Source: Euglena gracilis
Lineage: Eukaryota
Assembly: GCA_039621445.1 (NCBI GenBank)
Contig: CP154954.1
Span: forward strand, 46,975,847 to 47,039,846
DNA: 64,000 nt
Reading direction: 5' to 3'
This document shows, piece after piece, positions 1 to 64,000 of the stretch (positions within the stretch are counted from its first letter, which is position 1; every line of letters starts with the position of its first letter). The notes beneath the pieces were generated by a model. It ran no database searches. It worked only from the letters and a program-made list of their open reading frames with translations, and was not told where the DNA came from. The translations under genes and the position numbers were made by a program.

Positions 1-5
1 CTGGC

Positions 6-93
6 TTCACGCCCGAACCGGCGTTCTGGACGCCGGTTCGGCGCAGAAATTTCTGCGCCGAACCGGTGTCCAGAACGCCGGTTCGGGCGGGAA
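6..93. repeat. Near-perfect palindrome (about 44-bp arms) of a CGCCCGAACCGGCGTTC repeat family
   Basis: Sequence is self-complementary about AAA|TTT at 49/50 with ~2 mismatches. The same motif recurs inverted at 921-946 and as a second hairpin at ~975-1045. Confidence 0.85.
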
Positions 94-369
94 AACGGCG
101 TCCTGGGGACCGAAAATGAAAAGTGCCAAAAAAGTGTCCAAATGGTTTGTAGACATGAGGCAATCATATCTGAGCACTTTTTGGGGGGTATTTGCCAGAA
201 ATTGGGGTATTTTGTGCAACAATTTCCATTCGGCCAAATCTGGGGATTTTCTGAAATAGAATACCATGCAGCAGGGCTGAAATCTAAGGCCATCTAAAAC
301 CCTTGAGAAGGGTTATGATCAAGGGGCAACATGGCAGGTGAACAGTGGATTTTGGAATTTGCGAAAAGG

Positions 370-780
370 GTCCAAAAATCGTAATTCTGAAAAAACCCAA
401 GGGGAGCTAAAATTTCCTAACCATAATTCTGAAAAACCCAGGGGAGGGTCCAACCAATTTTGAAGGGGGGTCCAGCCAAAATTTCCCAACCGTACTTCTG
501 AAAAAACCCTACGGGGGGCTCCAGCCAATTTTTTTTTCAACCGTGTTTGTGAAGAAACCCAGCCAAAATTTCTGAACCGGAATTCTGAAAAAAGGGGGGA
601 TCAAATCCCAACCATAATTCTGGAAAAAAAACCAGCGGGGTCCAACCGAAAATTCGGCATTGCAAATCTGAAAAAATCTGGGGGGGGTCCAGCCAAAATT
701 TCCCAACTGTGATTCTGAAAAAACCTAGGGGTGGTCCAACCAAAAAAATTTTCCAAATCGTAATTCTGAAAAAAAACCTT
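370..780. repeat. Degenerate tandem repeat array (AATTCTGAAAAAA-CC...GGGGTCCA units)
   Basis: Seven to eight recurrences of aattctgaaaaaa alternating with ggggtcca(a/g)cc. Confidence 0.7.
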
Positions 781-1327
781 TCGATTGATGGGTAACCTGG
801 CATCAGACGGATGAAAACTTCAATCGGCCGATCGACATGGCCATGAGCCCAAAGGATCCCAAAAATGCCCAAAAATGTTCAGAAACTGGGTATTTAGGGC
901 GAAATTGGCCTTTATTCCTTGAACGCCGGTTCGGGCGTGAAGCCAGAGCCCCTAATCCACGGTTTCAACAACTGTGTCCACGCCGGTTCGGGTGTGAAGC
1001 CGTGTTCCAGAACACGGCTTCACGCCCGAACCGGCGTTCTGGACACAGTTTTCGTATCAGATTATTCAGGGATGGATTCACAGGCACAGTCTAAGTTTGC
1101 TCCAAGAAATAGGCCATTTTTGTCACACAGCTGTAATGACAACGTTTGAAACCACCGATGGATGATTTTTCTCATCACGACAGAACCAGCGTCCGCCACC
1201 CCTTTTCTTAAGCTAGCGTTTTTGGGACGCCAGTTCCACAACCAGGCATTTGCTTAAGGGATTGCAGTACCCGGGGGTGCTGGACTACAGCTAGTCCAAA
1301 TTTTGCTACCCCCCCCCCCCCGGAAAC

Positions 1328-1570
1328 TGTCACCTGACAGGTTGGCCAGTACCAGGGACCCTGACAACTTCCTATCATGACAGGTTGGCCGGTACCAGGG
1401 ACCCTGACAGTTTCCCGGGCGGGACCCTGACAGTTTCCCCGGTAGGGCATGTCAATGGAAAGCCAATGAAAAATGACCCTGACAGGTTGGCCGGTACCGG
1501 GGACCCTGACAACTTCTTATACTGCAGGTTGGCCGGTACCGGGGACCCTGACAGGTTCTCAGGCATGACA
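1328..1570. repeat. Tandem repeat CCTGACAGGTTGGCCGGTACCGGGGAC
   Basis: Unit repeated at least four times with variable spacers. Confidence 0.8.
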
Positions 1571-2175
1571 GTCTCCCGGGGGGGGGGGTGGAATTTCTAG
1601 CAGACCCCCCCGGGGGGGGGGGGGTCTGCTAGCAGGGCTAGCTAGTGAGAAAAAAATTTTGGGGCCCCCAAAAATGGCCAAAAAATGCCCGTTTTTTTGG
1701 CCATTTTTTGGGAATTTTTGGAACAAAATCAGCCAAAAACCTATTAAAAACCTCATTTTTCCAGTTTGGGTGGACCCCCGGACCCCCCCCCCCCGGGGGG
1801 GTCTAGCTAGTCCATTTTTTCCAGTGTCCACCCGATTGGCTAGCCAGTACCCCCCCGGGGTCCTTTATATCAAGAATTGTGTCTTAAACGCAGACTCTGA
1901 CCCGAGTCTGCGTTTAAGACGCAGTTATTTAAGGCTGTGTTTATAAAGCAACATGGCTTTGGTCAAAGTCTGTGTTTCTCAACCTCGATGACGGATGGCA
2001 GACTGACGACAGATTTTTTGGGCAAGGCGAAGCTGAATTAGGATCCACTGTACAGATCTGGGACCGCCGGAAACCTCGGAATAAGTCCAGGTACAAACCC
2101 ACCCCTCAATCAAAAGCTCTTTTCATCAGACGATTAGTCATCACCACCAATTCAGCCCCACCGCCTGGTAGGTAC

Positions 2176-2800
2176 CCGCCCCCCCCCCCCTTGTCCACCG
2201 ACCACCCCTATATACCGACCACCCTCCCTGGTCGGGGGTTGCAGGTGACCACCAAAATTTTTCCTCTCATGTGCTTATTGACCAGCTTTTTTCCCGTGTT
2301 TCCTGTCCATTGAGTGTTCGTCATGTTCCCTCCGGGGAGTCCTGTTTTGTTTGAGTGTAGTGATGGCATTGGTCCCTCACCTAATGGGGAGAAATATTAC
2401 CGTTATGAAATTGCACCTTTTTTGGCTTTTGGTTTTGTTTTGGCCCCTAGTGGTACGACCACCCCCCGGTCGGGGGGTGTACGACCACCCCCCCTGGTCG
2501 GGGGTTGCAAGAACCCGTCGGTGGACAAGGGGGGGGGGGGCGGGTACTCTCATTTCATGTCATTGGGAAATCTTAATTTCATAAATTCTTGTATCCCCCT
2601 GGACCCCTCAGGTCGTCGATTCGAACAGAAAAAAACGTTTCTGTGTGGTTCATCATGCATCTTACCCCCCCCCCTAGTCGTACAACCACCCCTCATTTAC
2701 GACCACCCCCCGGTCACAGGTTGCAGGTCATGGGGGTGTTATGACCCCCCCCCTGGTCACAGGTTGCAGGAACCCGGTCATACGACTAGGGGGGGGGGGT
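2176..2800. repeat. Interspersed repeat family (TACGACCACCCC / GGTCACAGGTTGCAGG), copy 1
   Basis: 2670-2800 is nearly identical to 12305-12510; internal sub-repeats present. Confidence 0.75.
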
Positions 2801-3096
2801 AAGCCAATCAGGACCAAAAATCGCCGCAAATTTCAACTCAGATCTGGCCGATCCGACAATCGCGAGCGTATCTCAGGCTGCGTGCAACATATGGGAACCA
2901 AGTTACCCCTCGATCGAAAGCCCTTTTCAACAGACGGCCAGCGGTGGTCATCAGATTTTTCCATGATTACTCTTAATCCAAAACAGGGCCCATTTTCACC
3001 AAAATTGGATATCCACCCCAGTGGTCCCAAAATGTCAAATTTCAAAAAACAAAATTCCCGTTACTACCATGTTCACAACATGCCCTGGCAAAACTC

Positions 3097-3280
3097 GTTA
3101 CCTTAGCCTCCGAGGAGGCTCCTCGGAGCCTGGTTACCTTGAGCCTCCGCGGAGCCCGGTTACCTTAGGCTCCGAGGAGCCTCCGCGGAGCCTGGTTACC
3201 TTAGGCTCCGAGGAGCCTCCGCGGAGGCTCCCCGGAGCCTGGTTACCTTGAGGCTCCGAGGAGCCTCCTCGAAGGTAACC
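3097..3280. repeat. Minisatellite GGTTACCTTAGGCTCCGAGGAGCCTCCGCGGAGCC
   Basis: About five variant units containing internal palindromes. Confidence 0.8.
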
Positions 3281-3789
3281 AAAAAGTTAGGATTCCACTT
3301 TTGCAGTAGACCCGTGCACCGCGGCAGCATTTCAGGTGCGCCACGGGTTTGCCGCGGCAAACACATATGGCATAAAGTGGAGCCCCCACAGTCGAGTGTG
3401 GGGTACTGTGGGGGGTAAGTGTGGGGGGTAAGTGTGGGGTGACAGTGGGGGGGAGTGTGGGGTGACAGTGGGGGGGAGTGTGGGGTGAGAGTGGGGGGGT
3501 TTGTGGGGTGACAGTGGGGGGGAGTGTGGGGTGACAGTGGGGGGGAGTGTGCCAAATCCGAGGAAAGTGGATTTTTTCCCCCTTGCCTTGCACACACAAG
3601 GGGATGATGTTATTTTGGTTCTGGGGGGGGGGTCCGGGGGGGGGGCGGGCCCCCCCCCCCAGGCCGCGGCCGAAGGCCGCGGCGCGACGAGGCCAAAGGC
3701 CGAGTAAGTCAAAAAAATGACACCCGAACAGTTGCGCACATTCAATTTGGGCTTCAAAAAAGAATCAGGCTGTTGCTCACCCATGGTAC

Positions 3790-5551
3790 CAGACATTCAT
3801 TTAGTGTGGTACACCAAGGTTGTCATTTTGTGGTTCACTGTGGACACCACAAAAGTTTTTGTGGTTCACCTGTGGACACCAAAAATTTTTTTGTGGTTCA
3901 CTTGTGGACACCAAAAAAAAATTTGTGGTTCACCTGTGGACACCAAAGTAATATTTGTGGTTCACATGTGGACACCAAAATTTTTTCCACCGCCTGCTGA
4001 CATTTGCATCATTTTCTTTCTCATCAACAGCAATGAAGCAATCTTCTTTGAACATGTTTGACTCAGGCGGTGTAAGTTGGCCAAAAATTCTGGTGCTCTA
4101 AAACAGAAGAGGAAGCGGAAAACCACTTCCAAAAAATGGTCATAGTTTTCGATTTTTTTTGAAGAGGTTCTGATCTTACCTATACAGTCGAAAACAGACC
4201 TAAGAAGGCCAATTTACTTTCGAATTCTAGTAATCAACAAAACCAATCAAGAAGTATATGAACAGGAGGAACCGACAAAAACAAGCGTTGTTTCTGCTGC
4301 CGTAGGCCCCGAAGGAACGAAACAGAAAAATTAAAAAATGGAAGCGGTAAATATTGCATTCCGCTTCAAAAGCAGAAGATGTGCAACAAAAACTGAACAC
4401 AATGAATCATATATAATGTAATGTAAAAAAATATGTATAACGTTTGCACACCAAAAAGGAAGCGTAAAACCGCTTTGAAAGAATCCGTAAAAAAAATAGT
4501 ATGAATTGAAATGATCAACAATGATCACCAAACGATATTCCAATCCCAATAACAACGAAGAACGTTAACATTTATGAAATTTATGAAGATAACAGAAACT
4601 GAACAAATTGAACAGAAATTGAATGTCATTATCCAAAGTGCATAATGCAAATGCGTCAAACCACGTGGAGACAATTGCACGATTTACGAAGGGTAGAACA
4701 GGCGAAATGATACAGACCTTCTGTTCACTTCCCCGTGCGTCACTTGGAAGGACATTTCGACATGACATTGGCGTAAAATCTGCAAAAAAAAACAGAGCAA
4801 ATATGAAGTGGTTATCCGCTTCCTCAGGCTGACATAATACCTTTTAATTATCTCATACGGCCAAACTGCAAAAACCAGAATGAGGCTGACATTTACCCTT
4901 CTGAATGAAAAATTATACTGAATGTGGTCTTTCATTGAATGGGCAAGTTGAAGATCTGACACCACAGCAATGAAGTGGCTTTCCGGCTCCTACCTCAAAA
5001 CAAAGCACATGGCATTGCCGATTTTTCAGGCACTTTTTCAGGCACTCAACTGACATCCCACAATGCCCCACAACGCTCCCAATGTCCACAGCCATGCCAA
5101 AGCCCCACGATAATGTCGCGTGTTTCTGCTTGCATGAAGCGGAATTCCGCTTCATCGACGCCAGTATTTAACTTTTTGATGGTATCCTTGTTGGGTAAGT
5201 TGTCTATACAGCACGTCTGCTTGAGAACTCTCCATAGCAATCTGTCCAATTTCAACTGCCACGCTTCGTGGATTGAGCCGGGGCCAAGGCTCAGAATGTG
5301 GCTGAGGTGTCTGAAGGTCAATCCGCCTTTAGGTGTAAATTTTATTTTTTTTCGATCCTCAATCAATTTTTGTGGACCACAAAATTTTTTGTGGACACCA
5401 CAAAAATTTTTGTGGTTCACCTGTGGACACCAAAAAAAATTTTTGTTGTTCACCTGTGGACACCAAAAAAAGATTTGTGGTTCACCTGTGGACACCAGAA
5501 AAAAAAATGTGGTTCACACGTCTTTTGTGAACCACACTAAATGAATGTCTG
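3790..5551. mobile_element. hAT-like DNA transposon, non-autonomous or degenerate (1.76 kb)
   Basis: 21-bp perfect TIR CAGACATTCATTTAGTGTGGT (3790-3810 / 5531-5551) and 8-bp TSD CATGGTAC (3782-3789 / 5552-5559). Subterminal arrays of TGTGGTTCACCTGTGGACACCA at both ends. No recognisable intact transposase. Confidence 0.85.
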
Positions 5552-5570
5552 CATGGTACTGTAAACCAAC

Positions 5571-5818
5571 AAAGTGGATTTTCTTTCCCTTGCCTTGCAC
5601 ACACAAGGGGATGATGTTATTTTGGTTCTGGGGGGGGTCCGCGGGGGGGGCGCCCCCCCCCCCCCCCCCCGGGCCGCGGCCGAAGGTCGCGGCGCGACGA
5701 GGCCGAAGGCCGAGTAAGTCAAAAAAATGACACCCGAACAGTTGCGTACATTCAACTTGGGCTTCAAAAAAGAATCAGGCTGTTGCTCACCCATGGTACT
5801 GTAAACCAACAAAGTGGA
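5571..5818. repeat. ~240-bp unit (CCTTGCCTTGCACACACAAGGGGAT family), tandem duplicate of 3563-3789
   Basis: Near-identical to 3563-3789 + 5560-5578. Family members also occur at ~61594 and ~62015. Confidence 0.85.
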
Positions 5819-6504
5819 ATTCGGCAATTTCCATTTCACACAAAAAGGAAGTGTGGGGGGTATGTGTGGGGTGACAGTGGGGGGGAGTGTGGGGTGACAG
5901 TGGGGGGGAGTGTGGGGTGACAGTGGGGGTAAGTGTGGGGTGACAGTGGGGGGGAGTGTGGGGTGACAGTGGGGGGGAGTGTGGGGTACCCCACACTACT
6001 GTGGGGTACTGTGGGGGCTCCACTTTACGCCATCTCTTGCGGCAAAAATTCGATTGTGCGCCGCGGAAAATTTTTTTTGCGCCGCGGCTGACTTCGCCAC
6101 AGCGCATTAAATGAAAGTCTGGTCAGGGTTAAATTATCATCTCCAATGGTTGAAATTTTCCTCATCGTTGCTGTATTTGCCTCTATTATTAGTCAACTGG
6201 CCAGTGGCTGCGGCCCCCGAAGCGGAAATTTGCTGGAGATGTGGAATTCATGAACAAATTGATCAGAAGTTTTGTTTTTGAGTCCTGATTCATTCTTATT
6301 GAAGATTTCGGAGTTTTTTTTCTTGAGGATTTTTTTGCCGTCTCACAGCTTGATACTCCTGATTGGAAATGCCTGAGGATTTCATGGGACATCTCTAGAT
6401 CCTCTGTGCTTCCCCTCATACCTCACCATAAGTTGCAAGTTGCCTCACCCCATTGTTTGTTTGGAGATTTTTTCCCTCTGCCAATGATGCACAAAGCCCC
6501 ATTT

Positions 6505-6677
6505 CGGAAATGGGTTGCATTTGGTCACAGATCATCTTTTTCAATAAAAGCTGAATTAATGACAATTATTTGGGTGCACAGTGCATTACACGGAAATGGG
6601 TTGCATTTGGTCACAGATCATCTTTTTCAATAAAAGCTGAATTAATGACAATTATTTGGGTGCACAGTGCATTACAC
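6505..6677. repeat. 86-bp direct tandem duplication
   Basis: cggaaatgggttgcatttggtcacagatc...cagtgcattaca occurs at 6505 and 6591. Confidence 0.9.
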
Positions 6678-9600
6678 ACGCTGAGCCACCCGCATGCACA
6701 TCCCGCGTGCCCCTGTTGAATTTGTCAATGTCCGTTGGTTTGTACAAAATTTGTGTCACCAAATTTCTCAAGCCGGAGGGGACTCTACCATACAATCTTT
6801 TTGTAACTGGCCGACCCCCCCCCCCCAGGGATGGGCAAGGTCTGGCCAAAAGAGCACCAAACCGGAATTTTCTTTTGTGCTGGGTCCAGGCAATTTTGAT
6901 CCGCCCCCGGGAGGATGGGGTGAAGGAAATATGTTGCAAAGATGGCTTGAATACGCGGTGCAGCGTTGTTTGTCATGCCATTTTTTTCAGAGTGGCTGAC
7001 TGGTTTTTGCCCTGGACCCCCCCCCCCCCCGGGGGAAACCACCAAAGTCACCTGGCATTTTTTTCTCAGGTCGTTAGTTAGGGGGGGGGCAGGTCGGCAA
7101 AAAATTGGCCAAAGATGGTGGTACATGGCCATTTTAGGCTGTTTTTGGCCATTCTTGGTTATTTTTAGTTATTTTCAAACATCTTTGGGTATTTTTTGAA
7201 ATTTTTGTTTTTCAATTTTTGGCCGCTTGTAACAATCTTGCACATTTAATCTTTCTGGGTAATTGGAATCTTTTTGGAGTTATTGGCCTTTTTGTGCCAT
7301 TTTTTGGGTGTTTTCGGCCATTTTATGATGATCATCCCAACAAATTACAAAAAATAATTTGGTGCAATTTGGTGCACCTAACCTCGTGGGTGTTTTTTGT
7401 CTTTTTTATAAAAAAAATTGTTTGTTTTTTGGGGGTGGTGCAGGTCAGGGAGGAAGAATGCCATTTTGGAGGTAGTTGGGAGGTGGCATCCATGATGTTG
7501 CATCCCATCACGAGCAGGGTGGCATGCATCCTAAAATCGGTGATTTTTTTGGTCCCAAAAGTGGTCATTTTTCATTTCATTTCATTTTTGGGCCATTTTG
7601 AACAAAAAAAATGGTCTTTGGTTCGAAACTGGTCATTTTTGGTTGATTTTTATGTCCGATATTGGTCTTTTTTTCATTTTTTGAAAGGGAATTTTGTTAG
7701 GATTTTCTTGACCGTCACATTTTTTGGGATGTATTTTGGGCCATTTTTGAAAAACCGGCATGGCAAAAAGGGGGGAGGGGAAACATGAAATTTTTGTGGA
7801 AGGAAACCCCCCAAAAAAACAGAAAAGAATTGTCTTCACCCCACCTTCCATTTGGACAACCAACCCCCTCTTTGGCACCCAACGCAAAATGCATTTTCAC
7901 ACCCAAAAATGGCCAAAAAATCTTGTCCCCTGAAAAGGGTGCCAAAAATTGGGGCATTTCCACACCCAAAAAAGAATTTTTGGCCATTTTTCAAAATTTG
8001 AAAAAATTACCATTTTGGGAAATTCTTTCCAACTTGCGCAATCTCCCCTTTTGCCAATGGGACATTTTTTGGTCAAATATATACGCCAAAAAGCGCCATT
8101 GTTTGGGTCGATTTTTTTTCACCTCAAATCTTGGCATTTCTTTCCATTTTTTGACCATGTCAAAGCAAATTTCCAATGGTTTCAACCAGAAAATTGATGA
8201 AAAGCGACCAAACCGCCACCTACATCAAAAAGCACATGATGAATGAAAAGAAAGGCTGAAGTGGTGAAGGTTGATGCATTGTATGAAAATCGAAGGCTCG
8301 ATTCTCGGGTCACGGGGGGGGTCACAGGGGTAGCACCCCCTTTGAACGTTTCTTTTTTTTTAAAAAAAGCGTCCAAACAATTGCCAATTATGGCTGGACC
8401 CCCCCCGGAAGGGTTGTTTCCCTGGTCGGAGACGAATATCAGTGGGTCGTTTTGCGGGGGGGGGGTGAAGGGGATTCTTTTTCAAAAACACAAGGTGAAG
8501 GCTAGTGTTGTCCCCGGAAAAAAGCAACAACCAGAAAAAAGAAAAATAATAACCCAAAAAATTTCAACCCAAAAAGCTCAAGAGCAAGCTTCAGCATGTT
8601 CTTGCTCAACCGGTTTCTTGTTTGGGGAAGGCTTCGTTACAAGGACATGCCTTTCCATGGCGGTTCTGGAAGGATCAAAGAGGTTTGCTCATCCACACTG
8701 GCCCCAGGGTTGTATGGGAAGCTCCCCAGACATGAGGTAGGTGGTGGGGGGTCACCCCCCCAGGGGGGCACCCCCCCCAGTTTCAGAAGGGGGCCCACCC
8801 ACCCACCCCCCCTCCTCTGTAGCGGCCAATAAAAATACCAAGGGCCAAGGGGTACCTGGGACCCCGGGATTTCGGCTCTCTGGCGAAAAAATTTTGCATT
8901 TTGGCAAATTTTTGCCCAGAAAGTACCCGAAAACGGCATTTTGCACCAGGCCAAAAATCTGCCACCCGGACCACGTCATTGTTTACAGAGGTGGTGTCCC
9001 CGACCCCTGGGCCAGAGGGGGGGGGGAAATGCGCTGCACATTTTCCCGCATTTTTGCGCATTTTTGTCAATTTTTCAAAAAAGCGCATTTTTGCGCATTT
9101 TTTGCCCAATTTTGTATATTTTGCCATTTTTGCACATTTTCCACCCAAATCACATGCTCACCGAATTCTGCCCACATTCAACTGACCCACTTCTGTCTCC
9201 AACGAACCCATTTTCGCATTTTTTTTTCCACCCAAGGGACCCATCTCAAGAAAACCCTTGGGTGATGAGGTGTGGGTACTCATCCAATGACGATGAGGGC
9301 ATTAGTGGTTTCAGAGACCCCACACTGACACGTAACCAAGGCGGGAATCCCACTCCCCTGGTCACAAGTAAGGGCTGACATTGTTGGTTATGGTGAACGG
9401 AGAGTGACGCCTTGGTCATGCATTTTTTGGCCAAAATGCAATTTCAGCTCTTTTTGGTGATTTTGGTTTAATTTTGGGTTTATTGTTGGAAATTTTTCTA
9501 AGTTCTTTTCCCCTTAGGAATGTCACAAACTCAGTGCATTTTTTGCGAATTTTTTGCGCATTTTTTCCGAGGGCCGTCCAGCGCATTTCCCCCCCCCTCC

Positions 9601-12304
9601 CCTGGCAACCCCCTCCCCTGCCCATACATTGAACCCTGCCCCCTGGGGGTCTTTAAAGAAAGTTCCCCCGACCTGGTCAGCCCACCACCAGACCACCAAA
9701 ACAGGCTTTTGCTTGGTTGGGTGCCTCCCCCCCGGGGGGGGGGGGGGGGGCAGTACTAGGAGCAGGCACCTTGCAGCACCCCTTCCGACCCCCCTGGGGG
9801 GGGGTGCCTGCCCACAGCAGGCACCCCCTGCAACCCTGGCGCTGAAGGGTCGCTGGGGGCCCGGAAAAGGCCATTTTCAATGCAATGAAAATTTTCTGGG
9901 TCCCCCCCCCCCCCCCCCCCCGGGGGGTGTGCCTGGGTGCACCCAAGAGCACCCACCCCCCCTCCCCCCCCCCCCGGTCGGTAAAGAAGAGCCTGCACCA
10001 AAATCGTCATGGCCATTTTTCCACGGACCCATTAAGTTGGACCTCAATTCCGCCAAAATTGGTGCAACCTAAATTTTGAAACCTCTGAACCGAAAATCAC
10101 CCCTTTCCATGATGGGTTTTTGGGGTTTTCTTGCCCTGGTCCTGCTGCCCAATGCATGCATTTTGTGCACAGTATGCATACACCTCACAAGCTGACCACA
10201 GCTCGAATCTTCAGGGTGTGGTTTTTTTGCCTGCCAAAGGTCTCCATTTCTGCCCCCTCCATTGCCGCTTGTCCGATTTTCTCAAGTCTTGAAGCCTCAC
10301 ACAGCAGAAAGTTGTGGATTGGTGACAGACGGATCCCATGCAAGCTTGTTCAGGCACTTGCTGATTAGGGAAATGCACAAGCTTTCCTGTGCAGCCCTGA
10401 CTGGACAGGCCTAACGAATGCACAGAACTGACAGTTTGCCAGAAATGTCGGACAGCAGGAGGGGGGGCAGGCCATGATGGAGGAAAGGATTTTCCAAAAG
10501 AAAAACTCCATTTGGGTACTGCATGGTGTGTAAGAGCACAACCCGGCTTCTTTTTAAGATCTTTTTGTGGGTCTTAGCAGAATATTTGTCTGATGAAAGT
10601 TTTTGGCTGCTTATTTGTCGTGTGCGTTCATCTCATATCCATATTTCTGTTTTGTCATAAAGCAGATAGGCTCGCGCCGATTCATGAACAAGCATGGAGC
10701 ACCTTTGGAGGTGACTTTTGTTGACCCGTTTCAAAAAAGGAAGTGGTTGTGAATGTGCCACATATTCTCAGCTTTGATGCTAGTGATGGGCCACAAAGGA
10801 AGCATTTTTTTGCTTTTCGCATCTTTGCATTTTGTATTTCCGCTACCTTTCAAGGATTGCTTTGCTTGTTTGTTCGATCCCCCAAAGACAACCCCATCAT
10901 GGAAAGCCTGGTCCATTCGGCCATTTTGTCGTTGGCAACCCTCGGTGACTGATTGTTTTTGGCCCAAACCCCACCAGGGGGGGGGGGTCGGAGGTCAGAC
11001 CATAGATTCATTTCACCCATGTGATCCCCCGCGCCGGGGGGAGTGCAGTTGGTCTTTTGGAAACAATGAACGTTTTCTCAAGATATTATTGAAAATTGAT
11101 TTTTGACTGTGAATCTCACCTCGGTGAAATGGCAAAATTGAAACTGGGGGAGTTGGGCCTGTGTTCCGCCTTGTTTTGTGGCCCAACCCGGCGGTTTTGG
11201 GATGTTTTCTGTGGGAAAGTCCATTTTTCAAAATGTCGAAAACACAGCAAAATCGAAGGAAGTATCCAGTGCCCAAGAATGAAGCCCTTGGAATGCCCTA
11301 CCTTATAGCATTTTGATTTTCCTGAAAGCTCCACCCGTGGAGAGTCCCAGTGGCCTGATATTAAGTCCCCAGTGATTTGTTTTTCATTTCCCCACTATTT
11401 TGAGGATTATTCGATTTTTTTTTGATTTGAGCCTGAAGTGGCCCGATTGCAGCTCAGAAAACAAGGCCAATGCAATGTTTCCAACAATCCAATGCAGTGT
11501 TTGGAGTTGGATTCCTTAAAATAGCTCACCCCCCAAAATAAAAAAATAATCACAATAATAAAATTGCCGTAGCTAAACTCCCCATATTGGCTTCTGCCTC
11601 AAGCATCGCCTGACGCCATCAGGCAGGTTCCGGGGGAGAAGAACGAGAATGGGAAAATTGTTGTGGAAGAATTCTGGACGCCATTTTTACTAGCAGTATT
11701 TCTGTCCAGGGTCCGTCGAATGAACTTCAAGACAACAGCCGTCTTGGAAATCGATTGACCTTCTTCGTTTTCATTTTTCTGAGTGACCTTTTGTTCCATT
11801 TTGGGCATTTTTGGCGATGTTTAGATTTCTTTAAATTGTTGATCAGACCTCCATTTAGTATGTATCACCAAAAAAATTTTTCCCGTATCACATGTATCAC
11901 AGCCTAAAATCACTTGCATCAAAATGTAATAATGTTTTTTCCCCTTTCTGTTCCGCTTTTCGTCCTTGTTTCTTTGCCTCTCTGCAGACAAATGGTACAT
12001 TTTTCTTGTTATAATGCTTTCGGCAATGTGTTTCGGTTACAACTCGTCTATTCTCCCAGCAAAAGTTTTTCCAATCTGTAGTCGGGGTTATAGTGATTAC
12101 TTCCCCGTTCGCATGTTCAATTCTAAGCACGTTTGCCAAAAATCAATTTTGAAAATGTCCCAAAAACATTCATTTTGAGCACATTTAATTTTTGGGACGT
12201 CCTTTATGAAAAGTGCAATGACAGTGAGCCATTGCCGTCCCCCCTGTGGGAATAGCTTGGGGGGGAGAGCCCGGGGGCTTGGCTCCGCTCCTCCTTACCC
12301 CCCC

Positions 12305-12510
12305 CTCCCCTAGTCGTACGACCACCCCTCATTTACGACCACCCCCCGGTCACAGGTTGCAGGTCATGGGGGTGTTATGACCAACCCCCCCGGTCACAGG
12401 TTGCAGGTTGCAAAAATTTTAACACCACCTTACCTATGACCGCCCCCTCATTTACGACCACCCCCCGGTCACAGGTTGCAGGAACCCGGTCATACGACTA
12501 GGGGAGGGGG
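12305..12510. repeat. Interspersed repeat family (TACGACCACCCC / GGTCACAGGTTGCAGG), copy 2
   Basis: Matches 2670-2800. Confidence 0.8.
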
Positions 12511-14144
12511 GGGTACATGCAAACTTGGCCCCCCTAAAGTTGGCCTTTGGCCCTTTGCACATGGCCGCCAAAATTCTTAACACGCAAATTTGGCCCCCTA
12601 AGGTTGGCCCCCTGGCCTTACCTTCAATCATGGCCCAGGCCAAGCACCCGGGAGGGGTGAGGTAAACCCTCCCCCCAAATAATACCCCCCTCGAGGTCCG
12701 ATTTCCTCCACCAAATTAATACCCCCCCCCACCCAAATCTCGGGCCGACGACCCAGATTTTGACCTGAAAAGTTTTGGTAAAAATAAAAATATCTGACAA
12801 CAAATTACGAAAAGATTCGATTTTTCTTGATTATCTGGCTTCCAAAAATGCTAAATTTTATGAGAAAGTACAAAAAATGACCCCAAAGGGGTGTTTTGGG
12901 TGCTATTTTGGGCCTAACCCCCCCCCCCAAATAATACCCTCCGGGGTTTATTTTTTTCGCTTTAAGTCCCGGCCCGAGGGAGGGGTATTATTTGAGGGGG
13001 TATTATTTCCAAAAAAATTTCGAAGTCTCGTAATATCTTGTCAATGGATTGAGGAATTGTTGTCGCGGAATCCTGTCTTCCGCGTTTTGAAGGTTCCCTT
13101 TGGAAGGAGGCATTTGACAGCAAGAAAACTTTTGGATTCATCACAATTAAGGACATGGCACTTCCATGGCATTTCCACCGGGGGTCAGGCGTCTGTGAAG
13201 GATCAGTTGGCAGCGTCATCCAGCACAATGTAAGATTTCGTTCCATTCTTCTCTTATCCTGTCCAATAAATTTAAAAATAACGGCTGAGAAGTTGCTGAC
13301 AAAAAAAGAGAAAAAACATATGGCAGCCGGGGACCGCCCAAAGAAAAAACCCGTGCATGCCCAAAAAAAGATGGCAGGGACCTGCCTTTTGGCAGACAGG
13401 TCAGCGCCACGGAAGTGGGGCTGGAGCACCATGGGAACCTGAGTTCCTCAAGCTGGGAGCTGGGTGAACGCCATCTTATGCTTGTCTGAAAATTTTTCAT
13501 CTTGTAAATTTGTGCTTCACAACTTTTATTATATCTTTCACCAAGGAAAATTTGTGTATCACATATGTATCACCAAATTTTTTTTAATGTATCACATGTG
13601 TATCACCAAAAAAATTTCAATGTATCACATATGTATCACCAAAATAAAATTAATGTATCACAGATACGTTGTGATACGCACTAAATGGCGGTCTGTTGTT
13701 GATTCATGAAACTGAAATTCCTGAAACAAGACAATTGGGATTGTATCTGTCTGTTTGAACAGCTGCCAAATCGCCCCTCAATCGAAAGGTTCTTTTATCT
13801 GACAACCAGCAATGGCAACTAAATTTGGCCACATTGTACAGAATTCTTATTCTGGAAATTTGAAGTTTCAGAAAATGAAATGGCATATCTTATTTTCAGC
13901 CAGTTGTCAGCCCGGAATAGCCAGATCATCCATCTGATGGCAAGTTTTGTCTCTGTCAGTCCAAAATGCTTCCGAATCCCATAGGACCCAAAATTTCGAA
14001 AAAATCAGAATCCGAAATGTCCAAAATTTCACAAAGATATCCCAATTTCACAAGCAACAAATTTCAATCTCTTTGAAATCGACCTGACCCTAAAACTAAA
14101 CGGGCACTGTCTTGGAAATCAACTGACCTAAACAATTTCTATTC

Positions 14145-14248
14145 AAAAATCGACCGACACTAACAGATTCAGCAGGGGCGCCGGGCGCGAGCGAGCGAAG
14201 CGAGCCGCCCGGCGCCCCTGCTGAATCTGTTAGTGTCGGTCGATTTTT
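14145..14248. repeat. Perfect 43-bp-arm hairpin with GCGAGCGAAGCGAGC loop
   Basis: Arms 14145-14187 and 14206-14248 are reverse complements. The loop plus right arm recurs at 59830-59890. Confidence 0.9.
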
Positions 14249-14250
14249 CT

Positions 14251-15366
14251 AAACCCTATTTTGTCTGGGCCCGACGCCTGTCTTGATATTCATTCGACCG
14301 AACCGCCTGGACCGAAATATGGTCCAAAAAGTGGTTTTTGGCCCATTAACGGGCGCCTGAATGGAAATCGACCGACATAAACAGGCGCCTGAATGGAAAT
14401 CGACCGACATAAACAGGCGCCTGAATGGAAATCGACTGACATAAACGGGCGCCTGAATCGAAATCGACTGTCATAAACAGTTTCCGATGTCTTGGAAATC
14501 GACCAACCTTTTGTTTCCTTTTTTGAATGCCTTTTTGTTCCGTTTTGGGACATTGTCAGTTTCAGCCTGAAACCCGTTAATGTCGACCAACCTTTTGTCT
14601 CTTTTTTTTTCAGAATGCTTTTTTCTTCCATTTTAAAAGAAACAATCTCTATATCAAGAACTGCGTCTTAAACACAGACTCTGACATGAGTCTGTGTTTC
14701 GAAACGCAGACTCAGGCCGAATAACAGACTCAGCGTTTTGAAACACAGACTCAGGTCACAGTCTGTTTTTTTTTAGAAACACAGATTTTGACCAAAGCCA
14801 TGTTGCTTGAACACGGCCTTGGCCCGAAATCCGATGATGTCAATAGAATTGCAATACAGGCGTCGAGCCCAGAAAATAGGTTTAATATTGCCAAATCACT
14901 CCTCACCCAAAAGCTGTTCTTTCAGATGACCAGATGTTCAGGACAAACTTGCCGAATGCTTTTTCTGAAGTTCCAGAAAATGATAATCTTAAGTACCGGC
15001 CTTACGTTTGTTCCATCCAAAGTTCAGCCAGTGGTGATCACCTGACCATAAAATTTGTTTTTTGTCTGATCCATAACGCCTCCAAAACCCCATAGGACCA
15101 AAAATGTCGAAAAAAAGGGAAATCCAAAATGTCCAAAAAAGCCACTAAAAATTCCCAATCTGACCAGCAACAGATTTCAATGGAATGGGCCGACATGAAT
15201 GGGCGCCTGAATGGAAATCGACCGACATAAACAGGCGCCTGAATGGAAATCGACTGACATAAACGGGCGCCTGAATGGAAATCGACCCACATAAACAATT
15301 TCAGCCTGAAATCCGCTAATGTCAGTAGAATTTCAAGACAGGCGTCGGGCCCAGAAAATAGGTTTT
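14251..15366. mobile_element. MITE-like TIR element with 32-bp internal tandem repeats (GGCGCCTGAATGGAAATCGACCGACATAAAC)
   Basis: Imperfect TIRs cctattttgtctgggcccgacgcctgtcttga / tcaagacaggcgtcgggcccagaaaatagg. A shorter relative lies at 59498-59829. Confidence 0.65.
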
Positions 15367-18300
15367 AAGGACCTGTCCAGCATTTTTCCGAGCCCCCCCC
15401 CCCCATTCACAAACCCTCTGTGACTAATGGGATCTGGTTTGGTTGGTCAGTCCCCCTGCCGCCCTGGGGAAGAAAAATGAAAACCGCTGGGTTTGATTTT
15501 TTTCTGCCACAAACCACCCAAAAACTGAGGCTTTGGCTTTTTTTTTTGAGACCAACCATCATCAGAAATGCCATTTTTGAGCAAATTTGCTGAAAAATTG
15601 CCAATTTGGGGGGGTCCCGAGCCGACCAACCAAACATTGACTAAAATGGGGGGGGTCATAATTGCAGGAATTTGGTGAAATCCAACCCCCCCAAATGACT
15701 TTTGGATTCATTGATGGTCCAAATGAAAGAATGCGCTCGTTGTTTTATTTTTCAATTTCGAGTTCAGTATTTCACTAAATTTTGAGTGTTGGATTTGGGA
15801 AAATTTCAGTATTTTGATGTGAGTTCTGATGGATTTTTCTGAAATGGGTTCAGGAGGTTTTTTTGCTGAGAAATATCCCAGCCATTTTAAGCAGTCGTCC
15901 AGAATTTACCTTGGCATTTTAAGGATTCGTCCAATGTTTTTCCTGACAGAACCGTGTAATTTGTACAGATGGGTGATGGGGTTGCCATTATTTTTGGATT
16001 CCCCTTCCTGCTTCCCGGGCAAAATGCTTTCTGGACACAAGCAGACACTCCAACCAATTGCCTCAGCAGTTGAACATGGGTCATTAGAACACCCTGCTTT
16101 AAAGTTTGCTGCAAATGACCCATGATGATGTTTCCACAGCTGCACAACTGGAGGAAGTGTATGATATGCCAGCCACTCTCTTCTTTGCAAGCGTGGCTTT
16201 TCTGCGGAGGTTTTTCCCTTTCATTGTGGGACATTTTTTTGGTGGAAAATGGCGAGTCCACCCCCCCCCCCCCCCAGGGGGTGGACTCTCCATTTCCGGG
16301 CGGGGTCTTCTGACTTGAAAAGAAGCCTGAGTGAAGGTCAGACCAATCTTGACCCTAATCTAACCCAAACCCCAGGGTCAGATTAGGGTTCAGATGAGGT
16401 CAGGTTATTTTATCTTACCGAATTTTTTTGATGGCGTTTGATGGAGGAAAATTCATGCACATGTGGTCCAGGGCCGCCCATCCCCCCCCCCCCCCGGGGT
16501 CCCGGACTGGAGGTGCTGGCATGGATTCCGCTTTGTGCCGAAAGTTTTTTGGGAAATACCCTCAGACGGCCGGATTTTTGGTCCCCTCTCCCAGCAGGGC
16601 AGAACGGGAATCGGCCAAACAGCCAGGGTGGTGGGGGGGTCGACCACCCCCCCCCCCACCTCTTCCCGTTGTTCTGGTGGCACCAGTTTTTGGACCCCAA
16701 AATTTTTTCCCGGCGCCAGGTGCATTTTGGACCCATTTTGGGACCCATATTTTGGGTCCCCCCAAACCCCCATTTTTTCACACCTTCATTTTAACATTTT
16801 CTCAAATTTTTGATTTTGAGAGGTTTTTGAAGGGGAAAATGCCATTGAAAATCCAAATAATTTTTCCATGAGAAAAAATGTCAGCAAAATTTGATTGTGC
16901 CAAATTTGGTCCAATGTTTTCGACCTGCATTTTTCCACCCCCCCCCTAAAAGCTACCAATTTTTAAACCTGAAATTTTTGTGCTTTTTTGTGAAAAAAAT
17001 GTGGTTTTTCATCAAAAAAAAATCATGCATTTGGGTTCAAAAAAGACTCGGCCAAAATCCCCGTTTGCCAGGGCAGGACTAAGACATGGCACGAACCCTG
17101 GATCCCTGCCCCTCCCCCCCCCCTACCCCTCCCAGCCCCCCTACCCCCCTCCCACCCGATGAACCCAATTTCCAAAATTGTTGCAGCACCTCACGTGATA
17201 AATTGGTCCCTACAGGGTACCAGGTGCCCCAAAAGAGTCGCCCAGCTGGGGTTTAACAACACACATGGGGGCCAACGCATATGGGGACACATGGGGCTCT
17301 CTTGGCGCCAAGCGAGGCGCCAAGAGAGGGTCCCCCCCATGCGTATTATCAACCCTATTATTATTTACGCTATCTGGGCGATTATTTGGGTTCGCTGAGC
17401 ACCCTGTTGAGGCAAATCTGACAACGATGAGCAGGACGGGTTCAATTATTTGCAGGAGAATCTTACCCCTCGCAAATGGTTTTTTCTGGTTGTCATTTCA
17501 TCATTTCATGTTTTTTTTTGGCCCCCTCCCCCCCCCCTTCCCCAGGGATTGGCCCCAAAACGCATCGGTAGCACAAGGGGTTTTGTTATTTGTTTTGGGG
17601 GCCCTCAGAAAGTTGAGAAACAAGACCCCACCCTGCCCACCCTCACCCTGATTCGTGCCATGTGTGGACTCATCATTCAAAACCTGGCGAGGGTCCAGCA
17701 TCTGCACCGAAAGAAACAGAGCAGTTTTGGAACTAATTCAGGCAAACAGGAGATAATCTTTCAGTTATGTGAATTTAAAGCAGAAGTGTTCATCAACAAA
17801 GCTTGGATGGGATATTGCCATCATGTGCAGAAAGGAGATTGTCCTCAGGGCCACGCACTACAACGTTGCGGTTTCTGTATATTAATGAGGTAGGAACCAG
17901 AGAAGGAGAACCCTGGCCGGAATTGATTGCCCCGGAAGGGCCTTACCCTACCTAAACCTCTTGTTTGTGCTTGTCAAAGTCCCCACCTGGTCTTCTGGAC
18001 GATCCATTTTTTTTTGTGCCCAGACGGTGTGGGGGGCAGAGGTGATAGGAATACCCGCCTTTGTGGGCGATTGGGGGGGGGGCGGGGCCAACGGTGGGGA
18101 GCATTCCGCCATTGCGCTTCGCCCGCGGTGTCCCTTCCTCCCTCGTCGGTTTCCCGTACTCCCTCAAGGCAAGCCGACAAGGCCGACAAGGGAGGACCCC
18201 CCTTGCTCCGCACTTTGGCTCGATGGGACCTGTCTTTCCTCGCCGGCTATTGTTGTTTGTGTTTTTTGCTCCGCGTCTTCCCCTTACTGCTTTTCGCGCC

Positions 18301-18386
18301 GGCAGTTGGCTGTGACGTAGCCCTGCTACAAAGAAAAGTTTCGAACACAAGTTTTCAAGCAAGCAAAAGCAAAAACAAAGACAAGA

Positions 18387-19259
18387 ATGCAGACAGAGCA
18401 TCTGGATGTAAACCTCTTACTCGGTGAAGGGCAACCTTTCGAAGAAGGGTGGAGCAAACTGATGTTCAACCTGGAAGCAGCAAAAGAATTACGAGCACAA
18501 CCTGCGGACCAGATCGCCCTCTTGCTGCTGGCGGGGGCGCGGTTCACCGGACGAGGGTGGAGTACAGGGAAGGCCAGCAGAGCCCTGTACCAGCTTTCGG
18601 GGATCCCCCTGGTCCGGGGAAGCTTCCCCCCATACCGGGACATTTGGCTCATGGCGTTGGCGTTGATTTGGGGTGTCGATGTCCCCCAACTGGACCTTGA
18701 ACCTGAGGCAGCCGCGGCGGCCTTTGCCATTGCCTCTCAGGCAGAACAACACGACACCGAAGAACCACAACAGGAGGAAGAAGGTGAAGAGGAAGAGACA
18801 AAATTTTCCTGGGATCAACCTGAAGTGACGACACCCAAAGAGTTGACGGAGCTTTGGTCCAGGGCCCAGCGCAACGAGCACCGCATCGACGTTCGACCAC
18901 TCTTTGAAGTCCTGGCCCCTCTGGCGGGGATACCAGCGCGGGCGCCAGAGAATCAATTAATACCAGCCCACAGGAAGAAGCAGGACCAATTCTTGCGTAG
19001 CGTCTCGCAGAATGTCTTGCAGGTGGTACGACTGCTGGGGCACAACTGGGTGCCTCAGACTACGGAAGTGATACCTCGTGGACAAGTCAACTTGCAAATA
19101 TTCCAATTGTTGGGTGAAGTTTTTATTACAAGATCCAGAGCGAGAGGAAGGAGTTGGCCGTGCCAGGAATCACGAGAACTTCGACGAGCCACACCGACTC
19201 CCTCTTCACGGAGGACGATGTCCGTCAGCACAGAATGGACAACAACATCAATCGCATAA
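18387..19259 (+). CDS. DIRS-A ORF1, Gag-like protein (probable frameshift at T-run ~19119-19124 into the 19154 frame)
   Basis: 290-aa ATG-initiated ORF directly after the left ITR. Protein-like composition continues in the 19154 frame (YYKIQSERKELAVPG). Confidence 0.7.
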   Translation: MQTEHLDVNLLLGEGQPFEEGWSKLMFNLEAAKELRAQPADQIALLLLAGARFTGRGWSTGKASRALYQLSGIPLVRGSFPPYRDIWLMALALIWGVDVPQLDLEPEAAAAAFAIASQAEQHDTEEPQQEEEGEEEETKFSWDQPEVTTPKELTELWSRAQRNEHRIDVRPLFEVLAPLAGIPARAPENQLIPAHRKKQDQFLRSVSQNVLQVVRLLGHNWVPQTTEVIPRGQVNLQIFQLLGEVFITRSRARGRSWPCQESRELRRATPTPSSRRTMSVSTEWTTTSIA

Positions 19260-22200
19260 GGGGAGGTACACACAATGGGCCCTCAGGGCCGACATTTCGC
19301 TTTCCAACAGGCCAGGCCAACAGACCGTGGAGAGGCAAAGGTGGACTATATGGAAGCTCCAGTTCAAGTCCCAGATTTGGGTATGGAAAGGGCAGAGGAG
19401 TGCCATTTCGCTCAATGCCGTGGAGAGCACCATGGAGAGGTGGAAGAGGCAAAGGTATCCCCCCCTCCTCTTGGGGTCAAGATGACCGGATCAGGAGCCA
19501 AGGAGGCTCAGTTGGCCCAAGATGGGCACAGTCTGGAGGACCCTCTGTTGGGGTTAGCCCCATTTCAAAGACTCAGAGCATGCATCGGCTGGTGGAAAAC
19601 CCATGCCCCACCCAGAATCCTGAATCTCATTCTGCAAGGAGTGGAGCCAGATTTTCAAGGGGGGGCGTTACACACCTTAAAACAGCAAAAGTCCCCCCAG
19701 GAGGAAGCCCAGGCTCTCAGCATCATGGAGGAATACATCAAAGAAAAGGCTGCAAAGGAAGTTCAACAGCAAGGGACTATGTTTTTGGTACCTTGGTTTG
19801 TAATCGAGAAAGCAGAACCTGGGGGGGGGAAAAAAGTGAGACTGATCTCAGATTGCAGAAAACTAAACAATTTTCTTCATGCCCCCCACTTCAAATTGGA
19901 TCACTGGAAGGAAATTTTTCCACAGCTGGAAAAAGGAATGTGGGCCACAAAAATCGACTTGAAAAATGCTTATTTTCATTTGGAACTGTCAGCAGCCATA
20001 AAACCATTCATAAGGATGGAAATAGCAGGAAGAATATTTCAGATGGAAGGGGCCTGTTTTGGTCTAAGCACCCTCCCCTATCTTTGGATGCAGGTAATGC
20101 AAGTTTTTCTGAAAAAATGGCGAAAACAGGGAATTTTGGTTTTTGTTTATCTGGACGACATTCTTCTGGTGGCAAAATCAAAGGCTTTGGCAGAAAACCA
20201 AACAAAAGTTCTGTTGCAGGATCTGAAAGACAGTGGTATGACCATCAACTTCAAAAAGTCACAGACCACCCCAACACAAGCAGTTCAATATCTGGGATTT
20301 TAAAAAAAAAAAAAAAATGGTTGTTTGCTGGTGCCCTCAGCAAAACTAAAATGTATCAGAAAAGAGTTGGGAAAATTTGTCACCCAAGACAACATGTCCT
20401 GCAGGAAGGCAGCTGCAATTTTGGGGCAGCTGAGAAGTTTCCTCACAGCCCTCCCTTGCCTGAGGGCTTTCACAGACAAACTGGTACAATTCACAGACCA
20501 GCACACCAGGATGGGTTGGGACCAGAAAATCCCCATTCCCAAAGATGTCAAACAGCAGGTTCTAGAAGTAGGAAACTTATTAAGGTCCTGGGAGGGAAGA
20601 AAATTTCAAAACAAATGTCCTGTGAGAGAAATTCATTCAGACTCCTCCACTCAAGGGTGGGGGGCTCTGGACCTGACCACTGGTCAAAAAGTTCAAGAGT
20701 TCTGGAGATCAGAAATGGGCCTGCACATAAACATCAAGGAATTAAAAGCAGCTGTGGCAGCTACAAAAAGTTTAGCAAAGTCAGGGGAAAATGTCCTGCT
20801 AACAGTAGACAATCAAGTAGCTTACAGCTACTTAAGAAAAGGGGGGGGAAGGAAATCCCCCTTCAACACAATTTTGAGACCCTTTTTGCAGTGGTGTCAC
20901 ATAAACCAAGTAAATGTGATTCCAAACTGGGTCAAGTCAGAAGACATGCTAGCAGATGGCATTTCAAGGTGGGAAAAGGACAGGGGGGACTACACCCTAA
21001 AAAAGTCTGTGTTTCTGCACATCTTGAGAATTTTCTCCTCAAACAATTTTTTCCCCAAAGTGGACATGTTTGCCAGCCCAGGAAACGCACAACTGCCACA
21101 GTTTGTCAGCAGATGGCCTCATCACCAGGCCATAGCTGTGAATGCCCTGGAGTGCCCACTGGAAAAATTTGGGGAGGTTTATGCAAACCCCCCCTGGACA
21201 TTAATCTTACCATGGTTGGTGAGATTGAGGAACAACCCTCAGCTGACTTGTCTGATGGTGGTTCCCTTCTGGGTTGGGAGTGTGTGGTGGCCCCTGTTAA
21301 CAAGAATGATCGTAAGAAAGAGCCCTGTGATTCAGATTCAACCTCAATGGGGGTTGTTCCAAAACTGCCTGGGGGAGATCATGCCCCCCACCAGATGGCC
21401 CCTCCTCTGTGTGCTGTTATCAGGGAGGGTTTACAAAGAAAACAAGTTCCACCTGAAAATATCACATTGTATTTGAACAGTCTGAAAAGTTTGAACAGGT
21501 ATGAAAAAGGATTTCAGGCTCTGTGGAGTTTGTGTGTGCAGGGAGGGGTGCAACCCCCTTTGATGACAGTGGATGAGACAGCCAGCTGGATTTTGAAACT
21601 GGCCCAGGACTCCCCTCATCAAGCAAGAAATGCTTACAGTGCTGTGTTGTTGATTCCTGGGTGGGAGGCTGTGAGGTTTTCCCCTCTCATCAAAAAAGCA
21701 AAACTTCTGTGGGCTTCTGCAGGGGAAAAATATTCCACATTCTGGGATGCTAAGGATGTCATTCAAAAACTCCTTGCAACCCCCCTCAACTGGGATAGTA
21801 TCCAGGAGATTCGTGACAGAACCATTCTGTCCCTGCGCCTGTTTCACTTATGCAGGTCAATAGATTTGCAAAGACTACAAAGATCAAAGTCAATTATGGG
21901 AAACAATTTCTTCATCAAGCTGAGGCGTAAAGGCCAGCTGAGAGCCAGATTCGAACAGCTCATGACATTGCCAAAATCTCTGCAGACTGTATGTCCCACT
22001 GCTTTATTGTGCAGGTTGGTGTCTTTGACTGCCTCCCAGGGTGTGCAGGGGGGGGCCATGTTTTTATCATTAAATCCCCCATATGCACCACTGACTTCAA
22101 ACAGTTTGGGTAGGATCACAAAGAATCTGCTGACCCAGTTGGGGGTACCCACATCATTTTTTGGGGCTCACAGCACCAGGGGGGCAGCAGTAAAAATGTA

Positions 22201-22597
22201 CAAGTCTTTGGGTTTATCGTCAGAAATGGTGTGTGAGTTAGGGGGCTGGAAAAATACAGAGGCTTTTGCCAAACATTACCTCAGATTGGGTGCAGCAAAG
22301 GCTGCTGGAGATTCGTTGGCAAAACAGTTGGTTGGAAAAAGCTTTGGGGTGCACAGAGTCCCATCGAGCCAAAGTGCGGAGCAAGGGGGGTCCAGTAGTC
22401 CCGGGGAAACCCATGACCAGGGACGGAGGGACCTCACTTGCGAAGCACAAAGGCAAGATGGGCCCACCCCCCCCTCCCCAAAAAAGGTCCACCCAGGGGG
22501 GGGGTCCACCAGGTTCCGGTTTACCGATCCAGCCAACTGCCGACGACGACCAAGCAGTAAGGGGAAGACGCGGAGCAAAAAACACAAACAACAATAG
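19154..22597 (+). CDS. DIRS-A tyrosine recombinase ORF (YR domain in C-terminal ~21400-22330), overlapping the RT ORF
   Basis: 1147-aa open frame with LCRSIDL (R at 21854), HSTRG (22169-22183), LGGW and KHYLR (Y at 22277), the R...HxxR...W...Y signature. Confidence 0.9.
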   Translation: MAVPGITRTSTSHTDSLFTEDDVRQHRMDNNINRIRGGTHNGPSGPTFRFPTGQANRPWRGKGGLYGSSSSSPRFGYGKGRGVPFRSMPWRAPWRGGRGKGIPPSSWGQDDRIRSQGGSVGPRWAQSGGPSVGVSPISKTQSMHRLVENPCPTQNPESHSARSGARFSRGGVTHLKTAKVPPGGSPGSQHHGGIHQRKGCKGSSTARDYVFGTLVCNRESRTWGGEKSETDLRLQKTKQFSSCPPLQIGSLEGNFSTAGKRNVGHKNRLEKCLFSFGTVSSHKTIHKDGNSRKNISDGRGLFWSKHPPLSLDAGNASFSEKMAKTGNFGFCLSGRHSSGGKIKGFGRKPNKSSVAGSERQWYDHQLQKVTDHPNTSSSISGILKKKKKWLFAGALSKTKMYQKRVGKICHPRQHVLQEGSCNFGAAEKFPHSPPLPEGFHRQTGTIHRPAHQDGLGPENPHSQRCQTAGSRSRKLIKVLGGKKISKQMSCERNSFRLLHSRVGGSGPDHWSKSSRVLEIRNGPAHKHQGIKSSCGSYKKFSKVRGKCPANSRQSSSLQLLKKRGGKEIPLQHNFETLFAVVSHKPSKCDSKLGQVRRHASRWHFKVGKGQGGLHPKKVCVSAHLENFLLKQFFPQSGHVCQPRKRTTATVCQQMASSPGHSCECPGVPTGKIWGGLCKPPLDINLTMVGEIEEQPSADLSDGGSLLGWECVVAPVNKNDRKKEPCDSDSTSMGVVPKLPGGDHAPHQMAPPLCAVIREGLQRKQVPPENITLYLNSLKSLNRYEKGFQALWSLCVQGGVQPPLMTVDETASWILKLAQDSPHQARNAYSAVLLIPGWEAVRFSPLIKKAKLLWASAGEKYSTFWDAKDVIQKLLATPLNWDSIQEIRDRTILSLRLFHLCRSIDLQRLQRSKSIMGNNFFIKLRRKGQLRARFEQLMTLPKSLQTVCPTALLCRLVSLTASQGVQGGAMFLSLNPPYAPLTSNSLGRITKNLLTQLGVPTSFFGAHSTRGAAVKMYKSLGLSSEMVCELGGWKNTEAFAKHYLRLGAAKAAGDSLAKQLVGKSFGVHRVPSSQSAEQGGSSSPGETHDQGRRDLTCEAQRQDGPTPPSPKKVHPGGGSTRFRFTDPANCRRRPSSKGKTRSKKHKQQ
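19275..21476 (+). pseudogene. DIRS-A RT - RNase H - N6-adenine methyltransferase ORF, single in-frame TAA at 20301
   Basis: KVRLISDCR, KIDLKNAYFH, YLDD (20148-20159); RNase H HSDSS...HINIKEL...VDNQ...LADGISR; MTase VDMFAS...YANPPW (21186-21197). ORFs 19275-20303 and 20325-21476 share one frame. Confidence 0.92.
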
Positions 22598-23216
22598 CCG
22601 GCGAGGAAAGACAGGTCCCATCTTGCCTTTGTGCTTCGCAAGTGAGGTCCCTCCGTCCCTGGTCATGGGTTTCCCCGGGACTACTGGAAGGGACACCGAG
22701 CATTGTCGGGCCTCGCTCATGACCTCCAAATGAAAAAAAAGTGCGGGGCCTGCGTTTAGGTGAGTACGAGACACCTCGGGCTCGTACTTTGCCCTTGCGA
22801 GGCCTGATTTCTGCAAAAAAATGACCATTCGGGCTCCGCGCTGCGAGATGGTGAGGTCCTGCTTTCCTTGCCGGCTGTTCTGTTCTGGTGTGTTTGTGCG
22901 TGTGCGGGGGGTGCTTCTTACTGCTTTTTGTTGCCAGAGTTGGCTGATTCCTATTTCTGCCCTTCGACCTCAAGGAGAAAGAATTTTACGTCAACGAGCT
23001 CAAGTGGAATTATTTTACGAGGAGTACCACCTGCCTGAGGACCTTCAACTTTACCAACTGGTGAACCGAACTTTTCCGGAACTTCAACTTCCTGACGGAA
23101 GAATTCAACTTCGAAGATCAACAACTGGTCTTCCATGAAGAATAAGTTCCAAAGACACCGGGAATTTCAAGAAGAACTTCAACGAATTTCCAAGAAGTCA
23201 GAGAAAGCTGGGGAAG

Positions 23217-26168
23217 GTGGAGACATTGCAGCAGCTGCAGAAGCTGGAGGGGCGGCAGCAACACACCGATCCGTGGCCATTGCAACCCCCCCACCCCCCG
23301 CATCAGAGCTTTCAAAATCCCCCTCTCCTCAAGAGAATGGCCATGGAACCGGGACAACTGTGGTCAGGAAGAAAAGAAGACAGAAGGGGGACACCATCAC
23401 ACGTCCAACAGACTCCCCCCCTTTTTCTACATCATCCCCCTTCCAGGGGGCAAAGCAAGGGCTATGGCAGCCTTTCAACAAATATCAGAAAAGGACCTGG
23501 GGTCCAGAATCAAGGCCATGGCGGCCTGCATGCAAGAGGGCAATGGGCCCAGGGGCAAGGCTATGGCAGCCAGCATCCCAGCCTGGAAAGATCCCACTGG
23601 GGAGAGGTATGTCCAACTCTCCCCCCAGTAATTTCAAAAACAAACCCCCCAGGAACAGCAAGGCAATGCCAAATACAGGCCATGGTGGCCTATATGGGGA
23701 ATCCAGAAGGACAGAGAAGAGAAAGTCCTGGAAAGAAGGCCAATGGAGGCCAAGCAGGCCTGAGTTCCACTGGAAGCCAGATGGAGGCAAATGGACAGAG
23801 AAGTCCTGGAGAAAAGGCCAATGGGGGCCAAGCAGGCCTGAGTGCCACTGGAAGCCAGATGGAGGCAAATGGACAGAGAATTCCTGGAGGAAAGGCCAAT
23901 GGCCAAGCAGGCCTGAGTACCTCTGGAGGCCAAAGGGCCCTGAAGGCAAGTGGTGGCCAAAACCATCAAGACCACATCAGCCCTTGGGGGGGAGCACCAA
24001 GATTGGCTCAGGCAGGCCCCCCCCAGAAGATAATCAGCCCAGCTTTATATGTACCACCCCACCACAGACCTTCCCCCATCATTCCAAAACAAGGGGAAAG
24101 CCTGTCTTTGAGAAGCCCTATGGCAGGGCCATCTACAGCCCCAGTGATGGGGCACCCAGAGGGGGCCCCAGTGATGGGGCAGCCCAGGGGAAGGACCCCA
24201 GAGATTGGGCCTGTGGAACCCCCAGATACATTATACCCAGGGGTGCCCCCCTACAAGGCCCTGCAGGCCAGTATCCACCATTGGGTCAAGGCAGGAGCCA
24301 GCAGAGAGGTATTAAACCTGATAAGGGAAGGGGTTATGGCAGATCTCCCCCTCCCCCCTCAGATGTCATTAAACGTTCCCTTCAAGACACCCCAAGAAAT
24401 AATGACTGCCCAAAAAATTCTGAGGGAATACGAATGTGCAGGGGCAACCAGGCAAATCCCCCCAGAGGAGGCAAAACATTTTGTCCCTTATTTCATCATT
24501 TCCAAAAAAGAGGGGGAAAAGACAAAAGAAAGATTAATCTCAGATAGTCGACAGTTAAATCTCCACTTCACCCCCCAGAAGTTCAGACTGGAACACATGG
24601 GAAACATTTTCCCATATTTAAAAAAGGGTTGGTTCTGTGGAAAAATCGATCTGAAAGATGCTTATTTTCACCTAAAGCTGCACAGCAGCCTAGAAAAACA
24701 TGTTTGCATGCAAGTGGGGGGGGGGGAACGTGGCAGTTTCAGGCTGCATGCTTTGGCATCAGCAGCCTGCCACAAAAGTTTATGACTCTCATGAGAGTCT
24801 GGGAAAGGAAGTGGAGAAAGGAGGGAAAGGTGGTTTTCATCTACCTGGACGACATTTTGCTGTTAGCCCCCAGCAAAAAGACAGCAGCCCAACATTTGGC
24901 AGAGATAAAAAGAGACCTTTTGTTGGCAGGTTTCAGATTAAACCTCCCCAAATCCTGTCTGGAACCCACACAGGAAATAAAACATTTGGGCCAGTGGATC
25001 AATCTGAAAAAAGGCCAGTTAGAAATTCCTCAAGAAAAGCTGAAATCCCCCAGAAAGGAGCTAGGCAAGGTGCTCACAGCACAAAAAATGAGATGCAGAA
25101 AACTCAGTTCGATCGTGGGTCAAGTCAGAAGCTATTTAGTCTCAATGCCATTTCTCAGAATTCTGACAGATCAACTTTGCAAAATGGTGGACCTGCACAC
25201 AAAGTGGGGTTGGGACCACACCCTAACCATTCCCCAGGGGGTCAAGGATCAAATTGTGGAATTAAAGGCATTTTTGCAACCAGGGGTTGGCAGGGCATTT
25301 CAATCCCAGGCCACTCAGAATCTCTTTTCAGACAGCAGCACCTGGCAATGGGGGGGGGGGGCTGGACAAGGCTTCAGGCCAAAAGGTGCAGGATTTTTGG
25401 AGGGACCTGCATGTCTTTCATATCAATCAAAAAGAATTGCAAGCTGCAGTGGAAACTGTCAAAGCACTGGCCAAACCAAAACAAACAATTGTGCTTCATG
25501 TGGACAGCCAGGTGGCTGTGAGTTATTTAACAAAATGGGGAGGCAGAAAGCCATATTTAAATTCCATCTTAAGACCCCTGCTGTATCATTGCCAAGAAAA
25601 GCAAATCAACTTGCAGGTGGTTTGGGTTCCCACAAAGGAGCAATTGGCAGACTCCTTGACCAAAGAGCAAAAGCACCCAGGGGATTATACCCTAAACTTG
25701 AACATCTTTCACCAAATTCTTCAATTTTTCAGAAAAGACATATCCCCAGAGGTGGACATGTTTTGTACACCCAGCAACAGAAAATTCCCCAAGTTTGTTT
25801 GTCGATACCCCCACCAAGGGGCTTTGCTGGTGGATGCCTTGAGGGCAGATTTGAAGAGTCTCCCCCCAGTTTATGCCAATCCCCCCTGGAGCATCATTCC
25901 CCAGTGGGTTCAGAGATTGATGCTAAACCCAGACCTGAAATGTCTGTTGATCGTACCCCACTGGGCTTCAACATCGTGGTGGCGCCAATTAATGTCAATC
26001 AGGCAGCCAGGCAGCAAAGTTTTGTTGGTACCCCCCCAATGGGGTCTGTTCACCAACTGCTGGGGGGAAGAGATGCCCCCCCCAAGGTGGAATTTGGCCT
26101 GCTTGATTGTGTCAGGCAAATATTACAATCCCAGGAAGTTTCGATGTCCAGTATCGACACTTACATAA
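23217..26168 (+). pseudogene. DIRS-B RT - RNase H - adenine MTase, frameshifted at G-runs 24716-24726 and 25350-25361
   Basis: ERLISDSR and KIDLKDAYFH in frame 23217; YLDD (24842-24853) and FSDSS in frame 24629; HINQKEL, LADSL, VDMFC and YANPPW (25878-25889) in frame 25287. Confidence 0.9.
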
Positions 26169-26990
26169 AAAATCTGGGAAATGTCAAAAGATATGATTCA
26201 GCATTCAAGGCCTTGATGGGCCAGTTGTTATACAAAGGGGTGCCCCTGCAGGACTGCACAGTCCATAAGATGGCTGAAGCCATCCTTGATCTTGCTGTAG
26301 AGAGCCTCAACACTGCACGAAATGCATATGCAGCAGTTTTATTACTCCCAGGGTTTGGGTCTTTGAGATTTTCCCACTTTTGTCTCCATTGAAAAGGAAA
26401 TGTAATTCTAATGTCTGCAAGTATGCCCACTTCTGGGACCCCACTGATTTCTTAGAGGACATCATCAGGAAATACAAACCCCTCTCAGACCTGCCTGTGA
26501 AAGAGCTCAGAAACAGGCTCATCATCTGTTGGAGGCTGTTGGCCCTCCACAGGGGGGTTGATTTAGCCAGGACACAGCGAAAAATCAGTTTCGTGGGAGA
26601 AAAAATTTTCATTTTATTGCAAAGGAAAGGGTGGCAATTCCCAAGATGGGAGGAGATTTTAATTTTGCCACACACCCCCCTCATCAGCCCCTGGCATTTA
26701 TTGAAAGAGTATGTGGAAAGGACAGCCCACATGGTTGGACACAAAAATAATTTGTTGTGGTCTTTGGATGGTAAAAGACCTTTGACTCCAGAAAGGGTGA
26801 ATTCCCTGACCAAAGAAATTCTGCAGGAGGGGGGGGTGGACACCACCCACTGAAAACCCCACAGCACCAGAGGGGCTGGGGTTCTATGGTGGAAAAATGC
26901 GGGTTTGCAAGTGGAAGAAGCCCAGCAACTGGGTCAGTGGAAAAATTTTGGGGCCTTCCAAGCCCATTATTTGAGGCTGGGTGTCGTATC
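26090..26990 (+). pseudogene. DIRS-B tyrosine recombinase, frameshift ~26375 and TGA at 26851
   Basis: ARNAYAAVLLLPG, LHRGVDL, H*KPHSTRGAG, LGQW, AHYLRLG. Paralogous copies at 44-45 kb have TGG at the stop position. Confidence 0.9.
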
Positions 26991-27532
26991 AAAAATTCAA
27001 ACAATTATGGCCTAAAGGGGGGTGCACAGTACCTCACCATCTCGCAGTGCGGAGCCCGAATGGTCTCGGACTCCCACGACAGAGGAAGGGGGAGGAAGGG
27101 ACCAAGAGGGCGAAGCACAAGAAGATGGTGAGCCCAACCCTCCCACCCCAAAAATCAGCAGAAACGGAAAGATATCCAAACCAGAAAGGGGACCCCCGCC
27201 CAAGCAACCCCAACCACCCACCCAGGAAAACAGAAAAAGACCACCATCCCCATCGAGGGGGGGGCCCCCCACCAAGCGACCATGGGAGAGGGGGGGGGGG
27301 GCGGGGCCACGACGGTTCAGCTTCGCCAAGGTGTCGGACGCGGCCTCATCATCGCCAACTCCGGCAACAAAGGCGCAGTAAGAAGCACCCCCCGCACACG
27401 CACAAACACACCAGAACAGAACAGCCGGCAAGGAAAGCAGGACCTCACCATCTTCTTGTGCTTCGCCCTCTTGGTCCCTTCCTCCCCCTTCCTCTGTCGT
27501 GGGAGTCGGATAGCAGGGCACCAAGGCTCCAC

Positions 27533-29170
27533 GACACCTCGGGCTCCGCACTTTGTCATTTTGAGGCCATGCCTTGCTCGCCGGCGGTTTGCTGTCTGAT
27601 TGCTCGCTGCGCTGGGTTAGGAGGCCCCGCTCTGTGCCTTTTTCGCCGGAGCTGGCTGATTCCTAACTTGCCCTTCGACAGCCAGAAGAAAGGGCACAGT
27701 TCACGGACGAAGAAGAACCGAGAAAAGAAGTCAATATCAATTCAATATCCAGAAGGACACGAACCAGACGAATATCAATTGAGAACTCAATTCTCAATTT
27801 TCAATTTTGACTTCAATGAGCAATGCAGTGGAGAAGAAATTGGAATTGCATGGCCACGGACGTCCTGGAGCAGTGGCCGCAGAAGAAGGAGAACTTGGGC
27901 ATGCGGTCGACACGTGGCAAACGTGGCCGTTTTGCCCCCCAGACCCCAAAACTCTCCCACCCCAGTGACGCCCACGGTCCTTGGACCATTGTGGCCAGAA
28001 GGCCCAGAAGACAGAAGTCAGCCCCAGCCCTTGGACACCTCGGGCTCCGCACTTTGCCATTGTGAGGCCATGCCATGCTCGCCGGCGGTGTTGTGTGATT
28101 GTTCGTTGTGCTGGGTTAGGCGCCTCTCCTTAGTGCCTTTTTTCGCCGGAGTTGGCTGATTCTTAATCTTGCCCTGCGACCCGGAAGAAGACAGAAACTT
28201 TCAAAGAACAGAGTTGGAAGAGATCAAGACAATACAATATCAATATTCAGTCACAATGTCTTTGTGCTCCGCCCTCGGTGTCCCTTCCTCCATTGTCGGT
28301 TTTCCTCGCGGGAGTTGGAGTGGGCAAAGGATGGGCCATGGGGGCCCAAATTACTACACGTTTGTACAATCAAAGCCCACACATCAGTGGCATCTCCCCC
28401 AAAGGCGCACAGTCGGCTGTGCACAAATTGGCCAGAAGAGGGGGAGATGGAGTCAAGGCCAAGGAGGTCAACACCACAGGGGCATGGGGGCCAGTTTTTC
28501 AAGCAAATCCCCTCAGCAAGGGGCATAAAAGGTCTGTACAACCCCCCCAATTCATCTTGCACAACAGCCCCTCTCCAGGGGACAAGGGGGGGCCACAGCA
28601 GACCCCCCAGATTTCCAATGGGGCTGGAGGCCAAGAAGAACTCAAGGCCCAGAAGACCAACAGATGGATTATGGAAAAAAAATTATACATGGAGACCTTG
28701 GAGACCAGCAGGGTGGAACAACAGTGGCCACCAAGAAGCTAAAGAAGCTGCTGGTAAAATTCCCCGAGGGACCCACAGAGGCCCTCTGCCAAAAGTGGGG
28801 GGAAAAGGCACCCACAGTGGCCCTTTCAATGACCCAGCCCCAGGAGGAAAAGGGACCCACAGTGGCCCTTATGGAGGGAGGGGCAGGAACCCCTCCAACA
28901 AATATTTCTCAATTCCAAATTATTCAATCAAGGGGGGACCCACAGAGGCCCCCCTATGGTATGTCAACCAACCACATCAACATGGAGAAGACCAGATACG
29001 CCAAACAGGGGCACTAAGCCCTATGGTATGTCTTCCAACAACAAGATCCTCCAGAGAGGTGAGCAGAGAGGGAGAGAGTGCATGCACATCCCCCCAGAAA
29101 AAAATTCTTTTTCCAAGGGCCCAAGCCCTGGGTGACCTACTCCCTTTTCGGCTTGCCTCGAGGGAGTACG
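27533..29170 (+). mobile_element. Two tandem truncated DIRS 5' ends (27533, 28035) followed by degenerate DIRS-like ORF1 sequence
   Basis: GACACCTCGGGCTCCGCACTTTG twice, each followed by ~130 bp resembling the DIRS-B left end (tggctgattcct...gccct). A right-extension-like motif sits at 28261-28320. Confidence 0.6.
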
Positions 29171-29214
29171 AGCCCCTCCGCTGACTAATTCCAAAAAAAC
29201 TAGAGTAAACCGAT

Positions 29215-29700
29215 TAGAGTAAAGGAGTAAACCGACTCCTGCCCCTCTGGTGGAGTCAGCCCCCCACATACACCTGGGGGGCACCTCATTTTTGGCAAAA
29301 AAAAAGTTTTTGTCCAAGAAAACTGTATCTGCACTTATGGGCTTAAAGGAGTGCTTAAGTGAAATTAGAAGGGCTCCCCCAGGTCTGACGAGTGACCGTG
29401 TTCCTGAAACATATGGCATCATCAAGTGAAAGGGGCTGACCTTTGGATATAGAGCTATGGACACAAATCTCTGTCATTTGTGTAATTTTTGGCCTTTATG
29501 CCGGATTTTGATGTGGGGCGCCTTGCCCCACACACCAGTTGTACGTTTGATTCTCTCCAAATCTTAACTTTTTTATAAGCAGAGAATTCTTGAGCAAAAA
29601 TGAGCTGTGTCCACAATGTGCAAATATCAGTGTGAAAGGGGGCTTTGGCCAGCCCCAGGAGGATTGGTTGGGGATCTCAAAATGCACCATATTAAGTTTT
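29215..29700 (-). pseudogene. Degenerate tyrosine recombinase of a third DIRS lineage
   Basis: Minus-strand frames give GAF*DPQPILLGLAKAP, DLERIKRT, IKIRHKGQK, VSPFHLM, GGALLISL and WGADSTRGAG, colinear with the DIRS-A YR. Confidence 0.75.
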
Positions 29701-31656
29701 GGTTCCCAAGCCTCTTGTATGGTGCTAACATGGTGTGGAATTTCCGTCCACTCGCACTCCCCCGAGGCAGACCGAGAGGGGAGGAAGGGACACCGTGACC
29801 GTGGGCGAAACACAAACACCAAGTGAGGTCGGCACCTCACTTGAGGGAAGTGCGGAGCCCGAGGTGTCCAAACCCATGTGCGAGTTAGTCAGTGAAAGGC
29901 GGAGCATATTTACAACGGATCAATGGCTGCCTCAGTCTGCCATTGACTTTGGGTCTAAAGTCACAATGTTGTTCAAAAACGTGAGGAAATCAGACGATCG
30001 TGATCACTCACAATCTCATTCAGAACGTGTGACAATGTCTTTTGAAGCCCCCAAAAGGACACAGGAAGCTTCCCGCGACAAAAATGTACCACAACAGATG
30101 GATTGTATCTCTGCCACGTCAGCCAACGTGATAAACTGCACCAGTACTTCCGCCACAGGTCAATTAAGAACAGCCAACTCCGGCAAAATTGCAGCACCAA
30201 AGGTGCAAAGCCTAACCTTCCCAAAAACATTTACCTTCAAAAAGCCGGCAAAACAAGGCATGAGCTCACTTGGGGGCAGTTCGGAGCCCGAGGGTCAAAA
30301 TTATTTTGGCGGAGGCCGGGGCCCGCTGCGGCCAAACGATCGCAAAAAAAGATTCTATGAGGTTATTCGAGGAGGCTTGGCTTGTGTCAAGGTTCTCGTT
30401 CAAATCAGTTGAACCTTTCCCGCTCAACCGCGCCACATTGGCCTTTAAAGGGCTCCAAGAGACCCCAAAGAGCCGCCCAACTGGGGTAAAAAATACGGCG
30501 GGAGCCGCGCGAACCCCCCCCCTGTTGAAGTCAACTGTAGTCGGGGCCCCGGGGGCCAATGTATTTCGCTATTCTGCGATGAAGTGCGTCTTCAGTCGCT
30601 GGATCTGTTGCGGCTGCGTGGCCCCGGCCGGCGGCGTCCCAACAAGGCAGAATTTAATGACTTCAAAGTCGGACGTGGTTGGGCCGACCGGCCGTGACCC
30701 AACCAACGACCACAACCTCACCTTCCGTGAAAGACCACCCGGCAGAGGGGGACGGGACAGGAAGCACAAAAGCCACCCCACGTGGTGGGCAGGGCGAAAT
30801 TGGAGCTGCGAAAATTGTGGCACAAATCGCCGCGAAAGCAACGGCCTTGACCAACTGGAATACTCGGGCTCCCTCTTCGCGATTTTCTTTTGAAGATCCA
30901 GGCCACCCAACCTTACTTTTCAAGATGAACACCTCCAGGAGGAGAAAGGTGCAAGCCCTACAATTTTGTTTTTCTACATGCGGCACTCAACTCTTCTTCT
31001 GCAAGCCTTGGGGGGGTATACGGCGTGCCTGCGGCCATCCGTTCTGCTAGCCTCACCGATCCCGGAGAAAGGAGTGCCAGACCTGCCGCCTCATGTCGAT
31101 GCAGATGAGCCCTCCTTGGACCAAGCCCCAAAGTTGGCCCAAGGCCCCGCCTTCCCCGCCCGACTCCGCGCACCGCCAAAGCATCCTCACACTCGTTCCC
31201 AGGCAGCTCTCCAATCTAATGTGGCCAATTTTCTGTCAGCCTGAAGTTTGTGCGTTCACATTCCTTACTTGAGGGGTTTCAAATTTGTGTGCGAATGTGT
31301 GCATGCGTGTGTGAGCTTTTTTGTTTGCGTCGGAGATTCTTTTTTGAAAAGATTGGTGACGAGGAGGTGGGGGGTCCGCCCCCCTGAGGGGGTGGAGTGG
31401 GTGGCCCAAAGTTTCCTGTGTTTTTTTTCACCTTTGTTCCTCTATTTTATTTATTCTATTTATGTTTGTTTTGTTTTATTCTATTCTACTTCTACCCCCC
31501 TTTCCCCCCCTTCCCTTCCTTCCCTTCTTCCCCCCTTCTAAACCGACCTACCCTTCCAAACCGACCCATTTCAACTAAAAAAAGAAATAAACCGACCCTT
31601 GGCAAGTTTCGGACTCCCAAGACAGAGGAAGGGGGAGGAAGGGACCACGAGGGCGA

Positions 31657-32253
31657 TGTCGACTGTCGGGGGGCGTCCGACATTCAAAAATGGCAGGGCG
31701 GAAGCTTTTGAAAACACGGAATTTTTCATTCCGCGCAGAACGCGCGTTCTATAGGAAAAGCCTAATTTGAGGTTCCAATTCAGCACAATTTGCTTCCGCA
31801 GACTTGAGTGGGTTTCTTTGTTCCATACAATTGAGAATTGAAGTCCTCAAGAATTATTTCATTGAAGAATTGTCATTTTTGAGAATTTCAAGTTCAAAGG
31901 TCAGGTCCCACCTTTCCTCATTCACGGTGTGCCATTGTTGCTTTCTGACCACCAATTCAGTGAACAAAACACCACCCTTACGCATTCTCGATGTTTTGCA
32001 TGCCGGAAGAAAGGGGGAGTGAAATGGCCTCATGGGGATCAAAGTTTGGAGAAACATTTTCATTGGACCGGAATTTTGATTTTGTACAAGATTTCCACGA
32101 AAAAGCTAATTCGATCCTATGCACCCCCCTCTGGTCGGGGGGTACACCAGTGGGCGAAACGGGGGGTGGCCTGAGCCCTCCACCACCCGGAAAAACACTG
32201 GGCCCTGACCAGGGAACGGCAGCCCAAGGGGTGGGTGACGGGCAGGGATCAGC
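31657..32253 (+). repeat. 5' LTR (its last 45 bp lie inverted at 32349-32393)
   Basis: Colinear with 43075-43672. Confidence 0.92.
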
Positions 32254-32334
32254 AAGATTACTGCTGGTTGTGCCATTAAAATTGTCCATATTTTCTGGGC
32301 TGAAAATTTTTTTGTCAACAGGGTTGGCAAAAAC

Positions 32335-32348
32335 TCCTCTGCGTACCA
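32335..32348 (-). promoter_or_regulatory. Primer binding site TGGTACGCAGAGGA (tRNA-iMet-like), now inverted
   Basis: On the minus strand it directly follows the LTR terminus ...GTAGACA. It resembles TGGTAGCAGAGGA with one extra C. Confidence 0.75.
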
Positions 32349-32677
32349 TGTCTACCCCGGGCGCCCCCCCTGCGGGTGTCGGACCGAAAACCCTGCCCTA
32401 CCAACAGAATCTGTGGGTATTTTGGAAGCTTTGACCCTCAGCTAAACATAGTTAGCAGAGGCAGCTTCACCAGCTCTGTTGGTGAGGAATTTTCGAAATC
32501 GGCAAACCTGAATTCTTCTCAATCTGTGGAAATCAGCAATTTTCAATCACAGTCTGGTTCTGATACGTGTTCAGAAATTTCGAACGCAGACTTTTCAGGT
32601 GGGAACCCAGAAAAGGTGTTTGGAGTTAACATGATAACGGCCAGTCCCCATGAATCACAGGGGGGGATGAAAATCAG

Positions 32678-35600
32678 TTGGTGCAATGGACGGGTTCACC
32701 CCCCCAATATCAAAGCGACAGTGAAATTGACAGTGACAGGGGGTCGGGACTCAGCCAGTTTGAAGAAACAGAAAAACTTTTGGTGGCTGCAGGTTGGATA
32801 CCCCCCAGGTTTCAGATTTTCAGTCCAAATCAGCTTCCAAATTTTGGAGCCGAAATACCCCAGATTGAGGGGGTAACTCCAATTTTATTGTTGGAAGACA
32901 GGGGGCCAGCCAGCCACAATGAAATAACTGTCGATGGACAGACATTTTTTTCGGAATCGACCAGAATGTATTCTGAATCAAAATTTTCTGGGGTGCATTC
33001 TGCAAATCTGGGCTGTGGTGCATCATCATCGGGGGTGTTTAATCTGGCTGCATCAAAAACCCAGGTGGAGGAGGATGAAGAAATGGAACCCCAGCCACCT
33101 GATTTAGGAGTTCAGGTGGGTGGGGCTGACATTTCAGATTGGGACGCATGGGATAATTGGGCCCAGGGGGTGGACTGCCAATTAGCAGAACTGAACCGAA
33201 GTTTAACTCACTGGGAAAGTATTATACCCCCCCAGGTGGTTGTGGAAAATCGGCTGGACAATTTTGAGCGAGAATTGGGTGAAAAAAATTCTCGAGCACA
33301 GGCTGAACTTTTACAGTTTATTCAGCAAAATGTGGAACGGCGAAATACTGAAATTTGCAGCCAGTTTGAACAGCAAAAACAGAAAACTCAGGAGGAAATT
33401 CAGCAGTCAGTCAGCCATTTTATTTCACAGTGCCAGCAAGGGCGGAATGCGGCGGAAAATATTGCCAACTGCCACAAACAACTTTTGTCAATCGAAATTG
33501 AAAGACAGGTTGAAGGAAAATCCCAGATTTTTGAGAAATCTGTGAAGGACTTTTTGGATGGGCAGTTGAGCGAAATATTAAAAAGGGAAAAGGAAATTGA
33601 AGTCACATTTTCAGGTCTTTTTGACCAGGTTTGGAGTTGTTCTCGGGCTGTGGGAGAGAACAAATTGGAGTTGCAAAAAGAAATTTCTGCGCTTCAGAAT
33701 GCAAACCGTGAGCTGTGCTCTGGGGTGAATCGACGATTCACTGAAATTGCTGCTGGGCTGAAAACTGTTGGGGAGGAGTCTAAGACAAATTTTGGGACAC
33801 TAGTAAGTGATATGCAGCAGCGATTTCAGACAGTGAATCAGGAGAGCAAAGCTCTGGGGGACAGATTGACTGGGATCGAGAAATTTCTGGGCAGCCAGGA
33901 GGTGCCTTGGGAAAAAGTTGTTGAAATTATGGGGAAAACAGAAGAAACGATACAAACTCAGGTTCGGAGGGAAATGGCAGCTCAGGTCAGAAAAATGATG
34001 GAAATCATGATGACCCAAATGATGGAGGAAAAAACGAGACAAGTGCAAAAAGAAGAACATTTTGACAAGCTGCGAAATGACATGGAAAATTGTATGAAAC
34101 AGCAGTTTTGTGCGATTTTGGGCAAAATTCAAACAGATTTTTCAAAGGAAAAAAGCCATAGGGAGGTTGTCCAAAATCTGTGCAACAATTTTGAGGCACG
34201 GTTGAAGGCCATTGAAGGGAGGGTGCAACAAGTTTTGACTGAAACGGTTCAGCCCAAGGCATCTACGGTGACACAGCCCAAGCCAGTTTTTAAGGCTAAT
34301 TCTGGTTTTGTTGGAATTAAGGGAGTGAAGCCGGTTCAGCCAATTGAAATCTGGGATCTTAATCTGGGATTGGAAGGGGGCCCAGATTTAGGGGATGGAT
34401 CATTGATGGTGTGCCAGGTGAGTATCAATGCCATAGGGGAGGCATCTGAACGGTCACCAATGCTCACTGTTGCGTCTGCAGCTACACAACACATTTTGCG
34501 AAATGTTGTTGTCCCGAAATTTTCAGGTCATGCAGGTGATTGGCCAAACTTCAAGGATGAGTGGGGGAGATTCATCCGAAAATTCAATCAAGTTTCAGAA
34601 GCTGATAAATTGGGCCTCCTAGAACTTTGTTTGGATGATTTGGGGAAAAAACAGCTGAATTTGCATTTGTATGAACTGGGGGAGTCACTAACTTTTAATG
34701 AAGTGTGGGCCAAGTTGGATGCCTGGCATTCGAGAAATGAAGAGTTTGGGGCCCGAAAAAACTTTCGGGATCTCACATTATGCCATCAAGGGAGGGTTAC
34801 AAGCCGTGATTGGGAAAATTTCAAGGTTGACTTCAAGTTGTGTCGACAGAAAATTAAGGATGCCAGTGAGGGGGATGTGAAAAGATTACTCATCGAAAAA
34901 ATGCCTCCTTTTATTGTGCATTGGATCACCGACGAGGAAGAACGGATCAAAACCAGCCAGCCAACCGTTCGAATGAACTATCCACAACCAACCTCCACAG
35001 CCATTATGGAAAATTTTGTGATGATTTTCGCTGGGAAGAAACCCACAAGAGTCACAAAATTGAGTGAGACGGAATTCGAAATGGTGTTGCCTGATGTGCA
35101 AAGTTGTGAAACACTCAAGAGTTACAATGGGAAAGAATTTAATGATTCCAATGTTTTGGTTCGGGTTCGAGAAAATGAACCAAATTTGACTGTTGAAGAC
35201 ATTTTCCGTCTCGTGACTTCAAAATTGGCACTCAGAGATCGGCAAGACTTAATGCTAAACCCCACCCACAGCCAAACCTCATATAGACGTTCTCGATCGG
35301 TGGGGGCGGAGAGAAAAGGGGGGAAATCCAACATTCGGGAGGGTTCACCTTCAAAGAAACGTTCTTTTTCTGGAAAGCAGGTGACATCTCCGACACCTTC
35401 AACACCCAAGTCCACAGGTTCGGCCTTGCCCAATGCTTCGAATGGTCCTGTTCCCATTTCCACTGAAAGTCAGACCCAAAATCTTACACAAAATGCAGAA
35501 ATTCCAAAATCTGTGCCAAATACCAATGGTGGAGTTTGGGTTCAAGCACCACCAAGATCGTCTCCGTGGCCAACTTGGCAACCCCAAAATCAAAACCAAA

Positions 35601-37024
35601 ACTCTTGGAAAGGCCAAAGTTTCAAGGGTGCTCAAAATTATCAAGACCAAGGACGATATGGGGGAAGGGGGCCCAGCCAATCGAATGGAAATTGGAATCA
35701 ACAATCTTCCCAAAAAGGAAAGGTCAAAGGCAAAGGCCAAGGGAAAGATTCTTCCAAAGGCAACGGTTGGAAGGGAGGGGGGTACAACGCAAACCGAAAT
35801 GTTGCACCCCCAGTCCGTCTTTGGGGACGCCGGGGTCATGTTTTTGAGGGGTTTACATCCTCGGGAATCAAAAACCCCCACAATATTTTGCATAACCCAA
35901 CCACATCTCCATGTGGAGAATGTTACCATGTTGGAGAATGTGTGTCTTTATCTTCCAATCCCTCTATCTCAGGCTCAAAGTCAACCAATCAAGAGTTTGC
36001 CATGCCGAAGGCAGGCAATGGTGCAACTGAAGACAATTCAACGAGTTCATCATCAACAATCGCCTCAAGAAGGCAAGTGGCCTCGATCCAATGGCAGCCC
36101 GTGTCGAGGAAGGGCAAGCCGGGCAAACCGTGGACTCGACCCAAACCGTGGACCAGGTGTGCAAGCCAGGATAGTGCACGGCCCAGTTTCAACAATTATT
36201 ATGGTTGTTTGAGTAGACGAGGATCCATCAAAGGTGTTGGAAGTAGGAGAATTCCCAAGGCGTTGGATTTGTTTTCGGGAAAAGGATCTGTGGGGAGGTG
36301 TTTGGAGGAAAACGGATACCAGGTGGTATCTTTGGATGTCAACCCAAAATTTCACCCAACCCATGTAACGGATATTTTGGAGTGGGATTATCGCAAATAC
36401 CCCCAGGGATATTTTGAAGTTATTGCGGCCGGTGTGCCATGCACGGAGTATAGCCTTGCAAAAACGATAGGGGGTAGGGACATGCAAACGGCAGATTGCC
36501 TTGTCGAAAAAACTTTGGAGATCGTGGAATATTTTCAACCCAAATTGTGGTGGATTGAAAATCTCCGTACGGGATATTTACCCAAACGGCAATGTGTTCG
36601 AAATTTGAATTTCATTGATGCTGATTATTGCCAATTTTCTGATTGGGGATACCAAAAACCAACCCGTATTTGGGGGAGTGAGAATCTCTTAAGTTTGAAG
36701 GACAAAGTTTGTGATGGAAAAACCTGCCCCAACATGGTGTTGAAGGAGGGGAGCAGGTGGGCACACAAGGAGCAATTGGGTGGGAGGCATATGCACACGA
36801 GCACACATCAAAAATGGAGAATGCCTCAAAATTTGATTGAATATCTTCTTTCGGCCCTTGGTTTTAAGGAGGAGAAATTTTCCTTCAAAAAGGAGGACTA
36901 TGCCGTGAGAAACTCTTTTGTGAAATTGATTGAGGAGAAATTTCAAAGGAGACCCGAAATGGATTGTCAAAAATTCTCAATGTGCATCTTTTTTGACGAA
37001 GGAAGAAAATGCCTTGAGCGTTGA
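32678..37024 (+). CDS. Gag-like coiled-coil protein fused in frame to a C5-cytosine DNA methyltransferase (1448-aa open frame; native start lost)
   Basis: Coiled-coil region; Gag-like VPKFSGHAGDWPNFKDEW; C-terminal LDLFSGKG, GVPC, WIENL, YQKPTRIW. Confidence 0.85.
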   Translation: MVQWTGSPPQYQSDSEIDSDRGSGLSQFEETEKLLVAAGWIPPRFQIFSPNQLPNFGAEIPQIEGVTPILLLEDRGPASHNEITVDGQTFFSESTRMYSESKFSGVHSANLGCGASSSGVFNLAASKTQVEEDEEMEPQPPDLGVQVGGADISDWDAWDNWAQGVDCQLAELNRSLTHWESIIPPQVVVENRLDNFERELGEKNSRAQAELLQFIQQNVERRNTEICSQFEQQKQKTQEEIQQSVSHFISQCQQGRNAAENIANCHKQLLSIEIERQVEGKSQIFEKSVKDFLDGQLSEILKREKEIEVTFSGLFDQVWSCSRAVGENKLELQKEISALQNANRELCSGVNRRFTEIAAGLKTVGEESKTNFGTLVSDMQQRFQTVNQESKALGDRLTGIEKFLGSQEVPWEKVVEIMGKTEETIQTQVRREMAAQVRKMMEIMMTQMMEEKTRQVQKEEHFDKLRNDMENCMKQQFCAILGKIQTDFSKEKSHREVVQNLCNNFEARLKAIEGRVQQVLTETVQPKASTVTQPKPVFKANSGFVGIKGVKPVQPIEIWDLNLGLEGGPDLGDGSLMVCQVSINAIGEASERSPMLTVASAATQHILRNVVVPKFSGHAGDWPNFKDEWGRFIRKFNQVSEADKLGLLELCLDDLGKKQLNLHLYELGESLTFNEVWAKLDAWHSRNEEFGARKNFRDLTLCHQGRVTSRDWENFKVDFKLCRQKIKDASEGDVKRLLIEKMPPFIVHWITDEEERIKTSQPTVRMNYPQPTSTAIMENFVMIFAGKKPTRVTKLSETEFEMVLPDVQSCETLKSYNGKEFNDSNVLVRVRENEPNLTVEDIFRLVTSKLALRDRQDLMLNPTHSQTSYRRSRSVGAERKGGKSNIREGSPSKKRSFSGKQVTSPTPSTPKSTGSALPNASNGPVPISTESQTQNLTQNAEIPKSVPNTNGGVWVQAPPRSSPWPTWQPQNQNQNSWKGQSFKGAQNYQDQGRYGGRGPSQSNGNWNQQSSQKGKVKGKGQGKDSSKGNGWKGGGYNANRNVAPPVRLWGRRGHVFEGFTSSGIKNPHNILHNPTTSPCGECYHVGECVSLSSNPSISGSKSTNQEFAMPKAGNGATEDNSTSSSSTIASRRQVASIQWQPVSRKGKPGKPWTRPKPWTRCASQDSARPSFNNYYGCLSRRGSIKGVGSRRIPKALDLFSGKGSVGRCLEENGYQVVSLDVNPKFHPTHVTDILEWDYRKYPQGYFEVIAAGVPCTEYSLAKTIGGRDMQTADCLVEKTLEIVEYFQPKLWWIENLRTGYLPKRQCVRNLNFIDADYCQFSDWGYQKPTRIWGSENLLSLKDKVCDGKTCPNMVLKEGSRWAHKEQLGGRHMHTSTHQKWRMPQNLIEYLLSALGFKEEKFSFKKEDYAVRNSFVKLIEEKFQRRPEMDCQKFSMCIFFDEGRKCLER
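36251..36855 (+). other. C5-cytosine DNA methyltransferase domain
   Basis: Motif I LDLFSGKG (36263-36286), motif IV catalytic PC (36437-36442), motif VI EN(L) (36557-36565), motif VIII-like QKPTRIW, motif X-like RMPQNLIEYLL. Confidence 0.9.
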
Positions 37025-37265
37025 TTGCGGGAAGGGGGGCACGGTGTGGTTGAACCCCCCATGGTCGTTATGGCATAAGGTGGCAAAAAAGTTGCAAAAA
37101 ACCCCGTGTGATGCAATTTACATTGTTTCCGATTGGCAAAGGGGATGGGTGAGAGAACTTGTGCGAAAGGCGACACAAAAATTGTATTTTTAGCCTGGAA
37201 CAAAGCTTTTTGAAGTGGATGGGAAACCCATGGGAGGTGTGAAGTGGGGAGTTTGAGCCTTGTTG
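36893..37265 (+). pseudogene. N6-adenine (Dam/DIRS-type) methyltransferase domain, disrupted
   Basis: EDYAV...PEMDC / frameshift ~36965 / KNSQCASF...NALSVD...VWLNPPW (37053-37064)...IYIVSDW. Stops at 37191 and 37254. Same frame as the downstream pol. Confidence 0.8.
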
Positions 37266-40200
37266 ATAGAGGGTGATAAGCCCCCCGCTAGCACTAACAC
37301 GTCTAAGGAACCAAAGGTTGTGCGTTTGAAGTCGCGTATGGTGAAGAAAATGTACTCACCCACAGGGGTGAGCAAATTTTCAAAGGATCGGCAACTTTTG
37401 ATTCACACAAAGGTAATTTTGGTCAATGGGGAGGAACGGGATATGGATATTGTGGTGGATACGGGAGCGGAAGCAAACCTCATAAGGCAAGGATTTGTAA
37501 GCGATCACCTAATGCACTCGGCTGAAAATCCCCTTAAGTTCGAAACGGCCAATGGCCAAGTTTTAAGTGGGGGGACAAGGTGCACTAAGGTGAGAATGAA
37601 GCTGCTTGGGGAGGAGAATAATGGGACACCACCCGAATGCTTTGAGTATGAAGTGGAATTTTACGAAGCAAACATAAAAGTGGATGCCATTTTGTCATTC
37701 CCATGGCTTGCCCAAGCAAAATTTGCAGTTTTTCCACATCATCGAGCTTTGGTTTTGGAAACCCCCGAGCTCACATTTTTGTTTGGTGTGCGTGATTTCA
37801 GAAAACGGCGTCATTCAAACACTTCCAAAATTTTGCCCCAAGAGGGGGACACGGCCCATTTGCACAAATTCGGTTTCCAACTACCTTTGAGTGGGTTTGA
37901 TCAAAGAAGTCGCTTTTTGGATGACCGAACCCTGAAATTTTTGCACAAAAATTTGAGCGTGTCCGAAGCAACCCCCCAACCCATCCGACGGATGATAATT
38001 GCAAGGGAGGGGGGGGGTGCAAATAATGAAGAGGAGGAAGATGAGGATGAAGGCAAGTTAAGGCTATTAAGGGAGGAAATTGAACAAAAGTATGAAGGAA
38101 CTTTTTTTAGGTCAACGGTATACCCGGACCCACCCGTAAGGGGACCCTATGGGTATGCTTTTATACCTTTGAAGGAAGGAGCAACACCAACTCGACAAAA
38201 ACCATTCTTTATGCAAGGGGAACGAAAAGAAGCTTTGGAAAAAATCACTCAAGATTGGATCAATATGAAATTCATCGAGCCAGCCACAACAAAAAATTCA
38301 GAATGGCTCTCACAAACTTTCCCCGTGCCCAAAAAGTCTCCCTATTTTCCTTGGTGGGGGGTTGTTGACATGAGGGGACCCAATAGCCAATCCCGTACGT
38401 GCAACTACCCTCTTCCGAAAACCGAAGATATCCTGGTGAAGCCTGGTGGCAACCAAATGTTCTCCATTTTGGACTTAAAACAAGCATTCCACCAACAACC
38501 GCTTCACCCGGATAGCCGGCCAATAACTTGCTTCTTCACACCAAAGGGTCTCTACCAATGGAGGGTCAATGTAATGGGGTTAACTAATGCCTCACAACAG
38601 TTTCAACAAACGATGGACAAGAGGCTAGCACCCGTAAGGGACATAGCAACCCCATACATAGATGATATTTTGGTGGGGACAACCGTTGGGGAGGGGGAAG
38701 ACCTCCTAGAGGCACACAAACGAGATTTGTGCCGAGTTTTGGATTTGTTGGCCAAAGAATTTTTTGTGGTGGACCCCAAAAAGGCAAAATTGTTCATTAA
38801 GGAAGTGGAATTTTGTGGCCAAATTTTGGGTCATGGTGCCCGATGGCCAGCACCGGGCAAACTTCGTGCCATTGAAAAATGGGAGGTTCCCACAACCATA
38901 ACAGCATTAAGAGCTTTCCTTGGTTTTACCAACTACTACAACGCATACATCCATATGTATACTCAAATTGCCGCATCGTTGCAAGACAAATTGAAGGTGA
39001 ATAGGGATGTTGGTAAAAAAGGAAGCAAAAAAAGAGTTGAATTTGGGGAGGGGGATCTCCAAGCGTTTGGGGAGTTGAAGAAACGTTTGTGTTCGGGCTT
39101 AATCCTACAACGTGTAGACCCCGATAAACCCTTTGTATTAAGGGTTTATGCAAGTGGGTACGCCGTGGGGGCCACACTAGAACAACTAAAGGAAGGAAAT
39201 GGTAAGCCCACACCCCAAGATGTGATGGATAAGAAAACGGTGCCTATTGCCTTCATGTCCCGAAAACTTACCGTGGGGCAAAGGAAATGGACCCCCCGGG
39301 AGTTGGAGACTTATGCCATAATTTTGGCTCTCCAAAATGGGAAAGTTGGATCGGTCTTCAACCCGTTTTGGTGTTTACCGACCACCAAAGTTTGGAGGCA
39401 TGGTCAAAAGAGGTGCTCGATACCCCAAGTGGTCCGGTGGGTAGGAGGGCACGATGGGACCAGATTTTTTCAAATATGATTTGACGGTGGGGTACATACC
39501 GGGTAAAGAAAATACAATTGCCGACATTTTGAGTTGGTGGGCTTACCCGGCCTCACAAGCATTAAGGGACGTAAGCAAACACGGTTCAGCCGAGGATAAG
39601 GAAGAAATGGAGGAACTCATAAGAAAGGAAAGGGAAGACGAAAGAAATTGTTTGTGGATTAGAGTGAAAAATCAGCCCAACAACCGTAACACGTGGATTA
39701 GAGGGGTGATAACCCGTAGCGGGAAATTGGTGGCACCAAAAGATTCTATGGATAGCATGCAAGAGAAGGGAACCGAGGGTGTAGTAAATCCGGGAGGCAT
39801 AGACACCACCGTTGACACACACCTATAAGGGCCCAGGTCAAAGGGGAAAAAGGACAAAAAGTTGAGAGTCACTTTTTGGGATGGAATGGACCCCGCGGGT
39901 AATTTGGTGACCAACCCGAAACTTTCATCCAATGAGTTGCCGAGGGGGTGAACGGGAGGAGGTGTGGCCACGCCAACTCCAAGTTTAACCCCTGAGGGAA
40001 CAAAATCGGTTTGGGAGCAAGATTGGGTGGTTGCATACACTTTGTGTCCCACGTGGAAAAAGATTTGGCAAGCAACGCAAGAAAATGGTGAGTGGCCAAA
40101 GGGGGTGAAAAAAAAGTCCACAAAAACCAAATGTTTCGAGAGGAGAAGTTGTGCATTCCACTAAGTTTTCAAGAAATGATCATCCTTGAAAACCACAAAT

Positions 40201-41470
40201 TTCTTGGACACGTTGGTCCGGAAAAGGTGTGGAGGCACGTCAATTTGAGGTATGCATGGGCTGATGAAAAGAAGGCGAAAGTTTTCATCGACAGTTGTAG
40301 CAAAAATTGCACAACATGTCAAGCGAGCTCGAGGGGGGAGACATTGAAAGGACCCATTGACTCAACACCCATACCACCCGCACCCATGGTAAGTGTGGCT
40401 ATCGATCTTTTCAAAATGCCGAAGGTGTTGTACGAGGGGGGGAGTACAACACAATGGCTGTTTGCGTGGACCGACATTCCGGTTGGATTGTAGCCATACC
40501 GTGTTTTGATAAGGGATTAACGGGTGCAAAATTGGCCAAGGAAATGCTTAAAGCCCAATAGAAACCCTTTGGAGTCCCGTCAATAATTTCAAGTGACCAA
40601 GGGAGCCATTTTGTCAACACATGGTGGCAAACCATGTGTTCGCTCATGGGAATTCGGCAAGCAGTTTCCCAAGCTTACCACCACCAAGCAAATGGGAGGG
40701 TGGAGAGAGCCGGCCAACAAACCATGGAAATCCTCCGAAAGTTGTTTGTGGAGGAAAAAATGAATTGGGTGGAAGCACTTCCCCAAGTTTTGGATCGCAT
40801 TCATGACACCAAGGGGGAGAGTGGTTTTAGTCCTTACGAAATTTTGTTTGGAAGGGATAGACCCATTGGGGGAATACCCTATCAAACACCAAAGGAGTGT
40901 GAGGACGCTCAAAGTTTTTTTTGTCGAATAAAGGAGGTGGATGAGAAGGTTGCTAAGGTTCTCAACCACGCACATTGGGTTCAAGCGAGTTGGGTCAACC
41001 AAGGGAGGAGGGAGTTGGTACCCTTAAAATTGGGAACCCAAGTGTGGTATAGGAGACCCGAAGGATCCGGAGAAAAATTGCATTCCAGATGGATTGGATC
41101 TGGGATTATTAAAGCCCGGGAGGGGGAGAGGAGTTACATTATTGAACTTAAACACGGGATGGAAATGAAGGTTCATCGTAGTTTCCTTAAGGAGTACAAA
41201 GAGCCTGAAGTTTTTGGTGAGGGGGTGCCTTTGTTCTTTTTCAAGAGGACCGAAAAAGAAGAGGAAGCAATGCCTGATGAGTGGGAAGTTGAAAAAATTC
41301 TGAACCACCGAAAGAAGGGGGGAACCTGGGAGTTCCTCACGAAATGGGTTGGTTACAACGAGGGGGAGGAAACCTGGGAACCGGTGGGGAATTTCATACA
41401 CCGATTTAGTGAAGAGTTGGTGAGGTATTGCACGAAGAAAAACCTAGGGGTCGATTTGATGTCGAATTGA
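37260..41470 (+). pseudogene. pol: Gypsy pol: aspartic protease, RT, RNase H, integrase, chromodomain (several frameshifts and stops)
   Basis: VDTGA (DTG 37458-37466); LDLKQAFHQ, YIDD (38655-38666); LRAFLGFTNYY; RNase H VYAS (D>Y at 39147), ELETYAI, FTDHQ, IADILS; H-x4-H...C-x2-C, IDLF, SDQG, NGRVER; chromodomain WEVEKILNHR...KWVGY...TWEP. Confidence 0.95.
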
Positions 41471-43063
41471 AGAAATCTTTGAAACCCTAGTGAGCCGAAA
41501 GTTGAAGGCTCGGTCCATTTTGCTTTTTTTTTTGGATCGGGGAGCCCAAATGTTCGAGGCTCTTGCTTTGAATCGGGCCAAGTGCTGTTTCGGCGAGTTG
41601 TTTGTGTGCTTGTGCATTGCTTATGTGCATCATACCTTTTGTTTTTGACTCCATGATTCTCATATGTTTTGATTTTTCAAGCATGTGATGAATTTGATTT
41701 CTCTCTCTCTTTCTCTCTCTCCTTCTCTCTCCATGCATATTTTGTGCTTGCTCCTCTCTTTCGCTTTGCTCTCACAGGTTTTGAGGACTTGGAGGCTCCA
41801 AGCACGCCCAAGGGATCCCAAGGGAAAAGTGTGAGCACATCACCGCAGGAAGGAGGCGAGCACCCTACGCAAGCAAGGAGGCGAGACAAGGAGACGAGAC
41901 GAGGAGATGACACGAGGAGATGAAGCCTTTTTACCCAACCAACCGAATACACCATGGCACAACTTGTCCATACTCCCAAACTTGTCCGTAGCCCAGCCCC
42001 GTTGGGGCTTTCCTCTTTATAAACGGCCCCAGCACACGCTACCCGAACCCCGAGCCCCACTGCCTATCTTCCTCACCCCAACCTGACCTCACCTTCCCAT
42101 ACCGTGAATGGAAAGGGGGACCGAAGGATTTGGATTTTTTTCCTCAATGTCGAGCCATAGCCCCTGTAGGAGAGCGGCCCAAAATGTATGGAGCTTTGAT
42201 GACTTGTTTGGATCCCGAGTCATTGGTGAATGTTTCAAGGGGGAAGAAGCCTCACCTTCTCCATGGATGCCCGGGGGGGGAGCTGAATTTCTCCGATTTT
42301 TGGGTGAGCTCCCTCCAAACGTGTTTCGGTCGAGGGGGGGGGGCGCCCATTCCCATGCCCGTGTCCAAAGGATTGTGGAATGGAGACAGCCTGATTTTTC
42401 AGTTGATGTATGATACACCACGCGACGACCCCGTGAATGGTTATTTTTTAAGTGAATTTCACCGGATTTCGTTCATGGAGGGTTGGTTACATTTCGGATG
42501 TCCACCAAGATTGTGTGGTGCAAGAGAACGTCCAATCCAAGAATTCGAGTTTTTTGGTGAGCCATGAGAAAGTAAGACACAAGCACCGGGGGGGGGGGCT
42601 GTCCGAACTCTCCCCAAGCGGTCACGCCGAATGTTCGGGGGGGGCAAAATTTTCCCTCCAACATTTTCCCTCCGGGGTAAAAAAAGTCAGAACTCTCCCC
42701 ACAATTTTTTTGATCGGGGGGGGCGCTAGCCCAGTTTTCATTTATATTTTAAATGACATTCACAGAGTTCGTGGCAATTTTTTTCCTTGGCATTTTTTCA
42801 TGCCCCCAACCTGTGCGGGGGGGGGGGGGGCGCTTGGATTTTCAAGGGGGACGTTTTCGCATTTTTTGTGGAGCCGCTAAGTGGTGCCGTGTGCCTTGTT
42901 TTTGTGGCAAGGTAACACTAAGCGAGGGGCATAGGCGTTTCATCATTCTCTTTCTCAAGAAATTGTGAAGGATTCTCATTTGCATTCGTTTCATTCTGAT
43001 TTTTTTCCATGTGTTCGCTTTTTTATTCAATTTTCACTTTTTTGAGGGTCCGACTAATGTTGC

Positions 43064-43074
43064 AAGGGAGGGGG
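43064..43074 (+). promoter_or_regulatory. Polypurine tract AAGGGAGGGGG
   Basis: Immediately precedes the TG of the 3' LTR. Confidence 0.85.
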
Positions 43075-43731
43075 TGTCGACTGTCGGGCGGCGTCCGACA
43101 GTCAAAAATGGCAGGGCGGAAACTTTTGAAAACACGGAATTTTTCATTCCGCGCAGAACGTGCGTTCTATAGGAAAAGCCTAATTTGAGGTTCCAATTCA
43201 GCACAATTTGCTTCCGCAGACTTGAGTGGGTTTCTTTGTTCCATACAATTGAGAATTGAAGTCCTCAAGAATTATTTCATTGCAGAATTGTCACTTTTTG
43301 AGAATTTCAAGTTCAAAGGTCAGGTCCCACCTTTCCTCATTAACGGTGTGTCGTTGTTGCTTTCTGACCACCAATTCAGTGAACAAAACACCACCCTTAC
43401 CCATTCTCAATGTTTTGCATGCCGGAAGAAAGGGGGTGTAAAATGGCCTCATGGGGATCAAAGTTTGGAGAAACATTTTCATTGGACCAGATTTTTGATT
43501 TTGTACAAGATTTCCACGAAAAAGCTAATTCGATCCTACGCATCCCCCTCTGGTCGGGGGGTACACCAGTGGGCGAAACGGGGGGTGGCCTGAGCCCTCC
43601 ACCACCCGGAAAAACACTGGGCCCTGGCCAGGGAACGGCAGCCCCAGGGGTGGGTGACGGGCAGGGATCAGCCGGCCAGCGGGCTGGGGTTTTCGGTCCG
43701 ACACCCGCAGGGGGGGCGCCCGGGGTAGACA
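43075..43731 (+). repeat. 3' LTR (657 bp)
   Basis: TGTCGAC...GTAGACA followed by TSD GCGA. Confidence 0.93.
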
Positions 43732-44858
43732 GCGAAGCACAAGAAGATGGTGAGGTCCTGCTTTCCTTTCCGGCTGTTCTGTTCTGGTGTGTTTGTGTGT
43801 GCACGGGGGGTGCTTCTTACTGCGCCTTTGTTGCCGGAGTTGGCGATGATGAGGCCTCTTCCGACACCTTGGCGAAGCTGAAGCGTCGTGGCCCCGCCCC
43901 CCCCCCCCTCCCACCCATGTTTGCTTGGTGCCCCCCCCACCCCCTCGATGGGGATTGTTGTCTCTTTCTGGTGTGTTTCTGGGTGGGTGGTTGGGGCTGC
44001 TTGGTTGGGGGTCTCCCTTCCGGTTGGGATGTTTTTCTTTTTCTGCTGATTTGTTGGGTGGGGGGGTTGGGCTCACCATCTTCTTGTGCTTCGCCCTCTT
44101 GGTCCCTTCCTCCCCCTTCCTCTGTCGTGGGAGTCCGAGACCATTCGGGCTCCGCACTGCGAGATGGTGAGGTACTGTGCACCCCCCTTTGGGCCATAAT
44201 ATTTTTAATTTTTGAAAGGACACCGAGTCGTAAATAATGAGCTTGGAAGGCCCCAAAATTTTTCCACTGACCCAATTGCTGGACTTCTTCCACTTGCAAA
44301 CCAGCATTTTTCCACCATAAAACCTCAGCTCCTCTGGTGCTGTGGGGTTTCCAGTGGGTGGTGTCCACCCCCCCCCTCTTGCAGAATTTCTTTGGTCAGG
44401 GAATTCACTCTTTCTGCTGTCAAAGGTCTTTTTCCATCCAAAGACCATAACAAATTATTTTTGTGCCCAATCATGTGGGCTGTCCTTTCCACATACTCTT
44501 TCAATAAATGCCAGGGGCTTATGAGGGGGGGGGGGTGGCAAAATCAAAACTTCCTCCCATCTGGGGAATTGCCACCCTTTCCTTTGCAATAAAACGAAAA
44601 TTTTTTCTCCCACGAAACTGATTTTCCGCTGTGTCCTGGCTAAATCAACCCCCCTGTGGAGGGCCAACGGCCTCCAACAGATGATGAGTCTGTTTCTGAG
44701 CTCTTTCACAGATAGGTCAGAGAGGGGTTTGGATTTCCTGATGATGTTTTTTAAGAAATGAGTGGGGTTCCAAAAATGGGCATACTTGCAGGCATTGGAA
44801 TTCCATTTCCTTTTCAATGGAGACAAAAGAGGGGAAAACCTCAATGACCCAAACCCTT

Positions 44859-46180
44859 TTTTAATTTTGCCACACAACCCCCTCATAAGCCCCTGGCATT
44901 TATTGAAAGAGTATGTGGAAAGGACAGCCCACATGATTGGGCACAAAAATAATTTGTTATGTTCTTTGGATGGAAAAAGACCTTTGACAGCAGAAAGAGT
45001 GAATTCCCTTACCAGAGAAATTCTGCAAGAGGGGGGGGGGTGGACACCACCCACTGGAAACCCCACAGCACCAGAGGAGCTGGGGTTTTATGGTGGAAAA
45101 ATGCTGGTTTGCAAGTGGAAGAAGTCCAGCAATTGGGTCAGTGGAAAAATTTTGGGGCCTTCCAAGCTCATTATTTACGACTCGGTGTCCTTTCAAAAAT
45201 TAAAAATATTATGGCCCAAAGGGGGGTGCACAGTACCTCACCATCTCGCAGTGCGGAGCCCGAATGGTCTCGGACTCCCACGACAGAGGAAGGGGGAGGA
45301 AGGGACCAAGAGGGCGAAGCACAAGAAGATGGTGAGCCCAACCCCCCACCCAAAAAATCAGCAGAAAAAGAAAAACGTCCCAACCGGAAGGGAGACCCCC
45401 AACCAAGCAGCCCCAACCACCCACCCAGAAACACACCAGAAAGAGACAACAATCCCCATCGAGGGGGGGGGGGGGACCACCAAGCAAACATGGGTGGGAG
45501 GGGGGGGGGGCGGGGCCACGACGCTTCAGCTTCGCCAAGGTGTCGGAAGAGGCCTCATCATCGCCAACTCCGGCAACAAAGGCGCAGTAAGAAGCACCCC
45601 CCGTGCACACACAAACACACCAGAACAGAACAGCCGGAAAGGAAAGCAGGACCTCACCATCTTCTTGTGCTTCGCTGTCTACCCCGGGCGCCCCCCCTGC
45701 GGGTGTCGGACCGAAAACCCCAGCCCGCTGGCCGGCTGATCCCTGCCCGTCACCCACCCCTGGGGCTGCCGCTCCCTGGCCAGGGCCCAGTGTTTTTCCG
45801 GGTGGTGGAGGGCTCAGGCCACCCCCCGTTTCGCCCACTGGTGTACCCCCCGACCCGAGGGGGGTGCATAGGATCGAATTAGCTTTTTCGTGGAAATCTT
45901 GTACAAAATCAAAATTCCGGTCCAATGAAAATTTTTCTCCAAACTTTGATCCCCATGAGGCCATTTCACTCCCCCTTTCTTCCGGCATGCAAAACATTGA
46001 GAATGGGTAAGGGTGGTGTTTTGTTCACTGAATTGGTGGTCAGAAAGCAACAATGACACACCGTTAATGAGGAAAGGTGGGACCTGACCTTTGAACTTGA
46101 AATTCTCAAAAATGACAATTCTGCAATGAAATAATTCTTGAGGACTTCAATTCTCAATTGTATGGAACAAAGAAACCCAC
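44859..46180. repeat. Inverted duplicate (~1.32 kb) of 43226-44549 (LTR part + DIRS right end + YR fragment)
   Basis: Reverse-complement colinearity that includes the LTR/TSD junction; ~310-bp spacer. Confidence 0.92.
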
Positions 46181-46511
46181 AAAAGGGCGACTGAAACTCC
46201 TACACCGTTCCAAAGTCTCAAGCCGATGCTAAGGGGGACGCTCCAAGGCGGCAGAGCCCGTGGAAGTCGACAACACGTAAACTGCCGGCAATAGCAAACC
46301 CGAGCTGCAGGGATCGGCAGCCTGGTGACGCAGTACTCGTGAGAAGCAGTCAGCCAACTAGGGCCGTGTCAGGCATAACCCGAGCTGCAGGGGCCACGGC
46401 CATAGTGACGCAGTGGGCTAGTGTAGTAAGGCTCTTGGGAGGGGATTGTGCGCGGCAGATGGGAGACCCTACGGAGGTTGGTAGCCGGCGCGTAGTACCA
46501 AGCCGAGTATC

Positions 46512-46584
46512 GCTCGAGTAGCTTATTCGGTAAGGTGCTGGGCTCACACGCGGGAGGTCGTGGGTTCGAGACCCAGGTCCCGCC
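46512..46584 (+). pseudogene. tRNA-Val(CAC)-derived sequence (pseudo-tRNA or SINE head)
   Basis: A box TAGCTTATTCGG (46519-46530), CTCACACGCG..AGGTC anticodon/variable region (CAC 46545-46547), B box GGTTCGAGACC (46563-46573). Acceptor stem does not pair. Confidence 0.65.
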
Positions 46585-46944
46585 GTTTGAGTCCTGGTCG
46601 ATCCCGTACGGGCAGAGGGCATACCGCGGGGATTGACTGCGCCCAAGGACGAGACACTGGTTGGCCGGACCTTGGGTGTAGTTCCCCACCCGAGGGCGTG
46701 CCACGCAAGTAGTATGAGCTGCCCCGTGGCCGTCCAACGGCGGGTGGTGACGACCGACGTATATACATTTGCCAATTGAAATTGCCTTGCTAACATCAAC
46801 CTGCTTCTCCATGCCGCCGGCCAGCTGTGTGCTCCCCCTGAAACCAACCCCCCGTCCAAACCGGCCCCTTGAAGGAGTTCCGCCAACCCAAAAGTCCTAA
46901 ACCGACGGGTCGACGGGTCGGTTTGAATGGGGGGAGGGGGTTAC

Positions 46945-47051
46945 GTTGTGGCGTTGTGTTGTGTTGTGTTGTGTTGTGTTGTGTTGTGTTGTGGTGTGTT
47001 GTGTTGTGTTGTGTTGCGTTGTGTTGTGTTGTGTTGCGTTGTGTTGTGTTG
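46945..47051. repeat. (TTGTG)n microsatellite
   Basis: About 21 units. Confidence 0.95.
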
Positions 47052-48034
47052 AACCCTGACCCTAATCCTGACCATAACCCTTTTCCTAAAAATAATGGAG
47101 TTCACCCGCACTTTGACTTCCGCAATTGAGAATATGGTGTGAGAAAGATTTTGAAGGACGTGTAAAGAGTTCGTTTGAAAGCAGTGCCAACTTTTTTCAA
47201 AATTTCCGGAAAAATTTTACTTTTCTCAATTACACTTTCACCAAGCCTTGTGACCAAAAACCAACGGACGCACCAGAACAGCACGTTGCTCTCAGAACTC
47301 GGCAATTGCACAGATCCCAACAATGTGCCACATCTCAAGGTAGCTTCCGTGGGCGCGGTTTCCGCAGGGGCCCCAGGAGCAGCCCTTCTGCGTGGTCCAG
47401 GCCAACCGCCAGGCCAGCACCGAGGGCCATTAGAGCCGCCGCCTGGAGCAGCAAGTGTCGCTTGGTCAGATATGGCACGGCGGTTGCGACGATGGCATAA
47501 TAGGCGACAGCCCCGGACGTGCCTTGCGGCCATGTATCCCTGGGCTCGTGCGACCCACAAGCAAATTTGGGTGTGCGTTCGGTTTTTCGCATGGCACCGT
47601 TTTAAGGTTTTTTCGCATGGTGTCAATTTTTTTTGCAGTTTTTGCGGCAGCCAAAACTTCGGCTGTGTGCTGCGTTGAGGTTCCGGACATGCCCCATATT
47701 GTAGCCAATACAATACCCATCGTGCATTGGATTGCCCTTAAAACTGACTTCAAAAAATATCTACATTACAATTTACCATCTAGACACCCTCTCTCCGTGA
47801 GAAGCGGCCGTAGGTTGAAGAACTGGAGGTGTCAATGGTCGCCAGGGAGGAAGATTGGACATACGGACAAGAATTATTGTGGACAAGAAGTGCTGTACAA
47901 AAATTATGGTTCTGCACGCCAAATTGGCATGTGCCGCTCAAACAGGAGACTTGCAACTCAAAACCAAGAACTGGCCACAAAACTGTCATTTGTCCCCAAT
48001 TTGGGAATTTGTGCGCTCAATGCCCAGACTTAGC

Positions 48035-48290
48035 ACACCAAATTATGGGTTTTCCCATCAAACTTTGGAACTGACAATGGGAAATTAGGCATTTGCCACC
48101 CAAAATTAGGAATTAGCAAACCGCATTAGGTTTGCATCCCAAATTTGGCATTTGTCCCAAAATTTAAGAGTTTGCATCCAAAATTAGGCATTTGCTTCCC
48201 AAATTTTGTAGTTTGCACCTCAAATTAGGCATTTGCCTCCGAAAATTTGGAGTTGGCCCACCAAATTAGGCATTTGCTAATCAAAATTGG
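48035..48290. repeat. Degenerate ~20-bp tandem repeat (CAAATTAGGCATTTGC)
   Basis: About 12 units. Confidence 0.75.
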
Positions 48291-49734
48291 GGGCTAGGTG
48301 CGCCGCTCGCGGGGGGGGGGGGGGTCTGGGACCCCCCCCCCCGCGGCCCCTGCTCGGCTTTTTTTGGACGCGTTTTTTTCAATTTCAATTTCAATTTCAA
48401 TTTCAATTTTAACAAGGGTTTTTCTAAGAAAAGGGGAAAAACACCCACTAGGTTTTGCACATAAAATTTTTGAATACATCTCAATCATTTTTGGCAACTT
48501 CTGGGTCATTTCTGCCAAAAAAATCTTTCCACAAAATATGAAAAAGTCATAAATTTGCATTTTGCATGTTTTTGACCATTTTTTTTGGCAGTTTTTGAAC
48601 TTAGTAGTATTCGAAGTATGGTTTGGGTGTTTCATAACGAGTTTTTTTAAACAAAACTTTGATGTTTTTTTGGGGCGTTTTTTTTTATAGAAAAAAAGCA
48701 CGTTGTTTTGGCTTTTTTTTTAAAAAAAAACGCCAACTATGACCTCGACCCCCCCCCTCCGCCCTCTGTGCCCAGCTTCCTCATGAAAATTGATCAAAAA
48801 TGGCCAAAAATGGCCAAAAATGACCACTTTTTGGACCCAAAAATCACCGATTTTGGGCCGCGCGTCGCCCGCGCGGCCGCCCTCGGACCCCGCCCCCCCC
48901 CCCCCGCAGCCGCCCTCAGCCCCCCCCCTGCCGTGCCTAACCTCCATTGCCTAATGCAGAAATTGAACAAAATTGTGGAAATTGGAGAAAATTGCGGAAA
49001 CTTTTACACATCAAATCCCCCCGAAAAACCCAGGGGTTCATTGGCTGGTCCCCCGTGGTCCCCTTGTGAGAGGGCTGGCCAGAGCTGGGTCAAACACAGT
49101 CCAGGAAAAAAGGACAGAAAAACCAAAAATCAGCAATGTATGTGAATGGCAGCAAGATTTTATTTGGCCCCCCGGGGGGGGGGCAAACAAAGTTTAAACA
49201 TACAAATATAAATATAAAATCTACAAACATAAAAAGAAATATAAATCAACACACACATATGGCAGCAAGGTTTTACTTGCCCCCCGAGTAAAATCTCCAT
49301 GGGGGGGCAGCAGCCTCCGCGTCCGACTTCCCCCCCCCCCTTCGGCCCCGCGGCGGCCTGGATCCGCGACGGATCCGGGCAAATCGGTCGGATCTGGGGA
49401 GATTTGGCACTTAATTCTGGGAATGGGGCTGCGGTTCGGATCGGCACGCTGAAAAATTGGTCTTTTGAGGACCCAGACAGGCCGGAAGTTGGGTCCCGTT
49501 TTGGGAAGAGTGTTAAAAGGAAGATTTTTAGGGACCCGCAATTTGAGCTGCTAATTTGAGCTGCTGGCCATTTTAAAAAATTGATTTCCACATCAAAAAA
49601 AGCATTGAAGATTTCTTTTGGCCACCAGGGCCCAACTTCATGGAAACCTCCCAAGTGGATTCACAGGTGACAACTTCCTTGGGGCACTGAATTCTCCTGA
49701 CATGCCAGGGAGGTCTTCGGATGCTGCAGTGCAG

Positions 49735-52700
49735 GGGGCGCCCAGCTGGAGCAGCAGCACATCCCCACGGCGACGTTCACGGGCAGGCTGCGGAGTTTGA
49801 GTTGGCCCAGGCGCTGGGCCCCCACCTTCCCCGCCGCGTACACGGCGAACGCCCCGGCCGACAGCAACACCACAAAACGCAGCTCACGGGTGGTGGGGGC
49901 ACTCGCGCAGTGAGCGGAGCATGGGGTGCAGAGAGGAGGAAGAGTGGGTGAGAAAACTGACATAAAAATGATGGAAAAGGCAGAAATTAAAAAAAATGGG
50001 GGAATGCAAAAAAAAAAGTGTTCCTAAAGTGATGGCACCACATTTTTTTTGGCCCCAGGCACCCACCGGGGGAGGGGGTCTGGCAGACCCACCCTCCCCC
50101 CGCCCCCGGTCCAAACTTCCTGAAATCCCGAAAAAATCCCTGACCTTCTTGTAGTTGTCATTCCAACTGCTCGGAGGCCAATCCTCTTCCGCAAGCTCAT
50201 GTCTTGGGGATTGCAGAGGCATCCACTTTCAAATGGAGCCTGTACCAGGGGGGAAAAAACCCAAGACTGATATTTCGAAAAAAGATCCCTCAAATTCAAT
50301 ATTCTGCAAAAAAAATTCCCTGCAACAATTTGTTTCCTGTTTTTGATTTTTATTCACTGTGAATCTTTGTCGAGACTGTGTATGTCTGCCAAACCGGAAA
50401 GGAGGATGGTCTGATGTAATGGGATAGGCTTCGGCGAGTTAGGCGAGGTTCGTGGTTCGTCTTATTTCCAGAAGAAAAATCAGATCACAAGGTGTGAGGC
50501 CCCACGACATCGTATCTTCGACCTCTTGGAAGGAGGAGGATGGGTATTCAAGGACCTTTCCTGAAAAAGAGCCAAAGAAACTTCTTTGGTTCCACATAAC
50601 TGCGGCAATGAGTTTGGCAGGCAACGTTTTTGGTGAATTCCGGGGATGGTAAATTACTGTACCGTCCCCGGAATTCACCAAAAACGTTGATGACACCCAC
50701 ATCGAAATGCATTCAAAGAAGTGGACCCCCATATTAGTCCACTGGGATCCGATAGGGGCCCAAAAGTTAAGCCACCGGTGCATCTCTGTTAAAACACAGC
50801 CAATTTACCCGACGCACACTGTTTGTAATTCCTTTTAGAGATAGGGTTAGGAATACAATCGGCGTTCAGAAAAGAGACCAGAAAAGGGTTAGATCGAAGT
50901 TAGAAAGGTGGGCTGAAATCAGGCTCCTGGGTTCGGGTCTTGTTACTGGGACCCCCCCCCCCCCGGGGGTAGTAACCCCCCAATATAAAGCCCTCCCTGG
51001 GGTTTATTTTTGATGCCCAAATATAAAGCCCCCCCCCCCCTGAAGTGGAGCCAGACGCTGGGGCCACTAAAGAAAATCTTTGGTGGAAACAATTTTTTTT
51101 CACCAGAAATGCTCCATTTTGGATAAGAATTGCACATTTTTGTTTGCAAAAAATGGGAGGTACACAACGAAAATTTGGCATAAAATTGGTATTTGGCCAC
51201 AATTGAAGGCCGCAGAAGGTCACAGAGGCCACCCGAAAAAGTTTGATTCCCCCCCCCAATGTAAAGCCCCCCCAAATGTAAAGCCCCCTGGGGGTCTTGA
51301 AAGCCCGCCCAGATATGAAGCCGGGGGAGCTTAATATTTGGGGGGGGGTTCAACGCCGTTAATCGGGTTGAGTTTACTGGGAGTTTACTGCAAAAAAAAG
51401 TGTGGCTGGTTTTGGTGCTTGCGACTCCACGGACCTTGAGTTTGAACCAGCCCAGAGGCATTCTTCTTGGTGGATTTTGAAGAGTGGGTGAGTTCATGTC
51501 ACTGGGCCTGACCCGTTTTCTTTTTGACCAGGTCAGGTGAGCCCCCATCAGTCGGGTAGAACTAAAATTATATTGTCATTGTTGTTAATGTGGTTCTGGC
51601 TGGTTTGGGGGGGGTGTTGTTGTATGGGTGGATGGAGCATGCACCAAACATGCCCCCCCAAATCAGACAGTCCTCAGTGTGATGCATCATCTTTTGGAGA
51701 TGTTCGGATCCTGATGTAAGCTCCCCTGGCAACAAGATCAGGATTTAAATTAAGAGCAAATAGAAACACATGAAATAAACACCAAATTCGAGGTAAATGC
51801 CCTTTAAAAATGCCAAAACATCTGACAAACAGAAACCTCATGTCAAGCAGGGGGAAAGAATCAGTGCCCATAAAAGCTGCAAACCCTAAATAAGACAATC
51901 ACAAATATGATCCCCATGGGTCTATTTTCAGAAACCCAAATGCACACAATGCCTTGTGTTAGGGCAAGGCAAGGCACCGGTCTCATTTTTTGGGGAGGGA
52001 AGAAAAGGCAAGAGTGGTTGTTGCTGTACTCCTTTCACTGCTCTGCAAGAATGCAGAAGACTGAAAAGGTTCACATCTCCCCCTGCACCCCTCTCGGGCT
52101 TCAACTGGTCACATTGTGTCACCGCTGGGGTTTCAGAAGCTACCGCATTTCACAGCGGAGTGGCCGGCCCCCAGCAGCCACTTGCCCCGCACCTTGCGCT
52201 GGAAGCCCTGCATTTCCAGCAGGTTCTCGCGGGAGGACGCCTTGCGTTTCTTGATCCGCTGGTTGATGGGGGCAGGGAGCCTCGCCGAGGCGGCAAAGTG
52301 TATCGGAAAACCCAACGTCCCCTTGGCGTGTGTACCAGCAGTGTTCCGTTCCCGTTTCCGAATTGCAGCACCGGATTTCTCAACCGTGTGAGATGGGCTG
52401 AGGTGCCCTGCTGTCGTAGAGAGCACACAAAGGCGCGTTAAGTCAGCCACAACAGGCTGACTTAAGACAAGAGGGATGCTGACCCCAGGGATGTATGGGA
52501 AGTCCTGAGGAGGGGGGTCGGACACCCTCCCGACACGGAGGGGGGGGAGACGGGCGGACCCCCCCCTAACCTCGAAACAGTGATGAGGAGGGAATTTTTT
52601 GGCTCTGCGTCCAGAAGGCTGAATACCAGCCCAAAAATTGTTTAAAGATCAAATTGGTTAAAGATCCCTGACTTTCTCTTTGAAAATAAACCCCCCAAAA

Positions 52701-55700
52701 TGACTGTTGTTTCGATTTTTTTGACATCTTTTCCCATTGTGGAAACACCAAAATATCCAAACATGTGTGCAGTATGCATAAAAGGGAAAGGTACTTTTTC
52801 TGGAGTGCAATGCCGAAAGAGAATTTTTCACCTTTTTTGGAACCTGCCAAGCTCTGTCCCCTCCTGGGGGGTTCAGAACCGTGTATTTCTTAAAGACCGG
52901 GGGAGGGGGGTGCCCCCCCACCCACCCAGGCCTGGGTACCCCCTCCCCCGGGGAAGGGGGGTCAGGGGGGCCAACTCTTGGGGAGTCGATTTCGGGGTTA
53001 CAAAAAAATTTGGCACTTTGCGCCAAAAATGCAGGGAAATGCACTCCTTCAGGGGGTACCGGCTCGGCCCAACCCCTCCCCCTCCCCCACCCGGGGTCCA
53101 ACCGTTAAAAAATCCCAAGTCCGGACCCCCCACCTTACGCCCCAGGGGGGGGTCAGGACCCCCCACCACCACCCAACTCAAAACCAGAGGGCTTCCCATA
53201 CATCTGGCCACCCCACAGTGCCACGCAGGCACTGCGTGGCACTGCAGGGTGGGCATCCCCAGGGACACAGCCCAGGAAAGAGGCCGTCCTCCGCACTTCG
53301 GGGGTCTCCCTGAGCGTAGGTCCTCAGCGCCTTGTTGGCCTTCGGGTCCACGTGGCTGAGCACGTCCTGGGTCCTTTCCATCAACTCAGCGGGCGCCCCC
53401 CTCCCCCTGCGTCCCGCACAAAACCCCGCCCCGGTGCTCGCCGGCGATCTCTTCCGGTGCAGCCACATCGGCCACCCCGCGGCCGGCAGTCCGGGGGTGT
53501 GGACAAACAGAGAAAAAACACTGCACAGCCACCCTGGAAGCTGTGACAAGCGCCAAAGGGGTTCAATGTCTGGCTCCACACAAACGACTACCACACAGAC
53601 AGGCACCTCAAGCACAATGTGGCGTTGGAAACAAAGGGTCCAAGGTGCCCAGCCTGAACACCCAACAAATGCCCAGCTGCAGACATTACACTCCAGGGAT
53701 ATCGTGCCCGGGAGGGGGGCGAGCGAGGTGCAGCGCCACCTGCGACTGCAGCCGCCGCTTCATTTGCTGGAGCTGCGCCTGGAGCTGCTGCGCCTTCGCC
53801 ACCGCTGGCACGGCAGCCGGCGGCCCAGTCAGCCCGAACAGTCCGCCCCCCCCCCCCCCGAGGACAGCTGGGGCAATGCTGGCGCATATGGTGGCCTGCA
53901 CCAGGGACCAAAGACGATACAGTTTGGGGGGGGAGCAGCACCAGGTACCCGTGCCTGCCTGTCGCTGCCTGTCGCTGCCTGGGGGATGGGATGAGGAGCG
54001 CAGCACCCATCCTTGGGGCATGGTTGGGGGGGAAAAGGGAAAATGTGGGTCTCCTATTTGATGGAGAAAGAACGACTGAACAGACCAACCCCCATATGTT
54101 TGAAGAGAAAATGCCCCTCTTTGAGTTTGGGGATGGGCATGCCTGAGCTCTCCGCAGCAGGGGGGGGGAACTGAACGGGAAAAAATGTTGTGGGAAAAAT
54201 TCTGAACGAAATTTTGTCCATCCAATTTCCTCCAGTAAACGCCCAAAAAATTTATTCGGCGCTTCGCGCCGATGTTTGAAATATATTTTTGTTCCAAATC
54301 ACTTATATTGATCATTCAAAAAGAAAGAATATATTCTTGCTTAGTTTTGCAATGTGGAGTTTTTAGATTTCACCAATTTTAGGTGAAATTTAGAAATGGC
54401 CGTATTCATGTTCATGTAACAACTCATACGATCTACCCATGTGATGGGTCCCAACACCACTGGACACAGCTACTTGTTGGACCTCAGGAAAGCAGCGATG
54501 GAAGCAGGCCCCAAGCCACCCGATCCCTTCATTCCCATTTTGATAGAGGGCCTGTTGGTAGCACCCCCCCAAAATAAGACCTAATCTTATTTTTGGGGGG
54601 TCATTTTGGATTTTCTTGACCGACCCGGGCCCCAAAAAATCCTCATTTTTTGGGTTTCTAAAGACCCTCAAAATTTTCCTTCGGCGTTCCATGCTATGTG
54701 TTAATTGGTATAAATTTAAAAATCGCCGTATTTTTTTTGGTTTCAAAGTCGTCAAAAGTTTGCAAAATTTTAATCATTCTTGCGCCAAGATCAGCGTTCT
54801 TCGTAATATTCCAGAATTTTTCATCGGGCTCAGGGCTTCGCGCCAAATTTGATGATAAATTTGGGGGTCTTTATTTTGAATTCTTTGCTCAGTCGACCCG
54901 GGGGGGGGTCTTAAATTTGGAGGGGGTATGGGCCGCCGTGGGCAACGGCTGGAACGTGGCGGCGTCTGCCTTGACGCCCCGCGAGGCCTCCGCCAGGGCC
55001 TGCCCCGCCGCGCCGTACGCCTCCTGGCGGATGCGGGCCATGGTGTCGATGTGGTCCGCATCCACCAGGCCCGCCGCGTAGTCCCCGGCAGGCAGGCACG
55101 AGATGGCAAGAAGAACGGCCTCGTGTACTGGGGGCTGCGGGTTCAGTGCGGAGGAAATTTTCTTGACACGTTTGATGGGGCAGCCAGGGCCGTATGGGAA
55201 GGCCTGGTGGGGGGCCGGACCCCCCCCCCCCCCGGGAGGTGGGGGGGTCCACCACCCCCACCCACCGGTGTAAAGAAAATTTTGACCTAAAAATCGGCGC
55301 TCCCACAGAAGTACGGGAAGGCCCGGTGGGTGGGGGTCGACGCCCGACCCACCACCCAGAGGGTTGCAGGGATTCCTCCACATCCCCAGGGCCAGCATTG
55401 GTCTCGCGCTGCAATGTGGTGCACGAAAACATCAAAGCACTTCCTGTTGTGGGGGGGGGGGGGGTCGTTGGAACGCTGGCGCCGGTCTGGACCACGGTGG
55501 CCTGCTGGAGGCTGCTGAGCAGCTGCTCCGCCTTGGCGAGGGCTGTGCTGGCGGTTTGGTGGGACGTGAGCAGCCGGGGTTGGGGGGATGACGCTTGATG
55601 CCCGCAGGCACAGCGAAAAGAAAAAACGGCGACAGAAAAGGGGAAAGGAACAGCGGGAAGGGGCCAAGGTAAGAAATGCGAACAAAACAAAATGCAAAAG

Positions 55701-56963
55701 GACAGAAGCAATGAGTTACGATCCTAACTTGAATCAATACAATACAATACGATACGATGCTAACGCCCACTTGCCACCCTTGGGGATGAAAATATGTCAA
55801 ATTCCAGAGTGTGTCACAGTTGAAACTCAACAATTGTTCAAAAAAGAAAAGTAAACGTAGGTGGACCCCCCTCCCCCCAGGGCCCCAGGGGGGGTGGGAT
55901 GTCACGGGAGGTAGGTTCGTGGGAGGTAGGTGCCGTGGCCCATCAACCAACCAAAACAGGGGTTTGGTTGGGCCGCGGCCGACCGCGACCCAACCACGGC
56001 CACATTTTGCTGTCAGAATTCTGATTTGGTTGGGCCGCGGCCCCAACCAAACTGCAAAAGGCGATCACAAAACAAAAAATATTTTATGGAGGTTTGGAAA
56101 GCCGCCCACACTCCGACATTCCAAGGTCAGATGCACGCCCGGCTGGTTGGGGTCTCGGACTTGGGCGGCGCTGGCCGGGGAGGCGAGGTGGGGGGCGGCT
56201 TCTCCTTAGGGGGAAGGATGTCAGACAGATTCGCCTTGACGTAGGAGCGGGCGATGTCGACCTCGTCATCCGAGATGTCTTCCACCTCGGGCAGCCCCCT
56301 GTGGCGTAACCTCCCCACCCCAAATTTGACGACGGGCCATTTTTTGACTGAGAGAGACTTTGGTCAGAGGAAATCCGAAGGGGTCAAGGTGGTTTCAGAT
56401 GGTTACAACAAAAATGTCTGATCTCAAAGTCGCTTGATGGGGATATCCCATTGCCTTATGGGCCTGGTGCTCTTCTCAGAAGCGGTCCATCCGCTTGTAT
56501 TCCACTTTTGCGTCAGCCTGCCCATGGGGCATCTGCTCAGTGTGGTCGCGGACCCTTCTCTTCTCCCATCCCGTATCCGTACGATACCGAATTTGTGGTG
56601 ATTTGAGCGAACACCCCCCGTTTAGGAAGGCCCCTCGGATGCCGCCCCCCATGCCTTCCGGCCAATAGGGAAATATCCACCAATTGAGACAGACCCACCA
56701 GTGGCGTGGGGAAAAAAAATGCTGAAGCTAAGGCATAGTGACATGGATTCAAGTTAATGGAGTATTAGGCACAACCCACTGTTGTCTCGAAAAGGACAAC
56801 CCTGAGGCGCTTTGGACCCATTCCACCCTGTGCCTGCCAGCCGCCAACGGCCGCGGGGGTTGAGTGGCAGCGGCGGGCTGCTCAGGACCACCTCATCGTC
56901 CGCAGCCCCGACGGAGATGGTCGCCAGCAGCACCGCCAGCGCCAGGAGCCAGGCCCGACGCAT
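49735..56963 (-). CDS. Probable multi-exon host gene, secreted or membrane protein of unknown function (exon limits approximate)
   Basis: ATG at 56963 opens a signal-peptide-like MRRAWLLALAVLLATISVGA. GC-rich coding-like islands at ~56130-56300, 55470-55590, 54960-55090, 53730-53805, 53310-53385 and 52160-52430. Hydrophobic FVVLLSAGAFAVYAAG near 49830-49880. Confidence 0.45.
53216..53244. repeat. Perfect 13-bp-stem hairpin
   Basis: cagtgccacgcag-gca-ctgcgtggcactg. Confidence 0.85.
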
Positions 56964-59497
56964 GGCACAGGGGGCCACGGGCGGAGCGGGGAGGAGCTGG
57001 GCAAGCGGAAAAGGACACCCGTGCCAGCGATCTCGGTCACTGCCGTCCCATACCGACCTCAGGGTGTGCGCGGTCAAAGCCCTCCCCAAACGGTCACACC
57101 GATGCTTTGAAAAGCAGGGTGGCCGGAAACTGGACGGGGAAAACGTTGAAAGGGGGTGGGCCATTGTGGGGGGAGGGGGTCAGGACACAGGGCAGCAAAC
57201 TTTGCCAAGGGGTCCGATCAGGCTATTGCGGTGCCCAGTTGGAAGACACCTTCCTCCCAGCTGGGGAAGGGATCAGACTTCCCCAGAGGGAGAGGGGGAC
57301 CCAGCCCGGTGCAGGACACTGCTCCTCCTGGCGGCGGGGGATCCCCAAAATCAGGTTGTGTGGAGGCATTTCTCAACACTGCGCTTCATGTGGAAACCCA
57401 ACCCCCCCTCTGAGAGTTCCTACCCTTGATCCGCCCACCCCTCCCCGGGGTCTTCCGAATAATAAAAAAAAGAGGCCTGAAAGGGATCAGGTTATCAGGA
57501 TCAGGTTGGGGTAGCCAAGAAATAAAACAAAATTGGGCCCAGAGAATCTGGGAAAGATAAAGAGAAAACAAGAATGCTCTCCCCAATGAAACCGCCCCGC
57601 GCATAATTGGTGGATGACTCCCCCGGAAAAAAAAAACGGTCGGAAAGAAGCGTGCCTCGGACAGCAGTAGATGACAAAGAAACCAAACAAACAATTGCCG
57701 CCTGTGTGGTGGAACTTTTTTTTTGGTGAAAACCTGAACCCTCTCCTTTTCCACAGGAGGGAGTTGATGCCTCCTTCCATAGGGACAACGAGATAAAATG
57801 TGTGAAGTATCAAAACTTCTCATCCTGAAAATGCCAAAAAAAAAAGCATTTGGCACTTTTGGGCACTTTGTTTGGTTGACTGGGAAAAAAATTCCTTCGG
57901 TGCTGTACACAAGGCGGAAATAGGACTTTCAATTTGATTTTTTGTGTGGCTGATTTTGTTGCAAAAAAAAACCACAAAAAATGCCAGAAATGGGCATTTT
58001 CGGCAGGTTTTGGGGATGTTTCTGGCGCTTCGCACCAGTCAGTGGGAAAATATTTTCCTAGCCCTGCTTGCACACCCCCTGGGGTCCACTAGGATTTCCA
58101 CTAGCCAATTTTGGACTAGCTGCAGTCCACCAGGGGGGTACTCAAACCACACCGCAAACTGGGCTAGAAGCGATTTTAGCGCCGGCCATGAACAGACAAG
58201 AATCCTGAGTGCAACTAAGGGGCACTCAAACCCTTAAGCAGAAGCCTGGAAGCAGCACATGGGTGGCACAGGCTGGGTGGAAGCAATCCAAAAAGTTGGA
58301 GTGAAAGGACAAAGAAATCTGCAGCAAGCAAAGCTTGCCAGCAGATGTTGCAAACCTGGGGCACCATTGCAAAACAGTGGGTTGCATTGCCCATTGATGG
58401 GAAGCACACGGCAGGGAGTTCTACATATGGGACACACGTTTGCGCGGCTTCAAATGGGCAGCGAGGCCTGGTCCATCCTTGACTCGCACTCCAGGTTCCC
58501 CCCCAAAGTTAACTGCATTATTTCAGAAACAACCAACAATGCTTTCCGTTGTTCCTGAATTCAGAGAAGATTGATGCATGTTGATGGTAGCTTGAAGGGC
58601 AGCCGGACGTGGACCGATGAATGTCCTTGAAGGGGCAGAAATGGCGACAATAGGGTGGGCCCAACTGGGCGACAATTGAGTGACCAATCAAGAGGGTGGA
58701 GAATGCTCAAAAAAACTTGCACCCATATGAAAGGCGGCCAACTTCACACACTTGTTTCCATCACAACGTAGGATGTGGCATTGGAAAAAACAACTTCCTG
58801 AAGCAAAGAAGAAGTTGTGACTAATACTTGATCACTTTGTGATGGGCTTCTGCTTAAATCACAGCCTGATGGTACGCTCACAAAAGCAGGTTCCCCTTGC
58901 GCTGGCCAAACAAAAACATGCACAAAAAAAACACCATCTGAGTGGCAAATGAAGAATCGAAATGGCAAATTCCGCAAATGCAAACTTTCTGCCCCACAAT
59001 GGCCACTGAGGCTGGGCCTCCCTGGTCAAAACACTATATTTGCAAGGGTTTGGTATGAGTGTACATCATGGTTTACCACGGGTTACCACGAGTCGCCAGC
59101 TCCACCACCACCGGTGAAGAGGCCGCCTGCAGCGCCAGAATAGCACCATAACGATTGCATGTCGGCATACGCATATGCCCAATGTGCGAAAACAATATTG
59201 CATCCTGAAATGAAAATTAAATCCAAAAAGATACTTAGCATAAAGAGCCAGAGATCAGTTTACCCACAACAAATTTGTTGAAACCAAAATCCAAGGGCGG
59301 TGATAAAAATCAGCTGTGATTCTTGCTACCCTTTTCAAAACCTCAGAAGCTGCACACTGTGGTGCGGGGACGCCAAAGCCTATCTCAGACAACTTTGGGT
59401 CACCCTCATTAATCATTGTCGGGGCGGGGGGAGGAGGGATGCACTGGCCTGGCCTCGGAAAAAAATGTGCAAAATGTGAAAAAAATGCGCATTTTTT

Positions 59498-59890
59498 AAA
59501 AACCTATTTTCCGGGCCCGACGTCTGTCTTGAAATTCTACTGAGATTAATTTCCAAGACATCGGAATCCGTTTAGGTCAGTCGATTCCCATTCAGGCGCC
59601 CGTATATGTCGGTCGATTTCCATTCAGGCGCCCGTTTATGTCAGTCAATTGCCAGGCGCCCGTTTATGTCAGTCAATTGCCAGGCGCCCGTTTATGTCAG
59701 TCGATTTCCATTCAGGCGCCCGTTTATGTCAGTCAGGCGCCCGTTAATGGGCCAAAAACCACTTTTTGGGCAATATTTCCGTCCGGGCGGTTCGGTCGAA
59801 TGAATTTCAAGACAGGGATCGGGCCCAGACGAGCGAGCGAAGCGAGCCGCCCGGCGCCCCTGCTGAATCTGTTAGTGTCGGTCAATTTTT
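59498..59890. mobile_element. Short copy of the 14251-15366 TIR family plus half of the 14145 hairpin
   Basis: aaacctattttccgggcccgacgtctgtcttgaaatt ... aatttcaagacagggatcgggcccag; 32-bp repeat units in reverse orientation. Confidence 0.7.
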
Positions 59891-61401
59891 GTATAGAAAA
59901 AAAAAGTGCAAAATCTGAAAGCAAAGGTGTGAAAATCATGCAAATACACAAGAATTATAGAAAGAACATGCAAAAATGGCAACAAAACTAACAAAAATCC
60001 ATGGAATTATGAGGAAAATGCAAATAACATAAAAGATTGCAAAAATGACAAAACAATTGGGTGATTCGCGGAAAAACGCGACAAAAAACAAAAATTTGTG
60101 CTAAAATTAAAACGAAAAATGCGCGAAAAAATGTGCCTTTTTGGACCAAATTTGGGGAAAAAAAGGGAAAAAAAAGCGAAATATAATCCCCCTGACATCG
60201 TGCAGGCGTCAGTGCCATCCTGCTTCACCTGCAGGAACCCAACTGAAACGCGTGCAGGAGCGGATCCCTCTGGCGTGGACCCCTCGCAACTGCCGTCGAT
60301 CCAGCCACAAATGTAACTGTCACAACTGTCACAACTGTCTCAAAAAAATCAGCAGGGTTGGCTGTGAGCCCCCTGAGGCGGACGGAGAGGACAACAAACA
60401 CGCAGCAGGTCGTTGCGTTGGCCCCCTGTTGTCGGTCTCTGCTCCGGCCCCATCGCCCTGCCGTCCTCCGGTGTTTCTGCGACGCCCACACGACGCCCAA
60501 CGCGGGCAGCAGCAGTGCGCGCTACGCGAGAGAGGGCCGGCCGACGGCCAGCTGCAGGTCCCAGCTCTGGCTCACAGCGCCGGAAAAGGAGGGCGGGGAC
60601 CCGGCTTGGGTGTGGCGGGGCGATCAGGGGTAGATGGGAAGCATCGGACCCCCCTGACATGGAGGGGGGGGGGGTCGGACCCCCCCTCCTACATTGAAAC
60701 TGAAGGGGGCCAGGACAATTTTCGGCTTCATGGACTGGCAAAGGCCCGGATACCAAGCCAAAATTGGTTAAAAAAATCCCCCATTTTTTTGAAAGTAAAG
60801 CAAAAATGCTTATTTTTGAACACTTTTTATGTGAAAAACACCAAAACATCCCAGTGCAATTTGCTCAGAAATGAGGGGAAAGGGTGTTTTTTGCTCATTT
60901 TTCAGCGCGCAGTGCCGGAAAAAAAATTTTCTCTATTTTTGGAACTTGCTGAGGAGGGGGGTGGGGGATCCGGACACCCCCTTGCAACATCTGGGGGGGG
61001 ATGGACCAGACCTCCCCCCCTACCACCTTAGCCCTCCCCCCCAAGAGGGGGGTCCGGACCCCCCCACCACCAACCTCAAAGCTGAAGGGCTTCCCATCTA
61101 TCGTGGGCCCCCCTCCCCCCCCCCTGAACGACACACCCACTTCCGGGGCAGGGCCTGCACGAGGCTGGGGGCGGGCGGCGGCGACGGCAGCGAGACGAGC
61201 CAGAAGTCGGTGGCAGTGGGCGCAGGCGAAGCGTGGGGGTCGCGGTGGGCCCCAACGAGAAATTGGTGATGGAGGTTTTGGTGGTCGCCAGTGACTGGTT
61301 GCTCGCTACCATGGTCGCTGGCGACCAGTCGATAGAAAGTGGTCGCTAGCGACCATTGGTGGTCGGGCCGACTAGTCACTAGCGACCACCAATTAAAAAG
61401 C

Positions 61402-62256
61402 CCACCCCCCTCTTAAAGAAAAGTTTTTAAGCCCCCACCCCCTTCCCCAAAAAAACTCATTCAAATCTGAAGGAAAATGACTCGAAACCCACCCAAATGC
61501 TTCAAACACCTCCATTCGGGGTCAATTTGCAAAAAAAAAATTGGGTAAGATCCGAAGGCCAACTAAGTTCATTGCGGAGCGCGATTCGGTTATCCTTGCC
61601 TTGCACACACAAGGGGATTTTGTTATTGAAGCGCGAGGGGTCCGGGGCAGGCTGTTTTTTACCAACCCCGGGGGGGAGGGGGTCCGGAGTGCCTTGAGGC
61701 AGGCACTAACCCCCCGAAGGGATCGGATTTCGGCCTGTGCCCAGGAACTTTCCTCAGAAAATAGGCCATTTTCCTTGAAAATAGGCCTTTTTGAGCCTTC
61801 TGGCACCCTCGGCGCCGGAGTGCCTGCCAGGCACTTTTGGCCAAGTGCCCTACCCCCCCCCCTGGGGGGTCAGATTTTTGTACCTTGAAGTGCCTGTCCA
61901 GGCAGCCCCCCCCCCCCCCCGGGGTGGGATTGGTACCCGGCTAAAATGCAGCCTGATCCGGGGGAGGCCGTAGGCCGACTAAATTCATTATGGAGCGCAA
62001 TTCGGTCATCCATGCTTTGCACACACAGGGGGATTTTGTTATTGGAGGGCGGGGGGGGGGTCTGGGGGGCAGCTTGCACAGGCACCTTCAGCAGAACAGC
62101 CCCCAAAAGAACTCATTACCCTGATTTTTTCACAAATTGACCCCCCGAAAGGAGGTTTTTAAAGGCATTTGGGTGGGTTTCGAGTCATTTTCCTTCATAT
62201 TTAAATGAGTTTTCTTGGGCAGGGGGGACTTAAAACTTTTCTTGGAGGGGGGGTGG
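61402..62256. mobile_element. MITE-like element with ~100-bp TIRs inside a GGTCGCTAGCGACC palindromic repeat
   Basis: 61402-61500 and 62165-62256 are reverse complements (...gaaggaaaatgactcgaaacccacccaaatgc). Flanks 61275-61395 and 62260-62355 share tggtggtc/gctagcgac motifs. Confidence 0.7.
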
Positions 62257-64000
62257 ACTGATTATTGGTGGTCAGGCCGACTAGTCGGCCCCACCACAAA
62301 TGGTCAGTAGGCCATCACCAACAGTCGCTAGCGACTAGTCGCTAGCCACCACCAAAAAATACATTCCCAGTTTCCCGCAATGAAGCGTCGCGGTGGGTTG
62401 GGCTGCTTTATTGGGCGGGAAGGCAACGTGAGGATGGGTCATGCGCACAGGCAGCCCTCCCCCTTGATCACAGTGAGGACGAAGCAATGAGATTTCGCAG
62501 ACGCGCTCTGCCGCTTCTTTCATTCCACCAAATTAAAAATTAATTAAACCAAATTAGTCAATTTAATAATAAAGCAGTCCACCCTCCTTGACCGATTGGC
62601 TTCATGTTCAAGATGTTTGTCGTTTGTTGCAAGCCTTGCTCTCCTCCCATATTCTGAAACTGACATTCTTCTTTAAAAAAATGCTTAATAAAAATATATT
62701 AAGTTTACCACTCACAGTTTAAGTATTAAGTTTACCACTCACGGCGAGGAACATCTGTTGATGCAGTTTTCAACGAATCGAACAACATAATCTCCCACTG
62801 CAAGGTTATCAGAAAAATGACCGAAAAGAAGGCTCGGGTCTTGTCAAGGGGGACATTTCATCGCAGAGATGCTGGAGGTTTGGTTGGGCTGCCGGACTCT
62901 GTTGCTGGTGTTTTCCGAGGAAGCCACTGGATGTCCCACATGTACCAGTCTGTGGCACGGTTCAGGAAGAGACGGTCGATGTCCGTTCGAAGCACCGTTG
63001 CCGGTCGTTGTAGCATGGGGAATGTTCTGAACCTCCAATGGTGTTTGAGGATGGCAAGGAAAAGGAGAGCATTCAACCCCTCTACTCAATATTCGGTTAT
63101 CACAAGTGTTAAAAACGTTCATGTTACTTCTTTGAGTGGGACAGCTTCCAAAGCAGCATTGAACACCACTTATCTTGCCTGAGAATTCTGGATGGGACAT
63201 TTCTTATGAAAAATGGGCTTGTTTTCAGTGTTTGTTGCATTTTCTCATCACTCCTGGCCTTTCAACGAAAAGCACCAAACAAGGCAAAGAAACTCAAAAA
63301 ACACTCCAACCATGCCCCAGGCGCTGGTACGTTGCAGATCGGGCATGGAAGCGCGCCATGTAATACTGCAACCTGCAGAGGGAAGGGGGAGGGAGCCTTA
63401 ACTCCAATGGTCATTTCCAAAGATTGCCACTCCGTCCCAACCCTCCCTGCCAACCAGGAGTGTTTGTCACAGAGCAGACAATTGGGGGCCACCCCCTCTC
63501 CTTATGGTGACAAGGAGTAGCCCCCCCCCCCCAAGGGTGGACCGCCAAAGGAGGTGCATGGGGATAGAGTGGACACCATGGCTGGGAGAAACAGATTCTG
63601 AACACACCGTGCCTTGTACAAGCGGTCCTGTTCCGGGAAGTCACCCCCTTCGTCTTGCATGGCGTGCACGTCAATGACCTCGCGGCACATTGGGCATGTT
63701 GGGGACTCACCCTTCCCCATCCACTCCTGGCATCTGGATCGCACTTTGAATTGAACAAACGCCTTGGGATAGACATGCTTGCTGCGTTCAAACAAAGCAT
63801 TTTCAGAGGCCATTATCAAATTTGTTATTATTACTATTATTAGAATTATTACAAGCACGGTGGGCCTGTGCTGACACACAGGCCGGATACGCGGTTCCAA
63901 GGGCTACATTTATAGGCCAGGCATGGGCTCCAGCTCGTCTGGATGGGGCGCTTTCTCCCCCTACGGTCACCTTCGCTCGGCAAGTCGCGCGGTCGCGGAT

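Follow-up and report, generated by a model that had tools for sequence, protein, structure and literature searches.

A decayed chromodomain Gypsy retrotransposon of Euglena gracilis with C5 cytosine and Dam/PCIF1-like methyltransferase domains ahead of its protease

A 64,000-nucleotide stretch of the Euglena gracilis genome (the window) harbours, at positions 31657-43670, a 12-kb LTR retrotransposon of the Ty3/Gypsy type that is chromovirus-like. The reading that we prefer, with a probability of roughly 0.8, is that a high-copy chromodomain Gypsy element of the EpiLTR kind is represented here by a dead copy, in which a C5 cytosine methyltransferase (C5-MTase) and a Dam/PCIF1-like methyltransferase (DAM) stand ahead of the protease (PR), and in whose family these domains would serve methylation and the chromodomain tethering. 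LTR elements with DAM, DNMT and chromodomain (EpiLTRs) have been described in E. gracilis and Cymbomonas (Fernandez-Moreno et al., May 2026, bioRxiv 10.64898/2026.05.21.726589). An earlier note on this DNA, made from the letters alone, knew of no LTR element carrying both methyltransferases, a statement overtaken by this preprint. With the basic design already on record there, the present analysis contributes corroboration and added angles, and no first discovery.

The whole element, LTRs included, exceeds the span of 32678-41470 first assigned to it. Blastn of 31649-32253 against 43068-43672 revealed 96.5% identity over 606 nt, and the alignment combined with a motif search placed the ends of two direct 595-bp repeats with TG..CA termini at 31657-32251 (5' LTR, with the repeat match running to 32253) and 43075-43670 (3' LTR). 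All features lie on the forward strand of the window. A candidate primer-binding site (TGGTTGTGCCATT, 32265-32277), predicted from the sequence, starts with TGG 13 nt past the 5' LTR, and a polypurine tract (AAGGGAGGGGG, 43064-43074) abuts the 3' LTR. The protease (37422-37598, DTGA) matched gag-asp_proteas with E 3e-4 at 21.6 bits, below the cut-off of 28.2, and aligns with the protease of the relative P0010. It is followed by reverse transcriptase (RT; Pfam-matched stretch 38421-38825, RVT_1 E 2.6e-18), RNase H (RH; 39054-39338, RT_RNaseH_2 E 1.9e-16), the integrase (IN) zinc-binding H2C2 domain (40155-40328, PF17921 E 8e-7) and the integrase catalytic core (40409-40681, rve E 2.7e-5, 24.8 bits, below the cut-off of 32.6). 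The integrase ends in a chromodomain, as the earlier note had claimed (41282-41404, PF00385 E 3e-9, 37.1 bits against a cut-off of 25.1). Its three aromatic cage positions, which we presume from the positions in HP1, are filled (W, W, Y). The order PR-RT-RH-IN with a DDE integrase and a C-terminal chromodomain is collinear with P0010, to which the region 40409-41455 is 70% identical (tblastn). Identity as a DIRS retrotransposon was considered and rejected, as rve and Integrase_H2C2 are present, Pfam found no tyrosine recombinase in the element frames and the repeats are direct. The nearest RTs beyond the element's own clade (39-68% identity) are those of algal and plant chromodomain elements, at no more than 30% identity.

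Downstream of pol lies a 1.6-kb 3' region (41471-43063) with two ORFs that match no Pfam family. It is retained in a deletion derivative with the joint 36121->41775, found in run X15, where depth peaks. A target-site duplication of 4-6 bp was not found (GGCGA precedes the element, GCCGG follows it). An inverted duplication adjoins the 3' LTR and includes the 3' flank, showing that the locus is rearranged; a target-site duplication may thus have been lost by rearrangement. DIRS-like DAM elements adjoin the LTR element within the window, and the remaining long ORFs of the window have either retroelement domains only or no match. ARAGORN found 0 tRNAs and Rfam 0 matches in the window.

This copy is dead, with five frameshifts and two in-frame stops. 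Four of the frameshifts affect the RH-IN part: after RNase H, near 39335 and 39470, ahead of the zinc-binding domain, near 40110-40150, and near 40409-40439, where the catalytic core is split. The DAM domain contains one frameshift, near 36968, and both stops (TAG 37191-37193, TGA 37254-37256). Several of these breaks read differently in other copies, as represented by contig pieces.

An open frame of 1,456 codons spans 32654-37024. Its gag-like part (32654-36253), comprising a coiled-coil, a putative capsid and a Q/N/G-rich basic tail, runs on into the C5-MTase frame. The earlier note described a Gag frame passing without a stop into a complete C5-MTase; the continuity stands, all four C5-MTase motifs lying in this frame, but the name Gag derives from position and is putative. 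The gag-like part matched no Pfam family, and in a homologue search 0 of 5,357 candidates of 800-2548 aa reached E<=1e-5; an ESM Atlas lead to PNMA/Retrotrans_gag, at 0.85, fell under the trust level of 0.9. Homology to the pol of relatives begins exactly at the C5-MTase. In the five closest relatives carrying the methyltransferase block (P0007-P0011) the ORF, with its start as called, begins 0-166 aa before the C5-MTase, and the leaders of the relatives' pol ORFs show no similarity to the upstream frame of the window, which leaves the proposed single ancestral ORF from Gag to chromodomain (CHD) unsupported.

The C5-MTase domain (36254-36862, ~200 aa) has LDLFSGKG, GVPCTEYS, IENL and QKPTR, which we take to represent motifs I (FxGxG), IV (PC), VI (ENV-type Glu) and VIII (R), and a short Cys-rich target-recognition part. 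PF00145 was absent from the Pfam scan of the whole 1,456-aa frame. When the domain was scanned alone, as the earlier note had proposed, it passed with 29.2 bits (cut-off 22, E 8e-7), the match spanning profile positions 31-113 of 324, about a quarter. The domain also matched phrog_363 (E 1e-12), and phmmer against PDB sequences retrieved DNMT1 only, with E 0.055 or worse. Its AlphaFold (AF2) model has a pLDDT of 89.6, and Foldseek returned 321 chains at E<=0.001, with DNMT3A/3B best (E 7e-10, TMq 0.5-0.58) and DNMT1 and DIM2 also among the top matches. The C5-MTase is a genuine domain with, according to the model, a DNMT fold. The catalytic Cys is kept, as is the Glu of motif VI, in 46/46 retroelement and 59/59 stand-alone relatives; among the retroelement relatives the Lys and Thr of motif VIII are likewise found in 46/46 and its Arg in 44/46. 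Motif VI reads ENL in this copy against ENP in 105/105 relatives. This L for P is private, and the enzyme of this copy is therefore uninformative on function.

Hundreds of stand-alone relatives of this C5-MTase of ~200 aa occur on metagenomic contigs of eukaryotic dsDNA viruses, next to genes for protein-primed PolB, SF1 helicase, double-jelly-roll capsid, PolB and D5 primase. Over its whole length they are 35-48% identical to the domain in the window and agree with it in their motifs and short Cys-rich target-recognition part but, unlike it, are single genes on AT-rich contigs without retroelement fusion. It appears that the domain belongs to a large minimal C5-MTase family, which is common to giant viruses and polinton-like viruses and links the gene pools of retroelements and DNA viruses. 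Two further retroelement proteins, P0216 and P0221, carry the C5-MTase behind the integrase (RT-RH-IN-C5MT), and their RT is 28-31% identical to that of the window element. A separate capture of their 3'-end C5-MTase was considered, both having grouped with viral stand-alone genes in a quick tree. A tree with all 47 retroelement C5-MTases in one clade had a higher likelihood and was not rejected (p-AU 0.956), leaving a separate origin unsupported.

Directly behind the C5-MTase lies the NPPW-containing DAM domain (36884-37270, ~130 aa), delimited by PF05869, tblastn with P0010, alignment and the fold of a relative. Its N-terminal part is in the gag/C5-MTase frame and the remainder, as the earlier note had it for the C-terminal half, in the PR-RT frame; the two stops went unmentioned there. 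The profile check proposed for this domain also came out positive: the fragment 36930-37193 matched PF05869 (Dam) with 35.6 bits (cut-off 28.1). PF05869 matched 6/6 DAM segments (best 51 bits), phrog_111 (DNA methyltransferase) matches the domain as well, and NPP[W/F/Y] is kept in 21/22 DAM-bearing relatives, the exception being N-terminally truncated. When a profile built from the DAM alignment was run against PDB sequences, none matched at E<=1. A model of the DAM domain of P0010 (pLDDT 87.9), built on a 6-row alignment, predicts a Rossmann-fold N6-adenine MTase; four other models reached pLDDT 57-79. Foldseek ranked PCIF1/CAPAM first (6irw_B, E 5.6e-5, TMq 0.62), with only 3 chains at E<=0.001, all PCIF1. 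VIA-align against 48,161 chains gave 6irx_A with Z 10.7 over 129/140 residues, followed at lower ranks by ErmE (Z 9.2), T4 Dam (8.8) and E. coli Dam (8.7). With PCIF1/CAPAM first in both searches, the closest solved fold, as judged from the model, would not be that of a DNA adenine methyltransferase. Weak Pfam matches to PCIF1_WW were found in 1/6 DAM segments and in both DIRS-like neighbours in the window.

The methyltransferase block is a family-wide trait. In a search seeded with it, 34 of 550 candidates, proteins of 800-2548 aa, reached E<=1e-3, the best of them with E 1.5e-108. When 67 proteins were mapped, the C5-MTase was found in 44 and the DAM domain in 22, with 20 having both. Seven relatives combine C5-MTase, DAM and chromodomain in a single intact ORF with conserved catalytic residues, bearing out that both methyltransferases belong to a single pol polyprotein ending in a chromodomain; three of these (P0008-P0010) have the order of the window element. 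Intact polyproteins of 1,763-1,911 aa share the same domain order at 59-68% identity, and ORFs of this length remain open across 49-75% identity. An RT-seeded search found the C5-MTase in 21/28 clade members (39-68% identity); the other 7/28 are uninformative, starting too near PR or inside DAM. Relatives arrange the two MTases in pol in at least six ways. Mean pairwise identity among seven same-order polyproteins is 59% for C5-MTase, 49% for DAM, 50% for PR, 77% for RT and 27-44% for the linkers; both methyltransferase domains are about as conserved as the protease or above it, and more than the linkers. Constraint was gauged by identity per domain, the metagenome loci being too diverged for an estimate of synonymous rates. 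The metagenome scan found no same-order (C5MT-DAM-PR) relative; it revealed four retroelement loci, 37-56% identical, without DAM. By these sequence comparisons both MTase modules belong integrally to a diversified clade, in which they are conserved.

The element family is high-copy, run X1 contributing 6,867 contig pieces that fall on the element. No database protein exceeds 68% identity to the window element. The closest named relative, EG_transcript_113 (EukProt), is an intact ORF of 1,540 aa with the order DAM-PR-RT-RH-IN-CHD and 68% identity over PR-RT-RH; its name is in the style of E. gracilis papers, and we take it to be an E. gracilis transcript. Run X20, a leaf-litter metatranscriptome, has 53 pieces on the element, 4 of them at >=99%, which are no proof of transcription or habitat, as DNA carry-over is possible; the RNA type of runs X15-X19 is a guess.

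The label of 6mA writer given to the adenine enzyme in the earlier note does not sit well with a nearest fold belonging to PCIF1/CAPAM, the writer of RNA cap m6Am, and the substrate may be DNA or RNA. A PCIF1/CAPAM-like enzyme that acts on or binds the RNA of the element (cap-adjacent m6Am or internal m6A) or an RNA:DNA intermediate, and does not write 6mA in DNA, is a possibility that we consider less likely than not. It would make the element a combination of one DNA-mark writer with one RNA-mark writer or RNA binder. The cap-specific adenosine methyltransferase came out as nearest solved structure by Foldseek and VIA-align, the weak PCIF1_WW matches agree with it, and MTases of DIRS1 polyproteins have been placed in the PCIF1 clade, with a proposed contact with the template transcript (Iyer et al. 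2016, PMC4738411). Furthermore, DAM expressed in E. coli gave no 6mA gain, and a hybrid substrate was raised by the authors themselves (Fernandez-Moreno et al. 2026). The sequence profiles (PF05869 in all six segments, phrog_111), however, point to Dam, the Z gap to the DNA Dam enzymes is < 2, the model comes from a 6-row alignment and its four counterparts scored lower, and DAM-LTR insertions were found to carry more 6mA than LTRs of other kinds (Fernandez-Moreno et al. 2026). It is rather unlikely, in our estimate, that the family unites a virus-derived minimal C5 DNA MTase with a PCIF1-like MTase acting on its own capped RNA or RNA:DNA intermediate and not on duplex DNA. Were this so, the retrotransposon would edit both its own epitranscriptome and epigenome, and RNA or RNA:DNA activity would explain the absence of 6mA in E. 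coli for such DAM domains.

We consider it quite improbable that the MTase domains lack a catalytic role throughout the family, be it as passengers in decay or as pseudo-enzymes with a structural or regulatory task. The private change at the invariant motif VI residue and the broken DAM frame of this copy could be read in this way, as could the negative E. coli assay (Fernandez-Moreno et al. 2026) and the judgement that DIRS1-type MTase domains are inactive (Iyer et al. 2016), but the near-complete retention of the catalytic Cys, Glu, motif VIII and NPP[WFY] residues counted above, a conservation that exceeds that of the linkers and at least matches that of the protease, and the long ORFs kept open at such divergence argue against it. 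Smaller still, and close to negligible, is the chance that the block arrived by secondary insertion, belongs to a nested element or reflects chimeric assembly at this locus. The locus is indeed rearranged, with an inverted duplication beside the 3' LTR and no target-site duplication, and nested insertions and assembly artefacts have been warned of in Euglena (Fernandez-Moreno et al. 2026). The order C5MT-DAM-PR-RT is, however, found in one ORF in seven independent proteins on other contigs, contigs of four other runs are continuous across the block and its neighbours (e.g. X15 36862-37227, X20 36256-36742), and the homology of the relatives' pol starts exactly at the C5-MTase.

Returning to the preferred reading of an EpiLTR-kind element, in working copies the protease would free both methyltransferases inside the particle or the nucleus. 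The C5 enzyme might then methylate cytosines in the freshly made cDNA or, after integration, in the copy and the DNA around it, and the target of the adenine enzyme might be DNA (6mA) or else the RNA or RNA:DNA intermediate of the element itself. The integrase chromodomain would tether integration to methyl-lysine chromatin. Together these activities could fit the element into the genome of a host in which 5mC and 6mA are both in use.

Transposons are usually viewed as targets of DNA methylation. Elements with their own cytosine and adenine methyltransferases and a histone-mark reader would invert this picture, and this locus and its relatives show the two-MTase design to be old, conserved and widespread in environmental eukaryotes.

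Among retroelements with a single methyltransferase, SymbioLINE-Dnmt, SymbioDIRS-Dnmt3 and the streptophyte Gypsy-DNMT3 resemble the window element in having a C5 DNA methyltransferase in the coding region, and de novo CG methylation by retrotransposon-borne enzymes was reported (de Mendoza et al. 2018, PMC5890265). They differ in class (LINE, DIRS) and DNMT lineage (Dnmt3 or orphan), and as far as the available text of that paper goes they are without a second methyltransferase, a chromodomain not being reported. DIRS1-type elements share a small N6-adenine MTase in the retroelement polyprotein, and the placement of such domains with PCIF1 (Iyer et al. 2016) has an independent counterpart in the PCIF1-like fold modelled here. 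Unlike the window element, with its DDE integrase, chromodomain and direct LTRs, they have a tyrosine recombinase; the DIRS1 MTase copies were judged inactive, while the relatives of the window element keep NPPW.

The closest systems are the EpiLTRs, and the window element has DAM, DNMT and chromodomain between one LTR pair, in a single ORF in intact relatives. With the E. gracilis EpiLTRs, from a genome reported to be heavily 5mC-methylated, the comparison is by definition and not by domain order; the mixed DIRS/LTR picture drawn for Euglena matches the DIRS-like DAM neighbours in the window (Fernandez-Moreno et al. 2026). The chromovirus-like EpiLTR of Cymbomonas tetramitiformis has the same three domains and a DNMT found to be monophyletic with that of Euglena and located at the 3' end of pol (Fernandez-Moreno et al. 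2026). In the window element, by contrast, the DNMT is the first pol domain. Relative to the available parts of the preprint, the stand-alone viral relatives of the C5-MTase and the PCIF1/CAPAM-like fold predicted for the DAM domain go further.

The Ty3/Gypsy-type retrotransposon is bordered by a direct repeat of ~600 nt (31649-32253 vs 43068-43672) with 96.5% identity across 606 nt. Alignment and motif search located the 5' LTR at 31657-32251 and the 3' LTR at 43075-43670, both LTRs starting with TGTCGAC and ending with GGATCA (TG...CA), with a polypurine tract, AAGGGAGGGGG, directly adjoining the 3' LTR. The earlier note placed the element at 32678-41470, where it is indeed present, but with these LTRs its true extent is ~12.0 kb (31657-43670). 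A target-site duplication was not found at the element ends, which are flanked by GGCGA on the 5' side and GCCGG on the 3' side. A 50-nt motif just 5' of the 5' LTR (31606-31656) recurs at 27063-27113, 27463-27507, 44091-44141 and 45267-45317 and is part of another repeat family (43732-44500 vs 27466-26705, 91%), so the element is embedded in older repeats. Furthermore, an inverted duplication of 1.3 kb with 98% identity (43226-44500 vs 44907-46180) covers the outer part of the 3' LTR and its flank, so that a third LTR copy, incomplete and inverted, lies at 45735-46180. Forty-five nucleotides of the 5' leader (32349-32393) reappear in reverse at 43687-43731 and 45676-45720, 15 nt past the LTR end, and this joint of LTR end and reversed leader also occurs in contigs of three sequencing runs. 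Searches for tRNAs and Rfam families across the 64 kb gave 0 matches.

A single open frame of 1,456 codons extends from 32654 to 37024. Its first ~1,190 codons appear gag-like by position only. This part matched no credible Pfam family, a homologue search through 5,357 candidate proteins (800-2548 aa) produced no scoring hit, and a language-model look-alike search gave a PNMA/Retrotrans_gag lead at 0.85, below threshold. Just 5' of the C5-methyltransferase (C5-MTase, C5MT) domain a second frame, overlapping the gag-like one, is open for 275 codons (35385-36212), which could be due to base composition or be the remnant of an earlier frame junction. The gag-like frame continues uninterrupted into the C5-MTase domain (~36254-36862), and directly 3' of it lies the Dam-like adenine MTase domain (DAM) of ~130 aa. 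Downstream of DAM, Pfam reported protease (PR, weak), RT, RNase H (RH), integrase (IN) H2C2, rve (weak) and Chromo (E 3e-9). The window sequence has W, W and Y at the positions which, going by HP1, we take to form the aromatic cage of the chromodomain (CHD). The 1.6 kb from the stop of the chromodomain frame up to the polypurine tract (41471-43063) holds two ORFs (191 and 142 aa) with 0 Pfam families. Comparison by tblastn with P0010, an intact relative of the same domain order, showed that DAM is split, its N-terminal part to ~36968 being in the gag/C5-MTase frame and the remainder in the PR-RT frame. The earlier note had described the latter correctly while missing two in-frame stops in this remainder, TAG at 37191-37193 and TGA at 37254-37256. 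Four further frameshifts were mapped near 39335, 39470, 40110-40150 and 40409-40439. The window copy of the element is dead.

Both MTase domains noticed in the sequence are borne out by profile scores above the cut-off. PF00145 was not reported when the whole 1,456-aa frame was scanned; the C5-MTase domain scanned alone yielded 29.2 bits vs a cut-off of 22 (E 8e-7), in a match spanning profile positions 31-113 of 324 only. The domain also has matches in two phage families of DNA methyltransferases, phrog_363 (E 1.3e-12) and phrog_757 (E 6.8e-9). An AlphaFold model from a 30-row alignment (pLDDT 89.6, pTM 0.83) retrieved 321 PDB chains at E ≤ 0.001 with Foldseek, with the catalytic domains of DNMT3A/3B on top (E 7e-10, TMq 0.5-0.58), ahead of DNMT1 and DIM2. 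Motifs were counted in 105 relatives, 46 retroelement-borne and 59 stand-alone. The motif IV Cys and the motif VI Glu are present in 46/46 and 59/59 of these, the Lys and Thr of motif VIII in 105/105 and its Arg in 103/105, and three Cys in the short target-recognition part in 103-105 of 105. The window copy has retained all of these residues, and carries a private change, an L in motif VI where 105/105 relatives have P (ENP). The three cysteines (DYC and C-x4-C, window ~36630-36740) lie within a very short target-recognition part and may constitute a small metal-binding site.

For DAM, the fragment 36930-37193, containing NPPW, scored 35.6 bits with PF05869 (Dam) vs a cut-off of 28.1. PF05869 was matched by 6/6 DAM segments and PCIF1_WW by 1/6 (E 0.056), so sequence profiles point to Dam. 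The fold points elsewhere. The P0010 DAM was modelled with a 6-row alignment (best model pLDDT 87.9, the other four 57-79), and Foldseek gave just three matches at E ≤ 0.001, all of them PCIF1/CAPAM (best E 5.6e-5, TMq 0.62), a cap-specific adenosine N6-methyltransferase, with E. coli Dam at rank 41. In a second, independent structure scan of 48,161 chains CAPAM again came out on top (Z 10.7, rmsd 3.4, 129/140 residues), followed by ErmE (Z 9.2), T4 Dam (8.8) and E. coli Dam (8.7). The MTases of DIRS1 polyproteins have been put in the PCIF1 clade as well; they were considered inactive and proposed to bind the template transcript (Iyer, Zhang and Aravind, PMC4738411). Duplex DNA, a hybrid or RNA could therefore alike be the DAM substrate, and the "6mA type" label of the earlier note stays hypothetical.

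The MTase block, C5MT plus DAM, is an integral part of the element's family. Of 550 candidates in a search seeded with the block, 34 proteins (800-2548 aa) passed E ≤ 1e-3, the top ones with E 1.5e-108 to 2.6e-93 and 59-63% identity. Of 4,838 candidates in a search seeded with PR-RT-RH, 46 proteins (1296-3700 aa) passed E ≤ 1e-30; 28/46 form one clade with 39-68% identity to the element, and the remainder belong to common Gypsy elements of algae, plants, fungi or animals (≤34% identity). Domains were mapped on 67 proteins from both searches with the P0010 segments. C5-MTase was found in 44, DAM in 22 and both in 20. Within the RT clade 21/28 members carry C5-MTase, the other seven starting inside DAM (P0190, P0191) or ≤133 aa from PR, where its presence cannot be judged. 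NPP[W/F/Y] is retained in 21/22 DAM-bearing proteins, the exception being N-terminally truncated. The proposal that two MTases and a chromodomain are united in one polyprotein holds for seven relatives with an intact single ORF (P0008, P0009, P0010, P0021, P0036, P0201, P0202). The closest named relative, EukProt EG_transcript_113 (P0190; 1,540 aa, DAM-PR-RT-RH-IN-CHD), is 68% identical.

The window order, C5MT-DAM-PR-RT-RH-IN-CHD, is common to seven proteins (P0007-P0011, P0032, P0197). Both MTase domains are constrained about as much as the protease, because mean pairwise identities among these seven are 59% for C5MT and 49% for DAM vs 50% for PR and 27-44% for the linkers (RT 77%, RH 77%, IN 64%, CHD 68%). 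The 20 proteins with both MTases show six arrangements: besides C5MT-DAM-PR-RT (7 proteins), these are DAM-C5MT-(PR)-RT (5), PR-DAM-C5MT-RT (3), C5MT-PR-DAM-RT (3), PR-C5MT-DAM-RT (1) and PR-C5MT-RT-RH-DAM (1). Extra placements occur in C5MT-only proteins, including RT-RH-IN-C5MT (P0216, P0221), and the two modules are mobile within pol. The idea of a single ancestral gag-pol ORF fared less well: in P0007-P0011, the five nearest block-bearing relatives, the called ORFs start 0-166 aa 5' of the C5-MTase, their leaders have nothing in common with the window's upstream frame, and similarity begins at 36227-36254. One gag-pol ORF is thus unsupported as a family rule.

The C5-MTase family is much wider, with 2,760 cluster representatives at E ≤ 1e-3 and 204 at E ≤ 1e-30, many of them complete at ~200 aa. 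The module is common to retroelements and eukaryotic dsDNA viruses, since virus-type genes flank the stand-alone relatives. A metagenome scan gave 79 loci, and 59 rows of the tree set made from these represent stand-alone genes of ~170-280 aa. Seven long contigs have 28-35% G+C, and eight neighbour ORFs encode one protein-primed type-B DNA polymerase (E 3e-52), three PIF1/UvrD-type helicases and four proteins of no family. In IMG/VR 405/467 pattern matches encode a relative; 4/80 contigs retained are named GVMAG, and median G+C is 0.34. Ten further neighbours comprised a double-jelly-roll capsid N-domain, a family-B polymerase, a D5-type primase, a dynamin, a WD40 repeat with a weak score below cut-off and five without any match. 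Loci L028, L032, L035, L036, L089, L096 and L137 are stand-alone C5-MTases of ~200 aa on virus-like, mostly AT-rich contigs (27-44% G+C), with neighbours including protein-primed PolB, SF1 helicase, D5 primase, double-jelly-roll capsid and family-B polymerase. A 99% branch of a quick tree separated 45/47 retroelement rows from P0216/P0221, which stood beside viral genes, as would fit a separate origin of the C5-MTase of these two. However, a constrained tree with all 47 rows together had a higher likelihood (p-AU 0.956). A single origin of all retroelement C5-MTases is not rejected on this sequence comparison and matches the DNMT tree of a recent preprint (Fernandez-Moreno et al., bioRxiv 10.64898/2026.05.21.726589, 22 May 2026).

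Part of the element is present in 20 coded sequencing runs, and 42-44% of its sampled words occur in 14 runs, DNA or unclassed, from a single coded organism. Four runs were mapped onto 32200-43100 at 90% likeness, giving 6,867 (X1), 751 (X9), 310 (X15) and 53 (X20) contig pieces; copies of the element family are very numerous. Where contigs cover the second in-frame stop, all those listed (25, 10, 5 and 1) carry another letter, and at the four RH-IN frameshift sites a fraction of the listed contigs carry an indel. Because other copies read these sites differently, the RH-IN breaks and the second stop are private to the window copy or a subset of copies. X20, a leaf-litter metatranscriptome, includes a piece at 36256-36742 with 10 differences/487; this hints at transcription, DNA carry-over being possible. 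An X15 contig joins 36121 to 41775 with 5 other letters between, skipping C5-MTase through chromodomain and keeping the 3' region 41471-43063. X15 depth over the gag-like part and 3' region is ~5-20x pol depth, the DNA runs being even, and this form is probably an abundant non-autonomous derivative.

Element anatomy, catalytic residues conserved in relatives and decay of the window copy are direct observations. In the proposed mechanism the protease would release both methyltransferases, the C5-MTase would methylate the cDNA or the integrated copy, the adenine MTase would methylate DNA, or the element's RNA or hybrid, and the chromodomain would guide integration. Two neighbouring units (19260-21476 and 24548-26168) encode RT and RNase H along with a weakly scoring Dam-like domain, in DIRS-like order; this Dam scores 18-19 bits with PF05869 (below cut-off), with a faint PCIF1_WW, and is 24% identical to the DAM of the Gypsy element. 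The observed/expected ratio of CpG over the whole window is 0.55 while TG (1.16) and CA (1.25) are in excess, consistent with long-term CpG methylation of a repeat-rich region.

De Mendoza et al. 2018 (PMC5890265) reported LINE and DIRS elements of Symbiodinium, as well as retrotransposons of charophytes, that contain DNMTs, and mentioned Dam-like MTases of DIRS elements. The preprint reports DAM-carrying LTR elements in several lineages, and names those with DAM, DNMT and chromodomain, found in Cymbomonas tetramitiformis and Euglena gracilis, "EpiLTRs" (Fernandez-Moreno et al.). The remark in the earlier note that no LTR element carrying both MTases was known is therefore superseded. According to the same preprint, DAM domains expressed in E. 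coli gave no 6mA gain, DAM-LTR insertions carry more 6mA than other LTRs do, and the E. gracilis genome has near-default CG methylation. The element is a genuine and well-preserved representative of a kind that is remarkable but has been reported before; the copy itself is dead. In C. tetramitiformis the DNMT is placed last in pol, at its 3' end, whereas in the window element C5MT comes first, before DAM-PR-RT; the preprint terms the E. gracilis configuration "structurally distinct". The nearby DIRS-like units, CpG depletion and very large copy number fit the Euglena described there, and with EG_transcript_113, whose name follows a pattern used in E. gracilis papers, as closest named relative, a euglenid host is likely. 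If the host is E. gracilis, the family is probably among those counted in the preprint, and the finding then already known.
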